In this document: piece by piece, positions 1-44,870 of the stretch | Position numbering within the stretch: position 1 is the first letter of the stretch | Layout of the letters: every line of letters starts with the position of its first letter | Source: Prevotellaceae bacterium | GTDB taxonomy: Bacteria > Bacteroidota > Bacteroidia > Bacteroidales > UBA932 | DNA: 44,870 bases | Assembly (NCBI GenBank): GCA_031284065.1 | Contig: JAITAP010000026.1 | Coordinates: 1-44,870 of the forward strand | Direction: 5' to 3' | Position numbers and translations under genes: made by a program | The notes under the pieces: model-generated | The model's input: only the letters and a program-made list of their open reading frames with translations | Told to the model about the DNA's origin: nothing | Database searches by the model: none

Positions 1-235
1 CACATTCCTAACGGAATGTGTTGCGCCGAGAACCATTGCCCTTTTCTACCGAGCGATTCATTCCTACGGAATGAAAGACGCAAGCAACCTGCAACGCCTC
101 GCTCCCAGACCTCACCCCCGGCCCCTCTCCAAAGGAGAGGGGTGGCTTGCGCCGAACATCGTGTCCCTGCTCCCCTCTCCTTTGGAGAGGGGTCGGGGGT
201 GAGGTCTCTCAAAGTGTCGTCCCTGCGGGGCTTTT
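1..235. repeat. Cluster of REP-like extragenic palindromes
   Basis: Hairpins CACATTCC-taac-GGAATGTG (1-20) and TCATTCC-tac-GGAATGA (58-74). Two inverted copies of a 36-nt unit AGACCTCACCCCCG[G/A]CCCCTCTCCAAAGGAGAGGGG lie at 107-142 and 172-207 with 1 mismatch. Each unit contains a 9-bp-stem hairpin CCCCTCTCC-nnn-GGAGAGGGG. Confidence 0.6.
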
Positions 236-260
236 AGAATGTATCGGGAGATAACTATCC

Positions 261-1136
261 CTACTCAAAAGCCTTTTTCAGCCATCCCCTCAATTCGGTC
301 AACACTTCCTGATTGTAGCGAAAATTCGTTCTGTTGCCCCATCCGTGCCCGCCGGTCGGGTAGATGAACATTGCCGCAGAAGCGCCGTGCTCCAGCAACG
401 CCATGTAGTACTTGATTGAGTTGATGGGCTTCACCGCCCTGTCGTCGCCGGAAAGCGCGATAAAAGCCGGAGGCGTAGCGTCCGTTACCTGCCGGTCATT
501 GCTGTAAAGGTTTTCCATTTCTACGGAGGGATTATCCCCGAGCAGCTTGCTGCGGGAGCCGGAGTGGGTAACATTCGCATCCATCAGGATGACGGGGTAA
601 AACAGTATCTGGAATGTCGGTCGGAGCTCATCCGGCGCGTGGGTCGCAACCGTTGAGGCCAGATGTCCGCCTGCCGAAAACCCCATAATCCCAATGCCGG
701 CAGGGTCAATGTTCCACTCGGCGGCATGTTTTTTCGCCAGCCGGATTGCTTCCATAGCGTCCGAAGCCGGAACTTCGTGATGACCGTTGGGCAAACGGTA
801 CTTCAGCACAATTGCCGCAATCCCCTGCTCGTTGAAGAATGTTGCCCAGCCGTACCCCTCGTGCTCCGTAGCCAAGTTGCTGTACCCGCCGCCCGGACAA
901 ATGACAACCGCCTTTGCCGGTTTCTCCGCCTTTGGCGGAAGGTAAACGCGAATGGACGGCTTGAAATTCTTCTTTGCGTCGTCGTAACCCTGCGACTCCA
1001 TTCCGTTGGAGTTGGGTAGTCCGTTCTCCCACAAATCCACGTCAAGCGGGGCGGGTGCAGCGGCTGCGTCGGCTCTCGCCTTAAAGGAGAGCAATAGCGG
1101 AAAAATCCACATAAAACATCTAATAGCCATAGCCAT
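261..1136 (-). CDS. Secreted alpha/beta-hydrolase fold esterase/lipase
   Basis: 291-aa ORF with an N-terminal signal-like segment. It has a PGGGY oxyanion-type motif and a GFSAGGH nucleophile elbow (GxSxG). Confidence 0.75.
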   Translation of the reverse strand: MAMAIRCFMWIFPLLLSFKARADAAAAPAPLDVDLWENGLPNSNGMESQGYDDAKKNFKPSIRVYLPPKAEKPAKAVVICPGGGYSNLATEHEGYGWATFFNEQGIAAIVLKYRLPNGHHEVPASDAMEAIRLAKKHAAEWNIDPAGIGIMGFSAGGHLASTVATHAPDELRPTFQILFYPVILMDANVTHSGSRSKLLGDNPSVEMENLYSNDRQVTDATPPAFIALSGDDRAVKPINSIKYYMALLEHGASAAMFIYPTGGHGWGNRTNFRYNQEVLTELRGWLKKAFE

Positions 1137-1215
1137 AATTTTATTTTGTTGCCACTATGCGAACAGCGCGAAAAAGTTTGCAAAGGTAGCGATTTTCAGA
1201 ATGTAATCCAACCGG

Positions 1216-2286
1216 TTAGTACCCTTTTCTCACGTCCAGCACCGCCGGCAGGTGGTCGCTGATACCGCCCGCGTAGCTAAAACCGTTGTAGGTGCGGCGG
1301 GGTCTGTTGCCGGTATAGGTATCGTCCGGCTCGAGCAAGAACGGCGGCGAAAAAATGTAGTAATCTGCGGGCAGGCAGTATATCGGCGAATCTTTGTTGA
1401 GCAAGTTTCCCGACACAAAAAACATGTCAATCAGCTCCCACTTTCCCTGAAATTTGATGCTGCCCACGCCGGCGTTGTGCAGCGGGAGCGCAAGGTTGTA
1501 GAGGCTATCGGGCGCAACGCCGTTGAGGTTTTCCGAAGCGCCCAGCCCCTCGCTGAGGCAGCGGCTATCGGGGGTGTCGTTAAAATCACCCATGATGATG
1601 AGGTTGGCCGTGCGCGACGCCGTCAGGATGGAGTCGGCAATGCGCCGCAGCGCTTCGGCGGCAGCCATGCGCCCGCTCTCGGAAGCCGCCGCGCCGCCGT
1701 ACTTTGACGGCAGGTGGCACACCATGACGTGCAGCGTGTCGAGCTCGTTCACCACGCCTTTTGCCAGCAGTACCTCGCGCGTGGCGCGCCCGCTCGGGAG
1801 CGTTACCTCAAAAAATTTACTGCCTGTCAGCTGAAAAGTTTCCCTGTTGTAAATTAGCCCCACGTCGATGCCTCGCGTGTCGGGCGAATCGTGGTGAACC
1901 ACGCCGTACGGAAACTTTGCCAGCGGGGTCTCCCGAATAATTCTGTTGAGCACAAACCGATTTTCGATTTCGCACACCCCAATCAGGTCGGGCGGCGTAA
2001 CGCCGCCTACCGCCACGATGACCTTAAAAATGTCGGTGGTTTTTTTGGTAAAGCGTTCCCACGTCCAGCGGTGCGGGGTGTTTTCGGCAAATTCTTTTTG
2101 CGGGTTGAGGCTATCGGCAAAGGGCGAAAAAAAGTTTTCGAGGTTGTAGAACATTACCCGCAGGTCTCCGGCGGCGCGTGGTTGCGCCTGCGCGGGAGCG
2201 GCAATACTCCACGTCGGGAGGCACAGCAGCAACGCTCCCAAGAGCCCTGCAAAGAATTTTACGCTGTCTTTACGGCTTGTACGCAT
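1216..2286 (-). CDS. Endonuclease/exonuclease/phosphatase (EEP) family protein, secreted
   Basis: EEP hallmarks are present: FYNLENFF, GVCEIEN, GDFND, SDHLP. The start was moved to the internal Met (MRTSRKD...) that precedes a signal peptide. It then overlaps the upstream gene's stop by 17 nt. Confidence 0.7.
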   Translation of the reverse strand: MRTSRKDSVKFFAGLLGALLLCLPTWSIAAPAQAQPRAAGDLRVMFYNLENFFSPFADSLNPQKEFAENTPHRWTWERFTKKTTDIFKVIVAVGGVTPPDLIGVCEIENRFVLNRIIRETPLAKFPYGVVHHDSPDTRGIDVGLIYNRETFQLTGSKFFEVTLPSGRATREVLLAKGVVNELDTLHVMVCHLPSKYGGAAASESGRMAAAEALRRIADSILTASRTANLIIMGDFNDTPDSRCLSEGLGASENLNGVAPDSLYNLALPLHNAGVGSIKFQGKWELIDMFFVSGNLLNKDSPIYCLPADYYIFSPPFLLEPDDTYTGNRPRRTYNGFSYAGGISDHLPAVLDVRKGY

Positions 2287-3667
2287 AGCACCCCAAGCTT
2301 TTATCGTGTGAAATACTTCTGTCGTACCCGTCAGCGTCAACCGGGTAGGCTGCGGCAATGCTGTCCAGCCCCGCGTTGACGGCAGGCGATTTCTCCGACA
2401 GGTGAAAATCATTTTTGTCAGCGTCTTTGAACGCAGGCTTTTCGGTTATGACGCCCACGTAGCGCTCGCCGTCGCTCAAGTCGTAGCTGCTGCTCAGCTT
2501 CACTATACAATTCTCCAGCTTGAGGCGCATGGGGGCACGCCCCTTTTGCTCGTGCACGCTAAGCCCGTTTGCGCTACTCCCGTAAATAATGCTGTTGGCA
2601 AAGTACGCCTCCAAAGGCGTGGGTATGGTGTCGTAGCTGTTGGGCTTTGCCCTTTCGCGCAGGCGGTAGCTTTGCAGCGTAACCGGCAGGCCGTCGCAGG
2701 CAAAGGTGCAGTGGTAAAAGTTGCAGCTTCCGCCCTCCACCAGCAAGGCATTGCTGAGGCATCCGGCAAAAAGGCAGTTGTCCGCGTTGACCTTGCCGTT
2801 GCTTATCCGCATCCCCACATTGGCGTACTCTACCATCGAATTTTTCAGCGTCAGCTGCACGCTGTCTGCCGCGCTCAGCGTATCGGTTACGTCAAAGGCG
2901 CATCGCGCTCCCCTGATTCGCGCGCCGCTCACGCTTGCGCGTCCGGTTGCGGAAATGCTAACGCCCTCCCACTGCCCTGTTGCATCGCTATACCAGGGGT
3001 CGTTGTAGCGCGGGAACGAAAAAACGCAAGGATTTTCCGGCGTTCCCTCTACCTTGAGCGTACCGTGTACGGCAATTCCCGCTTTTGCGCCGAAGTACAG
3101 CTTTGCCCCGGCGGCCACCGTTACGGTTGCGTCGCTGTCCACAGCCGCTGCGCCGTGCAGAATGTAGGGCTTGTCGGCGGTGAACGTGTACGCGCCGTGC
3201 AGCGCAGTATCCCTGTCAAACACAACCGCGTCCTGCCCGTACGCCGTAACTTCGAGCCGGCTTGCCAGCTCCACGCCGTTCACCACAAACACAACAGCGT
3301 CGGCGAGCAGGAGGCTTTTATTTTTTTTCACCTCCAAAAAAATGAACAGGCTGTCCTTCTTTGCCAGCTTTACGTTGCTCACGCTGTAGCCCGCTCGTCC
3401 GTCAACGTTCATCCGGAAAGGCGATGCGTCCTCGCCCCGCAGCCGCACCTCGTCAAAGAGGAGATTTTTGCTGCCCGGGTTGTAAACCTTGCACGAAAAA
3501 GTGGTAGAGCCTAAGGGTGAAAAAACGGTGTCGAAGCAAAGCGTATCGCTCGAAAAGTTAAGCGTTGCCGCGCTATCCGAAACAAACTCCTGCTGCTGAC
3601 AGCGCACGGCAAAAGCAAAAAGTACAAGTATAAAATAGCGCCGCCTGTATTTCACAAAAAACTGCAT
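2270..3667 (-). CDS. Hypothetical secreted protein, possibly a parallel beta-helix repeat protein
   Basis: 465-aa ORF with an N-terminal hydrophobic signal. It is rich in repetitive G/N/A/V beta segments and ends with DFHLSEKSPAVNAG, a pattern seen in beta-helix proteins. The fold call is inference only. Confidence 0.45.
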   Translation of the reverse strand: MQFFVKYRRRYFILVLFAFAVRCQQQEFVSDSAATLNFSSDTLCFDTVFSPLGSTTFSCKVYNPGSKNLLFDEVRLRGEDASPFRMNVDGRAGYSVSNVKLAKKDSLFIFLEVKKNKSLLLADAVVFVVNGVELASRLEVTAYGQDAVVFDRDTALHGAYTFTADKPYILHGAAAVDSDATVTVAAGAKLYFGAKAGIAVHGTLKVEGTPENPCVFSFPRYNDPWYSDATGQWEGVSISATGRASVSGARIRGARCAFDVTDTLSAADSVQLTLKNSMVEYANVGMRISNGKVNADNCLFAGCLSNALLVEGGSCNFYHCTFACDGLPVTLQSYRLRERAKPNSYDTIPTPLEAYFANSIIYGSSANGLSVHEQKGRAPMRLKLENCIVKLSSSYDLSDGERYVGVITEKPAFKDADKNDFHLSEKSPAVNAGLDSIAAAYPVDADGYDRSISHDKSLGCYAYKP

Positions 3668-3800
3668 AGTGTGTGTTGATAAATTTTAATCCGCTAATTC
3701 TTAAGTCGCAAAAATACGCAAAACTTTTTATTTGCACAATTGGATTTTTTTATATGCAAATAATTGGCGTATTTTGGCGTATATAAATATGGGCTTGAAG

Positions 3801-3808
3801 TAACTTTG
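3801..3808 (+). promoter_or_regulatory. Bacteroidota -7 box TAACTTTG (TAnnTTTG)
   Basis: Exact match to the TAnnTTTG pattern. It overlaps the left terminus of the palindromic element that lies upstream of the 3976 lipoprotein gene. Confidence 0.35.
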
Positions 3809-3929
3809 CTGCAACGAGAACTTGAGGAAAAAATTTAAATTCTGTATTGGCTGACGACGTGTAAGTCCCGCAGGGACGACACTTGATTAACCGCAGGCTT
3901 TATATGGTAATGTGCTCTCGTTGCAACAA
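3805..3929. repeat. GTTGCAACGAG-terminus palindromic element, copy A (~125 bp, MITE/REP-like)
   Basis: The termini TTTGCTGCAACGAGAAC (3805-3821) and GCTCTCGTTGCAACAA (ending at 3929) are inverted. There is an internal hairpin GTCCC-gca-GGGAC at 3865-3877. Related copies lie at 39492, 41707 and 44631. Confidence 0.6.
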
Positions 3930-3975
3930 CTTCGCTTGAAGTTGCAAAAACGGTTTATACTTAAATGCAAGGAAA

Positions 3976-4764
3976 ATGGTAGTAAAAAAAACTTGGCTGC
4001 TCATCTATTGTTGCACGTTGCTGCTGGCAGGCTGCAAATTGGCGTCGAACCCCGTGCAGCGGGCTGCGGGAAGCATGGAAGGAAACTGGATATGCACCGA
4101 TGTGCTGAATCAGATTGCTCAGGCAAAATCTATCCGACAGCTGAAAGATTATCCGCCTTATACGGAGCTCATTTTCATGCAGGACTCCAGCAAGCTGCTG
4201 GCGCTGAACGGGCAGGTAGATATGATAACGCTTTCCTATACGTACCTGAGCGGCGGAGATGCGCTGCAAGTATCCGATTTGGAGGGAAACGAAGAGGCGT
4301 ACATCAAGGTGATAGGCGACAGCATGTTGATGCTCAGCAACAACTTTTCTACAGACATGTGGCGCTACGTAAAAGTAGCGCCGGAAAGCGTATCGCCCAC
4401 CGGAAGCGTTGACGTGCCCGAAGTATTTCCGCTACTCCTCAACCACACGCTAATTTCCGGAGCATACACGGTAAAAAATGTTGACGAACCGTATCGCATT
4501 GTGTTTCGCAACAACGGGTACATTGCTTGCAGCTCCGATTTTACGCGGTACTCGCTGTGCTACAACGGCAGCTGCAATACCTACTCGCACCAAGACCTGA
4601 TATACCTCTCAAACGAGAGGTACGGTGATTTTTACGGCTGGAAAATACAGGACAGCACGCTTACCATTTACTCGCTCCTTCCCGTCAGCATGCCCGACGA
4701 AATAACGGAGTACAAGCTTGACAAGCCCATTTGGGTAATGGAAAAAATGACAGCCGCTATTTAG
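3976..4764 (+). CDS. Hypothetical lipoprotein
   Basis: 262-aa ORF with a signal peptide and lipobox (LLLAGC). No family recognised. Confidence 0.6.
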   Translation: MVVKKTWLLIYCCTLLLAGCKLASNPVQRAAGSMEGNWICTDVLNQIAQAKSIRQLKDYPPYTELIFMQDSSKLLALNGQVDMITLSYTYLSGGDALQVSDLEGNEEAYIKVIGDSMLMLSNNFSTDMWRYVKVAPESVSPTGSVDVPEVFPLLLNHTLISGAYTVKNVDEPYRIVFRNNGYIACSSDFTRYSLCYNGSCNTYSHQDLIYLSNERYGDFYGWKIQDSTLTIYSLLPVSMPDEITEYKLDKPIWVMEKMTAAI

Positions 4765-4922
4765 CAACACGGTAGCGTCTCAAATCGGCTGCTTCCTAAA
4801 ACCCGCCTCCCCCTTGTAGCGCAACGCCCCGTCGGGACGATGCTCGCTGTCGCTTCCAACATGTCGCCCCTGCGACACTTGCGCAATAACGATTTCTTTT
4901 GCGGAAAGCTTTTTTTAGCCGG

Positions 4923-5927
4923 TCAGTAGCGGGCATCCTTATTAAAGTTATCAATTTCGTTTTGTAGCTCTTGCTTTAATTCTTCCTCCGAAGGCAAATG
5001 GAGCTTGTACTTGGAAGCAAAAATCTGCGTGTTGTTTTCCGAAAGCGTATAGCGTACAATCGCCTCGCTCTTATCGGCGCAAAGGATAATGCCAATGGGC
5101 GGATTATCGCCCTCATTCATCATTTCGCGGGTGTAATAATTTACGTACATCTGCATTTGCCCTAAATCTTGGTGCACCACGTCATCCATTTTCAGGTCGA
5201 TAAGCACAAAACACTTCAGGATGTAGTGATAAAACACCAAGTCGATATAAAAATCTCTGCCGTCAAACGAAATGCGTTTTTGGCGGGCAATAAAGGAAAA
5301 TCCTCTGCCCATTTCCAAAAGAAATGCCTGCAAATGATTGATAACAGCCGTTTCCAAATCTTTTTCATACAAGTTATGAGCGGGCTTTATGTCTAAAAAT
5401 TCCAGAATGTATGGGTTGCGGATAAAATCTTTCGGGTCGGGCGGCGCCGCCGTCTTTTGAATTTCGGCGGAAACGGATTCTTTGTCCCGGCTCGACAATA
5501 ACCTTTCGTAGAAATACGTATTGATTTGTCGTTCAAGTTGGCGGGTGCTCCATCGGGATTTAATACACTCCTCAATGTAAAATCCGCGTGCTTTGCCATC
5601 CGTTACTCTCAGTATAAGGCGGTAGTGTGTCCAACCCAATTCGGGACGCACTGCGTCCCGAATTGGAAAAGTCAGATAAAACTGCCTGATTCTCCGCAAT
5701 TCTCGCTCCTCAAAACCCTTTCCAAAGTCCTGCGTGAGTTGCTTCGAAAGGTATTTCAGCAGCTGCGTTCCGTATTCGGCTCGCTCGTTGCCCGCTTGCG
5801 CCTCCACAATTTGTTTGCCTATGAGCCAATACGCCTCTACCATCGCAAAATTGACGGCAGAGTACGCCTTGTCCCGCGCTGTGGCCAAAATCTCTTTTAT
5901 TCGACCATAGATTAGATTTTCGTTCAT
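4923..5927 (-). CDS. YhcG/DUF1016-family PDDEXK nuclease domain protein
   Basis: Starting from the internal Met, MNENLIYGRIKEILATARDKAYSAVNFAMVEAYWLIGKQIVE... is a typical DUF1016 N-terminus. The C-terminal part has D...ELK-type patterns (FYIDLVFYHYILKCFVLIDLK). The gene is more AT-rich than its neighbours. Confidence 0.7.
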   Translation of the reverse strand: MNENLIYGRIKEILATARDKAYSAVNFAMVEAYWLIGKQIVEAQAGNERAEYGTQLLKYLSKQLTQDFGKGFEERELRRIRQFYLTFPIRDAVRPELGWTHYRLILRVTDGKARGFYIEECIKSRWSTRQLERQINTYFYERLLSSRDKESVSAEIQKTAAPPDPKDFIRNPYILEFLDIKPAHNLYEKDLETAVINHLQAFLLEMGRGFSFIARQKRISFDGRDFYIDLVFYHYILKCFVLIDLKMDDVVHQDLGQMQMYVNYYTREMMNEGDNPPIGIILCADKSEAIVRYTLSENNTQIFASKYKLHLPSEEELKQELQNEIDNFNKDARY

Positions 5928-5934
5928 TGCTACT

Positions 5935-6090
5935 TTATTCAACATTAGTTTGCAAAATACTCCATCGGGATTTAATACGCTCCTCAATGTAGAAACGCCT
6001 TGCCTGCTCATTCTCTACTTTCATAATCTTTCTATAGTGAGACCAATTCAATTCGGGACGCGCTGCGTCCCGAATTGGAAATGTTACATA
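5935..6090 (-). pseudogene. Fragment of a second DUF1016/YhcG gene
   Basis: YVTFPIRDAARPELNWSHYRKIMKVENEQARRFYIEERIKSRW parallels YLTFPIRDAVRPELGWTHYRLILRVTDGKARGFYIEECIKSRW of the adjacent intact gene. It has no N- or C-terminal remainder. Confidence 0.65.
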
Positions 6091-6546
6091 GCAAGGGGTG
6101 AAACCGACGCTACTAAGGGGGCTGTTGAGAGCAAGGGATAATAGACTACGCGCCACCCTTATTTCCCAAAAACGCCCTTAGTAGCGCAAAAAGCACGCAA
6201 CCCAACCCTTATTCCCTTATTATCAAAGCTGCATTTTTGTACATTCCGCCGGAATGCGGTAAACCCAAAATACACTTGCGAACATTGTCATTACTTATGG
6301 GAAGCTGTGTAAATCTACAATGCGCAAATGTACAACTTTTCTCACAAAAAAACCCCCTGCGTTTTATTCGTACCCCGACCGCCTCAAACCCCTTGCTCTT
6401 TCTACTTTTGTGCCGTAGCTGTGCAGGGCGAAAAATTCAGGGCGCCATGTCAGGCTTGCCCGCGCGGTAGCGGGTGAGCGCCTTGCCCTTGCTCTGATTT
6501 GCCGGCGCAATGTGTGCTTCTGTGCAGGAAATTTGAAAATTTCATG

Positions 6547-6554
6547 TATATTTG
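6547..6554 (+). promoter_or_regulatory. Bacteroidota -7 box TATATTTG upstream of asnS
   Basis: Exact TAnnTTTG match. It lies inside the track ORF's 5' extension, which argues for a downstream start codon. Confidence 0.45.
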
Positions 6555-6584
6555 CAGGAAATAATGGCAAGGTTATACTTTAAG

Positions 6585-7985
6585 ATGATGAAAATACCCG
6601 AAAGAACAAAAGTGGCGGAGCTGCTGAGCCGCGGTCAGGAAGGAGCTGAAGTAAGCGTGAAGGGCTGGGTGCGCACCAAGCGCGGCAACAAAAACGTAGC
6701 GTTTGTAGCCGTCAACGACGGCTCAACCATCAACAGTATTCAGCTGGTGTTTGACCTGCAAAATTTTTCGGAAAGCCAGCTTAAGGGCATAAGCACGGGC
6801 GCCTGCCTGCGCGCCACGGGCAAGCTGGTTGCCTCGCAGGGCAGCGGGCAGCGCGTAGAAATTCTGGCAACCGACGTAGAGCTGTACGGCGGCGCAGACC
6901 CCGACGCCTACCCCCTGCAAAAGAAAGGGCACACGCTTGAGTTTCTGCGCGAAATAGCCCACTTGCGCCCGCGCACCAACACCTTTGGCGCGGTGCTGCG
7001 CATACGGCACGCTATGGCGTACGCCATTAACAAGTATTTTAACGATAAGGGATTTGTTTACCTGCACACGCCTGTCGTAACCGCCTCCGACGCCGAAGGC
7101 GCAGGCGCCATGTTCAGGGTTACCACGCTCGACGCAAAAAATCCGCCGCTCACCGAGTCGGGAGAAGTCAACTTTGCCGAAGATTTTTTTGGCCGCGAAA
7201 CGAGCCTCACCGTTTCCGGTCAGCTTGAGGGCGAGCTGGGCGCTATGGCGCTGGGCGAGGTGTACACTTTTGGGCCTACCTTCCGCGCCGAAAACTCCAA
7301 CACTCCGCGCCACCTTGCCGAATTTTGGATGATTGAGCCGGAAATGGCGTTTTACGAAATTAAGGAAAACATGGACTTGGCGGAGGACTTTATCAAATCG
7401 CTGGTGCGCTACGCGCTGGAGCGCTGCATGGACGACCTGAAATTCCTGAACGACATGTACGATAAGGAGCTTATTGAGCGACTGCAAAACGTTTGCAGCG
7501 CCGAGTTTGTACGCTTGGACTACGGCGAGGGCGTGAAAATTCTGGAGCAAAGCGGGCAAAAATTTGAGTTCCCGGTGAGCTGGGGCGTTGACCTGCAAAG
7601 CGAGCACGAGCGATACCTTGTTGAAAACCATTTCAAAAAACCGGTAATTCTGACCAACTACCCCAAAGACATTAAAGCGTTTTACATGAAGCAAAACGAC
7701 GACGGCAAAACCGTGCGCGCTATGGACGTGCTGTTCCCCAGAATCGGCGAAATCATTGGCGGTTCGCAGCGCGAAGAAAGCCTCGAAAAGCTGCTGCTGC
7801 GCATCAACGAGCTGGGAATGGACGCCAAAACGCTGTGGTGGTACCTCGATACGCGTCGCTTTGGCACAGCGCCGCACAGCGGATTTGGGCTGGGATTTGA
7901 GCGGCTGCTGCTGTTTGTTACCGGAATGAGCAATATTCGAGACGTAATCCCATTCCCAAGAACGCCAAAAAATGCGGAGTTTTGA
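6585..7985 (+). CDS. asnS: Asparagine--tRNA ligase
   Basis: Class IIb aaRS layout. The N-terminal OB region ([25 protein letters not shown]) and motifs [21 protein letters not shown] and GFGLGFERL are characteristic of AsnRS. The start was chosen at MMKIPE, so the first codons are uncertain. Confidence 0.9.
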
Positions 7986-8105
7986 GCAATACGTAGCGAA
8001 CAGCGAATAGCGGAGTAACGGCGCAAGGCGCGGCAGCGTTCACGGCTACTCACTGTTCATTATCCGCTACTCGCTATTCATTCACTCACTATTCGTTATT
8101 TCATT

Positions 8106-9497
8106 GTGCAAAAACAAGCTCTTACACAAAAACAGCTCCAGCGGCTTTCGCCGTTGCAGCTCCAGCAAATAAAGTTGCTGGAGCTCTCCGTTATTGACCT
8201 TGACCAACGGGTGAATGAGGAGCTGGAGAACAACCCTGTGCTGGAGGAAGTAAAAAGCGACGCCTCGCCGGACGAGGAAGCCACCGCAAAAGCTTCAACC
8301 GAAAGCGAAGAAGACATACCCGCATACCGGCTGCGCGAAAGCAACAGCCAGCCGCGCGAAGGCCGCGACATGCAGCTTGTGGGACAGAACCGGCTTGGGT
8401 TTTACGAAATTATGCTCTCCCAGCTGGCGTTGCACCCCGTTGACGAACGCCAGCGCACAGCCGCAACATTCCTTATCGGCAGCATGGACAGCGACGGATA
8501 CCTGCGCCGTCCGCTCAACGAAATAGCCGACGACATGGCGTTTACCGAAAATCAAGTCGTGAGCGAGCAAGAGCTGGAGGATATGCTGCGCATGATACAG
8601 GACTTTGAGCCTGCCGGCGTTGGCGCGCGCAACCTGCAGGAGTGCCTGCTGCTTCAGCTCGACGCCAAAGAGGAGCAAAGCAAAAACGTGCAGCTGGCAA
8701 AAGTTGTCTTGCAGCGCACGTTTGGCGATTTTTCGGCTAAGAACTACGATAAAATTTGCGCCGAGCTTGGCATTTCGAGCCGGGAGCTGAGCGCTGCCGC
8801 TGCCGAAATAACCAAGCTCAACCCGCGACCCGGCGCCGGGCTGGGCGAAGAGGTGACGGATACCGCCCCACCCATCATACCCGATTTTGTGGTGGAGTAC
8901 AAAGACGGAGCGCTACAGCAATCCCTCACGTCGCGCCATACCCCGCAGCTGCGCGTAAGCCCGGAGTACATTACTTTCCTCAAAAGTCAGGCAAAAAACA
9001 AGGAGGCGCTGAGCTTTGTCCGCAAAAAAATCGACGACGCCCGCTGGTTTATCGACGCTATCCAGCGCAGGTGCATAACGCTCGGCATCGTGATGAACGA
9101 TATTGTGCAAAAGCAAAAGGATTTTTTTTCTACGGGCGACGAAACCAAGCTGCGACCTATGGTCATGCGCTCCGTAGCGAGCGATACGGGCTACGACCTG
9201 TCCACCATATCGCGCGTGGTGAGCAACAAGTACGTGCAAACAAACTTCGGAATATATCCGCTCAAATTTTTCTTTTCGGAATCCATGAAAACCGACGGCG
9301 GCGAGGAAGTCTCAAACCGCACGCTAAAAGTGATGATTAAAAAGCTCGTTGACGAAGAGGACAAATGCTTCCCGCTGAGCGACAAAGAAATTGCCGACAT
9401 TCTCAAGAAGCAGGGCTACATTATTGCCCGCCGCACCGTAGCAAAATACCGCGACATGATGCACATTCCGGTGGCGCGGATGAGAAGAGCCGGCTAA
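8106..9497 (+). CDS. rpoN: RNA polymerase sigma-54 factor
   Basis: N-terminal Q/L-rich region (QKQLQRLSPLQLQQIKLLELS) and a C-terminal RpoN box ARRTVAKYR. The ORF track gives a GTG start. Confidence 0.9.
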   Translation: MQKQALTQKQLQRLSPLQLQQIKLLELSVIDLDQRVNEELENNPVLEEVKSDASPDEEATAKASTESEEDIPAYRLRESNSQPREGRDMQLVGQNRLGFYEIMLSQLALHPVDERQRTAATFLIGSMDSDGYLRRPLNEIADDMAFTENQVVSEQELEDMLRMIQDFEPAGVGARNLQECLLLQLDAKEEQSKNVQLAKVVLQRTFGDFSAKNYDKICAELGISSRELSAAAAEITKLNPRPGAGLGEEVTDTAPPIIPDFVVEYKDGALQQSLTSRHTPQLRVSPEYITFLKSQAKNKEALSFVRKKIDDARWFIDAIQRRCITLGIVMNDIVQKQKDFFSTGDETKLRPMVMRSVASDTGYDLSTISRVVSNKYVQTNFGIYPLKFFFSESMKTDGGEEVSNRTLKVMIKKLVDEEDKCFPLSDKEIADILKKQGYIIARRTVAKYRDMMHIPVARMRRAG

Positions 9498-10144
9498 TCT
9501 CGAAAATCGCAGTGTTTTATTTTGGCAACAATGCGCTGCCCGCTCCGCGCCAGCAGGTCAACGACGGGCTTCAGCACCAAGCCTTCGGCGTCGTAATCTT
9601 TGTTCTCGGCAATGGTGGACTTGAACCCTTTTTTTACAAAATCAACCGCCTCCTGTAGCGTTCCGTAGCCCACAACGGGCACAATGGGGATGCCCAGCTG
9701 CTGCGCCAGCGCCTCGCAGTCGGCTCGCTTGAGCCACCAGATGCCTATCCTTACATCAAACAGGATAAACCCCACCCGGGTTCGCATGTAGTTGCCGCCC
9801 TTTTGGATTCGCATCCCGTAGCCCTCGCCGTAGAGCGTAACGCTCATTGGCTCGCTGCCCGAAGGCGGAAAAACTTGCCGCAGGAGCTCCGGCGTAAACT
9901 TCTCTTGCAGCATTTGCAGCAAGTGCTCCGGCGTATCCGCCTTGTCCGTTCGCCCGCCAAAGCGCACCTGCTCGCCGTCCCAGTGAATACGAATGTTGGT
10001 GCCGTCAACTTTCTCCGTCCACTCCCAGCGGTTGTCCTTCAGGTACTCAAATTCGGGCTGCGACCATTCGCCAACAATCATGCGCTTGCTGCCGCTGCTC
10101 ATGTCGCGCTTGTAAATGGTATTGATTTTTTGGTAAGTTGTCAT
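9494..10144 (-). CDS. Minimal ATP-dependent RNA ligase family protein (adenylyltransferase domain only)
   Basis: Covalent nucleotidyltransferase motifs occur in order: I EKVDGTN, III LYGEGYG, IV FILFDV, V AEGLVLKP, and a terminal KIKH. At 216 aa there is no obvious extra OB or PNK domain. It is convergent with rpoN and overlaps it by 4 nt. Confidence 0.65.
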   Translation of the reverse strand: MTTYQKINTIYKRDMSSGSKRMIVGEWSQPEFEYLKDNRWEWTEKVDGTNIRIHWDGEQVRFGGRTDKADTPEHLLQMLQEKFTPELLRQVFPPSGSEPMSVTLYGEGYGMRIQKGGNYMRTRVGFILFDVRIGIWWLKRADCEALAQQLGIPIVPVVGYGTLQEAVDFVKKGFKSTIAENKDYDAEGLVLKPVVDLLARSGQRIVAKIKHCDFRD

Positions 10145-10421
10145 CGTTGCATTTTACTTTTGTAACAGCTGCAAATATAGCAAAATAATCGCAGCTGCGG
10201 GCAACCCCCGAAGGGGAGCGGTGTTATTGTCCACAAATTTAGCAAAGAAATTCCTCGTAATTTTCCCCCAATCCCCCTCAGTAGCGCAGCGTAAGGAAGA
10301 ATAAGGGCAAATGCGTCGGGGATGAAATCGGCGCTGCTAAGGGGGCTTTTTGGGGGCAAAAAATTCGTGCAATTCGTGGACAATATATTTTGTATCTTCG
10401 TACCCGAAAAAAAGTAAAAAA

Positions 10422-11864
10422 ATGGCGACCGAAGACATTATACAAAACATTACCGGCGGCGACTACAAATACGGCTTCACCTCCGACGTTGAGAGCGAGG
10501 TTATCCCCAAGGGGTTGAGCGAGGAGGTTGTGCGGCTCATTTCGGCAAAGAAAAGCGAACCGGCGTGGCTGCTTCGCTTTCGCCTCAACGCCTACCGCCG
10601 CTGGCTAAACATGCAAATGCCCACGTGGGCGCAGCTGCAAATCCCCCAAATCGACTACCAGAATATTATCTACTACGCCGCGCCCAAGCCTGCCGCCGCA
10701 AAAAAATCTATGGACGAGGTTGACCCCGCGCTGCGGGCTACGTTCGACAAGCTGGGCATCCCGCTCGAGGAGCAAAAGACGCTCGCAGGGGTGGCGGTTG
10801 ACGCGGTGATGGACAGCGTGTCGGTCAAAACGACGTTTAGCGCGGCGCTGGCGGAGAAAGGCATTATCTTTTGCTCGTTTGGCGAGGCGGTGCAGGAGCG
10901 TCCCGAGCTGGTGCAAAAGTATCTGGCTTCGGTGGTGCCGGTGGGCGACAACTTTTTTGCGGCGCTCAACTCGGCGGTTTTTAGCGACGGCTCGTTTTGC
11001 TACATTCCCGCAGGCGTGCGGTGCCCTATGGAGCTGTCGAGCTACTTTCGCATCAACGCGCGGGGCACGGGGCAGTTTGAGCGCACGCTCATTGTGGCGG
11101 AGGAGGGCAGCTACGTGTCGTACCTTGAGGGCTGCACCGCCCCGCAGCGCGACGAAAACCAGCTGCACGCCGCCGTAGTCGAAATTGTGGTGCTGAAAAA
11201 TGCGGAGGTGAAGTACTCTACGGTGCAAAACTGGTACCCGGGCGACAGGCAGGGGCGCGGCGGCGTCTTCAACTTTGTTACCAAGCGCGGCATTTGCAAG
11301 GGCAGCAACGCCAAGCTCTCGTGGGCGCAGGTCGAAACGGGCTCGGCCATCACGTGGAAGTACCCCAGCACCATCCTTCAGGGCGACGGCTCGTCGTCGG
11401 AGTTCTACTCGGTGGCGCTAACCAACAACTACCAGCAAGCCGACACGGGCGCTAAAATGATTCACACAGGCAAAAACACCAGCAGCCGCATCGTGAGCAA
11501 GGGCATATCGGCGGGGCACAGCCAAAATTCGTACCGGGGCATGGTTAAGGTGAGCAAAAATGCCGCCGGGGCGCACAACTTTTCGCAGTGCGACAGCCTG
11601 CTGCTCGGCGACAGGTGCGGTGCGCACACCTTTCCCCGCATTGAGGTAAACAACCCGTCGGCGGTGGTGGAGCACGAGGCGACAACCTCCAAAATTGGCG
11701 AAGACCAGCTGTTCTACTGCAACCAGCGCGGCATCTCCACCGAAGACGCCGTGGGGCTAATCGTGAACGGGTATGCGCGCGAGGTGCTCAACCGGCTGCC
11801 TATGGAGTTTGCAGTAGAGGCGCAAAAGCTGCTTCAGGTGAATTTGGAGGGGTGCGTGGGGTGA
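10422..11864 (+). CDS. sufB: Fe-S cluster assembly protein SufB
   Basis: Typical SufB sequence throughout (GDYKYGF..., [28 protein letters not shown]-like C-terminus). The start was moved to MATEDII. Confidence 0.9.
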
Positions 11865-12016
11865 GGCGAATGTCGCTACGAGCCACAAGCGCCGCCTCTC
11901 CCCGCTCAGGAAGGCCTGCAAGGCAGCTACTCCGGCTGAAAAAAAATTGTTGCATGGTCAAAAAAGCTGTTGTATCTTTATGGGTTGGAAATTTCAACAT
12001 CAAACGGTAACAGAAC

Positions 12017-12784
12017 ATGCTGAACATTGTAAAGGTAGGCGGAAACGTAATCGACGACGAGGCGCAGCTGGCGCAGCTCCTGAAAGATTTTTCCGCCATT
12101 CGCGGCTTCAAAATTTTGGTGCACGGAGGGGGCAAGCTGGCAACCAAGCTGTGCGACGCGCTGCACATCCCCACGCAGATGGTGGAGGGGCGGCGCGTAA
12201 CCGACGCCGAAACGCTCAAGGTGACGAGCATGGTGTACGCAGGCTGGATTAGCAAGAGCATCGTGGCCAAGCTGCACGCGCTGGGCTGCCAGTCCATCGG
12301 GCTGTCGGGCGCGGACGGCAACGCCATTCCCGCCGTCAGGCGCAGCCCCACGCCCATAGACTACGGCTTTGTGGGCGACGTTAGCCTTGTGCAAATCAAC
12401 ACAAGGTTCATACAGACCCTGATGGAGCAAGGGCTAACGCCGGTGTTTTCGGCAATTACGCACGACACGCACGGCACGCTGCTCAACAGCAACGCCGACA
12501 GCGTGGCTTCGTCGCTGGCCATCGCCATGAGCGACCTAATGCCCACGCGCCTCGTCTTTTGCTTTGAAAAGAACGGCGTGCTCCGCGACCCCGGCAACGA
12601 CGCCACCGCCATCCCCGAAATAACCCGCGAGCTGTACGAAGAGTACAAAGCCGAAGGCATTATCTCCGGCGGCATGATTCCCAAAGTTGACAGCGCGTTT
12701 AAGGCCATTGCGCATGGCGTAAAGGAAGTGATTATCAAGCACGCCAAGGCGCTGAACGCGGGAGGCGGAACTACGATACGGTGA
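12017..12784 (+). CDS. argB: Acetylglutamate kinase
   Basis: Amino-acid kinase fold: VKVGGNVIDD, LVHGGG, and a TDV-type region NADSVAS. Length is 255 aa. An imperfect -7 box TATCTTTA lies at 11973-11980. Confidence 0.8.
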   Translation: MLNIVKVGGNVIDDEAQLAQLLKDFSAIRGFKILVHGGGKLATKLCDALHIPTQMVEGRRVTDAETLKVTSMVYAGWISKSIVAKLHALGCQSIGLSGADGNAIPAVRRSPTPIDYGFVGDVSLVQINTRFIQTLMEQGLTPVFSAITHDTHGTLLNSNADSVASSLAIAMSDLMPTRLVFCFEKNGVLRDPGNDATAIPEITRELYEEYKAEGIISGGMIPKVDSAFKAIAHGVKEVIIKHAKALNAGGGTTIR

Positions 12785-12811
12785 GGAGAGCCGGAGGTAG
12801 AATATTTTGCG

Positions 12812-12819
12812 TATATTTG
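12812..12819 (+). promoter_or_regulatory. Bacteroidota -7 box TATATTTG upstream of the antitoxin-like gene
   Basis: Exact TAnnTTTG match, 27 nt upstream of the ATG at 12846. Confidence 0.45.
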
Positions 12820-12845
12820 CGGAGAAACAAATTAAGGCAAACAGT

Positions 12846-13076
12846 ATGACGACGATGAGCATTGATATTCTCAACAATGACGCGCTGCGTCTTTTGCGCG
12901 ATATGGAATACTTACGGCTTATCCGCGTGCGGACGGAAGCGGACGAAGGCCACAAACCCCAACAACGCCTGTCGGAACAATTTGCAGGCGCCCTGCATCT
13001 TTCCGACGAGCAGCACGAAGAATTTCAAACCGCGCTGAAAAGAAGCAGAAACGAATGGGAACGGGATATTTATTAG
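12846..13076 (+). CDS. Putative type II antitoxin (VapB-like partner of a PIN toxin)
   Basis: 76-aa acidic/basic protein. Its last codons overlap the start of a PIN-toxin remnant, the classic antitoxin-toxin arrangement. The function call rests on this context. Confidence 0.5.
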   Translation: MTTMSIDILNNDALRLLRDMEYLRLIRVRTEADEGHKPQQRLSEQFAGALHLSDEQHEEFQTALKRSRNEWERDIY

Positions 13077-13223
13077 ATTCCAATGTTATCATAGCTTTTT
13101 TCAATAGCAATTGCTTCGGCAGCTGCACTTTTCCTCAACTTAACATTGCTGACCCGAAACATAGATGATTTCAAGGCTATTCAAGGGTTAACGGTGGTAA
13201 ACCCCTGGAATATGCGTGAGTAA
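13055..13223 (+). pseudogene. Decayed PIN-domain (VapC-like) toxin
   Basis: ATG at 13055 gives MGTGYLLDSNVIIAFFN..., the PIN N-terminal catalytic-Asp strand, then a stop at 13166-13168. A different frame (13146-13223) reads LLTRNIDDFKAIQGLTVVNPWNMRE*, a typical PIN C-terminus. The total is ~169 nt against ~390 nt for an intact VapC, so there is an internal deletion plus a frameshift. Confidence 0.7.
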
Positions 13224-13316
13224 GCGCGGAAAAATTTTATTCCCAAAGCACGAGAGCGAATTGTCCTGTAAAAACCTTGCTATTTCAAAATAATTTAGCC
13301 ATAAAAACCGCAAAAT

Positions 13317-14549
13317 ATGCAGCAAATAAAAATCGAAAATTTTGGTTCAATTAAATACGGATGCGTTGAAATTAACAAGGTTACGGTATTTATCGGGAAT
13401 CAGGGTTCGGGTAAAAGCGCTGTGGCAAAGCTAATATCTACCTTCAAGTGGATTGAAAAGGCATTGGTAAGAGGCGACTACGACAAGAAATGGTTTGAGC
13501 GCAAGGATACAAACCGTTTCAGAAATCAATTTTTACCATACCACAGGCTGGGTTCCGCCGACGCCAAAAAAGATGATACCTACCTAAAGCCTAACTCCGT
13601 GATAGATTATCAGGGCGACGCCTACCGTATCACGTACAGGGACGGCGCAATGTCAATTACCGAAAACGCAAGAGCAGCGTACCTTTTGCCGCAAATTATG
13701 TATGTTCCCGCCGAAAGAAATTTTTTGACTTATGTTAAAGATGCCGGAGAAATACGGCTGTCGGGCGCTTTGCGTGACTTTCATATCGAATATGGCAAAG
13801 CAAAAAACGAGCTGAAAGATTTATCTTTGCCGATTAATGAAATTGACGTTGAATATAACAAGCGGTACGATAATCTTTACCTGCGCGGCGGCAATTACAA
13901 AGTTGAAATAACCGAAGCCGCAAGCGGCTTTCAATCGTTTGTCCCTTTGTTTTTGGTTTCTTATTATTTGGCAAAATCTGTAAAAAAACAAAGCGAAAGC
14001 AAAGCAACTATGAGCAGCCAAGAGAAAGCGCGGTTTGAAAAGGGCGTACAGGAAATATGGCGTAACGCCAGCTTGACCGACGAGCAAAGAATGGTGGCGC
14101 TTTCCGCGCTATCTGCCAAGTTCGATAAGGCAATACTTATAAATATCGTCGAGGAGCCCGAACAAAATTTATTTCCGGCCTCGCAGTGGAAAATGCTGCA
14201 AAGCTTGCTGGCGTTTAACAACATGAACGATGGCAACAAGCTGATTTTGACTACTCACAGCCCGTACCTGATTGGCTACTTAACGTTGGCAGTAAAAGCG
14301 GGAAAGCTAAAATCGCTAATTAGCACGGAAAAGCAAAGGGAAAGCTTGAATGAAACAGTACCTCTTAGCTCGATTGTTAACGCAGGCGACCTATCTATTT
14401 ACGAGCTAAATGAAAAGGAGGGCACTGTTAAGCCGCTTGATACGTTTGACGGGCTTCCCTCTGACGAAAATGCGTTGAGCAACAAATTTGATGAAAGTAA
14501 CGATTTGTTTGCCAAATTATTAGAATTTCAGCAACAACATGAGCTATGA
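13317..14549 (+). CDS. ABC-fold AAA_15/AAA_21-type ATPase (OLD/AbiL/AriA/PtuA-like class)
   Basis: Walker A GNQGSGKS near the N-terminus, a long helical insert, Walker B-like ILINIVEEPEQNLFP, and the TTHSPYL H-loop motif. AT-rich gene. Confidence 0.75.
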   Translation: MQQIKIENFGSIKYGCVEINKVTVFIGNQGSGKSAVAKLISTFKWIEKALVRGDYDKKWFERKDTNRFRNQFLPYHRLGSADAKKDDTYLKPNSVIDYQGDAYRITYRDGAMSITENARAAYLLPQIMYVPAERNFLTYVKDAGEIRLSGALRDFHIEYGKAKNELKDLSLPINEIDVEYNKRYDNLYLRGGNYKVEITEAASGFQSFVPLFLVSYYLAKSVKKQSESKATMSSQEKARFEKGVQEIWRNASLTDEQRMVALSALSAKFDKAILINIVEEPEQNLFPASQWKMLQSLLAFNNMNDGNKLILTTHSPYLIGYLTLAVKAGKLKSLISTEKQRESLNETVPLSSIVNAGDLSIYELNEKEGTVKPLDTFDGLPSDENALSNKFDESNDLFAKLLEFQQQHEL

Positions 14550-15040
14550 GCTTTTTTGATTCCCCCAATCAGCGTGTATCCAGAAAAAAACGTTTCGGGC
14601 TTTGCGACGATGCGCCTCCCCCACATAAACCCGCCTTTCTTGACGAAGCCGACGGTAAGAAGTGGATTGCTGTAGTTCATAACGATTACTCCTACGACGT
14701 TTTGTTCGTTGCACTGGACAACAGCATAGCTTTAAGAAGACCCGACGGAAAGCCCGACAGGTGCAGCGATGGGCTTTTATCCTGTAACTCGACTGTCATT
14801 TTCGTGGAATTAACAACAAGAAAAGACAAGGATTGGAAAAAGGATAAAGAGGAGCAGCTGCGCATAACAATCCGGCATTTTGAGAACACGGAAGAAGCGC
14901 ACGGCTATGAAATCAAAAAGGCATACATTGCCAATAGCAGCTACCCGAAAGATAACACAAGGAATATGATACGGATGAATAATTTTTTTAAGGACACAAA
15001 GTATGTCCTGCGAATTGAAAATCGTATCGTGGTAGAGTAA
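14546..15040 (+). CDS. Hypothetical 164-aa partner protein, possible PD-(D/E)xK-like nuclease
   Basis: The start overlaps the ATPase stop (ATGA, 4 nt). The pattern WIAVVHND...DVLFVALDNS...CSDGLLSCNSTVIFVELTTRK...EEQLRITIRHF resembles a restriction-endonuclease-like core (VRR-NUC/Hjc-like). The canonical ExK lysine is displaced, so the fold call is inference. Confidence 0.4.
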   Translation: MSFFDSPNQRVSRKKRFGLCDDAPPPHKPAFLDEADGKKWIAVVHNDYSYDVLFVALDNSIALRRPDGKPDRCSDGLLSCNSTVIFVELTTRKDKDWKKDKEEQLRITIRHFENTEEAHGYEIKKAYIANSSYPKDNTRNMIRMNNFFKDTKYVLRIENRIVVE

Positions 15041-15064
15041 ACAGAACACTCCAAATTCTTTTTT
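14979..15064. repeat. 86-bp direct repeat, left copy (3' end of the 164-aa gene plus 24 nt)
   Basis: Matches 17029-17114 with 3 mismatches, all after the stop codon. It abuts the IS-derived element's left terminal inverted repeat. Confidence 0.85.
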
Positions 15065-15330
15065 ATGATTATCCGCAAAGCGGCCTCATTGAACATATCC
15101 GGTTCTTTGCGATAAAAAAATTGTAAAAAAATTCTTTTTATTTACATATATCATTCATATTCAGTATTTTCGTGGCGAAATAATTATAAAAATAACGGAT
15201 ATGAATATCGTTAAATTCAGCCGACGATATTGCGGTGAGCAGATTTTTGACCGATTGCTTGTGGCGGCTGTGTCATACAGCACTGATTTCAAGTCGAAAA
15301 TTTACAACAGGTCGCTTCGCGGATAATCAT
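15065..15330. mobile_element. 266-bp MITE derived from an IS1595-family element
   Basis: The termini ATGATTATCCGCAAAGCG (15065-) and CGCTTCGCGGATAATCAT (-15330) are inverted repeats. The internal sequence 15201-15326 encodes only a transposase C-terminal tail, MNIVKFSRRYCGEQIFDRLLVAAVSYSTDFKSKIYNRSLRG*. Confidence 0.65.
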
Positions 15331-15363
15331 AAAACCATTTTTGCGGGTAAGGAAAAAAATCGC

Positions 15364-15371
15364 TACTTTTG
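15364..15371 (+). promoter_or_regulatory. Bacteroidota -7 box TACTTTTG
   Basis: Exact TAnnTTTG match, 19 nt upstream of the ATG at 15390. Confidence 0.4.
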
Positions 15372-15389
15372 CGCAAACTATAGAATGTT

Positions 15390-15531
15390 ATGCAGGTAGT
15401 ATCAACGCGAAAATTCAGGGCAAATCAAAAGGAATATTTTGAATTTGCCGAAAAAGAGTTGGTCCTTAGTGGCTCGTAAAAGTCGGAAGCCGATTGCTTT
15501 ATACGTTCCCGATGATGACGGTATTCTGTAA
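15390..15531 (+). pseudogene. Frameshifted Phd/YefM-like antitoxin remnant
   Basis: MQVVSTRKFRANQKEYFEFAEKELVL then stops at 15477-15479. A neighbouring frame from 15469 continues VARKSRKPIALYVPDDDGIL*. Further antitoxin-like text (KEAFQAIKG...) follows that stop. Confidence 0.5.
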
Positions 15532-15693
15532 AAAGAAGCGTTTCAGGCTATTAAGGGGGTGGGCTGGACGAAGTTCGTAACAATCGGGCAGTTAAGATTG
15601 AAAATAGCGCAGATATACGGGCAGATACGCTGTAGAAGCTTCGCAAGAAGCCAAAAACATCTTTAGGAAATTCACAAGTCGGGCAGTAAGCCG

Positions 15694-16584
15694 ATGATAA
15701 TGAGCAATAACACAAAAATATCCATCCGTTTTTTTGACGATCGAGAAGTTCGTGCGGTTTGGGACGAAGAGAACAACAAATGGTGGTTTTCCGTTTTGGA
15801 TATAGTCGCTGTCCTTACTGACCGGGACGACTACAATAAAGCACGAAACTATTGGAAATATCTCAAGGCCAAGCTAAAAAAAGAAAACAGCAAGTTGGTG
15901 AGCGCCACTACCCAACTGAAACTATTGGCGAGTGATGGCAAGCGCTATTTAGCTGATGTGCTTGACTATAATGGCATTATTGCGCTCGGCAAACAATTCC
16001 CAGCTAAAAAAGCAAACCGTTTTATCGAATGGTTTACTTACAGCGGTGAAAGTATAGATGGAAAAAGTAAAACAAAAGCATACGCCTTGTTTGAAAGCTC
16101 TTTTATCGACAGCATAGAAGTGGGAACAACCAAAGGCTTACAACAAATCCACGCCTATCTGTTCGGCGGGCTTTACGATTTTGCCGGACAAGTAAGACAA
16201 AAAAACATTTCAAAGGGTGGCTTTCAATTTGCGGCAGCTCAATTTTTGGGCAATACGTTAAAGCAAATAGAAGAAATGCCTGAAAACACATTCGATGAAA
16301 TTGCCGATAAATATGCGGAAATGAACATTGCCCACCCATTCATGGAGGGTAATGGGCGAAGTACGCGAATTTGGTTGGATTTGATGCTCAAGAAACGGCT
16401 AAAGCGTTGCGTTGATTGGAGCAAGATTAGTAAAAACGATTACATGAACGCAATGGTAAAAAGTCCTACAAACGGCATGGAGCTGAAGAATCTACTGAAA
16501 AATGCCCTTACGGATGAAATCAACAGCCGTGAAATGTTTATGAAAGGAATTGATTATTCGTATTATTATGAAGAAAACGAGTAG
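15694..16584 (+). CDS. Bro-N-like DNA-binding domain fused to a Fic (AMPylase-type) domain
   Basis: The N-terminus [34 protein letters not shown]... is Bro-N/DinD-like. The C-terminus carries the canonical Fic motif [12 protein letters not shown]. Confidence 0.8.
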
Positions 16585-16601
16585 CCATCTCTCTGGGGTA
16601 A

Positions 16602-17024
16602 GCGCGCATTTTAAGGCGCAACGAGACGTATTCGGAGTGGCCATGCCCCCAATATGGCTGCACGGAACATTACCGCCTCAAAAAGCTGCAACGACAGCTG
16701 GGTCATAAACGCTATCAGCCGATTTGGGAGCTGATACTGTTACGGAAATTGTCAAAGAGCACGTTGACGCAGCGGCGGAGTTAGCCACCGACGATTCAAC
16801 CTCATATAAAAAGCTGAAACAGGTTGTAAAGCTTAAACGGCTGCTTTTGGGTATGCGCCACCAGCTTACAAAAGAGTATTTACAGCATTTACCTGAACGA
16901 GTTCTGTTACAAATTCAGCCGACGATATTGCAGTGAGCAGATTTTCGACCGATTGCCTGTGGCGGCTGTGTCATACAACACTGCGTTCAAGTCGAAAATT
17001 TACAACAGGTCGCTTCGCGGATAA
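16602..17024 (+). pseudogene. Gutted IS1595-family (ISXO2-like) transposase with the right IS end
   Basis: Three fragments lie in three frames. There is a Zn-ribbon remnant SEWPCPQYGCTEHYRLKK...KRYQP and a central piece ELATDDSTSYKKL. The C-terminus is LNEFCYKFSRRYCSEQIFDRLPVAAVSYNTAFKSKIYNRSLRG*. The right terminal inverted repeat GCGGATAATCAT ends at 17028. Positions 16911-17028 are ~95% identical to 15213-15330. Confidence 0.65.
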
Positions 17025-17028
17025 TCAT

Positions 17029-17114
17029 ATAATTTTTTTAAGGACACAAAGTATGTCCTGCGAATTGAAAATCGTATCGTGGTAGAGTAAACAGAACGCC
17101 CCAAATTATTTTTT
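17029..17114. repeat. 86-bp direct repeat, right copy
   Basis: Duplicate of 14979-15064. It starts directly after the right terminal inverted repeat of the IS-derived composite. Confidence 0.85.
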
Positions 17115-17131
17115 AAACTTCATACCAAAAA

Positions 17132-18550
17132 ATGGCAAACAAGCTATACTGCCTGCTGTTCTTCAGCCTGATTTCCTCATCGCTCGGTGCGCAAACCTTT
17201 GCGCACGAAAGGTCGAGCGAATACGTTCCGCCCAAAGAGCCGGAGGTTATCCGGCAGCTCGACAGGTGGCAAGACCTGAAATTTGGCATGTTAATCCACT
17301 GGGGGCTGTACTCCCGGCTCGGCATTGTTGAGTCGTGGTCTATCTGCTCTGAGGAGGAGGAGTGGATTCCCCGCGACAGCGCCGCCTCCTACGACGCCTA
17401 CAAGCGCAGCTACTGGGCTACGATAGATTCCTTTAAGCCCGACAAGTTTGACCCTGCGGCGTGGGCAACGGCAGGCCGGCAAGCGGGAATGGGCTACGTG
17501 GTATTTACCACCAAGCACCACGACGGCTTCAACATGTTCGACACCAAGCAAAGCGATTTCTCCATTGCAAAGGGCGCTTTTAGGGACGACCCGCGCCGAA
17601 ACGTGGCAAAGGAGGTGTTTGCCGCTTTCCGGCAGGAGAGCTACATGGTGGGCGCGTACTTCTCAAAGCCCGACTGGCATTCGCAGTACTACTGGTGGGA
17701 CAGGTACGCAACCCCCAACCGCAACAACAACTACAGCATTGACAAAAACCCCTGGCGGTGGAATAAATTCAAGGAGTTTACCTATAGCCAAATTGAGGAG
17801 CTGCTCAACGGCGACTACGGCGCTATCGACATTCTCTGGCTCGACGGCGGATGGGTGCGCCCTGCAGGTGGCGCTGCCCGCGCCGGACGCGCCTACAAAG
17901 GCTCGCAGGATATTGACATGCCCAGGATTGCGGCTATGGCAAGGCGCTACCAGCCCGGCATACTAATGGTTGACCGCACCGTGCCGGGCGAATTTGAGAA
18001 CTACCAAACCCCCGAGCGGGGTATTCCCGACAGCCGGCCGGACGCTCCGTGGGAAAGCTGCATCCCTCTGGGGAACGACTGGGGCTACGTGCCCACCGAC
18101 GTTTACAAAACGCCGACAAAAGTAATTCACACGCTGGCGGAAATTACGGCAAAGGGCGGAAATCTTCTGCTGGGCATTGGCCCCAAGCCCGACGGGACGT
18201 TGCCCGGCGAGGTGGTGGCGAGGCTGCGGCAGGTGGGAGCGTGGCTGCAAAAAAACGGCAAGGCCATTTTCAACACCCGCCCCGCCCCAATATACCACAG
18301 CGGCGACACGTGGTTTACCCAAAGCAAGGACGGCAAAAAAACATACGCCATTGCCTGCTGGGAGGAGGGTCAGCCTGCCCCCCGAAGCGTTACATGGCAG
18401 GGCAACGAGCCCGCGCCGGGCGGCAAAATCGTATGCCTGCAAACAGGCAAGCCCGCTGCGTGGAAAAAAACCGGCGGCGGCGTTGAGGTAACCCTCCCCT
18501 CGCCCAAAGATTTGCCGGTGGGAGTTGCAGCGCTGGCGTTTGAATTTTGA
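17132..18550 (+). CDS. Alpha-L-fucosidase (GH29), secreted
   Basis: Signal peptide, then WGLYS, FTTKHHDGFNMFDT and LWLDGGW, which are GH29 signatures. Confidence 0.85.
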   Translation: MANKLYCLLFFSLISSSLGAQTFAHERSSEYVPPKEPEVIRQLDRWQDLKFGMLIHWGLYSRLGIVESWSICSEEEEWIPRDSAASYDAYKRSYWATIDSFKPDKFDPAAWATAGRQAGMGYVVFTTKHHDGFNMFDTKQSDFSIAKGAFRDDPRRNVAKEVFAAFRQESYMVGAYFSKPDWHSQYYWWDRYATPNRNNNYSIDKNPWRWNKFKEFTYSQIEELLNGDYGAIDILWLDGGWVRPAGGAARAGRAYKGSQDIDMPRIAAMARRYQPGILMVDRTVPGEFENYQTPERGIPDSRPDAPWESCIPLGNDWGYVPTDVYKTPTKVIHTLAEITAKGGNLLLGIGPKPDGTLPGEVVARLRQVGAWLQKNGKAIFNTRPAPIYHSGDTWFTQSKDGKKTYAIACWEEGQPAPRSVTWQGNEPAPGGKIVCLQTGKPAAWKKTGGGVEVTLPSPKDLPVGVAALAFEF

Positions 18551-18610
18551 GCCCGCGCAGAAATCCGGCGCACGCGATTCTCAACTTTCAATTTTCAGCT
18601 TAAATTTTTG

Positions 18611-18618
18611 TACCTTTG
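18611..18618 (+). promoter_or_regulatory. Bacteroidota -7 box TACCTTTG upstream of hom
   Basis: Exact TAnnTTTG match, 70 nt upstream of the ATG. Confidence 0.4.
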
Positions 18619-18687
18619 CAGCTCGTAGCGCAGCGTGCGCATTATTCGTAATTCGTAATTGAGACAGTCGTAATTCCTAAATTAAAC

Positions 18688-19872
18688 ATGAACAAGTTGA
18701 CCATTGGCTTATTTGGCTTCGGAACGGTGGGGAGGGGGCTTTACACCGTGCTGCAAAAAAGCAAAACCGTTGATGCGCAAATCAAGCATATTTGCATAAA
18801 AAACTCCGAAAAAAAGCGCAGCATTGACGCAAAGTACTTCACCGCTAACGCTGAGGACATCCTTGGCGACCCCGAAATCAACCTCGTGGTGGAGCTCATC
18901 GACAACGCCGCCGACGCATACAGCATTGTGAAAACCGCCATGCAGCGCGGCAAAAGCGTTGTGAGCGGCAACAAGGCTATGCTGGCGGAGCACTTGTCCG
19001 AAATGATAGCGCTACAGCAGCAGCACAACGTGGCGTTGCTCTACGACGCTTCGGCCTGCGGCAGTATTCCCGTTATCCGCAACCTCGAGGAGTACTACGA
19101 CAACGACTTGCTCACCTCCGTTACGGGCATCCTGAACGGATCGTCGAACTACATTCTCTCCAAAATTTTTAACGAGGGCGAAACCTACGCCAACGCGCTC
19201 AGGCAGGCGCAGGAGCTCGGTTTTGCCGAAAGCAACCCCTCGTTCGACGTGGACGGGTACGACTCGCTCTACAAGCTGGTGATACTTACGCTGCACGCCT
19301 TTGGCGTGATAATTCCGCCGAGCGAGGTGTTCAACTTTGGCATCTCCAACCTTGCCGAGTGCGACATTTGCTACGCCAAGGAAAAAGGGCGCAAAATAAA
19401 GCTGGTGGCGCGCGTCGGCAAAACGGAAGACGGCAACATTACCCTCTACGTCATGCCGCGTATGCTCACCCCAGACCTCTACATTTACAGCGTGGAGGAT
19501 GAGTACAACGGCGTGGTTATTCGCGGGCAGTTTTACGACAAGCAGTTCATGTTCGGCAAGGGCGCGGGCGGGCTGCCTACCGGCTCGGCGGTGCTCTCGG
19601 ACATTACCGCGCGGTTTCACGACTACCGCTACGAGTACAAAAAGCTCAACACGCCCAACGCGCCCAAGTACGTTACCGACAACCTTGTGAGTATCTACCT
19701 GCGCTACCGCAACGTGAGCGACTTTGAGCATTTTCGCTTTGTGGAGATTTCGGAAAAATATACAAGCAACGATTTTTGCTACGTGGTGGGAAAAATAAGC
19801 CTTAGCAACCTGCTTAGCATCAAAGCGCTGCTGCCAACGCTCGACGTGTTCTTGGCAACAATGTGCTCGTAG
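18688..19872 (+). CDS. hom: Homoserine dehydrogenase
   Basis: GFGTVG Rossmann motif, plus NGSSNYIL and AESNPSFDVDGYDSLYKL substrate-domain motifs. Confidence 0.8.
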   Translation: MNKLTIGLFGFGTVGRGLYTVLQKSKTVDAQIKHICIKNSEKKRSIDAKYFTANAEDILGDPEINLVVELIDNAADAYSIVKTAMQRGKSVVSGNKAMLAEHLSEMIALQQQHNVALLYDASACGSIPVIRNLEEYYDNDLLTSVTGILNGSSNYILSKIFNEGETYANALRQAQELGFAESNPSFDVDGYDSLYKLVILTLHAFGVIIPPSEVFNFGISNLAECDICYAKEKGRKIKLVARVGKTEDGNITLYVMPRMLTPDLYIYSVEDEYNGVVIRGQFYDKQFMFGKGAGGLPTGSAVLSDITARFHDYRYEYKKLNTPNAPKYVTDNLVSIYLRYRNVSDFEHFRFVEISEKYTSNDFCYVVGKISLSNLLSIKALLPTLDVFLATMCS

Positions 19873-19929
19873 CGCCGGAGAACGCCGCAAAAAGTTGTAA
19901 AAATGTGTACAAGCATTTAACAAAATAGC

Positions 19930-19937
19930 TATCTTTG
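19930..19937 (+). promoter_or_regulatory. Bacteroidota -7 box TATCTTTG upstream of apbE
   Basis: Exact TAnnTTTG match, 44 nt upstream of the ATG. Confidence 0.45.
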
Positions 19938-19980
19938 GACTTTTCTGCGCAGTGGTTGGCTACAAAAAATATCTGTTGGA

Positions 19981-20988
19981 ATGAATAAGCTGTCGTTTTT
20001 TTTGCTTGGCGTCGCGCTTGCGCTGGGGGGAGGCTGTAGCGCAGACGCAGCGTATCCGCGAATCGCGGGGGTTGCGCTGGGCACCACCTACACCGTAGCC
20101 TGCGCCGGTGCAGACACGCTGTTACAGCGCGAGGTAGAGCAGCTCATGCAGCGCGTGGAAAAATCGCTCTCCATCTACGACAAAGAATCCGTAATCTCCA
20201 GGGTGAACCGCAACGAAGACGTGGCGCTGGACGGTTACTTTGTGGAGTGCTTTGAAGTAGCGCGGCAGGCAAGCCTGCAAACACACGGCGCATGTGACGC
20301 TGGCGCATCGCCGCTGTTTGCCGCGTGGGGATTTGGCGCGACGGAGCACAGCACGCCGCCCGCGCAGCGGCAAATCGACAGCCTGAAGCAGCTCTGCGGC
20401 ATGGACAAGTTTGCTGTTGTCAACAACCGGCTCGTGAAGTCAGACCCTCGCGCCCAGCTCAACGCCAACGCCATAGCCAAAGGCTACACGGTGGACGTGG
20501 TGGCGCGCTTTCTCGAAAGCCGGAGCATTACCAGCTATCTGGTCGAAATTGGCGGCGAAGTTCGCTGCGGCGACGTAAAGCCCAACGGCAAAAAGTGGAC
20601 GGTGGGCGTGGACATGCCAAAAGATGGCAACTTTACCCCGGGTGCAGACATGGCGGGCACAATAGAAATCAGCAACCGGGCAGTGGCAACGTCGGGCAAC
20701 TACCGCCGCTTTTACGTGAGCGACGGCACAAAAATCCCGCACACCATCGACCCCGTTACGGGGCGACCCGCGCACAACAGCCTGCTTAGCGCAACCGTTG
20801 CCGCCGCCAGCTGCGCCGTTGCCGACGCATACGCCACCGCCTTTATGGTGATGGGCGCGGACAGCGCAAAGGCTTTGCTGAACAGGCATCGGGAGCTGGA
20901 GGCTTTTTTGATATTCTCCGAGCAGGGGCAACTTCGGACTTACGCTACGCCAAAATTTAAAAGTTGGCTAATTCAGAATAACATTTAA
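19981..20988 (+). CDS. apbE: FAD:protein FMN transferase (ApbE family) lipoprotein
   Basis: Lipobox LGGGC. ApbE motifs present: SRVNR, AIAKGYTVD, TSGNYRRFY...HTIDPVTGRP, DAYATAFMVMG. Confidence 0.85.
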   Translation: MNKLSFFLLGVALALGGGCSADAAYPRIAGVALGTTYTVACAGADTLLQREVEQLMQRVEKSLSIYDKESVISRVNRNEDVALDGYFVECFEVARQASLQTHGACDAGASPLFAAWGFGATEHSTPPAQRQIDSLKQLCGMDKFAVVNNRLVKSDPRAQLNANAIAKGYTVDVVARFLESRSITSYLVEIGGEVRCGDVKPNGKKWTVGVDMPKDGNFTPGADMAGTIEISNRAVATSGNYRRFYVSDGTKIPHTIDPVTGRPAHNSLLSATVAAASCAVADAYATAFMVMGADSAKALLNRHRELEAFLIFSEQGQLRTYATPKFKSWLIQNNI

Positions 20989-21012
20989 TCACTCACTAAA
21001 AAAACAAAAAAA

Positions 21013-21621
21013 ATGATGAAAACAGTAACGTTATGCGCGGTCGCGCTGATGGCTTCAGCCACCGCATTTGCACAAAACATCCAGCTGCCCGCTCCGCAAA
21101 AGAGCGGCGGCAAACCGCTCATGGAAGCCCTGTCGCAGCGCAAAAGCTCACGCGAGTTCGACGCAAAGGCGCTCAGCGAGCAAACCATCTCAAACCTGCT
21201 GTGGGCGGCCGGCGGCTTCAACCGCAACGGCATGCGCACCGCACCCTCTGCCAACAACAAGCAGGAATTTGAAATTTACGTGGCGCTGGAGAAAGGCCTG
21301 TACCTCTACAACGCTAAGGACAACGCGCTGGAGCTGGTAAAAAGTGGCGACCTGCGCTCCAAGACCGGAAAGCAAAGTTTTGTAAGCGTAGCCCCGCTCA
21401 ACCTCGTTTACGTTTACGACGCCGCCAAAATGTCGGACGAAAAGATGGCTTACGCCGACTGCGGCTTCATTTCGCAAAATGTTTACCTGTACTGCGCCTC
21501 AGAGGGGTTGGCAACTGTGGTGCGCGGCTTTGTAGATAGGGACGACCTCGCCAAAGTAATAGGCCTGAAACCCGGATACGCCATAACGCTTTCGCAAACA
21601 GTGGGGTACCCGAAGAATTGA
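21013..21621 (+). CDS. Exported nitroreductase-fold (SagB/ThcOx-like) flavoprotein
   Basis: Signal peptide (AFAQ), then RKSSREF...LSNLLWAAGGFNR, a typical nitroreductase-superfamily N-terminus. Confidence 0.65.
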   Translation: MMKTVTLCAVALMASATAFAQNIQLPAPQKSGGKPLMEALSQRKSSREFDAKALSEQTISNLLWAAGGFNRNGMRTAPSANNKQEFEIYVALEKGLYLYNAKDNALELVKSGDLRSKTGKQSFVSVAPLNLVYVYDAAKMSDEKMAYADCGFISQNVYLYCASEGLATVVRGFVDRDDLAKVIGLKPGYAITLSQTVGYPKN

Positions 21622-21663
21622 GAACGGAGGATTAACCCCCGCTGGTTTAGGGGCAACAAAAAG

Positions 21664-21697
21664 AGTTTTCGGAGTAAAATCTCCGAAAGTTCTTTTT
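21664..21697 (+). terminator. Rho-independent terminator
   Basis: Stem TTTCGGAG / CTCCGAAA with loop taaaat, followed by CTTTTTGTTTTTT. Confidence 0.6.
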
Positions 21698-21727
21698 GTT
21701 TTTTGCTGCAAAAGCGAAAGCGTAGAT

Positions 21728-21895
21728 TCAATATCTCAATGCAACTTTATCGTGCAAATATCGGAAGAAAATTTCTTTTGGTGAATAAAACTTTAAATTT
21801 TTTCTGGGTCTGCTGTTGATTTTATGCTGTATTTCCTTTATTTGGCGCTCGCTAAAGTCATCGAAGTTCGCTTTTTGGGGGATGTGTAGTTGAAA
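21728..21895 (-). pseudogene. C-terminal remnant of an IS30-family transposase
   Basis: The minus-strand translation is FQLHIPQKANFDDFSERQIKEIQHKINSRPRKNLKFYSPKEIFFRYLHDKVALRY*. The N-x-RPRK...F.SP.E.F pattern is the IS30 transposase tail. It is preceded by an in-frame stop, with no catalytic domain upstream. Confidence 0.55.
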
Positions 21896-21960
21896 TTACA
21901 CTTACCGCTGCCCGAAAGGCAGATTTTTCATCGCTGCAAGTCGTTGCCCTGCGGAGGTCA

Positions 21961-22575
21961 TCAAAACTCTACGCTTGCGCTGTAGTACATTCGCTTTAGC
22001 AGCGATTTTATTTTTGCGGCGTACTGCGGGTCTTGCGCCCACGTGCCGGTAAGCGCGTCGATGGTGGGGGCTTTCCCCTTTGGGCTTACAAAGTGGTAGC
22101 GGGGGTCTATCAGCTCGCCAAAAAGCGGCTCTTTGCTGGCGTACGCTTTCAGGTGCTGAATGTGCGCCCGAATCCCTGTCTGCTCGTCGGGAAAGATGTG
22201 CCCTGTTTGCGTTGGGCTTGTTGCCCCCAGCCCGCAAAAGTTGTTCATCTGCGGGTTGACAAGCCCTTTGAACTGCAAAAATCCTGTTTCCAGAATCATT
22301 TGCGCAAAGGCTATATCGTGGTTTACGCCTTCCGTTTGCGCTTCGGCAATGTAGAGCGGCGCCAGCCGTGCCGCGCGCTCAGCGTCGCCGTCGGTAGCGG
22401 CAACGGTAACAAAGGCTGCCAGCTGCTCGGCGCTCAGCCTGCCGCTGCTCATAATGTGCTGGGGAATGTCAAAAGCGTTCGCTACAAACGTTTGCGCCTG
22501 CGCAAGGCAGGGCAGGAAAAAGCAAATTACGGCAAGCGGTCGCGCTATAAAAAAAATACGTAGCTTGTTGTTCAT
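21961..22575 (-). CDS. Glucosaminidase (mannosyl-glycoprotein endo-beta-N-acetylglucosaminidase) domain protein
   Basis: Signal peptide, then AFAQMILETGFLQFKG and NNFCGLGA motifs of the glucosaminidase/FlgJ-like family. Confidence 0.65.
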   Translation of the reverse strand: MNNKLRIFFIARPLAVICFFLPCLAQAQTFVANAFDIPQHIMSSGRLSAEQLAAFVTVAATDGDAERAARLAPLYIAEAQTEGVNHDIAFAQMILETGFLQFKGLVNPQMNNFCGLGATSPTQTGHIFPDEQTGIRAHIQHLKAYASKEPLFGELIDPRYHFVSPKGKAPTIDALTGTWAQDPQYAAKIKSLLKRMYYSASVEF

Positions 22576-22638
22576 AGTACCTGAATTAAACCCGTCAACG
22601 CCCTCTTACGGTCGATATTTTTTCGCAAAGGTAAAAAT

Positions 22639-23787
22639 TTATGCCCAAATTAAATCAACAATGATGCTATCCGCTACAAACCAGCGGTTTTCGGGAATGG
22701 CTATTCTGTCGTCGTCTGCTATAATACTTTTATTCTCAATATGTTTCCTTGCGTGAGAAAAAAAATAATTTATCAACCGGTTATCAAAATTTGCCTGCAA
22801 ATAACTTTTGCTTACGCCCCACACGGTGCGCAGCCCCGTAAAAACGTACTCGTTGTAGCGGTTTTCCATGCTCAGGCTTTCGAGCTCAAAAAAATCTGCG
22901 CCCTCCTCCACATTTTTGATGTACTGCGCACAGCTGGCAACGTTGCTTTGCCGCTGCCATCCGTTGTACGAGTGCGCCGCCGCGCCAATGCCAATGTAGG
23001 GTTGCTGCTGCCAGTAGGCCGTGTTGTGCATGGAAAAAAATCCGCTGCGGGCAAAGCTGGAGATTTCGTAGTGCAGCCAGCCGTTCTCCGCGCTCGCTTG
23101 GCAGAGCAGGTCGTACTGCATGGCCACTTCGTCCTCGTGCGGCAGCGGCAGCTTGTTTTTGCGCCGGAGCACGCCAAAGGGGGTTCGCTTTTCGATGGTG
23201 AGCGCGTAGGCCGAAAGGTGCTGCACGCCCAGCGAAAACGCGGTCTTGAGGTTGCTGCGCCAACGCTCAACGTCCATGCAGGGCAGGCCGTAGATGAGGT
23301 CAACGGAGATATTTTCAAACCCCGCCGCTTGCGCCAGCTGCACGCTGCGTATGGCTTGCCGCGCGCTGTGCCGTCGGCGGAGGCGCTGCAAGTCGTCGTC
23401 AAAAAACGACTGTACGCCAATGCTGACGCGGTTAACGCCCATGCCGCGCAGCCGCTGCAAGTACTCAGGCGTAACGTCGTCGGGGTTTAGCTCCACCGTA
23501 AACTCTTCGGGCGGCGCAACGCAAAACGTTGCCACCGCTTTTTGCGACAGCGCGGCGAGCATGTCCGGCGGCAGCTGCGAGGGCGTGCCTCCGCCAATGT
23601 ACAGGGTCGATTTTTGCAACGCGGAGGAATTTTTTTCTACCTGCGAAAAATAATTTTTTCGCCTTTCCATTTCGTGCAGCATCGCCAAAACCGTTGGCTG
23701 CACAAGCGTTTGCGAAGTCGTAGCGTAAAAATCGCAGTACCCGCACCTGAGCTTGCAAAAAGGTATGTGCAAATAAATACCAATCAT
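22639..23787 (-). CDS. hemW: Radical SAM heme chaperone HemW (HemN-like)
   Basis: N-terminus IGIYLHIPFCKLRCGYCDFY (CxxxCxxC), YIGGGTPS, and a HemN_C-like tail. Confidence 0.85.
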   Translation of the reverse strand: MIGIYLHIPFCKLRCGYCDFYATTSQTLVQPTVLAMLHEMERRKNYFSQVEKNSSALQKSTLYIGGGTPSQLPPDMLAALSQKAVATFCVAPPEEFTVELNPDDVTPEYLQRLRGMGVNRVSIGVQSFFDDDLQRLRRRHSARQAIRSVQLAQAAGFENISVDLIYGLPCMDVERWRSNLKTAFSLGVQHLSAYALTIEKRTPFGVLRRKNKLPLPHEDEVAMQYDLLCQASAENGWLHYEISSFARSGFFSMHNTAYWQQQPYIGIGAAAHSYNGWQRQSNVASCAQYIKNVEEGADFFELESLSMENRYNEYVFTGLRTVWGVSKSYLQANFDNRLINYFFSHARKHIENKSIIADDDRIAIPENRWFVADSIIVDLIWA

Positions 23788-23801
23788 ATTGCAAAATAAG
23801 C

Positions 23802-23809
23802 TACTTTTG
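23802..23809 (+). promoter_or_regulatory. Bacteroidota -7 box TACTTTTG upstream of the rluB-like gene
   Basis: Exact TAnnTTTG match, 43 nt upstream of the ATG at 23852. Confidence 0.45.
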
Positions 23810-23851
23810 TCGGATATTTGGTCATTAAAAATTGTAAAGAGGCAACTATTT

Positions 23852-25270
23852 ATGGAGAATAATCAGGAAGAGCCTAAAGCTTACCGCCCGCGAACAGGCA
23901 GCTTAGAGCGCAAAAAACAAGCTACCGCTGCTTCGCGCAGCGCCGAACCCCCTACCGGTGGCGACGAGCCGAAACCTCGCGAGCGCAAGGACGACGGAGA
24001 GCAACCCGCCGGCCGGACAGCCACGCGGCAAAGCTTTTTCAAAAACCGCACGCCGCAAAGCGAAGCATCTGCCGACGAAAGCTACGACGAAAAACCGCGC
24101 CGCGCCCCACGCGCCGCATATAGCGACGACGAAAAACCGCGCCGCGCCCCACGCTCCTCGTACAGCGACGACGAAAAGCCGCGCCGCCGCGCCGCCGGCA
24201 GGGATGGCGACGAAAGGCGGTCAGCGTCGCCGGGGTTTGACAAGTTCTACAGGGGAAAACCGCGCAGCGAGCGCCGCACCTACGACCGCGACAGAACGGA
24301 CGAGGGCAGGCCTTACGCCCGCAAGCCCTATCGGGAAGAAGAGCCGCGCGGCTACCGCTCAAGAAAAGCATCTGGCGACCGCGACGACAGCCCCCGCCGC
24401 GAAAAACCCTTTGGCGAACGCCGCAGCTACGGCAGCGAAAGAAAACCCTACGCCCGCAAGACCTACGGCGAAGAGGACAGCTACGGGTCGCGCAGCGCCA
24501 AGCCTCGCGCCGAAAGAAAACCGGCGAGGGAAATTCAGGTCAAAGAGCCGAACATGCCCGTGCGACTCAACAAGTTCATTGCCAACTCGGGCGTGTGCTC
24601 GCGCCGCGAAGCCGATGAGTACATACAAAAAGGAGAAATTACCGTAAACGGGGAAGTTGTTACAACGCTCGGGGCAAAGGTACTGCCAACCGACGAAATT
24701 TGCTGGAACGGCGATAAGCTTTCGGGCGAAAAAAAGGTGTACATCGTGCTCAACAAGCCCAAAGGCTACGTAACCACAGCGGAAGACCCCCACGCCGACA
24801 AAACGGTGATGGACCTCATTGCGGGCGCGTGCTCGGAGCGCGTGTACCCGGTGGGGCGACTGGACAAAAACACCACCGGCGTGCTCCTCTTTACCAACGA
24901 CGGCGAGCTGACCAAAACGCTCACCCACCCCAGCTACAACAAGCGCAAGGTGTATCAGGTTACGCTGGACAAAACCCTCAAAAAGCCCGACATGGACAAG
25001 CTCGTGGAAGGCGTAGAGCTCGAAGACGGCATTGCCGTTGCCGACGAAGTAGGCTACACCAACATGGAGGATAAGTGCGAAGTGGGCTTGGAAATTCACT
25101 CCGGACGCAACCGCGTGGTGCGGCGCATGTTTGAGGCGCTGGGCTACGAAGTCAAAAAGCTCGACCGCGTATATTTTGCAGGGCTTACCAAAAAATCGCT
25201 GGAGCGCGGAAAGTGGAGAATACTATCCACAAAAGAGGTGAGCATGCTCAAAATGGGAGCGTATGAGTAG
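23852..25270 (+). CDS. rluB: RsuA/RluB-family pseudouridine synthase with a ~230-aa charged N-terminal extension
   Basis: S4 domain (VRLNKFIANSGVCSRREADEYI) and catalytic GRLDKNTTGVLLFTNDG. The N-terminal R/K/E/D/P-rich region contains three 42-bp repeats (DEKPRRAPR...YSD) starting at 24086, 24128 and 24170. Confidence 0.8.
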   Translation: MENNQEEPKAYRPRTGSLERKKQATAASRSAEPPTGGDEPKPRERKDDGEQPAGRTATRQSFFKNRTPQSEASADESYDEKPRRAPRAAYSDDEKPRRAPRSSYSDDEKPRRRAAGRDGDERRSASPGFDKFYRGKPRSERRTYDRDRTDEGRPYARKPYREEEPRGYRSRKASGDRDDSPRREKPFGERRSYGSERKPYARKTYGEEDSYGSRSAKPRAERKPAREIQVKEPNMPVRLNKFIANSGVCSRREADEYIQKGEITVNGEVVTTLGAKVLPTDEICWNGDKLSGEKKVYIVLNKPKGYVTTAEDPHADKTVMDLIAGACSERVYPVGRLDKNTTGVLLFTNDGELTKTLTHPSYNKRKVYQVTLDKTLKKPDMDKLVEGVELEDGIAVADEVGYTNMEDKCEVGLEIHSGRNRVVRRMFEALGYEVKKLDRVYFAGLTKKSLERGKWRILSTKEVSMLKMGAYE

Positions 25271-25359
25271 CGTTGAGAATTAGGAACTGCGCAAAGCGCG
25301 GAATGGCTTGCGTCAGCTTTATACTTCTTACCGGCTTAGAATGGCGGCATGGTAATTTG

Positions 25360-25396
25360 TCCACGAATTATGACAAAAATTAGCGTAATTCGTGGA
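25360..25396. other. 11-bp-stem hairpin TCCACGAATTA-(15)-TAATTCGTGGA
   Basis: Perfect inverted repeat, 90 nt downstream of the rluB-like gene. The word AATTCGTGGA also occurs at about 10372. Confidence 0.4.
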
Positions 25397-25431
25397 GAGC
25401 AACAAATACTTTTTGTGCCGGAAATTTTCCA

Positions 25432-25439
25432 TACCTTTG
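25432..25439 (+). promoter_or_regulatory. Bacteroidota -7 box TACCTTTG
   Basis: Exact TAnnTTTG match, 50 nt upstream of the ATG at 25489. Confidence 0.45.
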
Positions 25440-25488
25440 GCATTAATTTTGCTTTTGAAAGATAAAAACAACGCTAAAATGAAGTAAA

Positions 25489-26517
25489 ATGAATATAGCA
25501 AACCCGATATACGATACGGTTTTCAAGTTTATGATGGAAGATGAGCGGGTAGCCAAATCTTTCATCTCGGCAATCATTGGAGAGGAGGTTATTGAGTTGG
25601 GGTTTTCCGCGCAGGAGCGCACCGTATATGTGCCCAAAGAAGAAAAGGACGAGGCTCCGGAGGGCGAAAAGGAAGAGTTTCTTACCGTTTGCCGATTTGA
25701 TTTTTCCGCCAAAATATCGCTTCCGGACAGCCGGTTCAAAACGGTGATGATAGAGCTGCAAAAAGCCAAATTCTCGTCGGACATCATGCGCTTTCGCCGC
25801 TACGTGGGGGCGCACTACCAAAATAAGAGCAACGTTTACACAGATGGCGGCGACGGGGAGGAAAAACCCCGCCAGATATACTGCATTTTTTTGCTGGGAT
25901 ACGACCTCGGAATGCCCGGCCATCCGGTTATACAGGTTGACAACACGGTGAAAGACCGGACAACCAACGAGACGCTGCCGGGGGCAAACGCATTTATTGA
26001 GGGGCTTCACCACCGGTCGTGGATTGTGCAGCTGGACCAGCTGAAGCGGCGGCGGCGCGACGACCTCGAAATGCTGCTGAGCATTTTTGATCAGGAAAAC
26101 CGCACCCAAGATAGCCACATTATGAACGTTGACGAGGGCGATTTTCCGGAAGCCTACCGGCCCATAATTCGCCGCCTGCGCATGGCTTCCGAAAGCAAAA
26201 ACGTCCGGATAGAGATGGAAATGGAGGATGAGTACTGGAGCGGGCTTCAAGAGAGAGAGCGGCTCATTGCGAAGCAAAAGAAAGCGCTCAGCGACAAAGA
26301 TAAAGTAATAGAGGGTAAAGACAAAATAATAGAAGGCAAAGACAAGGCGATCGAAGAGCAAAAGCAGGCATTTGAGGAGCAAAAGCAGGCATTTGAGGAG
26401 CAAAAGCAAGCATTTGAGGAGCAAAAACAGGCATTTGAAGAGCAAAAGCAGACGCTCAAGGAGCAAAATAAAGTAATAGAAACGCTGAAAAGGCGACTGG
26501 GAAACCACCAAAGCTAA
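25489..26517 (+). CDS. Rpn-family / PD-(D/E)XK nuclease family transposase-like protein with a coiled-coil tail
   Basis: The N-terminus MNIANPIYDTVFKFMMEDERVAKSFISAIIGEEV and the region ...CRFDFSAK...TVMIELQK are typical of this family. The C-terminus is a heptad-repeat coiled coil. Confidence 0.65.
   Translation: MNIANPIYDTVFKFMMEDERVAKSFISAIIGEEVIELGFSAQERTVYVPKEEKDEAPEGEKEEFLTVCRFDFSAKISLPDSRFKTVMIELQKAKFSSDIMRFRRYVGAHYQNKSNVYTDGGDGEEKPRQIYCIFLLGYDLGMPGHPVIQVDNTVKDRTTNETLPGANAFIEGLHHRSWIVQLDQLKRRRRDDLEMLLSIFDQENRTQDSHIMNVDEGDFPEAYRPIIRRLRMASESKNVRIEMEMEDEYWSGLQERERLIAKQKKALSDKDKVIEGKDKIIEGKDKAIEEQKQAFEEQKQAFEEQKQAFEEQKQAFEEQKQTLKEQNKVIETLKRRLGNHQS
26356..26481 (+). repeat. 21-bp tandem repeat (about 5-6 units) encoding EEQKQAF heptads
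   Basis: GAGCAAAAGCAGGCATTTGAG units start at 26356, 26377, 26398, 26419 and 26440, with a degenerate one at 26461. They are preceded by three GKDKxIE heptads. Confidence 0.85.
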
Positions 26518-26615
26518 TTCCGGCGCAAGATTTTTCAGGTTTTATTGCAAACGGCGTTTACACGTTTTCGGCGGAGCTTGCGCCGCAAACCTCACTTTTA
26601 CCTCACTTAAAATAA

Positions 26616-26650
26616 CAAAGCGACCTCAGCGCAAGGCTGAGGTCGCTTTG
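26616..26650. terminator. Bidirectional hairpin terminator between convergent genes
   Basis: Perfect 15-bp stem CAAAGCGACCTCAGC-gcaag-GCTGAGGTCGCTTTG, flanked by A/T-rich sequence. Confidence 0.7.
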
Positions 26651-26700
26651 TTGGGAAAATAGGGTTGGACGGCGCGCAGGGGGCGGTTCGCGAGCTGTTC

Positions 26701-27540
26701 CTACCTCAGCGCGTCGGGCGTGGTGAAATCCTGGTCGCCGTAGTCGAGGTTTTCGCCGGCCATGCCCCAAATGAAAATGTAGTTGCTGGTGGCGGCGGCG
26801 GCGTGGATAGACCATGCGGGCGAAATCACCGCCTGCTCGTTGAGCATCCAGATGTGCCGCGTTTCGGCGGGCTCGCCCATGAAGTGGCACACGGCTTGCC
26901 CCTGCGGCACCTCAAAGTAGAAGTATGCCTCCATGCGGCGCGAGTGGATGTGCGGCGGCATGGTGTTCCACACGCTGCCGGGCTTCAGCTCGGTCATGCC
27001 CATTTGCAGCTGGCACGTTTCGAGCACCTGATTTACGATTAGCTTGTTTATACGCCTGTCGTTGCAGGTTTCGAGCGAGCCGGTATCGACTGCCACCGCA
27101 TCCGCCAGCGTGATGTGCCTGTCCGGGCAATTCTTGTGCGCGGACGCAGAGTTGAAGTAGAAGTGCGCGGGCTTGTCGGGGTTTACGCTTCCGAACAGCG
27201 CCTTGCGGTCGCCGCTGCCGAGGTAGAGCGCCTCCTTGTACTGTAGCGTGAACTCTTTGCCGTCCACGCTTACCGTGCCCGTTCCGCCCACGTTGATAAT
27301 ACCCAGCTCCCGGCGGTGCAGGAAAAACGGCGCCTTGAGCGGGTCAATGGCTTCGAGCTCCAGCCGCTTGGCGCGGGGAACGGCTCCCCCCACAATCAGG
27401 CGGTCGAACATGGTGTAAACCATGTGCACCGTGTCGTCTTCCATGAGCTTCTCAATCAGAAACTCTTCGCGCAGGCGCTGCGTGTCGTAGTGTTTGGCGT
27501 CGGCCGGATGGGCCGGATGCCGGATTTCATACTTTGTCAT
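26701..27540 (-). CDS. kduI: 5-dehydro-4-deoxy-D-glucuronate isomerase
   Basis: Collinear with E. coli KduI as I remember it: [71 protein letters not shown]. Confidence 0.9.
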
Positions 27541-27591
27541 CGTTGGTAATGTTTTTAAGGATTTAAGGTATTCAAGATTTTACAATTCACT

Positions 27592-28857
27592 TTACCGCAG
27601 CACGGTTTCGCTCCTATCGGGGCCTACGGAAATAAATTTTACGGGCACGCCTGTCTGAAGCTCAATGAACTTTACGTAGTCAAGGAGCTCCTGCGGGAGG
27701 TCTTTTTCCGTCCGGCAGCCCGATACGGGCTTTTTCCACCCCCGAAATTCCTCATACACCGGCTCAATCGGCGTATCCACCTCGTATGGGTAGCGGTCGG
27801 TGGCGGCGCCGTTGATGCGGTAGGCTACGCAAACCCTGATGGCGTCGAAGTTATCCATCACGTCAGCTTTCATCATGAAGAGCTGCGTAGCGCCGCTGAC
27901 CATGATGGAGTACCTGAGCGCCACCAAGTCGAGCCAACCGCAGCGGCGCGCGCGTCCGGTGGTAGAGCCAAATTCGTTGCCCTGTCGGCTCAATTGCGCT
28001 CCAACCTCGTCGTGAAGCTCCGTAGGGAACGGCCCGCTGCCCACGCGCGTGCAGTACGCCTTAAAAATTCCTATCACCTCGCCTATGCTGCTCGGCGCAA
28101 CGCCAAGGCCGGTGCAGGCTCCGGCGCACACGGTGCTGGAGGAGGTTACAAACGGGTAGGAGCCAAAGTCAACGTCGAGCATGGAGCCCTGCGCACCTTC
28201 GGCGAGGATACTTCCCTGCTTCAGGAGCTCGTTTACCTCGTACTCGCTGTCGATGATTGTCAATTCGCCCCGCAGCTGCTCAATGCTTTGCAGCCACTCC
28301 CTTTCCTGCTCCTCCACGCTGAACGGGTAGCCGAGCTGCTTAAGGAGCGCCACGTGCTTTTGCTTAAGCGCGGCGTACTTTTGGCTAAAATCGGGGCGCA
28401 GCACGTCGCCTGCGCGTAGCCCGCTGCGGCTGACCTTGTCGGTGTAGGCAGGCCCTATTCCCTTAAGCGTAGAGCCGATTTTTGCCCCGCCCTTGGCGGC
28501 TTCCTGCGCCGCATCAAGAATACGGTGGGTGGGGAGGATGAGGTGCGCCTTTTTGGAGAGCAAAATTTTGCCGGCGGTGGGCACGCCGATGGCGTTAATC
28601 TTTTTGATTTCGTCCATCAGTATCACGGGGTCAACCACAACGCCGTTGCCGATAATGTTGATTGAATTTTCGCGAAAAATCCCGGAGGGGACGGTGTGCA
28701 GCACCATTTTTTTGCCGTCGAACTCCAGCGTGTGCCCGGCGTTTGGGCCACCCTGAAAGCGGGCTACCACCTTGTACTTTGGCGTGAGCACATCTACAAT
28801 CTTCCCTTTCCCTTCGTCGCCCCATTGCAGACCAATAACAACATCTACTTTTTTCAT
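27592..28857 (-). CDS. purA: Adenylosuccinate synthase
   Basis: VVIGLQWGDEGKGKIVD P-loop, GIGPAYTDK and GTTGRARRCGWLD. Confidence 0.95.
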   Translation of the reverse strand: MKKVDVVIGLQWGDEGKGKIVDVLTPKYKVVARFQGGPNAGHTLEFDGKKMVLHTVPSGIFRENSINIIGNGVVVDPVILMDEIKKINAIGVPTAGKILLSKKAHLILPTHRILDAAQEAAKGGAKIGSTLKGIGPAYTDKVSRSGLRAGDVLRPDFSQKYAALKQKHVALLKQLGYPFSVEEQEREWLQSIEQLRGELTIIDSEYEVNELLKQGSILAEGAQGSMLDVDFGSYPFVTSSSTVCAGACTGLGVAPSSIGEVIGIFKAYCTRVGSGPFPTELHDEVGAQLSRQGNEFGSTTGRARRCGWLDLVALRYSIMVSGATQLFMMKADVMDNFDAIRVCVAYRINGAATDRYPYEVDTPIEPVYEEFRGWKKPVSGCRTEKDLPQELLDYVKFIELQTGVPVKFISVGPDRSETVLR

Positions 28858-29115
28858 TTATCAGGATTATGGACTTCGCCTGCGCTCCAACGCGGAGGGC
28901 AGGGAAGCAGGTTAAATACGGTATCAGTGTTTTTGCTGCGAGACAATAGCTTTGGGTTTTCCGCAAAAACTCTCAAAAGTACAAAAAATATCAAAGCGTA
29001 CCAAAAGTAAATTGAAACGTTTTCTATCTATTATTTCGGCTCCCTTGTCATTCCGCTCCCCCGCCGCCATTTTTGCTCCCCCTTTCCGCCATTTTCTCTC
29101 CCTCCTGCCGCTCCT

Positions 29116-29160
29116 GCCGCCGCCGCCGCCGCTGCCGCCGCCGCCGCCATCATCATCATC
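29116..29160. repeat. Compound trinucleotide microsatellite (GCC)5-GCT-(GCC)5-(ATC)4
   Basis: Read directly from the sequence. It lies in a ~680-bp non-coding gap between the divergent purA and glpD. Confidence 0.9.
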
Positions 29161-29540
29161 GTTGTGCGTGCTTCGTCGTTGGAGCTCCGCCACTACGCAC
29201 GCTTGCACTTTGCGCGTTTCGGGCGAAACAAGAGCGTGTTGTGTGCGTTTATTCTTAACCCCAAGCAAGGTTTGAAGCCCTGTCAGGGTTTAAAATTCAA
29301 CGCTTTGTACACATTTTACCGGATGCCGGCGGCGGCAAGCGGCAAGAATCTGCACCCATAATAGTAAAAAATTTTTCTTACCAATAATTCCGGTTTTTGC
29401 TACGCATATATTTGTTCCTGAGCAAAATATTTATTTCCATTGTGAGAGCTGCAACGTAAAAATGAGCAAAAAAGTTTATCTTATGAAAATTTTTTCTTAT
29501 CTTTAGTATGTTTTACTACACTCTTGTTTGCTTCTATAAA

Positions 29541-31118
29541 ATGGAAAAAAAGCTCATGGACAGAGAAAAAATGATAGCGCAGCTGCAAAAAACAGCGTCG
29601 TGGGACTGCGTTGTGATAGGCGGCGGCGCTACGGGATTGGGCGTGGCCGTGGATGCCGCTACGCGCGGCTACAAGGTGGCGCTGCTCGAAATGGTAGATT
29701 TTGCCAAGTGCACCTCCGGCAAGAGCACCAAGCTGGTGCATGGCGGCGTTCGCTACCTGCAACACGGCGATGTGCTGCTGGTGCTGGAGGCACTCCGGGA
29801 GCGAGGACGCATGAAGAGAAATGCGCCGCATCTGGTAAAAGACCAATCGTTTGTTATAGCCAACTACACGTGGTGGAATAATTTCCTTTACTTCTGCGGG
29901 CTTACGCTGTACGACATGCTTTCGTTCGGCTTTGGGTACGGGCGCAGCCGGCTTATTTCGGCCAAAAAAGTGATGCGCTACCTGCCTACCGCCATGAAAA
30001 AGGGGCTGAAGGGCGGGATTGTGTACCACGACGGGCAGTTTGACGACGCCCGCATGGCTGTTAACCTCGCGCAAACCTGCGTGGAGCGGGGAGGCGTGGC
30101 GCTAAACAGGGCCGAAGTAACGAATATACTGCACGACGAGCGCGGGAATGTGTCCGGCGTAACGTTTGTTGACCTTGAAACGGGCAGCGAGATACAGCTC
30201 CGGTCGCGCACGGTGATAAACGCCTGCGGCATTTTTGTGGACGAGGTGATGCTGATGGATTCGCCCAACCACAAGAAGATGGTTACGCCAAGCCAGGGCG
30301 TACACTTGGTATTCGACAAAAAATTTCTGCCGAACGACTACGCGGTAATGATTCCGAAAACGAGCGACGGCCGGGTGCTGTTTGCCGTACCGTGGCACGG
30401 CAAGGTGGTAGCGGGCACGACCGATATTGTGCGCCCAACCGCCGAGCTGGAGCCTGCGCCGCTGAAGGAGGAAATAGATTTTATCCTGAATACCGCCGCG
30501 CTTTACTTTGAAACGCCTCCGCAGTACTCCGATATTCTTTCGGTGTTTGCCGGGCAACGCCCGCTGGCGGCGCCAAAGAGAGAGGGGAAGAGCACGAAAG
30601 AGCTGTCGCGCGGGCATAAAATCATTGTGTCGGAGCACAAGCTTGTCACCATTACCGGCGGCAAGTGGACTTCTTACCGCCGCATGGCGGAGGATACGCT
30701 CGATAAGGCCATCCGGCTGGGCTTGCTGGAGGCAAGGAAATGCCGGACAAAAAATCTGCACATTCACGGCTACCGCCCTCGCCCCGATTTGTCCAACCAC
30801 TTGTACGTGTACGGTAGCGACGAACCTGCCATTAGCGCGCTGGCCAAAAGCAGCCCGGAGTACGCCAAAAAGCTGCACGCCGGCTACGACTACACGGTGG
30901 CAGAGGTGGTATGGGCGGTGCGGTGCGAAATGGCGCGCGACGTGGAGGACGTGCTGGCGCGTCGCGTAAGGCTTTTGTACATCGACGCTCGCGCCGCTAT
31001 AGCCGCCGCGCCAACCGTGGCAAGGGTAATAGCGAAAGAGCTGGGTAGAAATCAAGCATGGGTGGAGCAACAAATCAATAAATTTACAACTTTAGCAACA
31101 AAATACATTATTTTATAG
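29541..31118 (+). CDS. glpD: FAD-dependent glycerol-3-phosphate dehydrogenase
   Basis: DCVVIGGGATGLGVAVDAATRG dinucleotide fold, GGKWTSYR, and a GlpD C-terminal domain. An imperfect -7 box TATCTTTA lies at 29498-29505. Confidence 0.85.
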   Translation: MEKKLMDREKMIAQLQKTASWDCVVIGGGATGLGVAVDAATRGYKVALLEMVDFAKCTSGKSTKLVHGGVRYLQHGDVLLVLEALRERGRMKRNAPHLVKDQSFVIANYTWWNNFLYFCGLTLYDMLSFGFGYGRSRLISAKKVMRYLPTAMKKGLKGGIVYHDGQFDDARMAVNLAQTCVERGGVALNRAEVTNILHDERGNVSGVTFVDLETGSEIQLRSRTVINACGIFVDEVMLMDSPNHKKMVTPSQGVHLVFDKKFLPNDYAVMIPKTSDGRVLFAVPWHGKVVAGTTDIVRPTAELEPAPLKEEIDFILNTAALYFETPPQYSDILSVFAGQRPLAAPKREGKSTKELSRGHKIIVSEHKLVTITGGKWTSYRRMAEDTLDKAIRLGLLEARKCRTKNLHIHGYRPRPDLSNHLYVYGSDEPAISALAKSSPEYAKKLHAGYDYTVAEVVWAVRCEMARDVEDVLARRVRLLYIDARAAIAAAPTVARVIAKELGRNQAWVEQQINKFTTLATKYIIL

Positions 31119-31128
31119 AGCAATTATT

Positions 31129-32481
31129 ATGAAGAACTTTTTGCAACCTCCGGCGCCTAAGTCGCCGGTAACCGATAAGAAAAAAATAGATAGCCGCTAC
31201 AAGCGTATGCGCTGGCAAGTCTTTATCGGTATTTTTATGGGATACGCTGCGTATTACCTCGTGAGGAAAAATTTTTCGCTGGCAATGCCCTACCTGCTGG
31301 GGGAGGGCTTTACGAAAGCCGATCTTGGGATAGCCTTTGCCTTTAACGGCATAGCCTACGGGCTGTCGAAATTCCTGATGGGCGGCGTTTCGGACAGGAG
31401 CAACGCCCGGCTGTTTCTGCCGCTGGGGCTGACGCTGGCTTCCATAGCAACAATTGTTGCGGGAACGAGCATCGGCATGTACAACATTACGGTGATGGCC
31501 GTTTTTCAGTTCCTTGTGGGCTGGTTTGGCGGCATGGGCTGGCCTCCCTGCGGGCGGGTGATGACGCACTGGTTTTCGGTGAAAGAGCGCGGAACGAAAA
31601 TGGCCGTCTGGAACTTGGCGCACAACGTGGGCGGCGGCATGTTGGGTCAGGTCATAAAGTGGGGCATTTTGTTTGGCGCGTCGGTAGGATTTTCCTCGCT
31701 TGCGTGGCGGTTTGGCATTTTTTACTTCCCGGCGGCCATTGCGCTCGTTATCGCCCTCATCGCTTTCTTCACCATACGCGACAACCCGCAATCGCAGGGG
31801 CTGCCGAGCATCGAAAAGCATAAAAACGACTACCCGCCCAACTACTCCGCCGATTCGGAAAGGGTGCTGAGCACGAGGGAAATATTTTTCAAGTACGTTT
31901 TGAATAACAAAATGCTTTGGTTTGTCGCCGTTGCCAACGCTTTTGTGTACTTCATCCGGTACGGGGTGCAGGACTGGGCGCCTACCTACTTCACCGAAGT
32001 TAAGGGGTACTCGCAGGCGGAAATCAGCAATGCGTATTCCCTCTACGAGTGGGCAGCCATTCCGGGTACGCTGCTGTGCGGCTGGGTGAGCGACAAGCTG
32101 TTTAGCGGAAAACGCGCCATGACTACCATAATCTTCATGGTGCTGGTGATGGCGGCGATTTTTGTGTACTGGCTAAATCCCTACGGCAAGCTGATAGATA
32201 CGGTTGCGTTTACCGCGATAGGATTTTTTGTTTACGGCCCGGTCATGCTGATAGGCGTTCACGCGCTGGACCTGGCGCCCAAAAATGCCGCCGGCACTTC
32301 CGCCGGGCTAACGGGTTTTTTTGGCTACTTCGTTGGCACTTCGCTGCTGGCAAATATCGTAATGGGACAGGTAGTGGAGCATTACGGATGGTCAAACGGT
32401 TTCCAGCTGCTCATAGCAAGCTGCTTGCTGGCAATCGTTCTGATGGCGTTTACCTACAAAAAAGAAAGCAGCAACAAGTAA
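31129..32481 (+). CDS. glpT: Glycerol-3-phosphate/phosphate antiporter (MFS, organophosphate:Pi antiporter family)
   Basis: YKRMRWQVFIGIFMGYAAYYLVRKNFSLAMPYL and GGVSDRSNARLF closely parallel E. coli GlpT. Confidence 0.85.
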   Translation: MKNFLQPPAPKSPVTDKKKIDSRYKRMRWQVFIGIFMGYAAYYLVRKNFSLAMPYLLGEGFTKADLGIAFAFNGIAYGLSKFLMGGVSDRSNARLFLPLGLTLASIATIVAGTSIGMYNITVMAVFQFLVGWFGGMGWPPCGRVMTHWFSVKERGTKMAVWNLAHNVGGGMLGQVIKWGILFGASVGFSSLAWRFGIFYFPAAIALVIALIAFFTIRDNPQSQGLPSIEKHKNDYPPNYSADSERVLSTREIFFKYVLNNKMLWFVAVANAFVYFIRYGVQDWAPTYFTEVKGYSQAEISNAYSLYEWAAIPGTLLCGWVSDKLFSGKRAMTTIIFMVLVMAAIFVYWLNPYGKLIDTVAFTAIGFFVYGPVMLIGVHALDLAPKNAAGTSAGLTGFFGYFVGTSLLANIVMGQVVEHYGWSNGFQLLIASCLLAIVLMAFTYKKESSNK

Positions 32482-32526
32482 TTTCATTAGTAACATTAAA
32501 TAAGTAAAATAGTAATAAGAATAAAT

Positions 32527-33981
32527 ATGAAGAACATTTTGATTGGAACAGTGGCGGTATGCGCCATTGGCTGTACGCTGGCGTCGTGCGACGACCAGCG
32601 CTACACAGACCTCAGGGTAGAGGTGGACAAAGTTCAGGTAAGCGAGCTGCCTGCCGACCTGCAAGCTGTGCGGGACTACGTAGCGCCCGACGCTGTTATT
32701 GCGCATCGCGGGTCAACATTCTGGACTCCGGAGGAAACCGAAGCGGCCTACCGCTGGGCGCGTGAAACAGGAGCCGACTACCTGGAGCTCGACCTACAGT
32801 GCTCCAAAGACGGCGTTATCCTTGCGCTGCACGACGACAACCTGAAGCGAACTACCGACATTGAAAGCGTGTACGGAGAATTTATCCCCGCCACGCGGTA
32901 TCGCTACTACATTGCCCGCGGGCTTGACTCGGCGCAGGCGCAACAGCAGCTGGACAACGACAAAAAAACCTTCCGTCCCTACTACGCCGCCTCCTACATG
33001 TACGATGAGCTGACAAAGCTCAACGCCGGGTCGTGGTTTAACATTAAGCCCGAAGGACCCGAGCAGGCGCGTCCGAAATTCGACTCAATTAAGCAGTACA
33101 TATCCACTTTGGAAGATGTGGTGAGGATTGCCGAAGGGAAAAAGTTGAGGAGAAACGCTGGGGGGGAGCGCGACTACACAATTGACAACATTGATAAAAC
33201 CATGCCCATGATTGACCGGAGCATGTTCGACGGCTCAAAATCTTACGAAGTCAAGTACCATTTTGAGTACGACGATGAGGCCGGCGCGCAGTGGAAGGGC
33301 AACCGTCCGGGTATTTATCCGGAGTTTAAGGAGTCATGGCTAAACCCTGCCGATATGGAGCAGCGGGTTTACAATGAGCTGGATGCTCTTGGCTGGAATA
33401 TCATTACCAAGCCGGCAGGCGCAGCCGAGCCGTTCTATACCGGCGCCAACAACACGGTGAACGTGGGGCGTACCAACGGCAAGGTTATTCTGCAAACCTT
33501 TGCGCTGTCGAGCTTGGCGCGTGCAGCGCAGGTTTTTGGCGGAAAGGTTCCGATGACCTTTTTACTCTGGCCTCAATCCAGCTCGCTGCTGGACGGGACG
33601 CCGTCGGAGTACGCCTCGTCCATCAACATGGCAATTGCCAACAAGGCGCACATTATTGGCCCGTGCATTGCAGGCCCGCCAAACAACTACGCCGAAACCA
33701 ACGAGGCGTGGCAGGCGTACCTGATTCACAAAGCCGGCATGTTAAACCACCCGTATTCATTCGATACCTACGAGCAGATGAACAAATACTACGGCGTGTG
33801 GGACAAGGGGGTGAAAACGGAGTACAACTACGTTGACGAAAACGGCAACGTGCGCCGCTACATCGACGCCATGTTCACCAACCACGCCGACGCGACGCTG
33901 AAATTCTACCGCGAGCAGGGAAAAAACAAGTACAGGGGTGAAGAAAGCGCGCAGGAAGTCTTGCAGAGGCTTGGATACTAA
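32527..33981 (+). CDS. Glycerophosphodiester phosphodiesterase family lipoprotein
   Basis: Lipobox TLASC. GDPD motifs VIAHRGS...PEET/ENT-type and YLELDLQCSKDGVILALHD. Confidence 0.75.
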   Translation: MKNILIGTVAVCAIGCTLASCDDQRYTDLRVEVDKVQVSELPADLQAVRDYVAPDAVIAHRGSTFWTPEETEAAYRWARETGADYLELDLQCSKDGVILALHDDNLKRTTDIESVYGEFIPATRYRYYIARGLDSAQAQQQLDNDKKTFRPYYAASYMYDELTKLNAGSWFNIKPEGPEQARPKFDSIKQYISTLEDVVRIAEGKKLRRNAGGERDYTIDNIDKTMPMIDRSMFDGSKSYEVKYHFEYDDEAGAQWKGNRPGIYPEFKESWLNPADMEQRVYNELDALGWNIITKPAGAAEPFYTGANNTVNVGRTNGKVILQTFALSSLARAAQVFGGKVPMTFLLWPQSSSLLDGTPSEYASSINMAIANKAHIIGPCIAGPPNNYAETNEAWQAYLIHKAGMLNHPYSFDTYEQMNKYYGVWDKGVKTEYNYVDENGNVRRYIDAMFTNHADATLKFYREQGKNKYRGEESAQEVLQRLGY

Positions 33982-34016
33982 ACACAGGAAATTAACTTTA
34001 TAATACCGAAGTAACA

Positions 34017-35405
34017 ATGAATAGATATATTTTTCTCACAGCCATTGCTGTGATATGCTTTGCGAATGTTACACTTGCGCAGGGCGACAACTCCGACCCT
34101 GCGCTGCTGACCGTGAAGTCGGAAGAGAACAAGCTGGAGTTTACGGCGGGCGGCCGCCTGACGGCCGACGTAGCCGGCTACCGCAGCGATTTCACCGCGC
34201 TCAAGTCCGGCGCGGCAATCAGCGACGCCCGGATACGCGCCTCGTTCAAGTACGGCAAGCTGTACCTGTACTCCGATTTTGACTTTACGGGCGGCAAATT
34301 TTCGCAAAAAGACCTCTACCTGCGCTACAACCTTGCAGAGGGCGACGGCGGAACGCACAGCCTCAAAGCCGGATTTTACGCCGACCCTGCCTCAATGGGC
34401 TACAACACGAGCCGCTACCAGTACCACTTTATCTCCCGAGCTGCGCCAACTCAGGCGTTTGTGACGGGGCGGCAGCTGGGCGCAACCTACAAGTTTTACA
34501 ACAAGTACACGCTGCTCGATCAGGGCGTTTTTGCCGAAAACAAGTACAACAACCAAGCGGCCGGCTACCAGGGATTCACCCTTGCCGGACGCTGGCTCTT
34601 CAAGGCCCTCAACGCGGACGACCTTACGCTGCACGTGGGCGCGGCCGCAAGGTACGCCAAAATGAACACCGGATGGGTGGAAAACAACATCTTCCACCAG
34701 TCGCAATCCTTTGGCTCAAGCCTTGAAACAAGCGTTGATGCAAGCGACCAGTTTCTCCACGTTGACTTGCCCTGGGCGTCGAGCAACGTAAACGTATCGG
34801 GCGAGCTGATGTTCTGCGCCGATAAGTTTTTTGCTCGCGGCGAGTACATTTGGAAGTACGTTGGCAAGACCCGCCCCGACGACGAGTTGCTCGAAGCGCA
34901 GCTGGGCAGCGCGGGGAGCGCAGGAACAGTAGAAGCCTACCGGACGCTGCACCCCATCCGCAACAATTCGTTCAGCGGCGCGTACGTGGAGCTTGGCTAC
35001 CTGCTGCTCGGCAACCGCTACTCGTACAGCGATGAAATGGGCGTTCTCAACGGCATGAACGACAACAATGCGCTGGAGCTTGTAGCCCGGTACAGCTACG
35101 TCAACCTCAACGACGTTAACAAGGGCGAATACTTTTTGCGCAGCAGCAAAAAGTTTTACCCCTGCGAAATCACCTACGATGCGGCGCAGGCAACCGGCAA
35201 CAACGAGTACTACTTTGACTACCCCATTCCCTCCACCAGCGTGCCGGGCGGCAAGGCGCACCTCGTTACGCTGGGGCTGAACTACACGTTCAACAAGTAC
35301 GTCAAGCTGATGGCGGAGTACAAGCGTTCTTTTGTGGAGCACTACTACTACGACTTGGACAGGAACATTCACGCCGCGCAGCTCAAAATGATGTTTTCGT
35401 TTTGA
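34017..35405 (+). CDS. Outer-membrane beta-barrel porin (OprO/OprP-like)
   Basis: Signal peptide, an alternating beta-strand pattern, and a C-terminal aromatic residue (MMFSF). It is the last gene of the glp cluster. The family call is tentative. Confidence 0.5.
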   Translation: MNRYIFLTAIAVICFANVTLAQGDNSDPALLTVKSEENKLEFTAGGRLTADVAGYRSDFTALKSGAAISDARIRASFKYGKLYLYSDFDFTGGKFSQKDLYLRYNLAEGDGGTHSLKAGFYADPASMGYNTSRYQYHFISRAAPTQAFVTGRQLGATYKFYNKYTLLDQGVFAENKYNNQAAGYQGFTLAGRWLFKALNADDLTLHVGAAARYAKMNTGWVENNIFHQSQSFGSSLETSVDASDQFLHVDLPWASSNVNVSGELMFCADKFFARGEYIWKYVGKTRPDDELLEAQLGSAGSAGTVEAYRTLHPIRNNSFSGAYVELGYLLLGNRYSYSDEMGVLNGMNDNNALELVARYSYVNLNDVNKGEYFLRSSKKFYPCEITYDAAQATGNNEYYFDYPIPSTSVPGGKAHLVTLGLNYTFNKYVKLMAEYKRSFVEHYYYDLDRNIHAAQLKMMFSF

Positions 35406-35447
35406 GAAGTACGCGCCGTGCGCCGCAATTTTGCGGATTTTTCGAGA

Positions 35448-35477
35448 GGAGGCTGCCCCAAAAGGCAGCCTCCTTTT
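35448..35477. terminator. Bidirectional hairpin terminator
   Basis: GGAGGCTGCC-ccaaaa-GGCAGCCTCC followed by TTTT, between the convergent porin and tadA genes. Confidence 0.7.
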
Positions 35478-35914
35478 CATGTTCTTTTTTTCCTGAAAAA
35501 ATTGCTCATCAGCGTTCCGCACTCGTCGGCCAGCAGCCCTTGCGCGACCGTAGTTTTTGGGTGCAGCAGGTTTTGCGCTATCAGCGAATAGCCGCGCTTG
35601 GGGTCGGCGGCTCCGTACACCACCCGCCCCAGCTGCGCCCAGTAGCACGCGCCGGCGCACATGGGGCACGGCTCTACGGTAACGTACAGCGTGCAGCTGT
35701 TAAGGTATTTTCCGCCGATAAAGCTCATTGCCGACGTTATCGCCTGCATTTCGGCGTGCGCGGTGGCGTCGCTTAGCGTTTCGGTGAGGTTGTGCGCACG
35801 GGCAATAATGCGTCCGCCGTGCACAATCACCGCGCCTACCGGCGTTTCGTCCTTGCCGGCGGCAAGCCGCGCTTCGCGCAGCGCTTCGCGCATGTATTTC
35901 TCATCCGTTGTCAT
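35477..35914 (-). CDS. tadA: tRNA adenosine(34) deaminase
   Basis: CDA-fold zinc motifs HAEMQAI and PCPMCAGA. 145 aa. Confidence 0.9.
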   Translation of the reverse strand: MTTDEKYMREALREARLAAGKDETPVGAVIVHGGRIIARAHNLTETLSDATAHAEMQAITSAMSFIGGKYLNSCTLYVTVEPCPMCAGACYWAQLGRVVYGAADPKRGYSLIAQNLLHPKTTVAQGLLADECGTLMSNFFRKKRT

Positions 35915-35972
35915 TTACGAAATTTTAACGTGCAATAAATTAACCCGGCTCGTTTTTTGCGCCCGATATCGC

Positions 35973-35980
35973 TACTTTTG
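35973..35980 (+). promoter_or_regulatory. Bacteroidota -7 box TACTTTTG
   Basis: Exact TAnnTTTG match. It lies 127 nt upstream of the 931-aa gene and 11 nt upstream of a 39-codon upstream ORF (uORF). Confidence 0.4.
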
Positions 35981-36106
35981 TCCCAAGTTTATGTATGTAT
36001 GGCAAACCCGCCGGTACCTGCACATGCCACAAGTGGCTGCATGGCTGCTACGCAGGGTAGCGCATGTACTCTGCAAGGGTAAGGGTGCAAAGGTAGGAAT
36101 TTTTTT

Positions 36107-38902
36107 ATGAGTACGCTTGTTCGGTTTTTTAGCAACAAAATAATTCTCGTAGCAACGCTCTTGGTGCTGCTGTGCTTGGGGGTTTGGCTATTCTTTTTTA
36201 TTCGCGAAGGCGAAAAAAAGAACAGCATGGACGCCATGCGCGCCATTTCGGAGGACGCTGTGCTTGTGCTTCGCGTGAACGACCTCAACAAGCTTACGCG
36301 CAAGCTGAGCTCCGACAGCGAGCTGGCGCAGCTGCTGCGCCGCGACGCCGCTACGGACAAGCTGAGCCGCTTGCTGCCGTACATAGTAGATACGATGGCG
36401 GGGAGAAACGCTGTGATGGGCGACCTTAGCCAGCAGCCCATTTGGATTTCGGCGCACGTGTTCGGAAAAGAAATGTCTTTTTTGTACGCGCTCAACCTGC
36501 CCGAAAATTTGTACCTGAACAACGTCAAGCAGCTTGTGCCTCTACTTGAGGCAGAGGGCTACAGCGTGGCGGAGCAGCCGTATAGCAACGAAAAAATACT
36601 TACGTTCCGGCGCGAAAAGGTAGATGTGTTTCACGCCACAGTGGTGCGCCGCGTGCTGGTGGTGAGCGCTTCGCGCGTGCTGGTGGAGATGGCCATCCGG
36701 CAGGCAAAGTCGCCGGCGTCGCTGGCGGACAACCAGACCTTTGTGCAGGCTGCGCAAACGGCAGGAGCGCACGAAGATATTAACCTTTACGTCAACAACC
36801 GGCAGCTGCCGCGCCTGCTGGAGACGTACCTGAACGGAGCGTATGCCAAACCGCTGGACTTCCTGAAGCAGCTGGGCAACTTTGCGGTGCTCGACGCCGC
36901 GTTGCGCCCCGACGCGGTGTTGCTCAACGGATTCTTATTCTCCGACGATTTCCGGCGCTCCTACTTTTCAATCCTGTCGAACCAAAGCAGCAAAAAGTTA
37001 ACCACCTTCGATATTCTCCCGCGCGCCACCGACGGCGCGCTGTGCATGGGGATAACCAGCGCGCCGCAGCTGGCGGCGGACTACAACGCTTTTCGCGAAA
37101 TTCGGCAGGCCGGCAACGCACAGCGCAGCGCACAGCTGTCCCTGCTGCGGAGCAAAATAGGAATGGATGCAGCGACGTTTTTTAGCGCCCTGCACCCCTC
37201 CGAGCTGACGCTGGCACATGCGCCCGTAGCCAACATGGAGGCAAAAGACACGTGGTTTATTGCCCTCAAATCGAGCGACGCGGAGGCGGCGCAGGAGGCT
37301 CTGAAAGGCCGAATAGCCTACCTTGCCGCCGCCGAAAAAAAGCACGCCGACAGCTACGTGCAGACCGAAAAAATGAGCAACAACGAGCCGCTCGCCATCT
37401 ACCAAAACCCCGCGCCGGGGTTTGCTGCCGCCCTGCTGGGCAACATCTTTGCGCAGTGCGAAGATACCTACGTTACCTTTATTGGCGACTACCTTGTTTT
37501 TTCGTCGTCGCTTGCAGCCGTAAAGGATTTTGCGCTCTCGGCGCTCCTGAAAAAAACGCTTGCCCAAACGGTAAACCTCGCCGACTACACGGCAACCGAA
37601 TCCAACATGCTCATTTACGTAAACCCCTCAAAGGATAACGCCATTGCGCTAAGCCCGCTCAAGCCCGCGCTACAGAACAGCCTGAAAAAATCGCCGCTGC
37701 TCGCCGCGCTTCACTGCATGGGGTTGCAGCTGCGCGCCATGAACGACAAAGTTTACTGCAACATTTTTCTGAAAACAACCTCAAAAAAAGAGGAAAAACA
37801 GCGCGCGCACGGCATGACGCTGGATTTTGAGGTAAAGCTCGGCGCACCGCTGCGGGCAGCGCCGTGGGTGGTGAAAAACCACAGAACAGGGCAGAAAGAA
37901 ATTTTGGCGCAGGACGTTCAAAACACCATTTACCTTATCGACAACCAGGGCACGCTGCTGTGGAAAAAAGCCATCGGCGAGCCAATCATGGAGCGCGTGC
38001 TGCAAGTTGACTACCTGCGGAACAACAAGCTGCAGCTGCTGTTCAACACCGGCGCCAAGCTCTACATAGTGGACCGGCTGGGGCGCGACGTCGATAAATT
38101 CCCCATCAACTTTGCGTCGCAGGCTTCGGCGCCCGTTGCCGTTTTTGACTACGACCGCTCGCGCGACTACCGCTACTTTGTGCCGTGCAAGGACGGCAAA
38201 ATCCGCTCCTACGAGCGCACGGGCAAGCCGCTGGCCGGCTTTACGCCGCAGGTTACGTTCGGTAGCGTTACGCAGCCCTTGCAGCACATTCGCCTCAAGG
38301 ATAAGGACTACATCATAGCGGCAGACAATCGCCGGTTTTACATCCTGAACCGCAGGGGAGAAGAGCGGGTGCGCCTTCGCGAAAACATTACGCCTGCCTA
38401 CAACAGCCGCATTGCCCCCGAGCACGGTCTCGACGGAAAAACGCTGCGCATGGTAACCACCACCGCCGCCGGAGAGCTGGCGTACATCTACTTTGACGGC
38501 AACGTGGAGCGCGTGGCGCTGACGCCCAAGCCAAACGAGCGCCATTTTTTCAGCTGCTTCGGCGAGGCGGGAAAGATGGCCTACGCCGTAGCCGACGAAA
38601 AGGAGCTGCGCGTGTATGAGCCTAACCTGAGGCTTAAGTTTTCGCACGATTTTGGCCACCTGCTGCCCGCTGCGCCAAGCATGTTTGCCCCGCTACCCGA
38701 CCTCAGCCTGTACGCCGTTTACGTAGAAAGCGAGCAAAAAGCTTACCTGATGAGCGACAACGGGAACATGCTGAACGGGTTCCCCGTCAACGCCGTAGCG
38801 CCGTTGCTGGCGGACAACCTGCGCAACACCCCAGGCGCCTACAACGTGCTTGTGTGCGACGAGGCAGGATTTTTGTCGTGCTTTAGCGTAAACGCCCGCT
38901 AA
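36107..38902 (+). CDS. Large hypothetical membrane-anchored protein (931 aa)
   Basis: An N-terminal TM helix (IILVATLLVLLCLGVWLFFFI), then a long extracytoplasmic region. The C-terminal third has repeated beta-rich segments that suggest a propeller. No family confidently recognised. Confidence 0.55.
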   Translation: MSTLVRFFSNKIILVATLLVLLCLGVWLFFFIREGEKKNSMDAMRAISEDAVLVLRVNDLNKLTRKLSSDSELAQLLRRDAATDKLSRLLPYIVDTMAGRNAVMGDLSQQPIWISAHVFGKEMSFLYALNLPENLYLNNVKQLVPLLEAEGYSVAEQPYSNEKILTFRREKVDVFHATVVRRVLVVSASRVLVEMAIRQAKSPASLADNQTFVQAAQTAGAHEDINLYVNNRQLPRLLETYLNGAYAKPLDFLKQLGNFAVLDAALRPDAVLLNGFLFSDDFRRSYFSILSNQSSKKLTTFDILPRATDGALCMGITSAPQLAADYNAFREIRQAGNAQRSAQLSLLRSKIGMDAATFFSALHPSELTLAHAPVANMEAKDTWFIALKSSDAEAAQEALKGRIAYLAAAEKKHADSYVQTEKMSNNEPLAIYQNPAPGFAAALLGNIFAQCEDTYVTFIGDYLVFSSSLAAVKDFALSALLKKTLAQTVNLADYTATESNMLIYVNPSKDNAIALSPLKPALQNSLKKSPLLAALHCMGLQLRAMNDKVYCNIFLKTTSKKEEKQRAHGMTLDFEVKLGAPLRAAPWVVKNHRTGQKEILAQDVQNTIYLIDNQGTLLWKKAIGEPIMERVLQVDYLRNNKLQLLFNTGAKLYIVDRLGRDVDKFPINFASQASAPVAVFDYDRSRDYRYFVPCKDGKIRSYERTGKPLAGFTPQVTFGSVTQPLQHIRLKDKDYIIAADNRRFYILNRRGEERVRLRENITPAYNSRIAPEHGLDGKTLRMVTTTAAGELAYIYFDGNVERVALTPKPNERHFFSCFGEAGKMAYAVADEKELRVYEPNLRLKFSHDFGHLLPAAPSMFAPLPDLSLYAVYVESEQKAYLMSDNGNMLNGFPVNAVAPLLADNLRNTPGAYNVLVCDEAGFLSCFSVNAR

Positions 38903-38950
38903 CGCCTGCACCGATTAATTTTGTAGAACTACTAAACCCCTGAGCTGAAC

Positions 38951-39205
38951 GTGGAAGCGCTTGTTACGGTACTCCTAATCATTTTTATTGCGGGATTTTT
39001 TCTGCGGCATTTCGGAAAATACCTCCTGCGCTTCTTTCTGTGGCGCATGGCGAAACGCTTTGGGGCAAACAGCAACGCCTTTGACCAAAATCGCAGAAGC
39101 CGCAAGGCGGCGCGGCAGGAGCAGCCCGCACCGGAGCAAATAATCCCCAACAACGTAGGCGAGTACGTGGACTACGAGGAAGTAAAAAAAGAAAACGGGT
39201 TGTAA
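38951..39205 (+). CDS. DUF4834-family small membrane protein
   Basis: N-terminal TM segment, a basic linker, and the characteristic GEYVDYEEVK tail. Confidence 0.55.
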   Translation: MEALVTVLLIIFIAGFFLRHFGKYLLRFFLWRMAKRFGANSNAFDQNRRSRKAARQEQPAPEQIIPNNVGEYVDYEEVKKENGL

Positions 39206-39232
39206 AATAAAAAACATTATTGTATCTTTGCC

Positions 39233-39240
39233 CCCGCAAA
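39233..39240 (+). promoter_or_regulatory. Bacteroidota -7 box TATCTTTG for tRNA-Gln
   Basis: Exact TAnnTTTG match, 17 nt upstream of the tRNA 5' end. Confidence 0.55.
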
Positions 39241-39256
39241 TTTGATTTTGCCGCAC

Positions 39257-39327
39257 TGACCTATGGTGTAATGGCAGCACAACAGATTTTGGTTCTGTTT
39301 GTATAGGTTCGAATCCTGTTAGGTCAA
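39257..39327 (+). tRNA. tRNA-Gln (anticodon UUG)
   Basis: Hand-folded cloverleaf. Acceptor stem TGACCTA/TAGGTCA. D stem GTGT/GCAC. Anticodon stem ACAGA/TCTGT with loop TTTTGGT (anticodon TTG). T arm ATAGG-TTCGAAT-CCTGT. Discriminator A. No encoded CCA. Confidence 0.85.
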
Positions 39328-39353
39328 CAAAAGAAAAATTACGCATCAGCAAG

Positions 39354-39380
39354 CCTCGCAGCAATGCGGGGGTTTTTTTT
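39354..39380 (+). terminator. Rho-independent terminator after tRNA-Gln
   Basis: CCTCGCA-gcaa-TGCGGGG followed by a T8 run. Confidence 0.7.
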
Positions 39381-39406
39381 GCGTGCACTTTTACACGCAA
39401 AATGTG

Positions 39407-39414
39407 TATATTTG
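39407..39414 (+). promoter_or_regulatory. Orphan -7 box TATATTTG facing a ~340-bp non-coding stretch
   Basis: Exact TAnnTTTG match. There is no ORF before 39759, and the palindromic-element arm starts at 39492. Confidence 0.3.
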
Positions 39415-39491
39415 CTCGCGGATTTGTAATAATTATGCAATTAAAAATTTTTGCCATGACTTTCAAAATATATGGGTATTTCGGGAGACTA

Positions 39492-39556
39492 TGTTGCAAC
39501 GAGAGCACATTATACAAAGCCTAATAAATATTTTCAACTAATTCCCCGTAGGGGAA
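39492..39556. repeat. GTTGCAACGAG-terminus element, copy B (single arm)
   Basis: TGTTGCAACGAGAGCACATTATACAAAGCCTAATAAATATTTTCAACTAATTCCCCGTAGGGGAA. It is ~90% identical to the reverse complement of 41811-41879. Confidence 0.7.
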
Positions 39557-39758
39557 TAATATCAACCGAGCGCAGCGAGCTCATGAACACCTTTAAACAC
39601 ACACACAAGGCGAGTAGTAAAAAAGATTTTGCCCGCTTTCGCCCTTAGCCTATCCCGTGGGGTGTTCCGGTCGCCCCATGCGGTTATATCCGTACCTCTG
39701 GCTGCATTAGTTACTCAAAAGAAATGGTTATCTTGGCAACATAAAGTAAGGCGTCATC

Positions 39759-40307
39759 ATGCAAAAACATATTAGCGAATGGCTCTCGGAAGATACTTTA
39801 CATAAAGCCAAAGGAAAAACAAGGATACAGATATTTCAAGAGTTCGGTAACAAGTTGGAGCCTGTTGCCTACATGTTGCCCGAATACCTGCAATATTTAG
39901 GCGACAATATTAAGGATAATCGCGTATATTCAGGAAAAGGGTATTTTATTGACCATGCCCTAAACCATCATCCTGAAGTTCCGATAGAAATGTATTTTGA
40001 GATACAGAATATTCTATGTAACCCGGATGACGTAAAGTTAGACAACAGAAAAGTCAATAAGAAATCCCTTGTATTTATAAAAGAATATGATAGCTTCTAT
40101 CAGGTTGTTGTGGCTGTTGATGAAACCGAAGAAGGCAAATTTTTGGTGCATAAAACATTTAATTACCACCATAAAAAACCGTATGCAGGTTTACCCGGCA
40201 TACGGTCTTCATTATCGTCATTGGTAGGCGGAACAACTACCATCAGTCATACTGAAAGTTCAGCACCCGGCAGCCCCCTTTCTGCTCTTAATGACGTACA
40301 AAAGTAG
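39759..40307 (+). CDS. Hypothetical protein, possibly a Barnase-EndoU-ColE5/RelE-like (PBECR-type) nuclease module
   Basis: 182-aa AT-rich ORF. The pattern GYFIDHALNHHPEV...IQNILCNPDDV...SLVFIKEYD..YQVVVAVDE...FLVHKTFNY resembles standalone modules found in phage and conjugative polyvalent proteins. This is recognition from memory only. Confidence 0.3.
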   Translation: MQKHISEWLSEDTLHKAKGKTRIQIFQEFGNKLEPVAYMLPEYLQYLGDNIKDNRVYSGKGYFIDHALNHHPEVPIEMYFEIQNILCNPDDVKLDNRKVNKKSLVFIKEYDSFYQVVVAVDETEEGKFLVHKTFNYHHKKPYAGLPGIRSSLSSLVGGTTTISHTESSAPGSPLSALNDVQK

Positions 40308-40343
40308 AAAATAATTCTGAAATCTCCAAATGAGCCTGTGTTG

Positions 40344-40481
40344 TGATTTGCTTGCATTTTTAATGCGATGATTTACAGCATGTTGCAGTTATGATTTGCT
40401 TGCATTTTTGAAATTTTGTGGTAACTTGGAGCCTGTTTCCATCATCAAGGATGTACCCAATTATTGTGATTTGCTTGCATT
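40344..40481. repeat. Three direct copies of TGATTTGCTTGCATT(TTT)
   Basis: Copies lie at 40344-40361, 40392-40409 and 40467-40481. A partial fourth (TGATTTGCCGACATT) lies at ~41691. Confidence 0.75.
40431..40474. repeat. 44-bp perfect direct repeat, copy 1
   Basis: GCCTGTTTCCATCATCAAGGATGTACCCAATTATTGTGATTTGC is identical to 41655-41698. Confidence 0.9.
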
Positions 40482-40496
40482 CCATAAAACAGAAAA

Positions 40497-40520
40497 AAAC
40501 CACTCTTTCTTGAGTGGTTT
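40497..40520. terminator. Bidirectional terminator
   Basis: AAACCACTC-tttctt-GAGTGGTTT with A7 upstream and T-rich sequence downstream, between convergent ORFs. Confidence 0.7.
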
Positions 40521-40545
40521 TCTACTTTTCACAAACAGTTTTCGG

Positions 40546-40800
40546 TTACTTTTTTGTACACTTTGTTACCGTCGTAGTGGTGAGAGTTCCTGATGTTGTC
40601 GTGGATGTGCTTTCCAAGTTACGAGCGTCTTCTTCTGTAATATCACACCATTCTTTTTCAACCTTTACAGGGTCTAAGTTGACGCCGGTATAGGTTGCTG
40701 TAGTTACGCATGTATAACATGCTTTTTTATCACATGCTGCAATTCCAAGCATCAACGCTCCTATTGCTAATCCAAAGGGTAATTTTTTTTCATAATTCAT
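40546..40800 (-). CDS. Small Cys-rich lipoprotein (84 aa)
   Basis: Signal peptide and lipobox (GIAAC). The mature part has 5 further Cys residues and a T-rich tail. No family recognised. Confidence 0.5.
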   Translation of the reverse strand: MNYEKKLPFGLAIGALMLGIAACDKKACYTCVTTATYTGVNLDPVKVEKEWCDITEEDARNLESTSTTTSGTLTTTTVTKCTKK

Positions 40801-40995
40801 TTATTTATTTTAATTGTAGATAAAATTTGTAAAAAAGTAAAATAAATTATTGGAGTTTAGCCAATATTGTCGTAAGTTTTTTTCCTTAGTTTCAAATCAA
40901 CATGAACATATTGAAACTTATGTGCCGGGTGGCAGATTGCCCCTACAACCACCATCCGCTCGCGTAACCTATTTGGTAAATTAAAAATTTGTTTC

Positions 40996-41003
40996 TACAT
41001 TTG
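40996..41003 (+). promoter_or_regulatory. -7 box TACATTTG, 5 nt upstream of the ATG at 41009
   Basis: Exact TAnnTTTG match. The spacing implies a leaderless or near-leaderless mRNA. Confidence 0.4.
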
Positions 41004-41008
41004 GCGGC

Positions 41009-41179
41009 ATGAAAGAAGAAGTAAGTAAATATTGCCTTGACTTGTCAAAGTTAATATTTGGCGGCGGTATTGTTGCTTCAATTGTCAGGCAAGATTTTGA
41101 ACTATCGTATGTTGTAGGTATTGGCGGGGCAATGTTTTTTCTTTTACTTGGTCTCGGATTTCTCATGCGTAAAAAATAA
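41009..41179 (+). CDS. Small 2-TM membrane protein (56 aa), paralog of the 41294 ORF
   Basis: MKEEVSKYCLDLSKLIFGGGIVASIVRQDFELSYVVGIGGAMFFLLLGLGFLMRKK. This ORF is below the track's length cut-off and was read by hand. Confidence 0.45.
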   Translation: MKEEVSKYCLDLSKLIFGGGIVASIVRQDFELSYVVGIGGAMFFLLLGLGFLMRKK

Positions 41180-41184
41180 TTATT

Positions 41185-41304
41185 ATGGCATTAGTTATTT
41201 GGTTTTGCATCGGCGGGGTGGCAGGAATAGCCCTCTGTATATGGGCTCTGCTTAGCGAGCGGAGAGAAAAGAAAAAATTGCTACCTTTGCAAAATGAAAG
41301 TTGA
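41185..41304 (+). CDS. Single-TM peptide (39 aa)
   Basis: MALVIWFCIGGVAGIALCIWALLSERREKKKLLPLQNES. It starts 6 nt after the previous stop and overlaps the next ORF by 11 nt. Confidence 0.35.
   Translation: MALVIWFCIGGVAGIALCIWALLSERREKKKLLPLQNES
41282..41289 (+). promoter_or_regulatory. -7 box TACCTTTG, 4 nt upstream of the ATG at 41294
   Basis: Exact TAnnTTTG match, embedded in the 3' end of the 39-aa ORF. Confidence 0.4.
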
Positions 41305-41494
41305 TAGAAGCATATTTACGGACATTTCCAAGGTTTTCTTGGACGTTGCGAAATACGTGTTAACGGGTACTATACTATCCGTCTTCATCGGCGAGTTCAA
41401 AGGCAATTTGTTGATGGTGTATATCGTCAGCCTTGCGGTGCTCTTTGTTTCTGTCGCATTTTACTTGATTTTTCATCAATTAGGGAGAAAATAA
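41294..41494 (+). CDS. Small 2-TM membrane protein (66 aa)
   Basis: Its N-terminal amphipathic segment KVFLDVAKYVLTGTILSVFIG parallels KYCLDLSKLIFGGGIVASIV of the 41009 ORF. Confidence 0.5.
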   Translation: MKVDRSIFTDISKVFLDVAKYVLTGTILSVFIGEFKGNLLMVYIVSLAVLFVSVAFYLIFHQLGRK

Positions 41495-41496
41495 TT

Positions 41497-41598
41497 ATGT
41501 TGGGATTATATTTTGGATTGGCTGGCCTCGTAATGGTTGCCATACTCGGACTTGTGGGCGGATTGCTGCTTGGACAACGACACACAACTCAGCTGTGA
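41497..41598 (+). CDS. Single-TM peptide (33 aa)
   Basis: MLGLYFGLAGLVMVAILGLVGGLLLGQRHTTQL. It starts 3 nt after the previous stop. Confidence 0.35.
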   Translation: MLGLYFGLAGLVMVAILGLVGGLLLGQRHTTQL

Positions 41599-41654
41599 TA
41601 CGATACATGCACCTACTGCCATATATGCGGGATTTGAAATTTTCTGCATTTTGT

Positions 41655-41698
41655 GCCTGTTTCCATCATCAAGGATGTACCCAATTATTGTGATTTGC
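41655..41698. repeat. 44-bp perfect direct repeat, copy 2
   Basis: Identical to 40431-40474. Weaker similarity extends ~20 bp upstream (TTTGAAATTTT...). Confidence 0.9.
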
Positions 41699-41706
41699 CG
41701 ACATTC

Positions 41707-41879
41707 GACTTTGTTGCAACGAATAACATGCTAACTATTACATAAAGTCTAATAAATATTTTCAATTAGCTACGTTCCAATCGGCTGCGCTGAACTCCGC
41801 TTCGCTCCTATTCCCCGTAGGGGAATAATTGAAAATATTTATTAGGCTTTACATAATGTGCGCTCGTTGCAACAAAGTC
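41707..41879. repeat. GTTGCAACGAG-terminus palindromic element, copies C/D (173 bp, complete)
   Basis: Perfect 16-bp terminal inverted repeats, GACTTTGTTGCAACGA and TCGTTGCAACAAAGTC. The ~55-60-bp arms are imperfectly complementary. There is an internal hairpin TTCCCC-gta-GGGGAA. Confidence 0.75.
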
Positions 41880-41903
41880 AATTCTTAGTTCTGATTCTTT
41901 TCG

Positions 41904-41911
41904 TATCTTTG
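41904..41911 (+). promoter_or_regulatory. Bacteroidota -7 box TATCTTTG
   Basis: Exact TAnnTTTG match, 28 nt upstream of the ATG at 41939. Confidence 0.5.
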
Positions 41912-41938
41912 TCCCTTGTGCATCATTCAACTCCGGCA

Positions 41939-44548
41939 ATGTATTTTCGATATGCGTATATGTGTTTGGTTGCTGCCACGCTACCGGCGTTTGCCGCCGG
42001 TCAGGTGTTGCGCGGCAGCATTACGGACAAATCCGGCAAACCCATTCCGTTTGCCACCGTTTACGTGCGCGAAATGCAGCTGGGCACATCGGCTGACGAG
42101 CACGGAGCGTTTGAGCTTAAGCTCCCCCGCGGCGCCTACACCTGCGTTTTTCAGCACATAGGCTACCAAACAAGCGTGGACAAGGTGGAGGTTACGGGGC
42201 AGGGCGCTGCGCTTGGGGTTACGCTCGCCGACAAGTCCTACGAGCTGGAGGCGGTCATTGTATCCAACAGCGGCGAGGATTACGCCTGCCACGTCATGCG
42301 CCGCGCCATTGCCATGGCGCCCTACTACAGCCACGAGGTGAGCAACTACAAAGCTGAGGTGTACCTCAAAGGCACGTGCAAGGTGGACCGCATATCGCGC
42401 GTGGTGAAAGCGCTGGTAAAAAGGGAGCTTAGGCAGGCGCAAATTAAGGAAAAGGAAACCTACCTGCTGGAGTCGATGAATGAGATAGAATTTTCCGAGC
42501 CAAACACTTACAAGCATAAGGTGCTTTCCTCAAAAAGCACGGTGCCTGTCGATCTTGGCAGCTTCAACACAATGAACTACGTAAACGTGAACGTGTACAG
42601 CCTTAACCTGCTGGCGCGCGACGCGCTGTCTAACTATCGCTTTGCATACGAGGGTATTGTGGAGGAGGAAAACATGGTTATCTGCAAGGTAAAGGTTACT
42701 CCGCGCAAAAAAAATCCGGGCTTGATGAGCGGCTACATCTACATCATAGAAGATACGTGGCGCGTGTACAGCGCTAACCTCAGCGGCAAGTTCCCCTTCG
42801 GAACGTTCAGCGCAGTGATGACAACCAACGAAATCCGCGACGGTATTCGGCTGCCTACCTCCTACAGCCTGACGGCAACGATGAAAGCCCTGGGCAACAA
42901 CGCCAACTTTGACTACACCGGCACAGTACGCTACAGCAACATCATCAAAAATACCAAAATAAAAAATCCGCTCGCAAGCGCCACGCCAACGCCGCCGCCC
43001 GCTGCGCCAACGGCAGACGCTACCGCTGCCAAAAGCGCGTCGGCCAAAAGCGCGTCCGACAGCATAAAGCTGAAAAAGCGACGCGACAAGCTGGCAAGCC
43101 TGCTGGAGCAGGAAGAGCTGAGTAACCGCGAAATGCTTAAGGTAAACAAGATGCTCAGGGAGGAATTGAAGAACCAAGAGCCGCAGCCGCTCAACATTAG
43201 CAGCCGCTACCGCGTGGAGGTGGACAGCAGCGCGCGCACGCGCGATACCGCCTACTGGAACGCCATTCGCCCCGTACCGCTCAAGCGCGAGGAGGCGGTC
43301 AGCTACCTCAAAGTGGACTCCCTCCGCGCGATAGCGCAGGTGCGCCGCGACTCCGCAAAAACGGGAAGCGGCAGGTTGGGTAACCTGATGCTCGGCACGC
43401 GCTACCAGCCCTCGCCGGCATTGCGCATTACGCACAGCGGGCTTATAGCGCCGTCGCTGCTCACCTTTAGCGCCGTCAACGGCTTTCACTACGGTCAGAA
43501 AATCGGGCTGCGAAAAATGCTTGCCGACAGCACGCTGCTGAACCTCAACGCCAACGTTGGCTGGGCGTTCAGCCGCAAGGCGTTCACGTGGAGGCTCAAC
43601 GGCGGCTACCAGTACATTCCGGAGCGTCGCGCGGAAGCCTTTTTTGACGTTGGGTGGTACGATACGGACTACAACGGCAGCCAGCGGGCGGACGTTATGA
43701 ACAGCGCGCTGGCGCTGCTGCTGCACAACAACTACAACCGCCTCTACGACCAACTCTACGTGAGCTTGGGCAACAATATTGACATTGCAAACGGGCTGTC
43801 GCTACAGGTTATGCTGTCGTACTACGACCGCAGCCGTCTGGAGAACAGCACGGAATTTTCGTTCTTTAACCGCAGCAAAAAGTATGCGCCCAACCTGCCG
43901 GACAACGAGTACGTAGATAATCGCCTTGAGCTGCACAGGTCAAGTGTTCTCAACGTGTCGCTCAGCTACACGCCGCAGTATTTTTACCGCATGAGAGGCC
44001 GGCAAAAACGCATGGCATACTCCAGCTACCCCACCTTCCGGCTTACGTGGCGCGAGGGTATTCCCAACATGCTGGGCAGCAAATCCGACTTTAGCTTCGC
44101 AAAGTTTTCCATTCATCAGACAAAAAATTTGGGCTTGCTGGAGGAATTTTTTTACCAAGTGGAGGGAGCGAAGTTTTTCCGCAGCAAGGAGGTTGATTTT
44201 CCCGATTTTTACCACTTCTCAATGCCGGGCTACGTGGGGCATACCGTCGGCGGCGCGAGCCGGGAGTATTCGCGCTACTACCGCTACAGCACGCCCGGAT
44301 GGGGCGCGCTGGCAGAAGTGCGATATACTACGCCGTTTTTGGCGCTCAAATTCTTGCCGCTGTTCAACAAAACGTACTGCCGCGAAAACGTGAGCCTGCG
44401 CACGCTGTACACGCCGCAGCAAAAATTCTACACCGAAGCCGAGTACGCCGTGAGCGAAATATTTTTTATGATGAGGCTGGGCGTTTTTGCCGGATTTGAA
44501 AACGAGCATTTTCGCACGGTGGGGGTAACGCTGAAGTTTAATCTTTAG
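41939..44548 (+). CDS. CarboxypepD_reg-like domain / DUF5686-type outer-membrane protein
   Basis: After the signal peptide, LRGSITDKSGKPIPFATVYVREMQLGTSADEHGAFELKLPRGAYTCVFQHIGYQT is a carboxypeptidase-regulatory-like domain. The long beta-rich C-terminus ends in an aromatic-rich strand. The start was moved downstream because the track ORF's 5' end lies in the repeat element. Confidence 0.65.
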   Translation: MYFRYAYMCLVAATLPAFAAGQVLRGSITDKSGKPIPFATVYVREMQLGTSADEHGAFELKLPRGAYTCVFQHIGYQTSVDKVEVTGQGAALGVTLADKSYELEAVIVSNSGEDYACHVMRRAIAMAPYYSHEVSNYKAEVYLKGTCKVDRISRVVKALVKRELRQAQIKEKETYLLESMNEIEFSEPNTYKHKVLSSKSTVPVDLGSFNTMNYVNVNVYSLNLLARDALSNYRFAYEGIVEEENMVICKVKVTPRKKNPGLMSGYIYIIEDTWRVYSANLSGKFPFGTFSAVMTTNEIRDGIRLPTSYSLTATMKALGNNANFDYTGTVRYSNIIKNTKIKNPLASATPTPPPAAPTADATAAKSASAKSASDSIKLKKRRDKLASLLEQEELSNREMLKVNKMLREELKNQEPQPLNISSRYRVEVDSSARTRDTAYWNAIRPVPLKREEAVSYLKVDSLRAIAQVRRDSAKTGSGRLGNLMLGTRYQPSPALRITHSGLIAPSLLTFSAVNGFHYGQKIGLRKMLADSTLLNLNANVGWAFSRKAFTWRLNGGYQYIPERRAEAFFDVGWYDTDYNGSQRADVMNSALALLLHNNYNRLYDQLYVSLGNNIDIANGLSLQVMLSYYDRSRLENSTEFSFFNRSKKYAPNLPDNEYVDNRLELHRSSVLNVSLSYTPQYFYRMRGRQKRMAYSSYPTFRLTWREGIPNMLGSKSDFSFAKFSIHQTKNLGLLEEFFYQVEGAKFFRSKEVDFPDFYHFSMPGYVGHTVGGASREYSRYYRYSTPGWGALAEVRYTTPFLALKFLPLFNKTYCRENVSLRTLYTPQQKFYTEAEYAVSEIFFMMRLGVFAGFENEHFRTVGVTLKFNL

Positions 44549-44630
44549 GCTACCGGCGAACTCTGGAGGTAAAACCACTACTGGCCGACTAAAAAAGTTT
44601 TCCATAAAAAAATCGTTCTGCGCAGGTTCC

Positions 44631-44751
44631 GCAGGAGCGACACTTGAGAATTTTGAATTTTGAATTTTGAATTGGCTAACGCCATCCCAAAGTCCCGCAG
44701 GGACTTGCTGTCGTAGGTTTTATAGTAATGTGCTCTCGTTGCAACAAAGTC
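44631..44751. repeat. GTTGCAACGAG-terminus element, copy E (degenerate left end)
   Basis: The right end TAATGTGCTCTCGTTGCAACAAAGTC runs 44726-44751. There is an internal hairpin AGTCCC-gca-GGGACT (44691-44705) and a (GAATTTT)x3.7 tandem tract (44648-44673). The layout parallels copy A. Confidence 0.6.
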
Positions 44752-44777
44752 ATTCTTAACCCCTAATTTACAAAAAT

Positions 44778-44870
44778 ATGGTTCTTTTTTTTCAGTCATC
44801 GGCAAGCGTTTTGGCGGTAAGCGCCGACAGCCCGCTCACGGGGCAAGACATCGAAAAGCTGGAGTGGCTT
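44778..44870 (+). CDS. purL: Probable 5' end of phosphoribosylformylglycinamidine synthase (partial; runs off the window)
   Basis: MVLFFQSSASVLAVSADSPLTGQDIEKLEWL resembles the M-x-LFF...(I/V)xAV...L(S/T)xxDxxKLxWL N-terminus of Bacteroidales large PurL as I recall it. Only 31 codons are visible. Confidence 0.45.
   Translation, partial: MVLFFQSSASVLAVSADSPLTGQDIEKLEWL

What the first reader, a model, noticed from the sequence alone, without database searches (positions are those of the whole stretch)
13317..15040. Translationally coupled ABC/AAA_15-21-type ATPase plus a 164-aa nuclease-like partner: candidate unnamed two-gene defence module
What the sequence shows:
- The 410-aa ATPase has Walker A GNQGSGKS, Walker B-like ILINIVEEPEQNLFP and TTHSPYL. 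This trio is typical of the ATPases in OLD, AbiL, PARIS (AriA), Septu (PtuA) and Gabija-type anti-phage systems.
- Its stop overlaps the next start (ATGA at 14546-14549), so the two genes are probably co-translated.
- The pair sits in an AT-rich islet. One 60-nt line inside the ATPase gene (13321-13380) counts 17 G+C, against 40 G+C for a line in argB (12121-12180).
- The islet also holds a dead PIN toxin and IS debris, a typical defence-island context.

Inference:
- The 164-aa partner does not look by eye like the known partners of such ATPases (TOPRIM/DUF4435 AriB, HNH PtuB, RloB).
- Instead it shows ...DVLFVALDNS...CSDGLLSCNSTVIFVELTTRK...EEQLRITIRHF. This resembles a minimal PD-(D/E)xK core of the VRR-NUC/Hjc type, with a displaced lysine.
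Basis: partly seen in the sequence, partly recalled or inferred. Interest (0 to 1): 0.78.

Follow-up and report, generated by a model that had tools for sequence, protein, structure and literature searches.

The report
Catalogued untested ATPase–nuclease defence candidate
The two overlapping genes are real and conserved, but the pair is already listed as the untested anti-phage candidate PDC-M29 in the PADLOC database; it most likely pairs an ABC-type ATPase sensor with a small PD-(D/E)xK-type nuclease, an arrangement common in bacterial immunity.

Summary
A 410-aa ATPase gene (13317-14549) and a 164-aa gene (14546-15040) overlap by ATGA and lie in a 42% G+C islet between 56% G+C flanks.

The pair is not unnamed. 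Both proteins match PADLOC PDC-M29A (E 1e-159) and PDC-M29B (E 1.3e-48) over their full length. PDC-M29 is one of 145 untested candidates from Payne et al.

The pairing is near-obligate: 65 of 70 Bacteroidota loci carry the ATPase directly upstream, one more is split by an IS21 insertion, and 48 of 63 keep the ATGA overlap.

The ATPase model is an ABC ATPase, closest to Septu/retron PtuA and Rad50.

The partner has no Pfam family and no significant fold match. Four weaker lines of evidence converge on a PD-(D/E)xK nuclease:
- invariant D58, D75, E88 and Q104;
- E-x-K in 203 of 251 members;
- the order of strands and helices in the model;
- sub-threshold Pfam, PADLOC and Foldseek hits.

The window's clade has T at the canonical lysine position. 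All 47 such members have K101 instead, which suggests a relocated catalytic lysine.

Defence function is inferred, not shown. The closest validated analogue is HEC-02 (ABC ATPase + NERD). Interest is modest.

The parts
13317..14549 (+). PDC-M29A: 410-aa ABC-type (AAA_15/AAA_21) ATPase, the putative sensor/scaffold
   Evidence: ORF. PADLOC PDC-M29A E 1e-159, residues 1-407 against a 410-position profile. Pfam AAA_15 9.7e-18. AF2 model pLDDT 84.7, best PDB fold match PtuA 8eea_B at E 4.7e-11.
13395..13418 (+). Walker A / P-loop GNQGSGKS (residues 27-34)
   Evidence: Position. G27, Q29, G32, K33 and S34 are invariant in 38 homologues.
13923..13937 (+). ABC signature-like motif S-G-F-Q-S (residues 203-207)
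   Evidence: G204, Q206 and S207 invariant, S203 and F205 at least 90%. Calling this an ABC signature motif is my inference from its position.
14133..14177 (+). Walker B region ILINIVEEPEQNLFP (residues 273-287)
   Evidence: Position. N276, I277, E279, E280, E282, Q283, N284, L285 and P287 invariant.
14250..14270 (+). H-loop region TTHSPYL (residues 312-318)
   Evidence: Position. H314, S315, P316 and Y317 invariant.
14546..14549 (+). ATGA stop/start overlap (translational coupling)
   Evidence: The same 4-nt overlap occurs in 48 of 63 related loci, and the rest overlap or abut.
14546..15040 (+). PDC-M29B: 164-aa partner, putative PD-(D/E)xK nuclease effector
   Evidence: PADLOC PDC-M29B E 1.3e-48, full length. 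No Pfam or NCBIfam family. AF2 model pLDDT 91.9. Weak hits converge on the PD-(D/E)xK superfamily.
14717..14719 (+). D58, conserved acidic residue after strand 52-56
   Evidence: D in 250 of 251 members.
14768..14770 (+). D75, candidate 'PD' aspartate at the start of strand 76-80
   Evidence: D in 247 and E in 4 of 251 members. Strand positions.
14807..14815 (+). E88-L89-T90, the (D/E)xK position; K is replaced by T in this clade
   Evidence: E88 in 251 of 251 members. Position 90 is K in 203 and T in 47. It lies in strand 83-90.
14846..14848 (+). K101, candidate relocated catalytic lysine at the start of helix 97-113
   Evidence: K101 in 47 of 47 T90 sequences and in 0 of 203 K90 sequences.
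14855..14857 (+). Q104, invariant glutamine in the helix after the ExK strand
   Evidence: Q in 251 of 251 members.

Best explanation
The locus is a member of PADLOC candidate system PDC-M29. This is a self-contained, horizontally mobile two-gene cassette found almost only in Bacteroidota.

Gene A encodes an ABC-type ATPase of the PtuA/AriA/Rad50-like class. Gene B encodes a small stand-alone PD-(D/E)xK-type nuclease. The two are made in fixed proportion through a conserved ATGA stop/start overlap.

Proposed mechanism (inferred, by analogy with HEC-02, Septu and PARIS):
1. The ATPase oligomer binds the nuclease and holds it in check.
2. It senses an infection cue, such as a phage protein or an aberrant DNA structure.
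3. Through ATP binding or hydrolysis it releases or activates the nuclease.
4. The nuclease cleaves phage or host nucleic acid and aborts the infection.

In the window's subclade the catalytic lysine has moved from the (D/E)xK strand (T90) to the following helix (K101), while the acidic residues are kept. The enzyme is therefore probably still active.

What is shown: family identity, synteny, coupling, the ABC fold, and motif conservation and covariation.
What is inferred: nuclease activity, the A-B complex, the trigger, and the defence function itself.

Confidence by component: membership of PDC-M29 about 0.97; B having a PD-(D/E)xK fold about 0.8; defence function about 0.6. The overall figure of 0.55 is for the whole statement.
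For: Identity:
- PDC-M29A at 1e-159 and PDC-M29B at 1.3e-48, both full length.
- The Payne et al. supplement lists CAS_00123 FAM_00005>>FAM_02872 as 'Assign as candidate PDC-M29'.

Obligate pairing:
- The ATPase lies directly upstream on the same strand in 65 of 70 loci, and one more locus (L062) is split by an IS21 insertion.
- The ATGA overlap is present in 48 of 63 loci.
- There is no conserved third gene.

ATPase:
- Walker A, Walker B, H-loop and signature-like residues are invariant.
- The model matches PtuA, retron PtuA and Rad50 at E down to 4.7e-11, with 160 hits at E<=1e-3.

Nuclease:
- D58, D75, E88, Q104 and N130 are essentially invariant, and E-x-K occurs in 203 of 251 members.
- D75 sits at the start of strand 76-80 and ExK in the hairpin partner 83-90, followed by helix 97-113. 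This is the canonical PD-(D/E)xK layout.
- The most frequent sub-threshold Pfam families across 150 members are NERD (11), SduA_C (5), HSDR_N_2 (4), NucS_C (3), PDDEXK_9 (2) and Hjc (1).
- PADLOC weak hits go to HEC-02B, PDC-M47B, PDC-M56B, Cas4 and CARF_PDDEXK.
- Weak Foldseek hits include Bax1, BspD6I (probability 0.85, rmsd 3.3 A over 91 columns), Can2, Hjc and Mus81.

Both genes point to the same systems: the ATPase weakly hits HEC-02A, PDC-M47A and PDC-M56A, and HEC-02 needs both genes for phage defence.

Lysine swap: T90 pairs with K101 in 47 of 47 sequences, with all other key residues kept 47 of 47.

Mobility:
- The closest relative (A 86%, B 80% identical) sits in an unrelated context.
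- In the window the pair lies in a low-GC islet with toxin-antitoxin and IS debris and a Fic candidate, PDC-S04.
- Some neighbours in other loci are type I R-M, DarG, AbiEi, PifA and caspase genes.
Against: - No experimental test of PDC-M29 was found: no paper mentions it, and it was not among the candidates tested in the cold-seep study.
- There is no significant fold match for B (no hit at E<=0.001 in PDB or BFVD) and no PDB sequence match.
- Every nuclease-family hit is below threshold, and the window's own B protein hits none of them.
- The canonical lysine is absent in the window's protein.
- The T90/K101 clade looks like a single evolutionary event, so the 47 of 47 is not 47 independent observations.
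- Many homologous loci sit among housekeeping genes rather than in defence islands.
- A-B complex formation was not modelled.
Confidence: 0.55

Rival explanations
1. The pair is a toxin-antitoxin or addiction-type module that stabilises mobile DNA. B is a toxic nuclease and A is its ATP-dependent neutraliser. The selfish cassette persists by post-segregational killing rather than by protecting against phage.
For: The cassette moves between unrelated contexts. In the window it lies next to other toxin-antitoxin-like debris: a PIN remnant, a Phd-like remnant and a Fic gene. AAA_21 is annotated in Pfam as 'putative AbiEii toxin, Type IV TA system'. Defence association of the neighbours is weak.
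Against: The cassette is almost absent from plasmids (1 record), from phages (0 records) and from viral contigs (1), which is where addiction modules are usually enriched. A 410-aa ABC ATPase is an unusually large antitoxin. The related pair HEC-02 gave phage defence. The boundary between toxin-antitoxin and abortive-infection systems is in any case blurred.
Confidence: 0.15
2. The pair works in DNA repair or recombination, analogous to Rad50-Mre11 or SbcC-SbcD: an ABC ATPase that recognises DNA ends or structures plus a nuclease that processes them for host genome maintenance.
For: Rad50 is among the significant fold matches of the ATPase. The weak hits of B include Hjc, Mus81, NucS and Bax1, which are repair or recombination nucleases. 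Some loci lie among housekeeping genes.
Against: The distribution is patchy and the context varies even between close relatives. The G+C content is foreign to the host. Insertions inactivate the system in some genomes: an IS21 in gene B in L062, and lone 3' fragments in L067, L068 and L070. The model shows no long Rad50-type coiled coil. Core repair genes are not usually this dispensable or mobile.
Confidence: 0.08
3. B is not a nuclease. It could be an inactive PD-(D/E)xK-like or unrelated small alpha/beta protein that acts as an adaptor, a DNA-binding specificity factor or a regulator of the ATPase. Any effector activity would lie elsewhere, for example in ATP depletion or in recruitment of host factors.
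For: There is no significant fold or family match for B. The window's protein lacks the canonical lysine. RFC subunits also appear among the weak fold hits.
Against: The acidic residues, Q104 and N130 are invariant across 251 members that have diverged to about 26% identity. The loss of K90 is always accompanied by the gain of K101. Such a pattern is expected for a maintained active site, not a decayed one. The sub-threshold hits converge on one nuclease superfamily.
Confidence: 0.15

Closest known systems
PADLOC PDC-M29 (phage defence candidate, multi-gene no. 29; Payne et al., bioRxiv 10.1101/2024.01.29.577857)
   Same: Both proteins match the two PDC-M29 HMMs over their full length, at 1e-159 and 1.3e-48. 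The gene order, strand and adjacency are the same.
   Different: Nothing structural differs: this locus is a member. PDC-M29 is only a computational candidate with no described fold, mechanism or test. The window's copy belongs to the T90/K101 subclade and has lost the Lys-rich linker or N-terminal extension seen in its nearest relatives.
HEC-02 (ABC ATPase + NERD-domain PD-(D/E)xK protein; validated in E. coli, both genes required)
   Same: It has the same two-gene architecture and the same inferred logic. The window's ATPase weakly hits HEC-02A at 1.4e-9, and B-family members weakly hit several HEC-02B models, best 7e-5. NERD is the commonest weak Pfam hit.
   Different: Similarity is far below membership level, and the window's own B hits no HEC-02B model. 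B is a minimal protein of about 165 aa with an extra N-terminal beta region carrying invariant FGxCD, W40 and N46. This clade also has a relocated lysine.
Septu (PtuA ABC ATPase + PtuB HNH nuclease), including the retron-associated PtuAB
   Same: It is the best solved-structure match for the ATPase: 8eea_B at E 4.7e-11, probability 1.00. It also pairs an ATPase with a separate nuclease gene.
   Different: TM-score is only about 0.43 at 12-13% identity. NCBIfam PtuA scores 32.6 bits against a cutoff of 500. The partner is not an HNH protein.
PARIS (AriA ABC ATPase + AriB TOPRIM/DUF4435 nuclease)
   Same: AriA is the second-best PADLOC match of the ATPase, at 8.8e-23. It too is a two-gene ATPase + nuclease system. 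From my own knowledge, not tested here: AriA sequesters AriB until a phage anti-restriction protein triggers its release.
   Different: The AriA match is partial, in two stretches, and about 137 orders of magnitude weaker than the PDC-M29A match. B has no TOPRIM or DUF4435 similarity.
PDC-M47 and PDC-M56 (other untested PADLOC ATPase + small-protein candidates)
   Same: The ATPase hits PDC-M56A at 7.9e-16 and PDC-M47A at 1.5e-8. B-family members weakly hit PDC-M47B (8 members, best 2.7e-4) and PDC-M56B (4 members). These look like sister families.
   Different: The matches are weak, the HMM families are distinct, and these systems are likewise uncharacterised.

Membership tests
PADLOC PDC-M29 | Protein A matches the PDC-M29A HMM over its full length | tested here: met
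   E 1e-159, 530 bits, residues 1-407 on profile positions 1-409 of 410.
PADLOC PDC-M29 | Protein B matches a PDC-M29B HMM over its full length | tested here: met
   PDLC04563 at E 1.3e-48, residues 1-163. PDLC04564 at 4.9e-19.
PADLOC PDC-M29 | A and B are adjacent on the same strand, in the order A then B | tested here: met
   ATGA overlap at 14546-14549. The same arrangement occurs in 65 of 70 related loci, plus one locus split by an IS21 insertion.
PADLOC PDC-M29 | Confers anti-phage defence | not testable with these tools
   The source paper lists PDC systems as untested. No paper mentions PDC-M29.
ABC ATPase (SMC/Rad50/PtuA-like class) | Walker A, Walker B and H-loop conserved, with an ABC-type fold | tested here: met
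   The motif residues are invariant. The model at pLDDT 84.7 matches PtuA and Rad50, with 160 PDB hits at E<=1e-3.
PD-(D/E)xK nuclease superfamily (protein B) | Conserved D ... (D/E)-x-K catalytic motif | tested here: inconclusive
   Family level: D75 in 247 of 251 members, E88 in 251 of 251 and K90 in 203 of 251. The window's own protein has T90. K101 is always present when K90 is absent, but whether it is catalytically equivalent is untested.
PD-(D/E)xK nuclease superfamily (protein B) | Alpha-beta-beta-beta-alpha-beta core, with D at the start of strand 2 and ExK in strand 3 | tested here: inconclusive
   The element order in the model fits: strands 52-56, 76-80 and 83-90, helix 97-113, strand 123-130. 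Foldseek gives no hit at E<=0.001. The best nuclease hits have probability up to 0.85 and TM up to 0.40.
PD-(D/E)xK nuclease superfamily (protein B) | Significant profile match to a member family | tested here: not met
   All matches are sub-threshold: NERD best 0.0064, NucS_C 0.0032, Hjc 0.0078. The window's protein has none. The convergence on one clan is suggestive only.
   No VRR_NUC hit. Hjc appears in 1 of 150 members at 0.0078. Hjc structures match at E of about 0.44 and TM 0.23.
PARIS (AriA/AriB) | AriA-family ATPase with a TOPRIM/DUF4435 AriB partner | tested here: not met
   AriA HMM at 8.8e-23, partial, against PDC-M29A at 1e-159. B has no AriB, TOPRIM or DUF4435 hit.
Septu (PtuA/PtuB) | PtuA equivalog score and an HNH PtuB partner | tested here: not met
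   NCBIfam PtuA scores 32.6 bits against a cutoff of 500. B has no HNH hit. The only link is fold-level similarity of the ATPase.
HEC-02 | HEC-02A and HEC-02B HMM matches at family level | tested here: not met
   HEC-02A at 1.4e-9 only. The window's B has no HEC-02B hit. HEC-02B models are weakly hit by a few of the 150 family members.

The most novel reading that the evidence does not exclude
PDC-M29 could be a functional anti-phage system specific to Bacteroidota, whose effector is a previously unclassified minimal branch of the PD-(D/E)xK superfamily. In that case the window's subclade would document a natural relocation of the catalytic lysine from the beta-strand (position 90) to the following helix (position 101). 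That change might alter substrate choice or regulation by the ATPase.
Probability: 0.4. Interest if true: 0.45.

Novelty: new member of a known kind. Interest (0 to 1): 0.3.

Why it matters
If PDC-M29 were validated, it would add one more ABC-ATPase-plus-nuclease immune module. This one is largely restricted to Bacteroidota, a phylum whose phage defences are much less explored than those of Proteobacteria and Firmicutes. It would also give the 'hypothetical' partner family a fold and an active-site assignment: about 750 clusters at 50% identity that currently have no Pfam family. The T90/K101 swap provides a ready-made natural experiment for testing active-site plasticity. The discovery itself is not new, however. 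The pair is already searchable in PADLOC, and its architecture repeats a very common theme.

Tried and rejected
- Sequence searches of the PDB found nothing useful. The single ATPase gave nothing at E<=0.01. The ATPase profile gave only P-loop-level ABC transporter, OLD and PtuA hits at E>=0.014. The B profiles of 42 and 150 sequences gave only noise (1m5q, 4nox).
- Foldseek of the B model against PDB and BFVD gave no hit at E<=0.001. The fold assignment therefore rests on convergent weak evidence.
- I wanted to measure the distance from K101 to D75/E88 in the model, but coordinates are not exposed to the scripts.
- Literature: 'PDC-M29' appears in no main text. The cold-seep validation study tested other PDCs, not M29.
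- Phage or plasmid carriage was rejected: 0 phage records, 1 plasmid and 1 IMG/VR contig.
- A conserved third gene was rejected: no flanking family occurs in more than 4 of 115 neighbours.
- The sigma-70 promoter and terminator scan was uninformative. It found 13 promoter-like sites against 7.6 expected, and Bacteroidota promoters are not covered by the scan.
- Membership of PARIS, Septu, Gabija, AbiL or OLD was considered and rejected, both on HMM score and on the nature of the partner.
- The per-member neighbourhood output does not allow an exact fraction of defence-related neighbours. I did not compute an enrichment statistic.
Full report
**1. Observation**

The stop of the first overlaps the start of the second in ATGA.

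The quoted motifs are present. GNQGSGKS is at residue 27, ILINIVEEPEQNLFP at 273 and TTHSPYL at 312. The quoted base counts are also exact: 17 of 60 G+C and 40 of 60 G+C.

The genes lie in a 42.0% G+C islet (about 13060-17100) between flanks of 56% G+C. The left flank holds SufB-like and argB-like genes. The right flank holds a 472-aa gene and a homoserine-dehydrogenase-like gene. These gene names are my reading of the translations.

**2. What it is called**

The pair is not unnamed.
- Against PADLOC-DB v2 the ATPase matches PDC-M29A at E 1e-159 (residues 1-407 of a 410-position profile).
- The partner matches PDC-M29B at E 1.3e-48 (residues 1-163).
- The next-best hit for the ATPase is AriA at 8.8e-23, so the assignment is unambiguous.

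PDC stands for 'phage defence candidate'. Payne et al. (bioRxiv 10.1101/2024.01.29.577857) derived 145 such systems from genes embedded in BREX, DISARM or type I R-M loci. They added them to PADLOC explicitly as untested candidates. Their supplementary table lists CAS_00123, FAM_00005>>FAM_02872, as 'Assign as candidate PDC-M29'.

No paper in the searchable library mentions PDC-M29. A later study that tested eight PADLOC candidates did not include it.

**3. The pair is a conserved, coupled unit**

A scan of one genome per species returned 70 loci that encode a relative of the partner. Nearly all are from Bacteroidota.
- In 65 of the 70, a full or contig-truncated ATPase homologue lies directly upstream on the same strand.
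- In L062 the two genes are separated by an IS21-type insertion (IstA/IstB-like ORFs) that truncates gene B.
- In L067, L068 and L070 only a 3' fragment of B is present, with no ATPase.
- The 4-nt ATGA overlap recurs in 48 of 63 scorable loci. Most of the rest overlap by 1, 10 or more nt. In the window's nearest relatives (L002-L005) an upstream in-frame ATG restores the ATGA overlap and adds a Lys-rich N-terminal extension.

There is no conserved third gene. Among 115 immediately flanking ORFs the commonest Pfam families are HTH domains, in 4 members each.

**4. The ATPase**

Pfam gives AAA_15 (9.7e-18) and AAA_21 (1.3e-9). In 38 homologues the following are invariant:
- Walker A: G27, Q29, G32, K33, S34;
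- Q126;
- a signature-like S-G-F-Q-S at residues 203-207;
- Walker B: I277, E279, E280, then E282, Q283, N284, L285;
- the H-loop: H314, S315, P316, Y317.

No solved structure is detectable by sequence. The AlphaFold2 model (pLDDT 84.7, pTM 0.87) matches 160 PDB chains at E<=0.001. The best are Septu PtuA (8eea_B, E 4.7e-11, TM about 0.43), then retron-associated PtuA and Rad50. The protein is therefore an ABC-type ATPase of the class that repeatedly partners with nucleases. It is not a member of the PtuA family: NCBIfam PtuA scores 32.6 bits against a cutoff of 500.

The ATPase family is far larger than the partner family. It has more than 5,500 clusters at E<=1e-5, against 155 clusters for the partner. 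The Payne table shows the same ATPase family, FAM_00005, paired with several other partner families.

**5. The partner**

It has no Pfam or NCBIfam family, and every homologue is annotated 'hypothetical'. An exhaustive profile search finds 750 representatives at 50% identity with E<=0.001. All of the top 150 are stand-alone proteins of about 165 aa.

The model is confident (pLDDT 91.9, pTM 0.89), but neither PDB nor BFVD gives a hit at E<=0.001.

Four independent but individually weak lines of evidence point to a PD-(D/E)xK nuclease.

(i) Conserved residues. Across 251 full-length members the counts are D58 250, D75 247 (+4 E), E88 251, Q104 251 and N130 246. Position 90 is K in 203 members, which gives a canonical E-x-K.

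(ii) Position in the model. D75 lies at the start of strand 76-80. E88-x-K90 lies in the adjacent strand 83-90, followed by helix 97-113 and strand 123-130. That is the classical arrangement.

(iii) Weak fold hits. They are dominated by PD-(D/E)xK enzymes: Bax1, R.BspD6I and Nt.BspD6I (probability up to 0.85, rmsd 3.3 A over 91 columns), Can2, Hjc, Mus81, and the Lassa L and R2 endonuclease regions. RFC subunits are mixed in.

(iv) Weak family hits.
- When 150 members are scanned one by one, the most frequent sub-threshold Pfam families are NERD (11), SduA_C (5), HSDR_N_2 (4) and NucS_C (3). PDDEXK_9 (2) and Hjc (1) follow further down the list. All of these are PD-(D/E)xK families.
- The equivalent PADLOC scan gives PDC-M47B, HEC-02B, Cas4_II, PDC-M56B and CARF_PDDEXK.

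None of this is a significant match, and the window's own protein hits none of these families. I put the fold assignment at about 0.8.

**6. A displaced lysine, but not the one suggested**

The window's protein reads F-V-E88-L-T90. Forty-seven of the 251 members share T90, and all 47 have K at position 101, three residues before the invariant Q104. None of the 203 K90 members has K101; they have A, G, S or T there.

Within the T90 clade, D21, N46, D58, D75, E88, Q104 and N130 are each retained in 47 of 47 members. The clade itself has diverged to 47% identity. This pattern is what one expects if a catalytic lysine has been relocated rather than lost.

Two cautions apply.
- The clade is coherent, so this is probably a single event that was then inherited.

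**7. Function**

Defence is an inference. The arguments in favour are:
- the origin of PDC-M29 in defence-embedded cassettes;
- the ATPase class;
- the nuclease-like partner;
- distant similarity of both components to HEC-02, PDC-M47 and PDC-M56, where HEC-02 (ABC ATPase + NERD) protects E. coli and needs both genes;
- mobility: the closest relative, 86% and 80% identical, sits in an unrelated neighbourhood;
- foreign base composition;
- occasional inactivation by insertion sequences;
- some defence neighbours, including type I R-M subunits, DarG, AbiEi, PifA, caspase and other PDCs.

The arguments against a strong claim are:
- many loci sit among ordinary metabolic or regulatory genes;
- there is no experiment.

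The cassette is almost absent from phage records (0), plasmid records (1) and viral contigs (1).

The proposed mechanism is borrowed from HEC-02, Septu and PARIS, and none of it was shown here. An ATPase oligomer restrains the nuclease, senses an infection cue, and activates or releases the nuclease in a nucleotide-dependent way. The result is degradation of nucleic acid and abortive infection.

**8. Local context**

The islet also contains:
- an 89-aa ORF followed by a PIN-like remnant split across two frames (13052-13222), which is recognisable by eye only;
- an IS1595-derived structure directly after gene B, with a left inverted repeat at 15061-15086 and right ends at 15309-15334 and 17007-17032 and a transposase fragment at E 1.5e-5;
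- inside that structure, a frameshifted Phd-like remnant (E 0.011);
- also inside it, an intact Bro-N + Fic gene (15694-16584) that matches PADLOC PDC-S04 at 1e-164 and NCBIfam NmFic at 9e-83.

The whole insertion is bracketed by an 87-nt direct duplication of the 3' end of gene B (14979-15065 against 17029-17115, 97% identical; the coding part is identical).

**9. Verdict**

The novelty claim fails, because the pair is a clear member of a catalogued but untested family, and its architecture is a common one.

What this analysis adds is a fold and active-site hypothesis for the partner, the T90/K101 swap, and quantified synteny and coupling. Interest is modest, at 0.3.

Noticed in passing
window 14979-15065 and 17029-17115 (with 15061-17032 between them): An 87-nt direct duplication (97% identical) of the 3' end of gene B plus its downstream bases brackets an IS1595-bounded insertion of about 1.96 kb. 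The coding part is 100% identical. The insertion has a left inverted repeat at 15061-15086, right ends at 15309-15334 and 17007-17032, and a 129-nt repeat at 15213-15341 / 16911-17039. This is far longer than a normal target-site duplication. It may reflect recombination between two nearby IS copies.
   Followed up: partly
window 15694-16584 (+): An intact 296-aa Bro-N + Fic protein lies inside the IS-bounded insertion. It matches PADLOC candidate PDC-S04 at 1e-164 and NCBIfam NmFic adenylyltransferase at 9e-83. A second catalogued defence candidate therefore sits right next to PDC-M29.
   Followed up: partly
window 15384-15531 (+): A frameshifted Phd/YefM-like antitoxin remnant (MQVVSTRKFRANQKEYFEFAEKELVL | VARKSRKPIALYVPDDDGIL) lies upstream of the Fic gene. 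The Pfam PhdYeFM match is only 0.011.
   Followed up: partly
window 12807-13076 and 13052-13222 (+): An 89-aa ORF with no family hit is followed by a PIN/VapC-like remnant whose N-terminal and C-terminal pieces lie in different frames, implying an internal deletion. It is recognised by eye only. Pfam finds nothing in the 52-aa reconstruction.
   Followed up: partly
L062 5273-8001: In a Sporocytophaga MAG an IS21-type element (IstA/IstB-like ORFs) is inserted into the 5' part of gene B and separates it from the ATPase. This looks like a naturally inactivated copy.
   Followed up: partly
L067 6536-6652; L068 168-296; L070 8001-8066: Lone 3'-terminal fragments of gene B occur without an ATPase gene. 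In L067 the fragment is near a tyrosine-recombinase-like remnant. Together with the duplication in the window, this suggests that the 3' end of B is a recurrent breakpoint.
   Followed up: no
L002-L006 (junction between A and B): The nearest relatives of the window's pair have a 61-86-nt A/G-rich spacer after the ATPase stop. In L002-L005, translating it from the ATG that overlaps the stop adds a Lys-rich N-terminal extension of about 27 aa to B. The window's copy lacks this segment entirely.
   Followed up: no
window 9494-10144 (-): A 216-aa protein of the RNA_ligase family (Pfam 5.4e-20) lies in the high-GC flank, about 3 kb upstream of the islet.
   Followed up: no
window 39000-42000, ORF 39759-40307 (+): A second low-GC islet (35-44% G+C) contains a 182-aa ORF matching PBECR3, a phage-Barnase-EndoU-ColicinE5/D-RelE-like nuclease family (Pfam 7.7e-9).
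   Followed up: no
ATPase family as a whole (Payne et al. supplementary file 8): The ATPase family is far larger than the partner family: more than 5,500 clusters against 155. In the Payne table the same ATPase family, FAM_00005, is paired with several different partner families (HEC-01, PDC-M29 and PDC-M31 among them). This suggests modular swapping of effectors on one ATPase scaffold.
   Followed up: no
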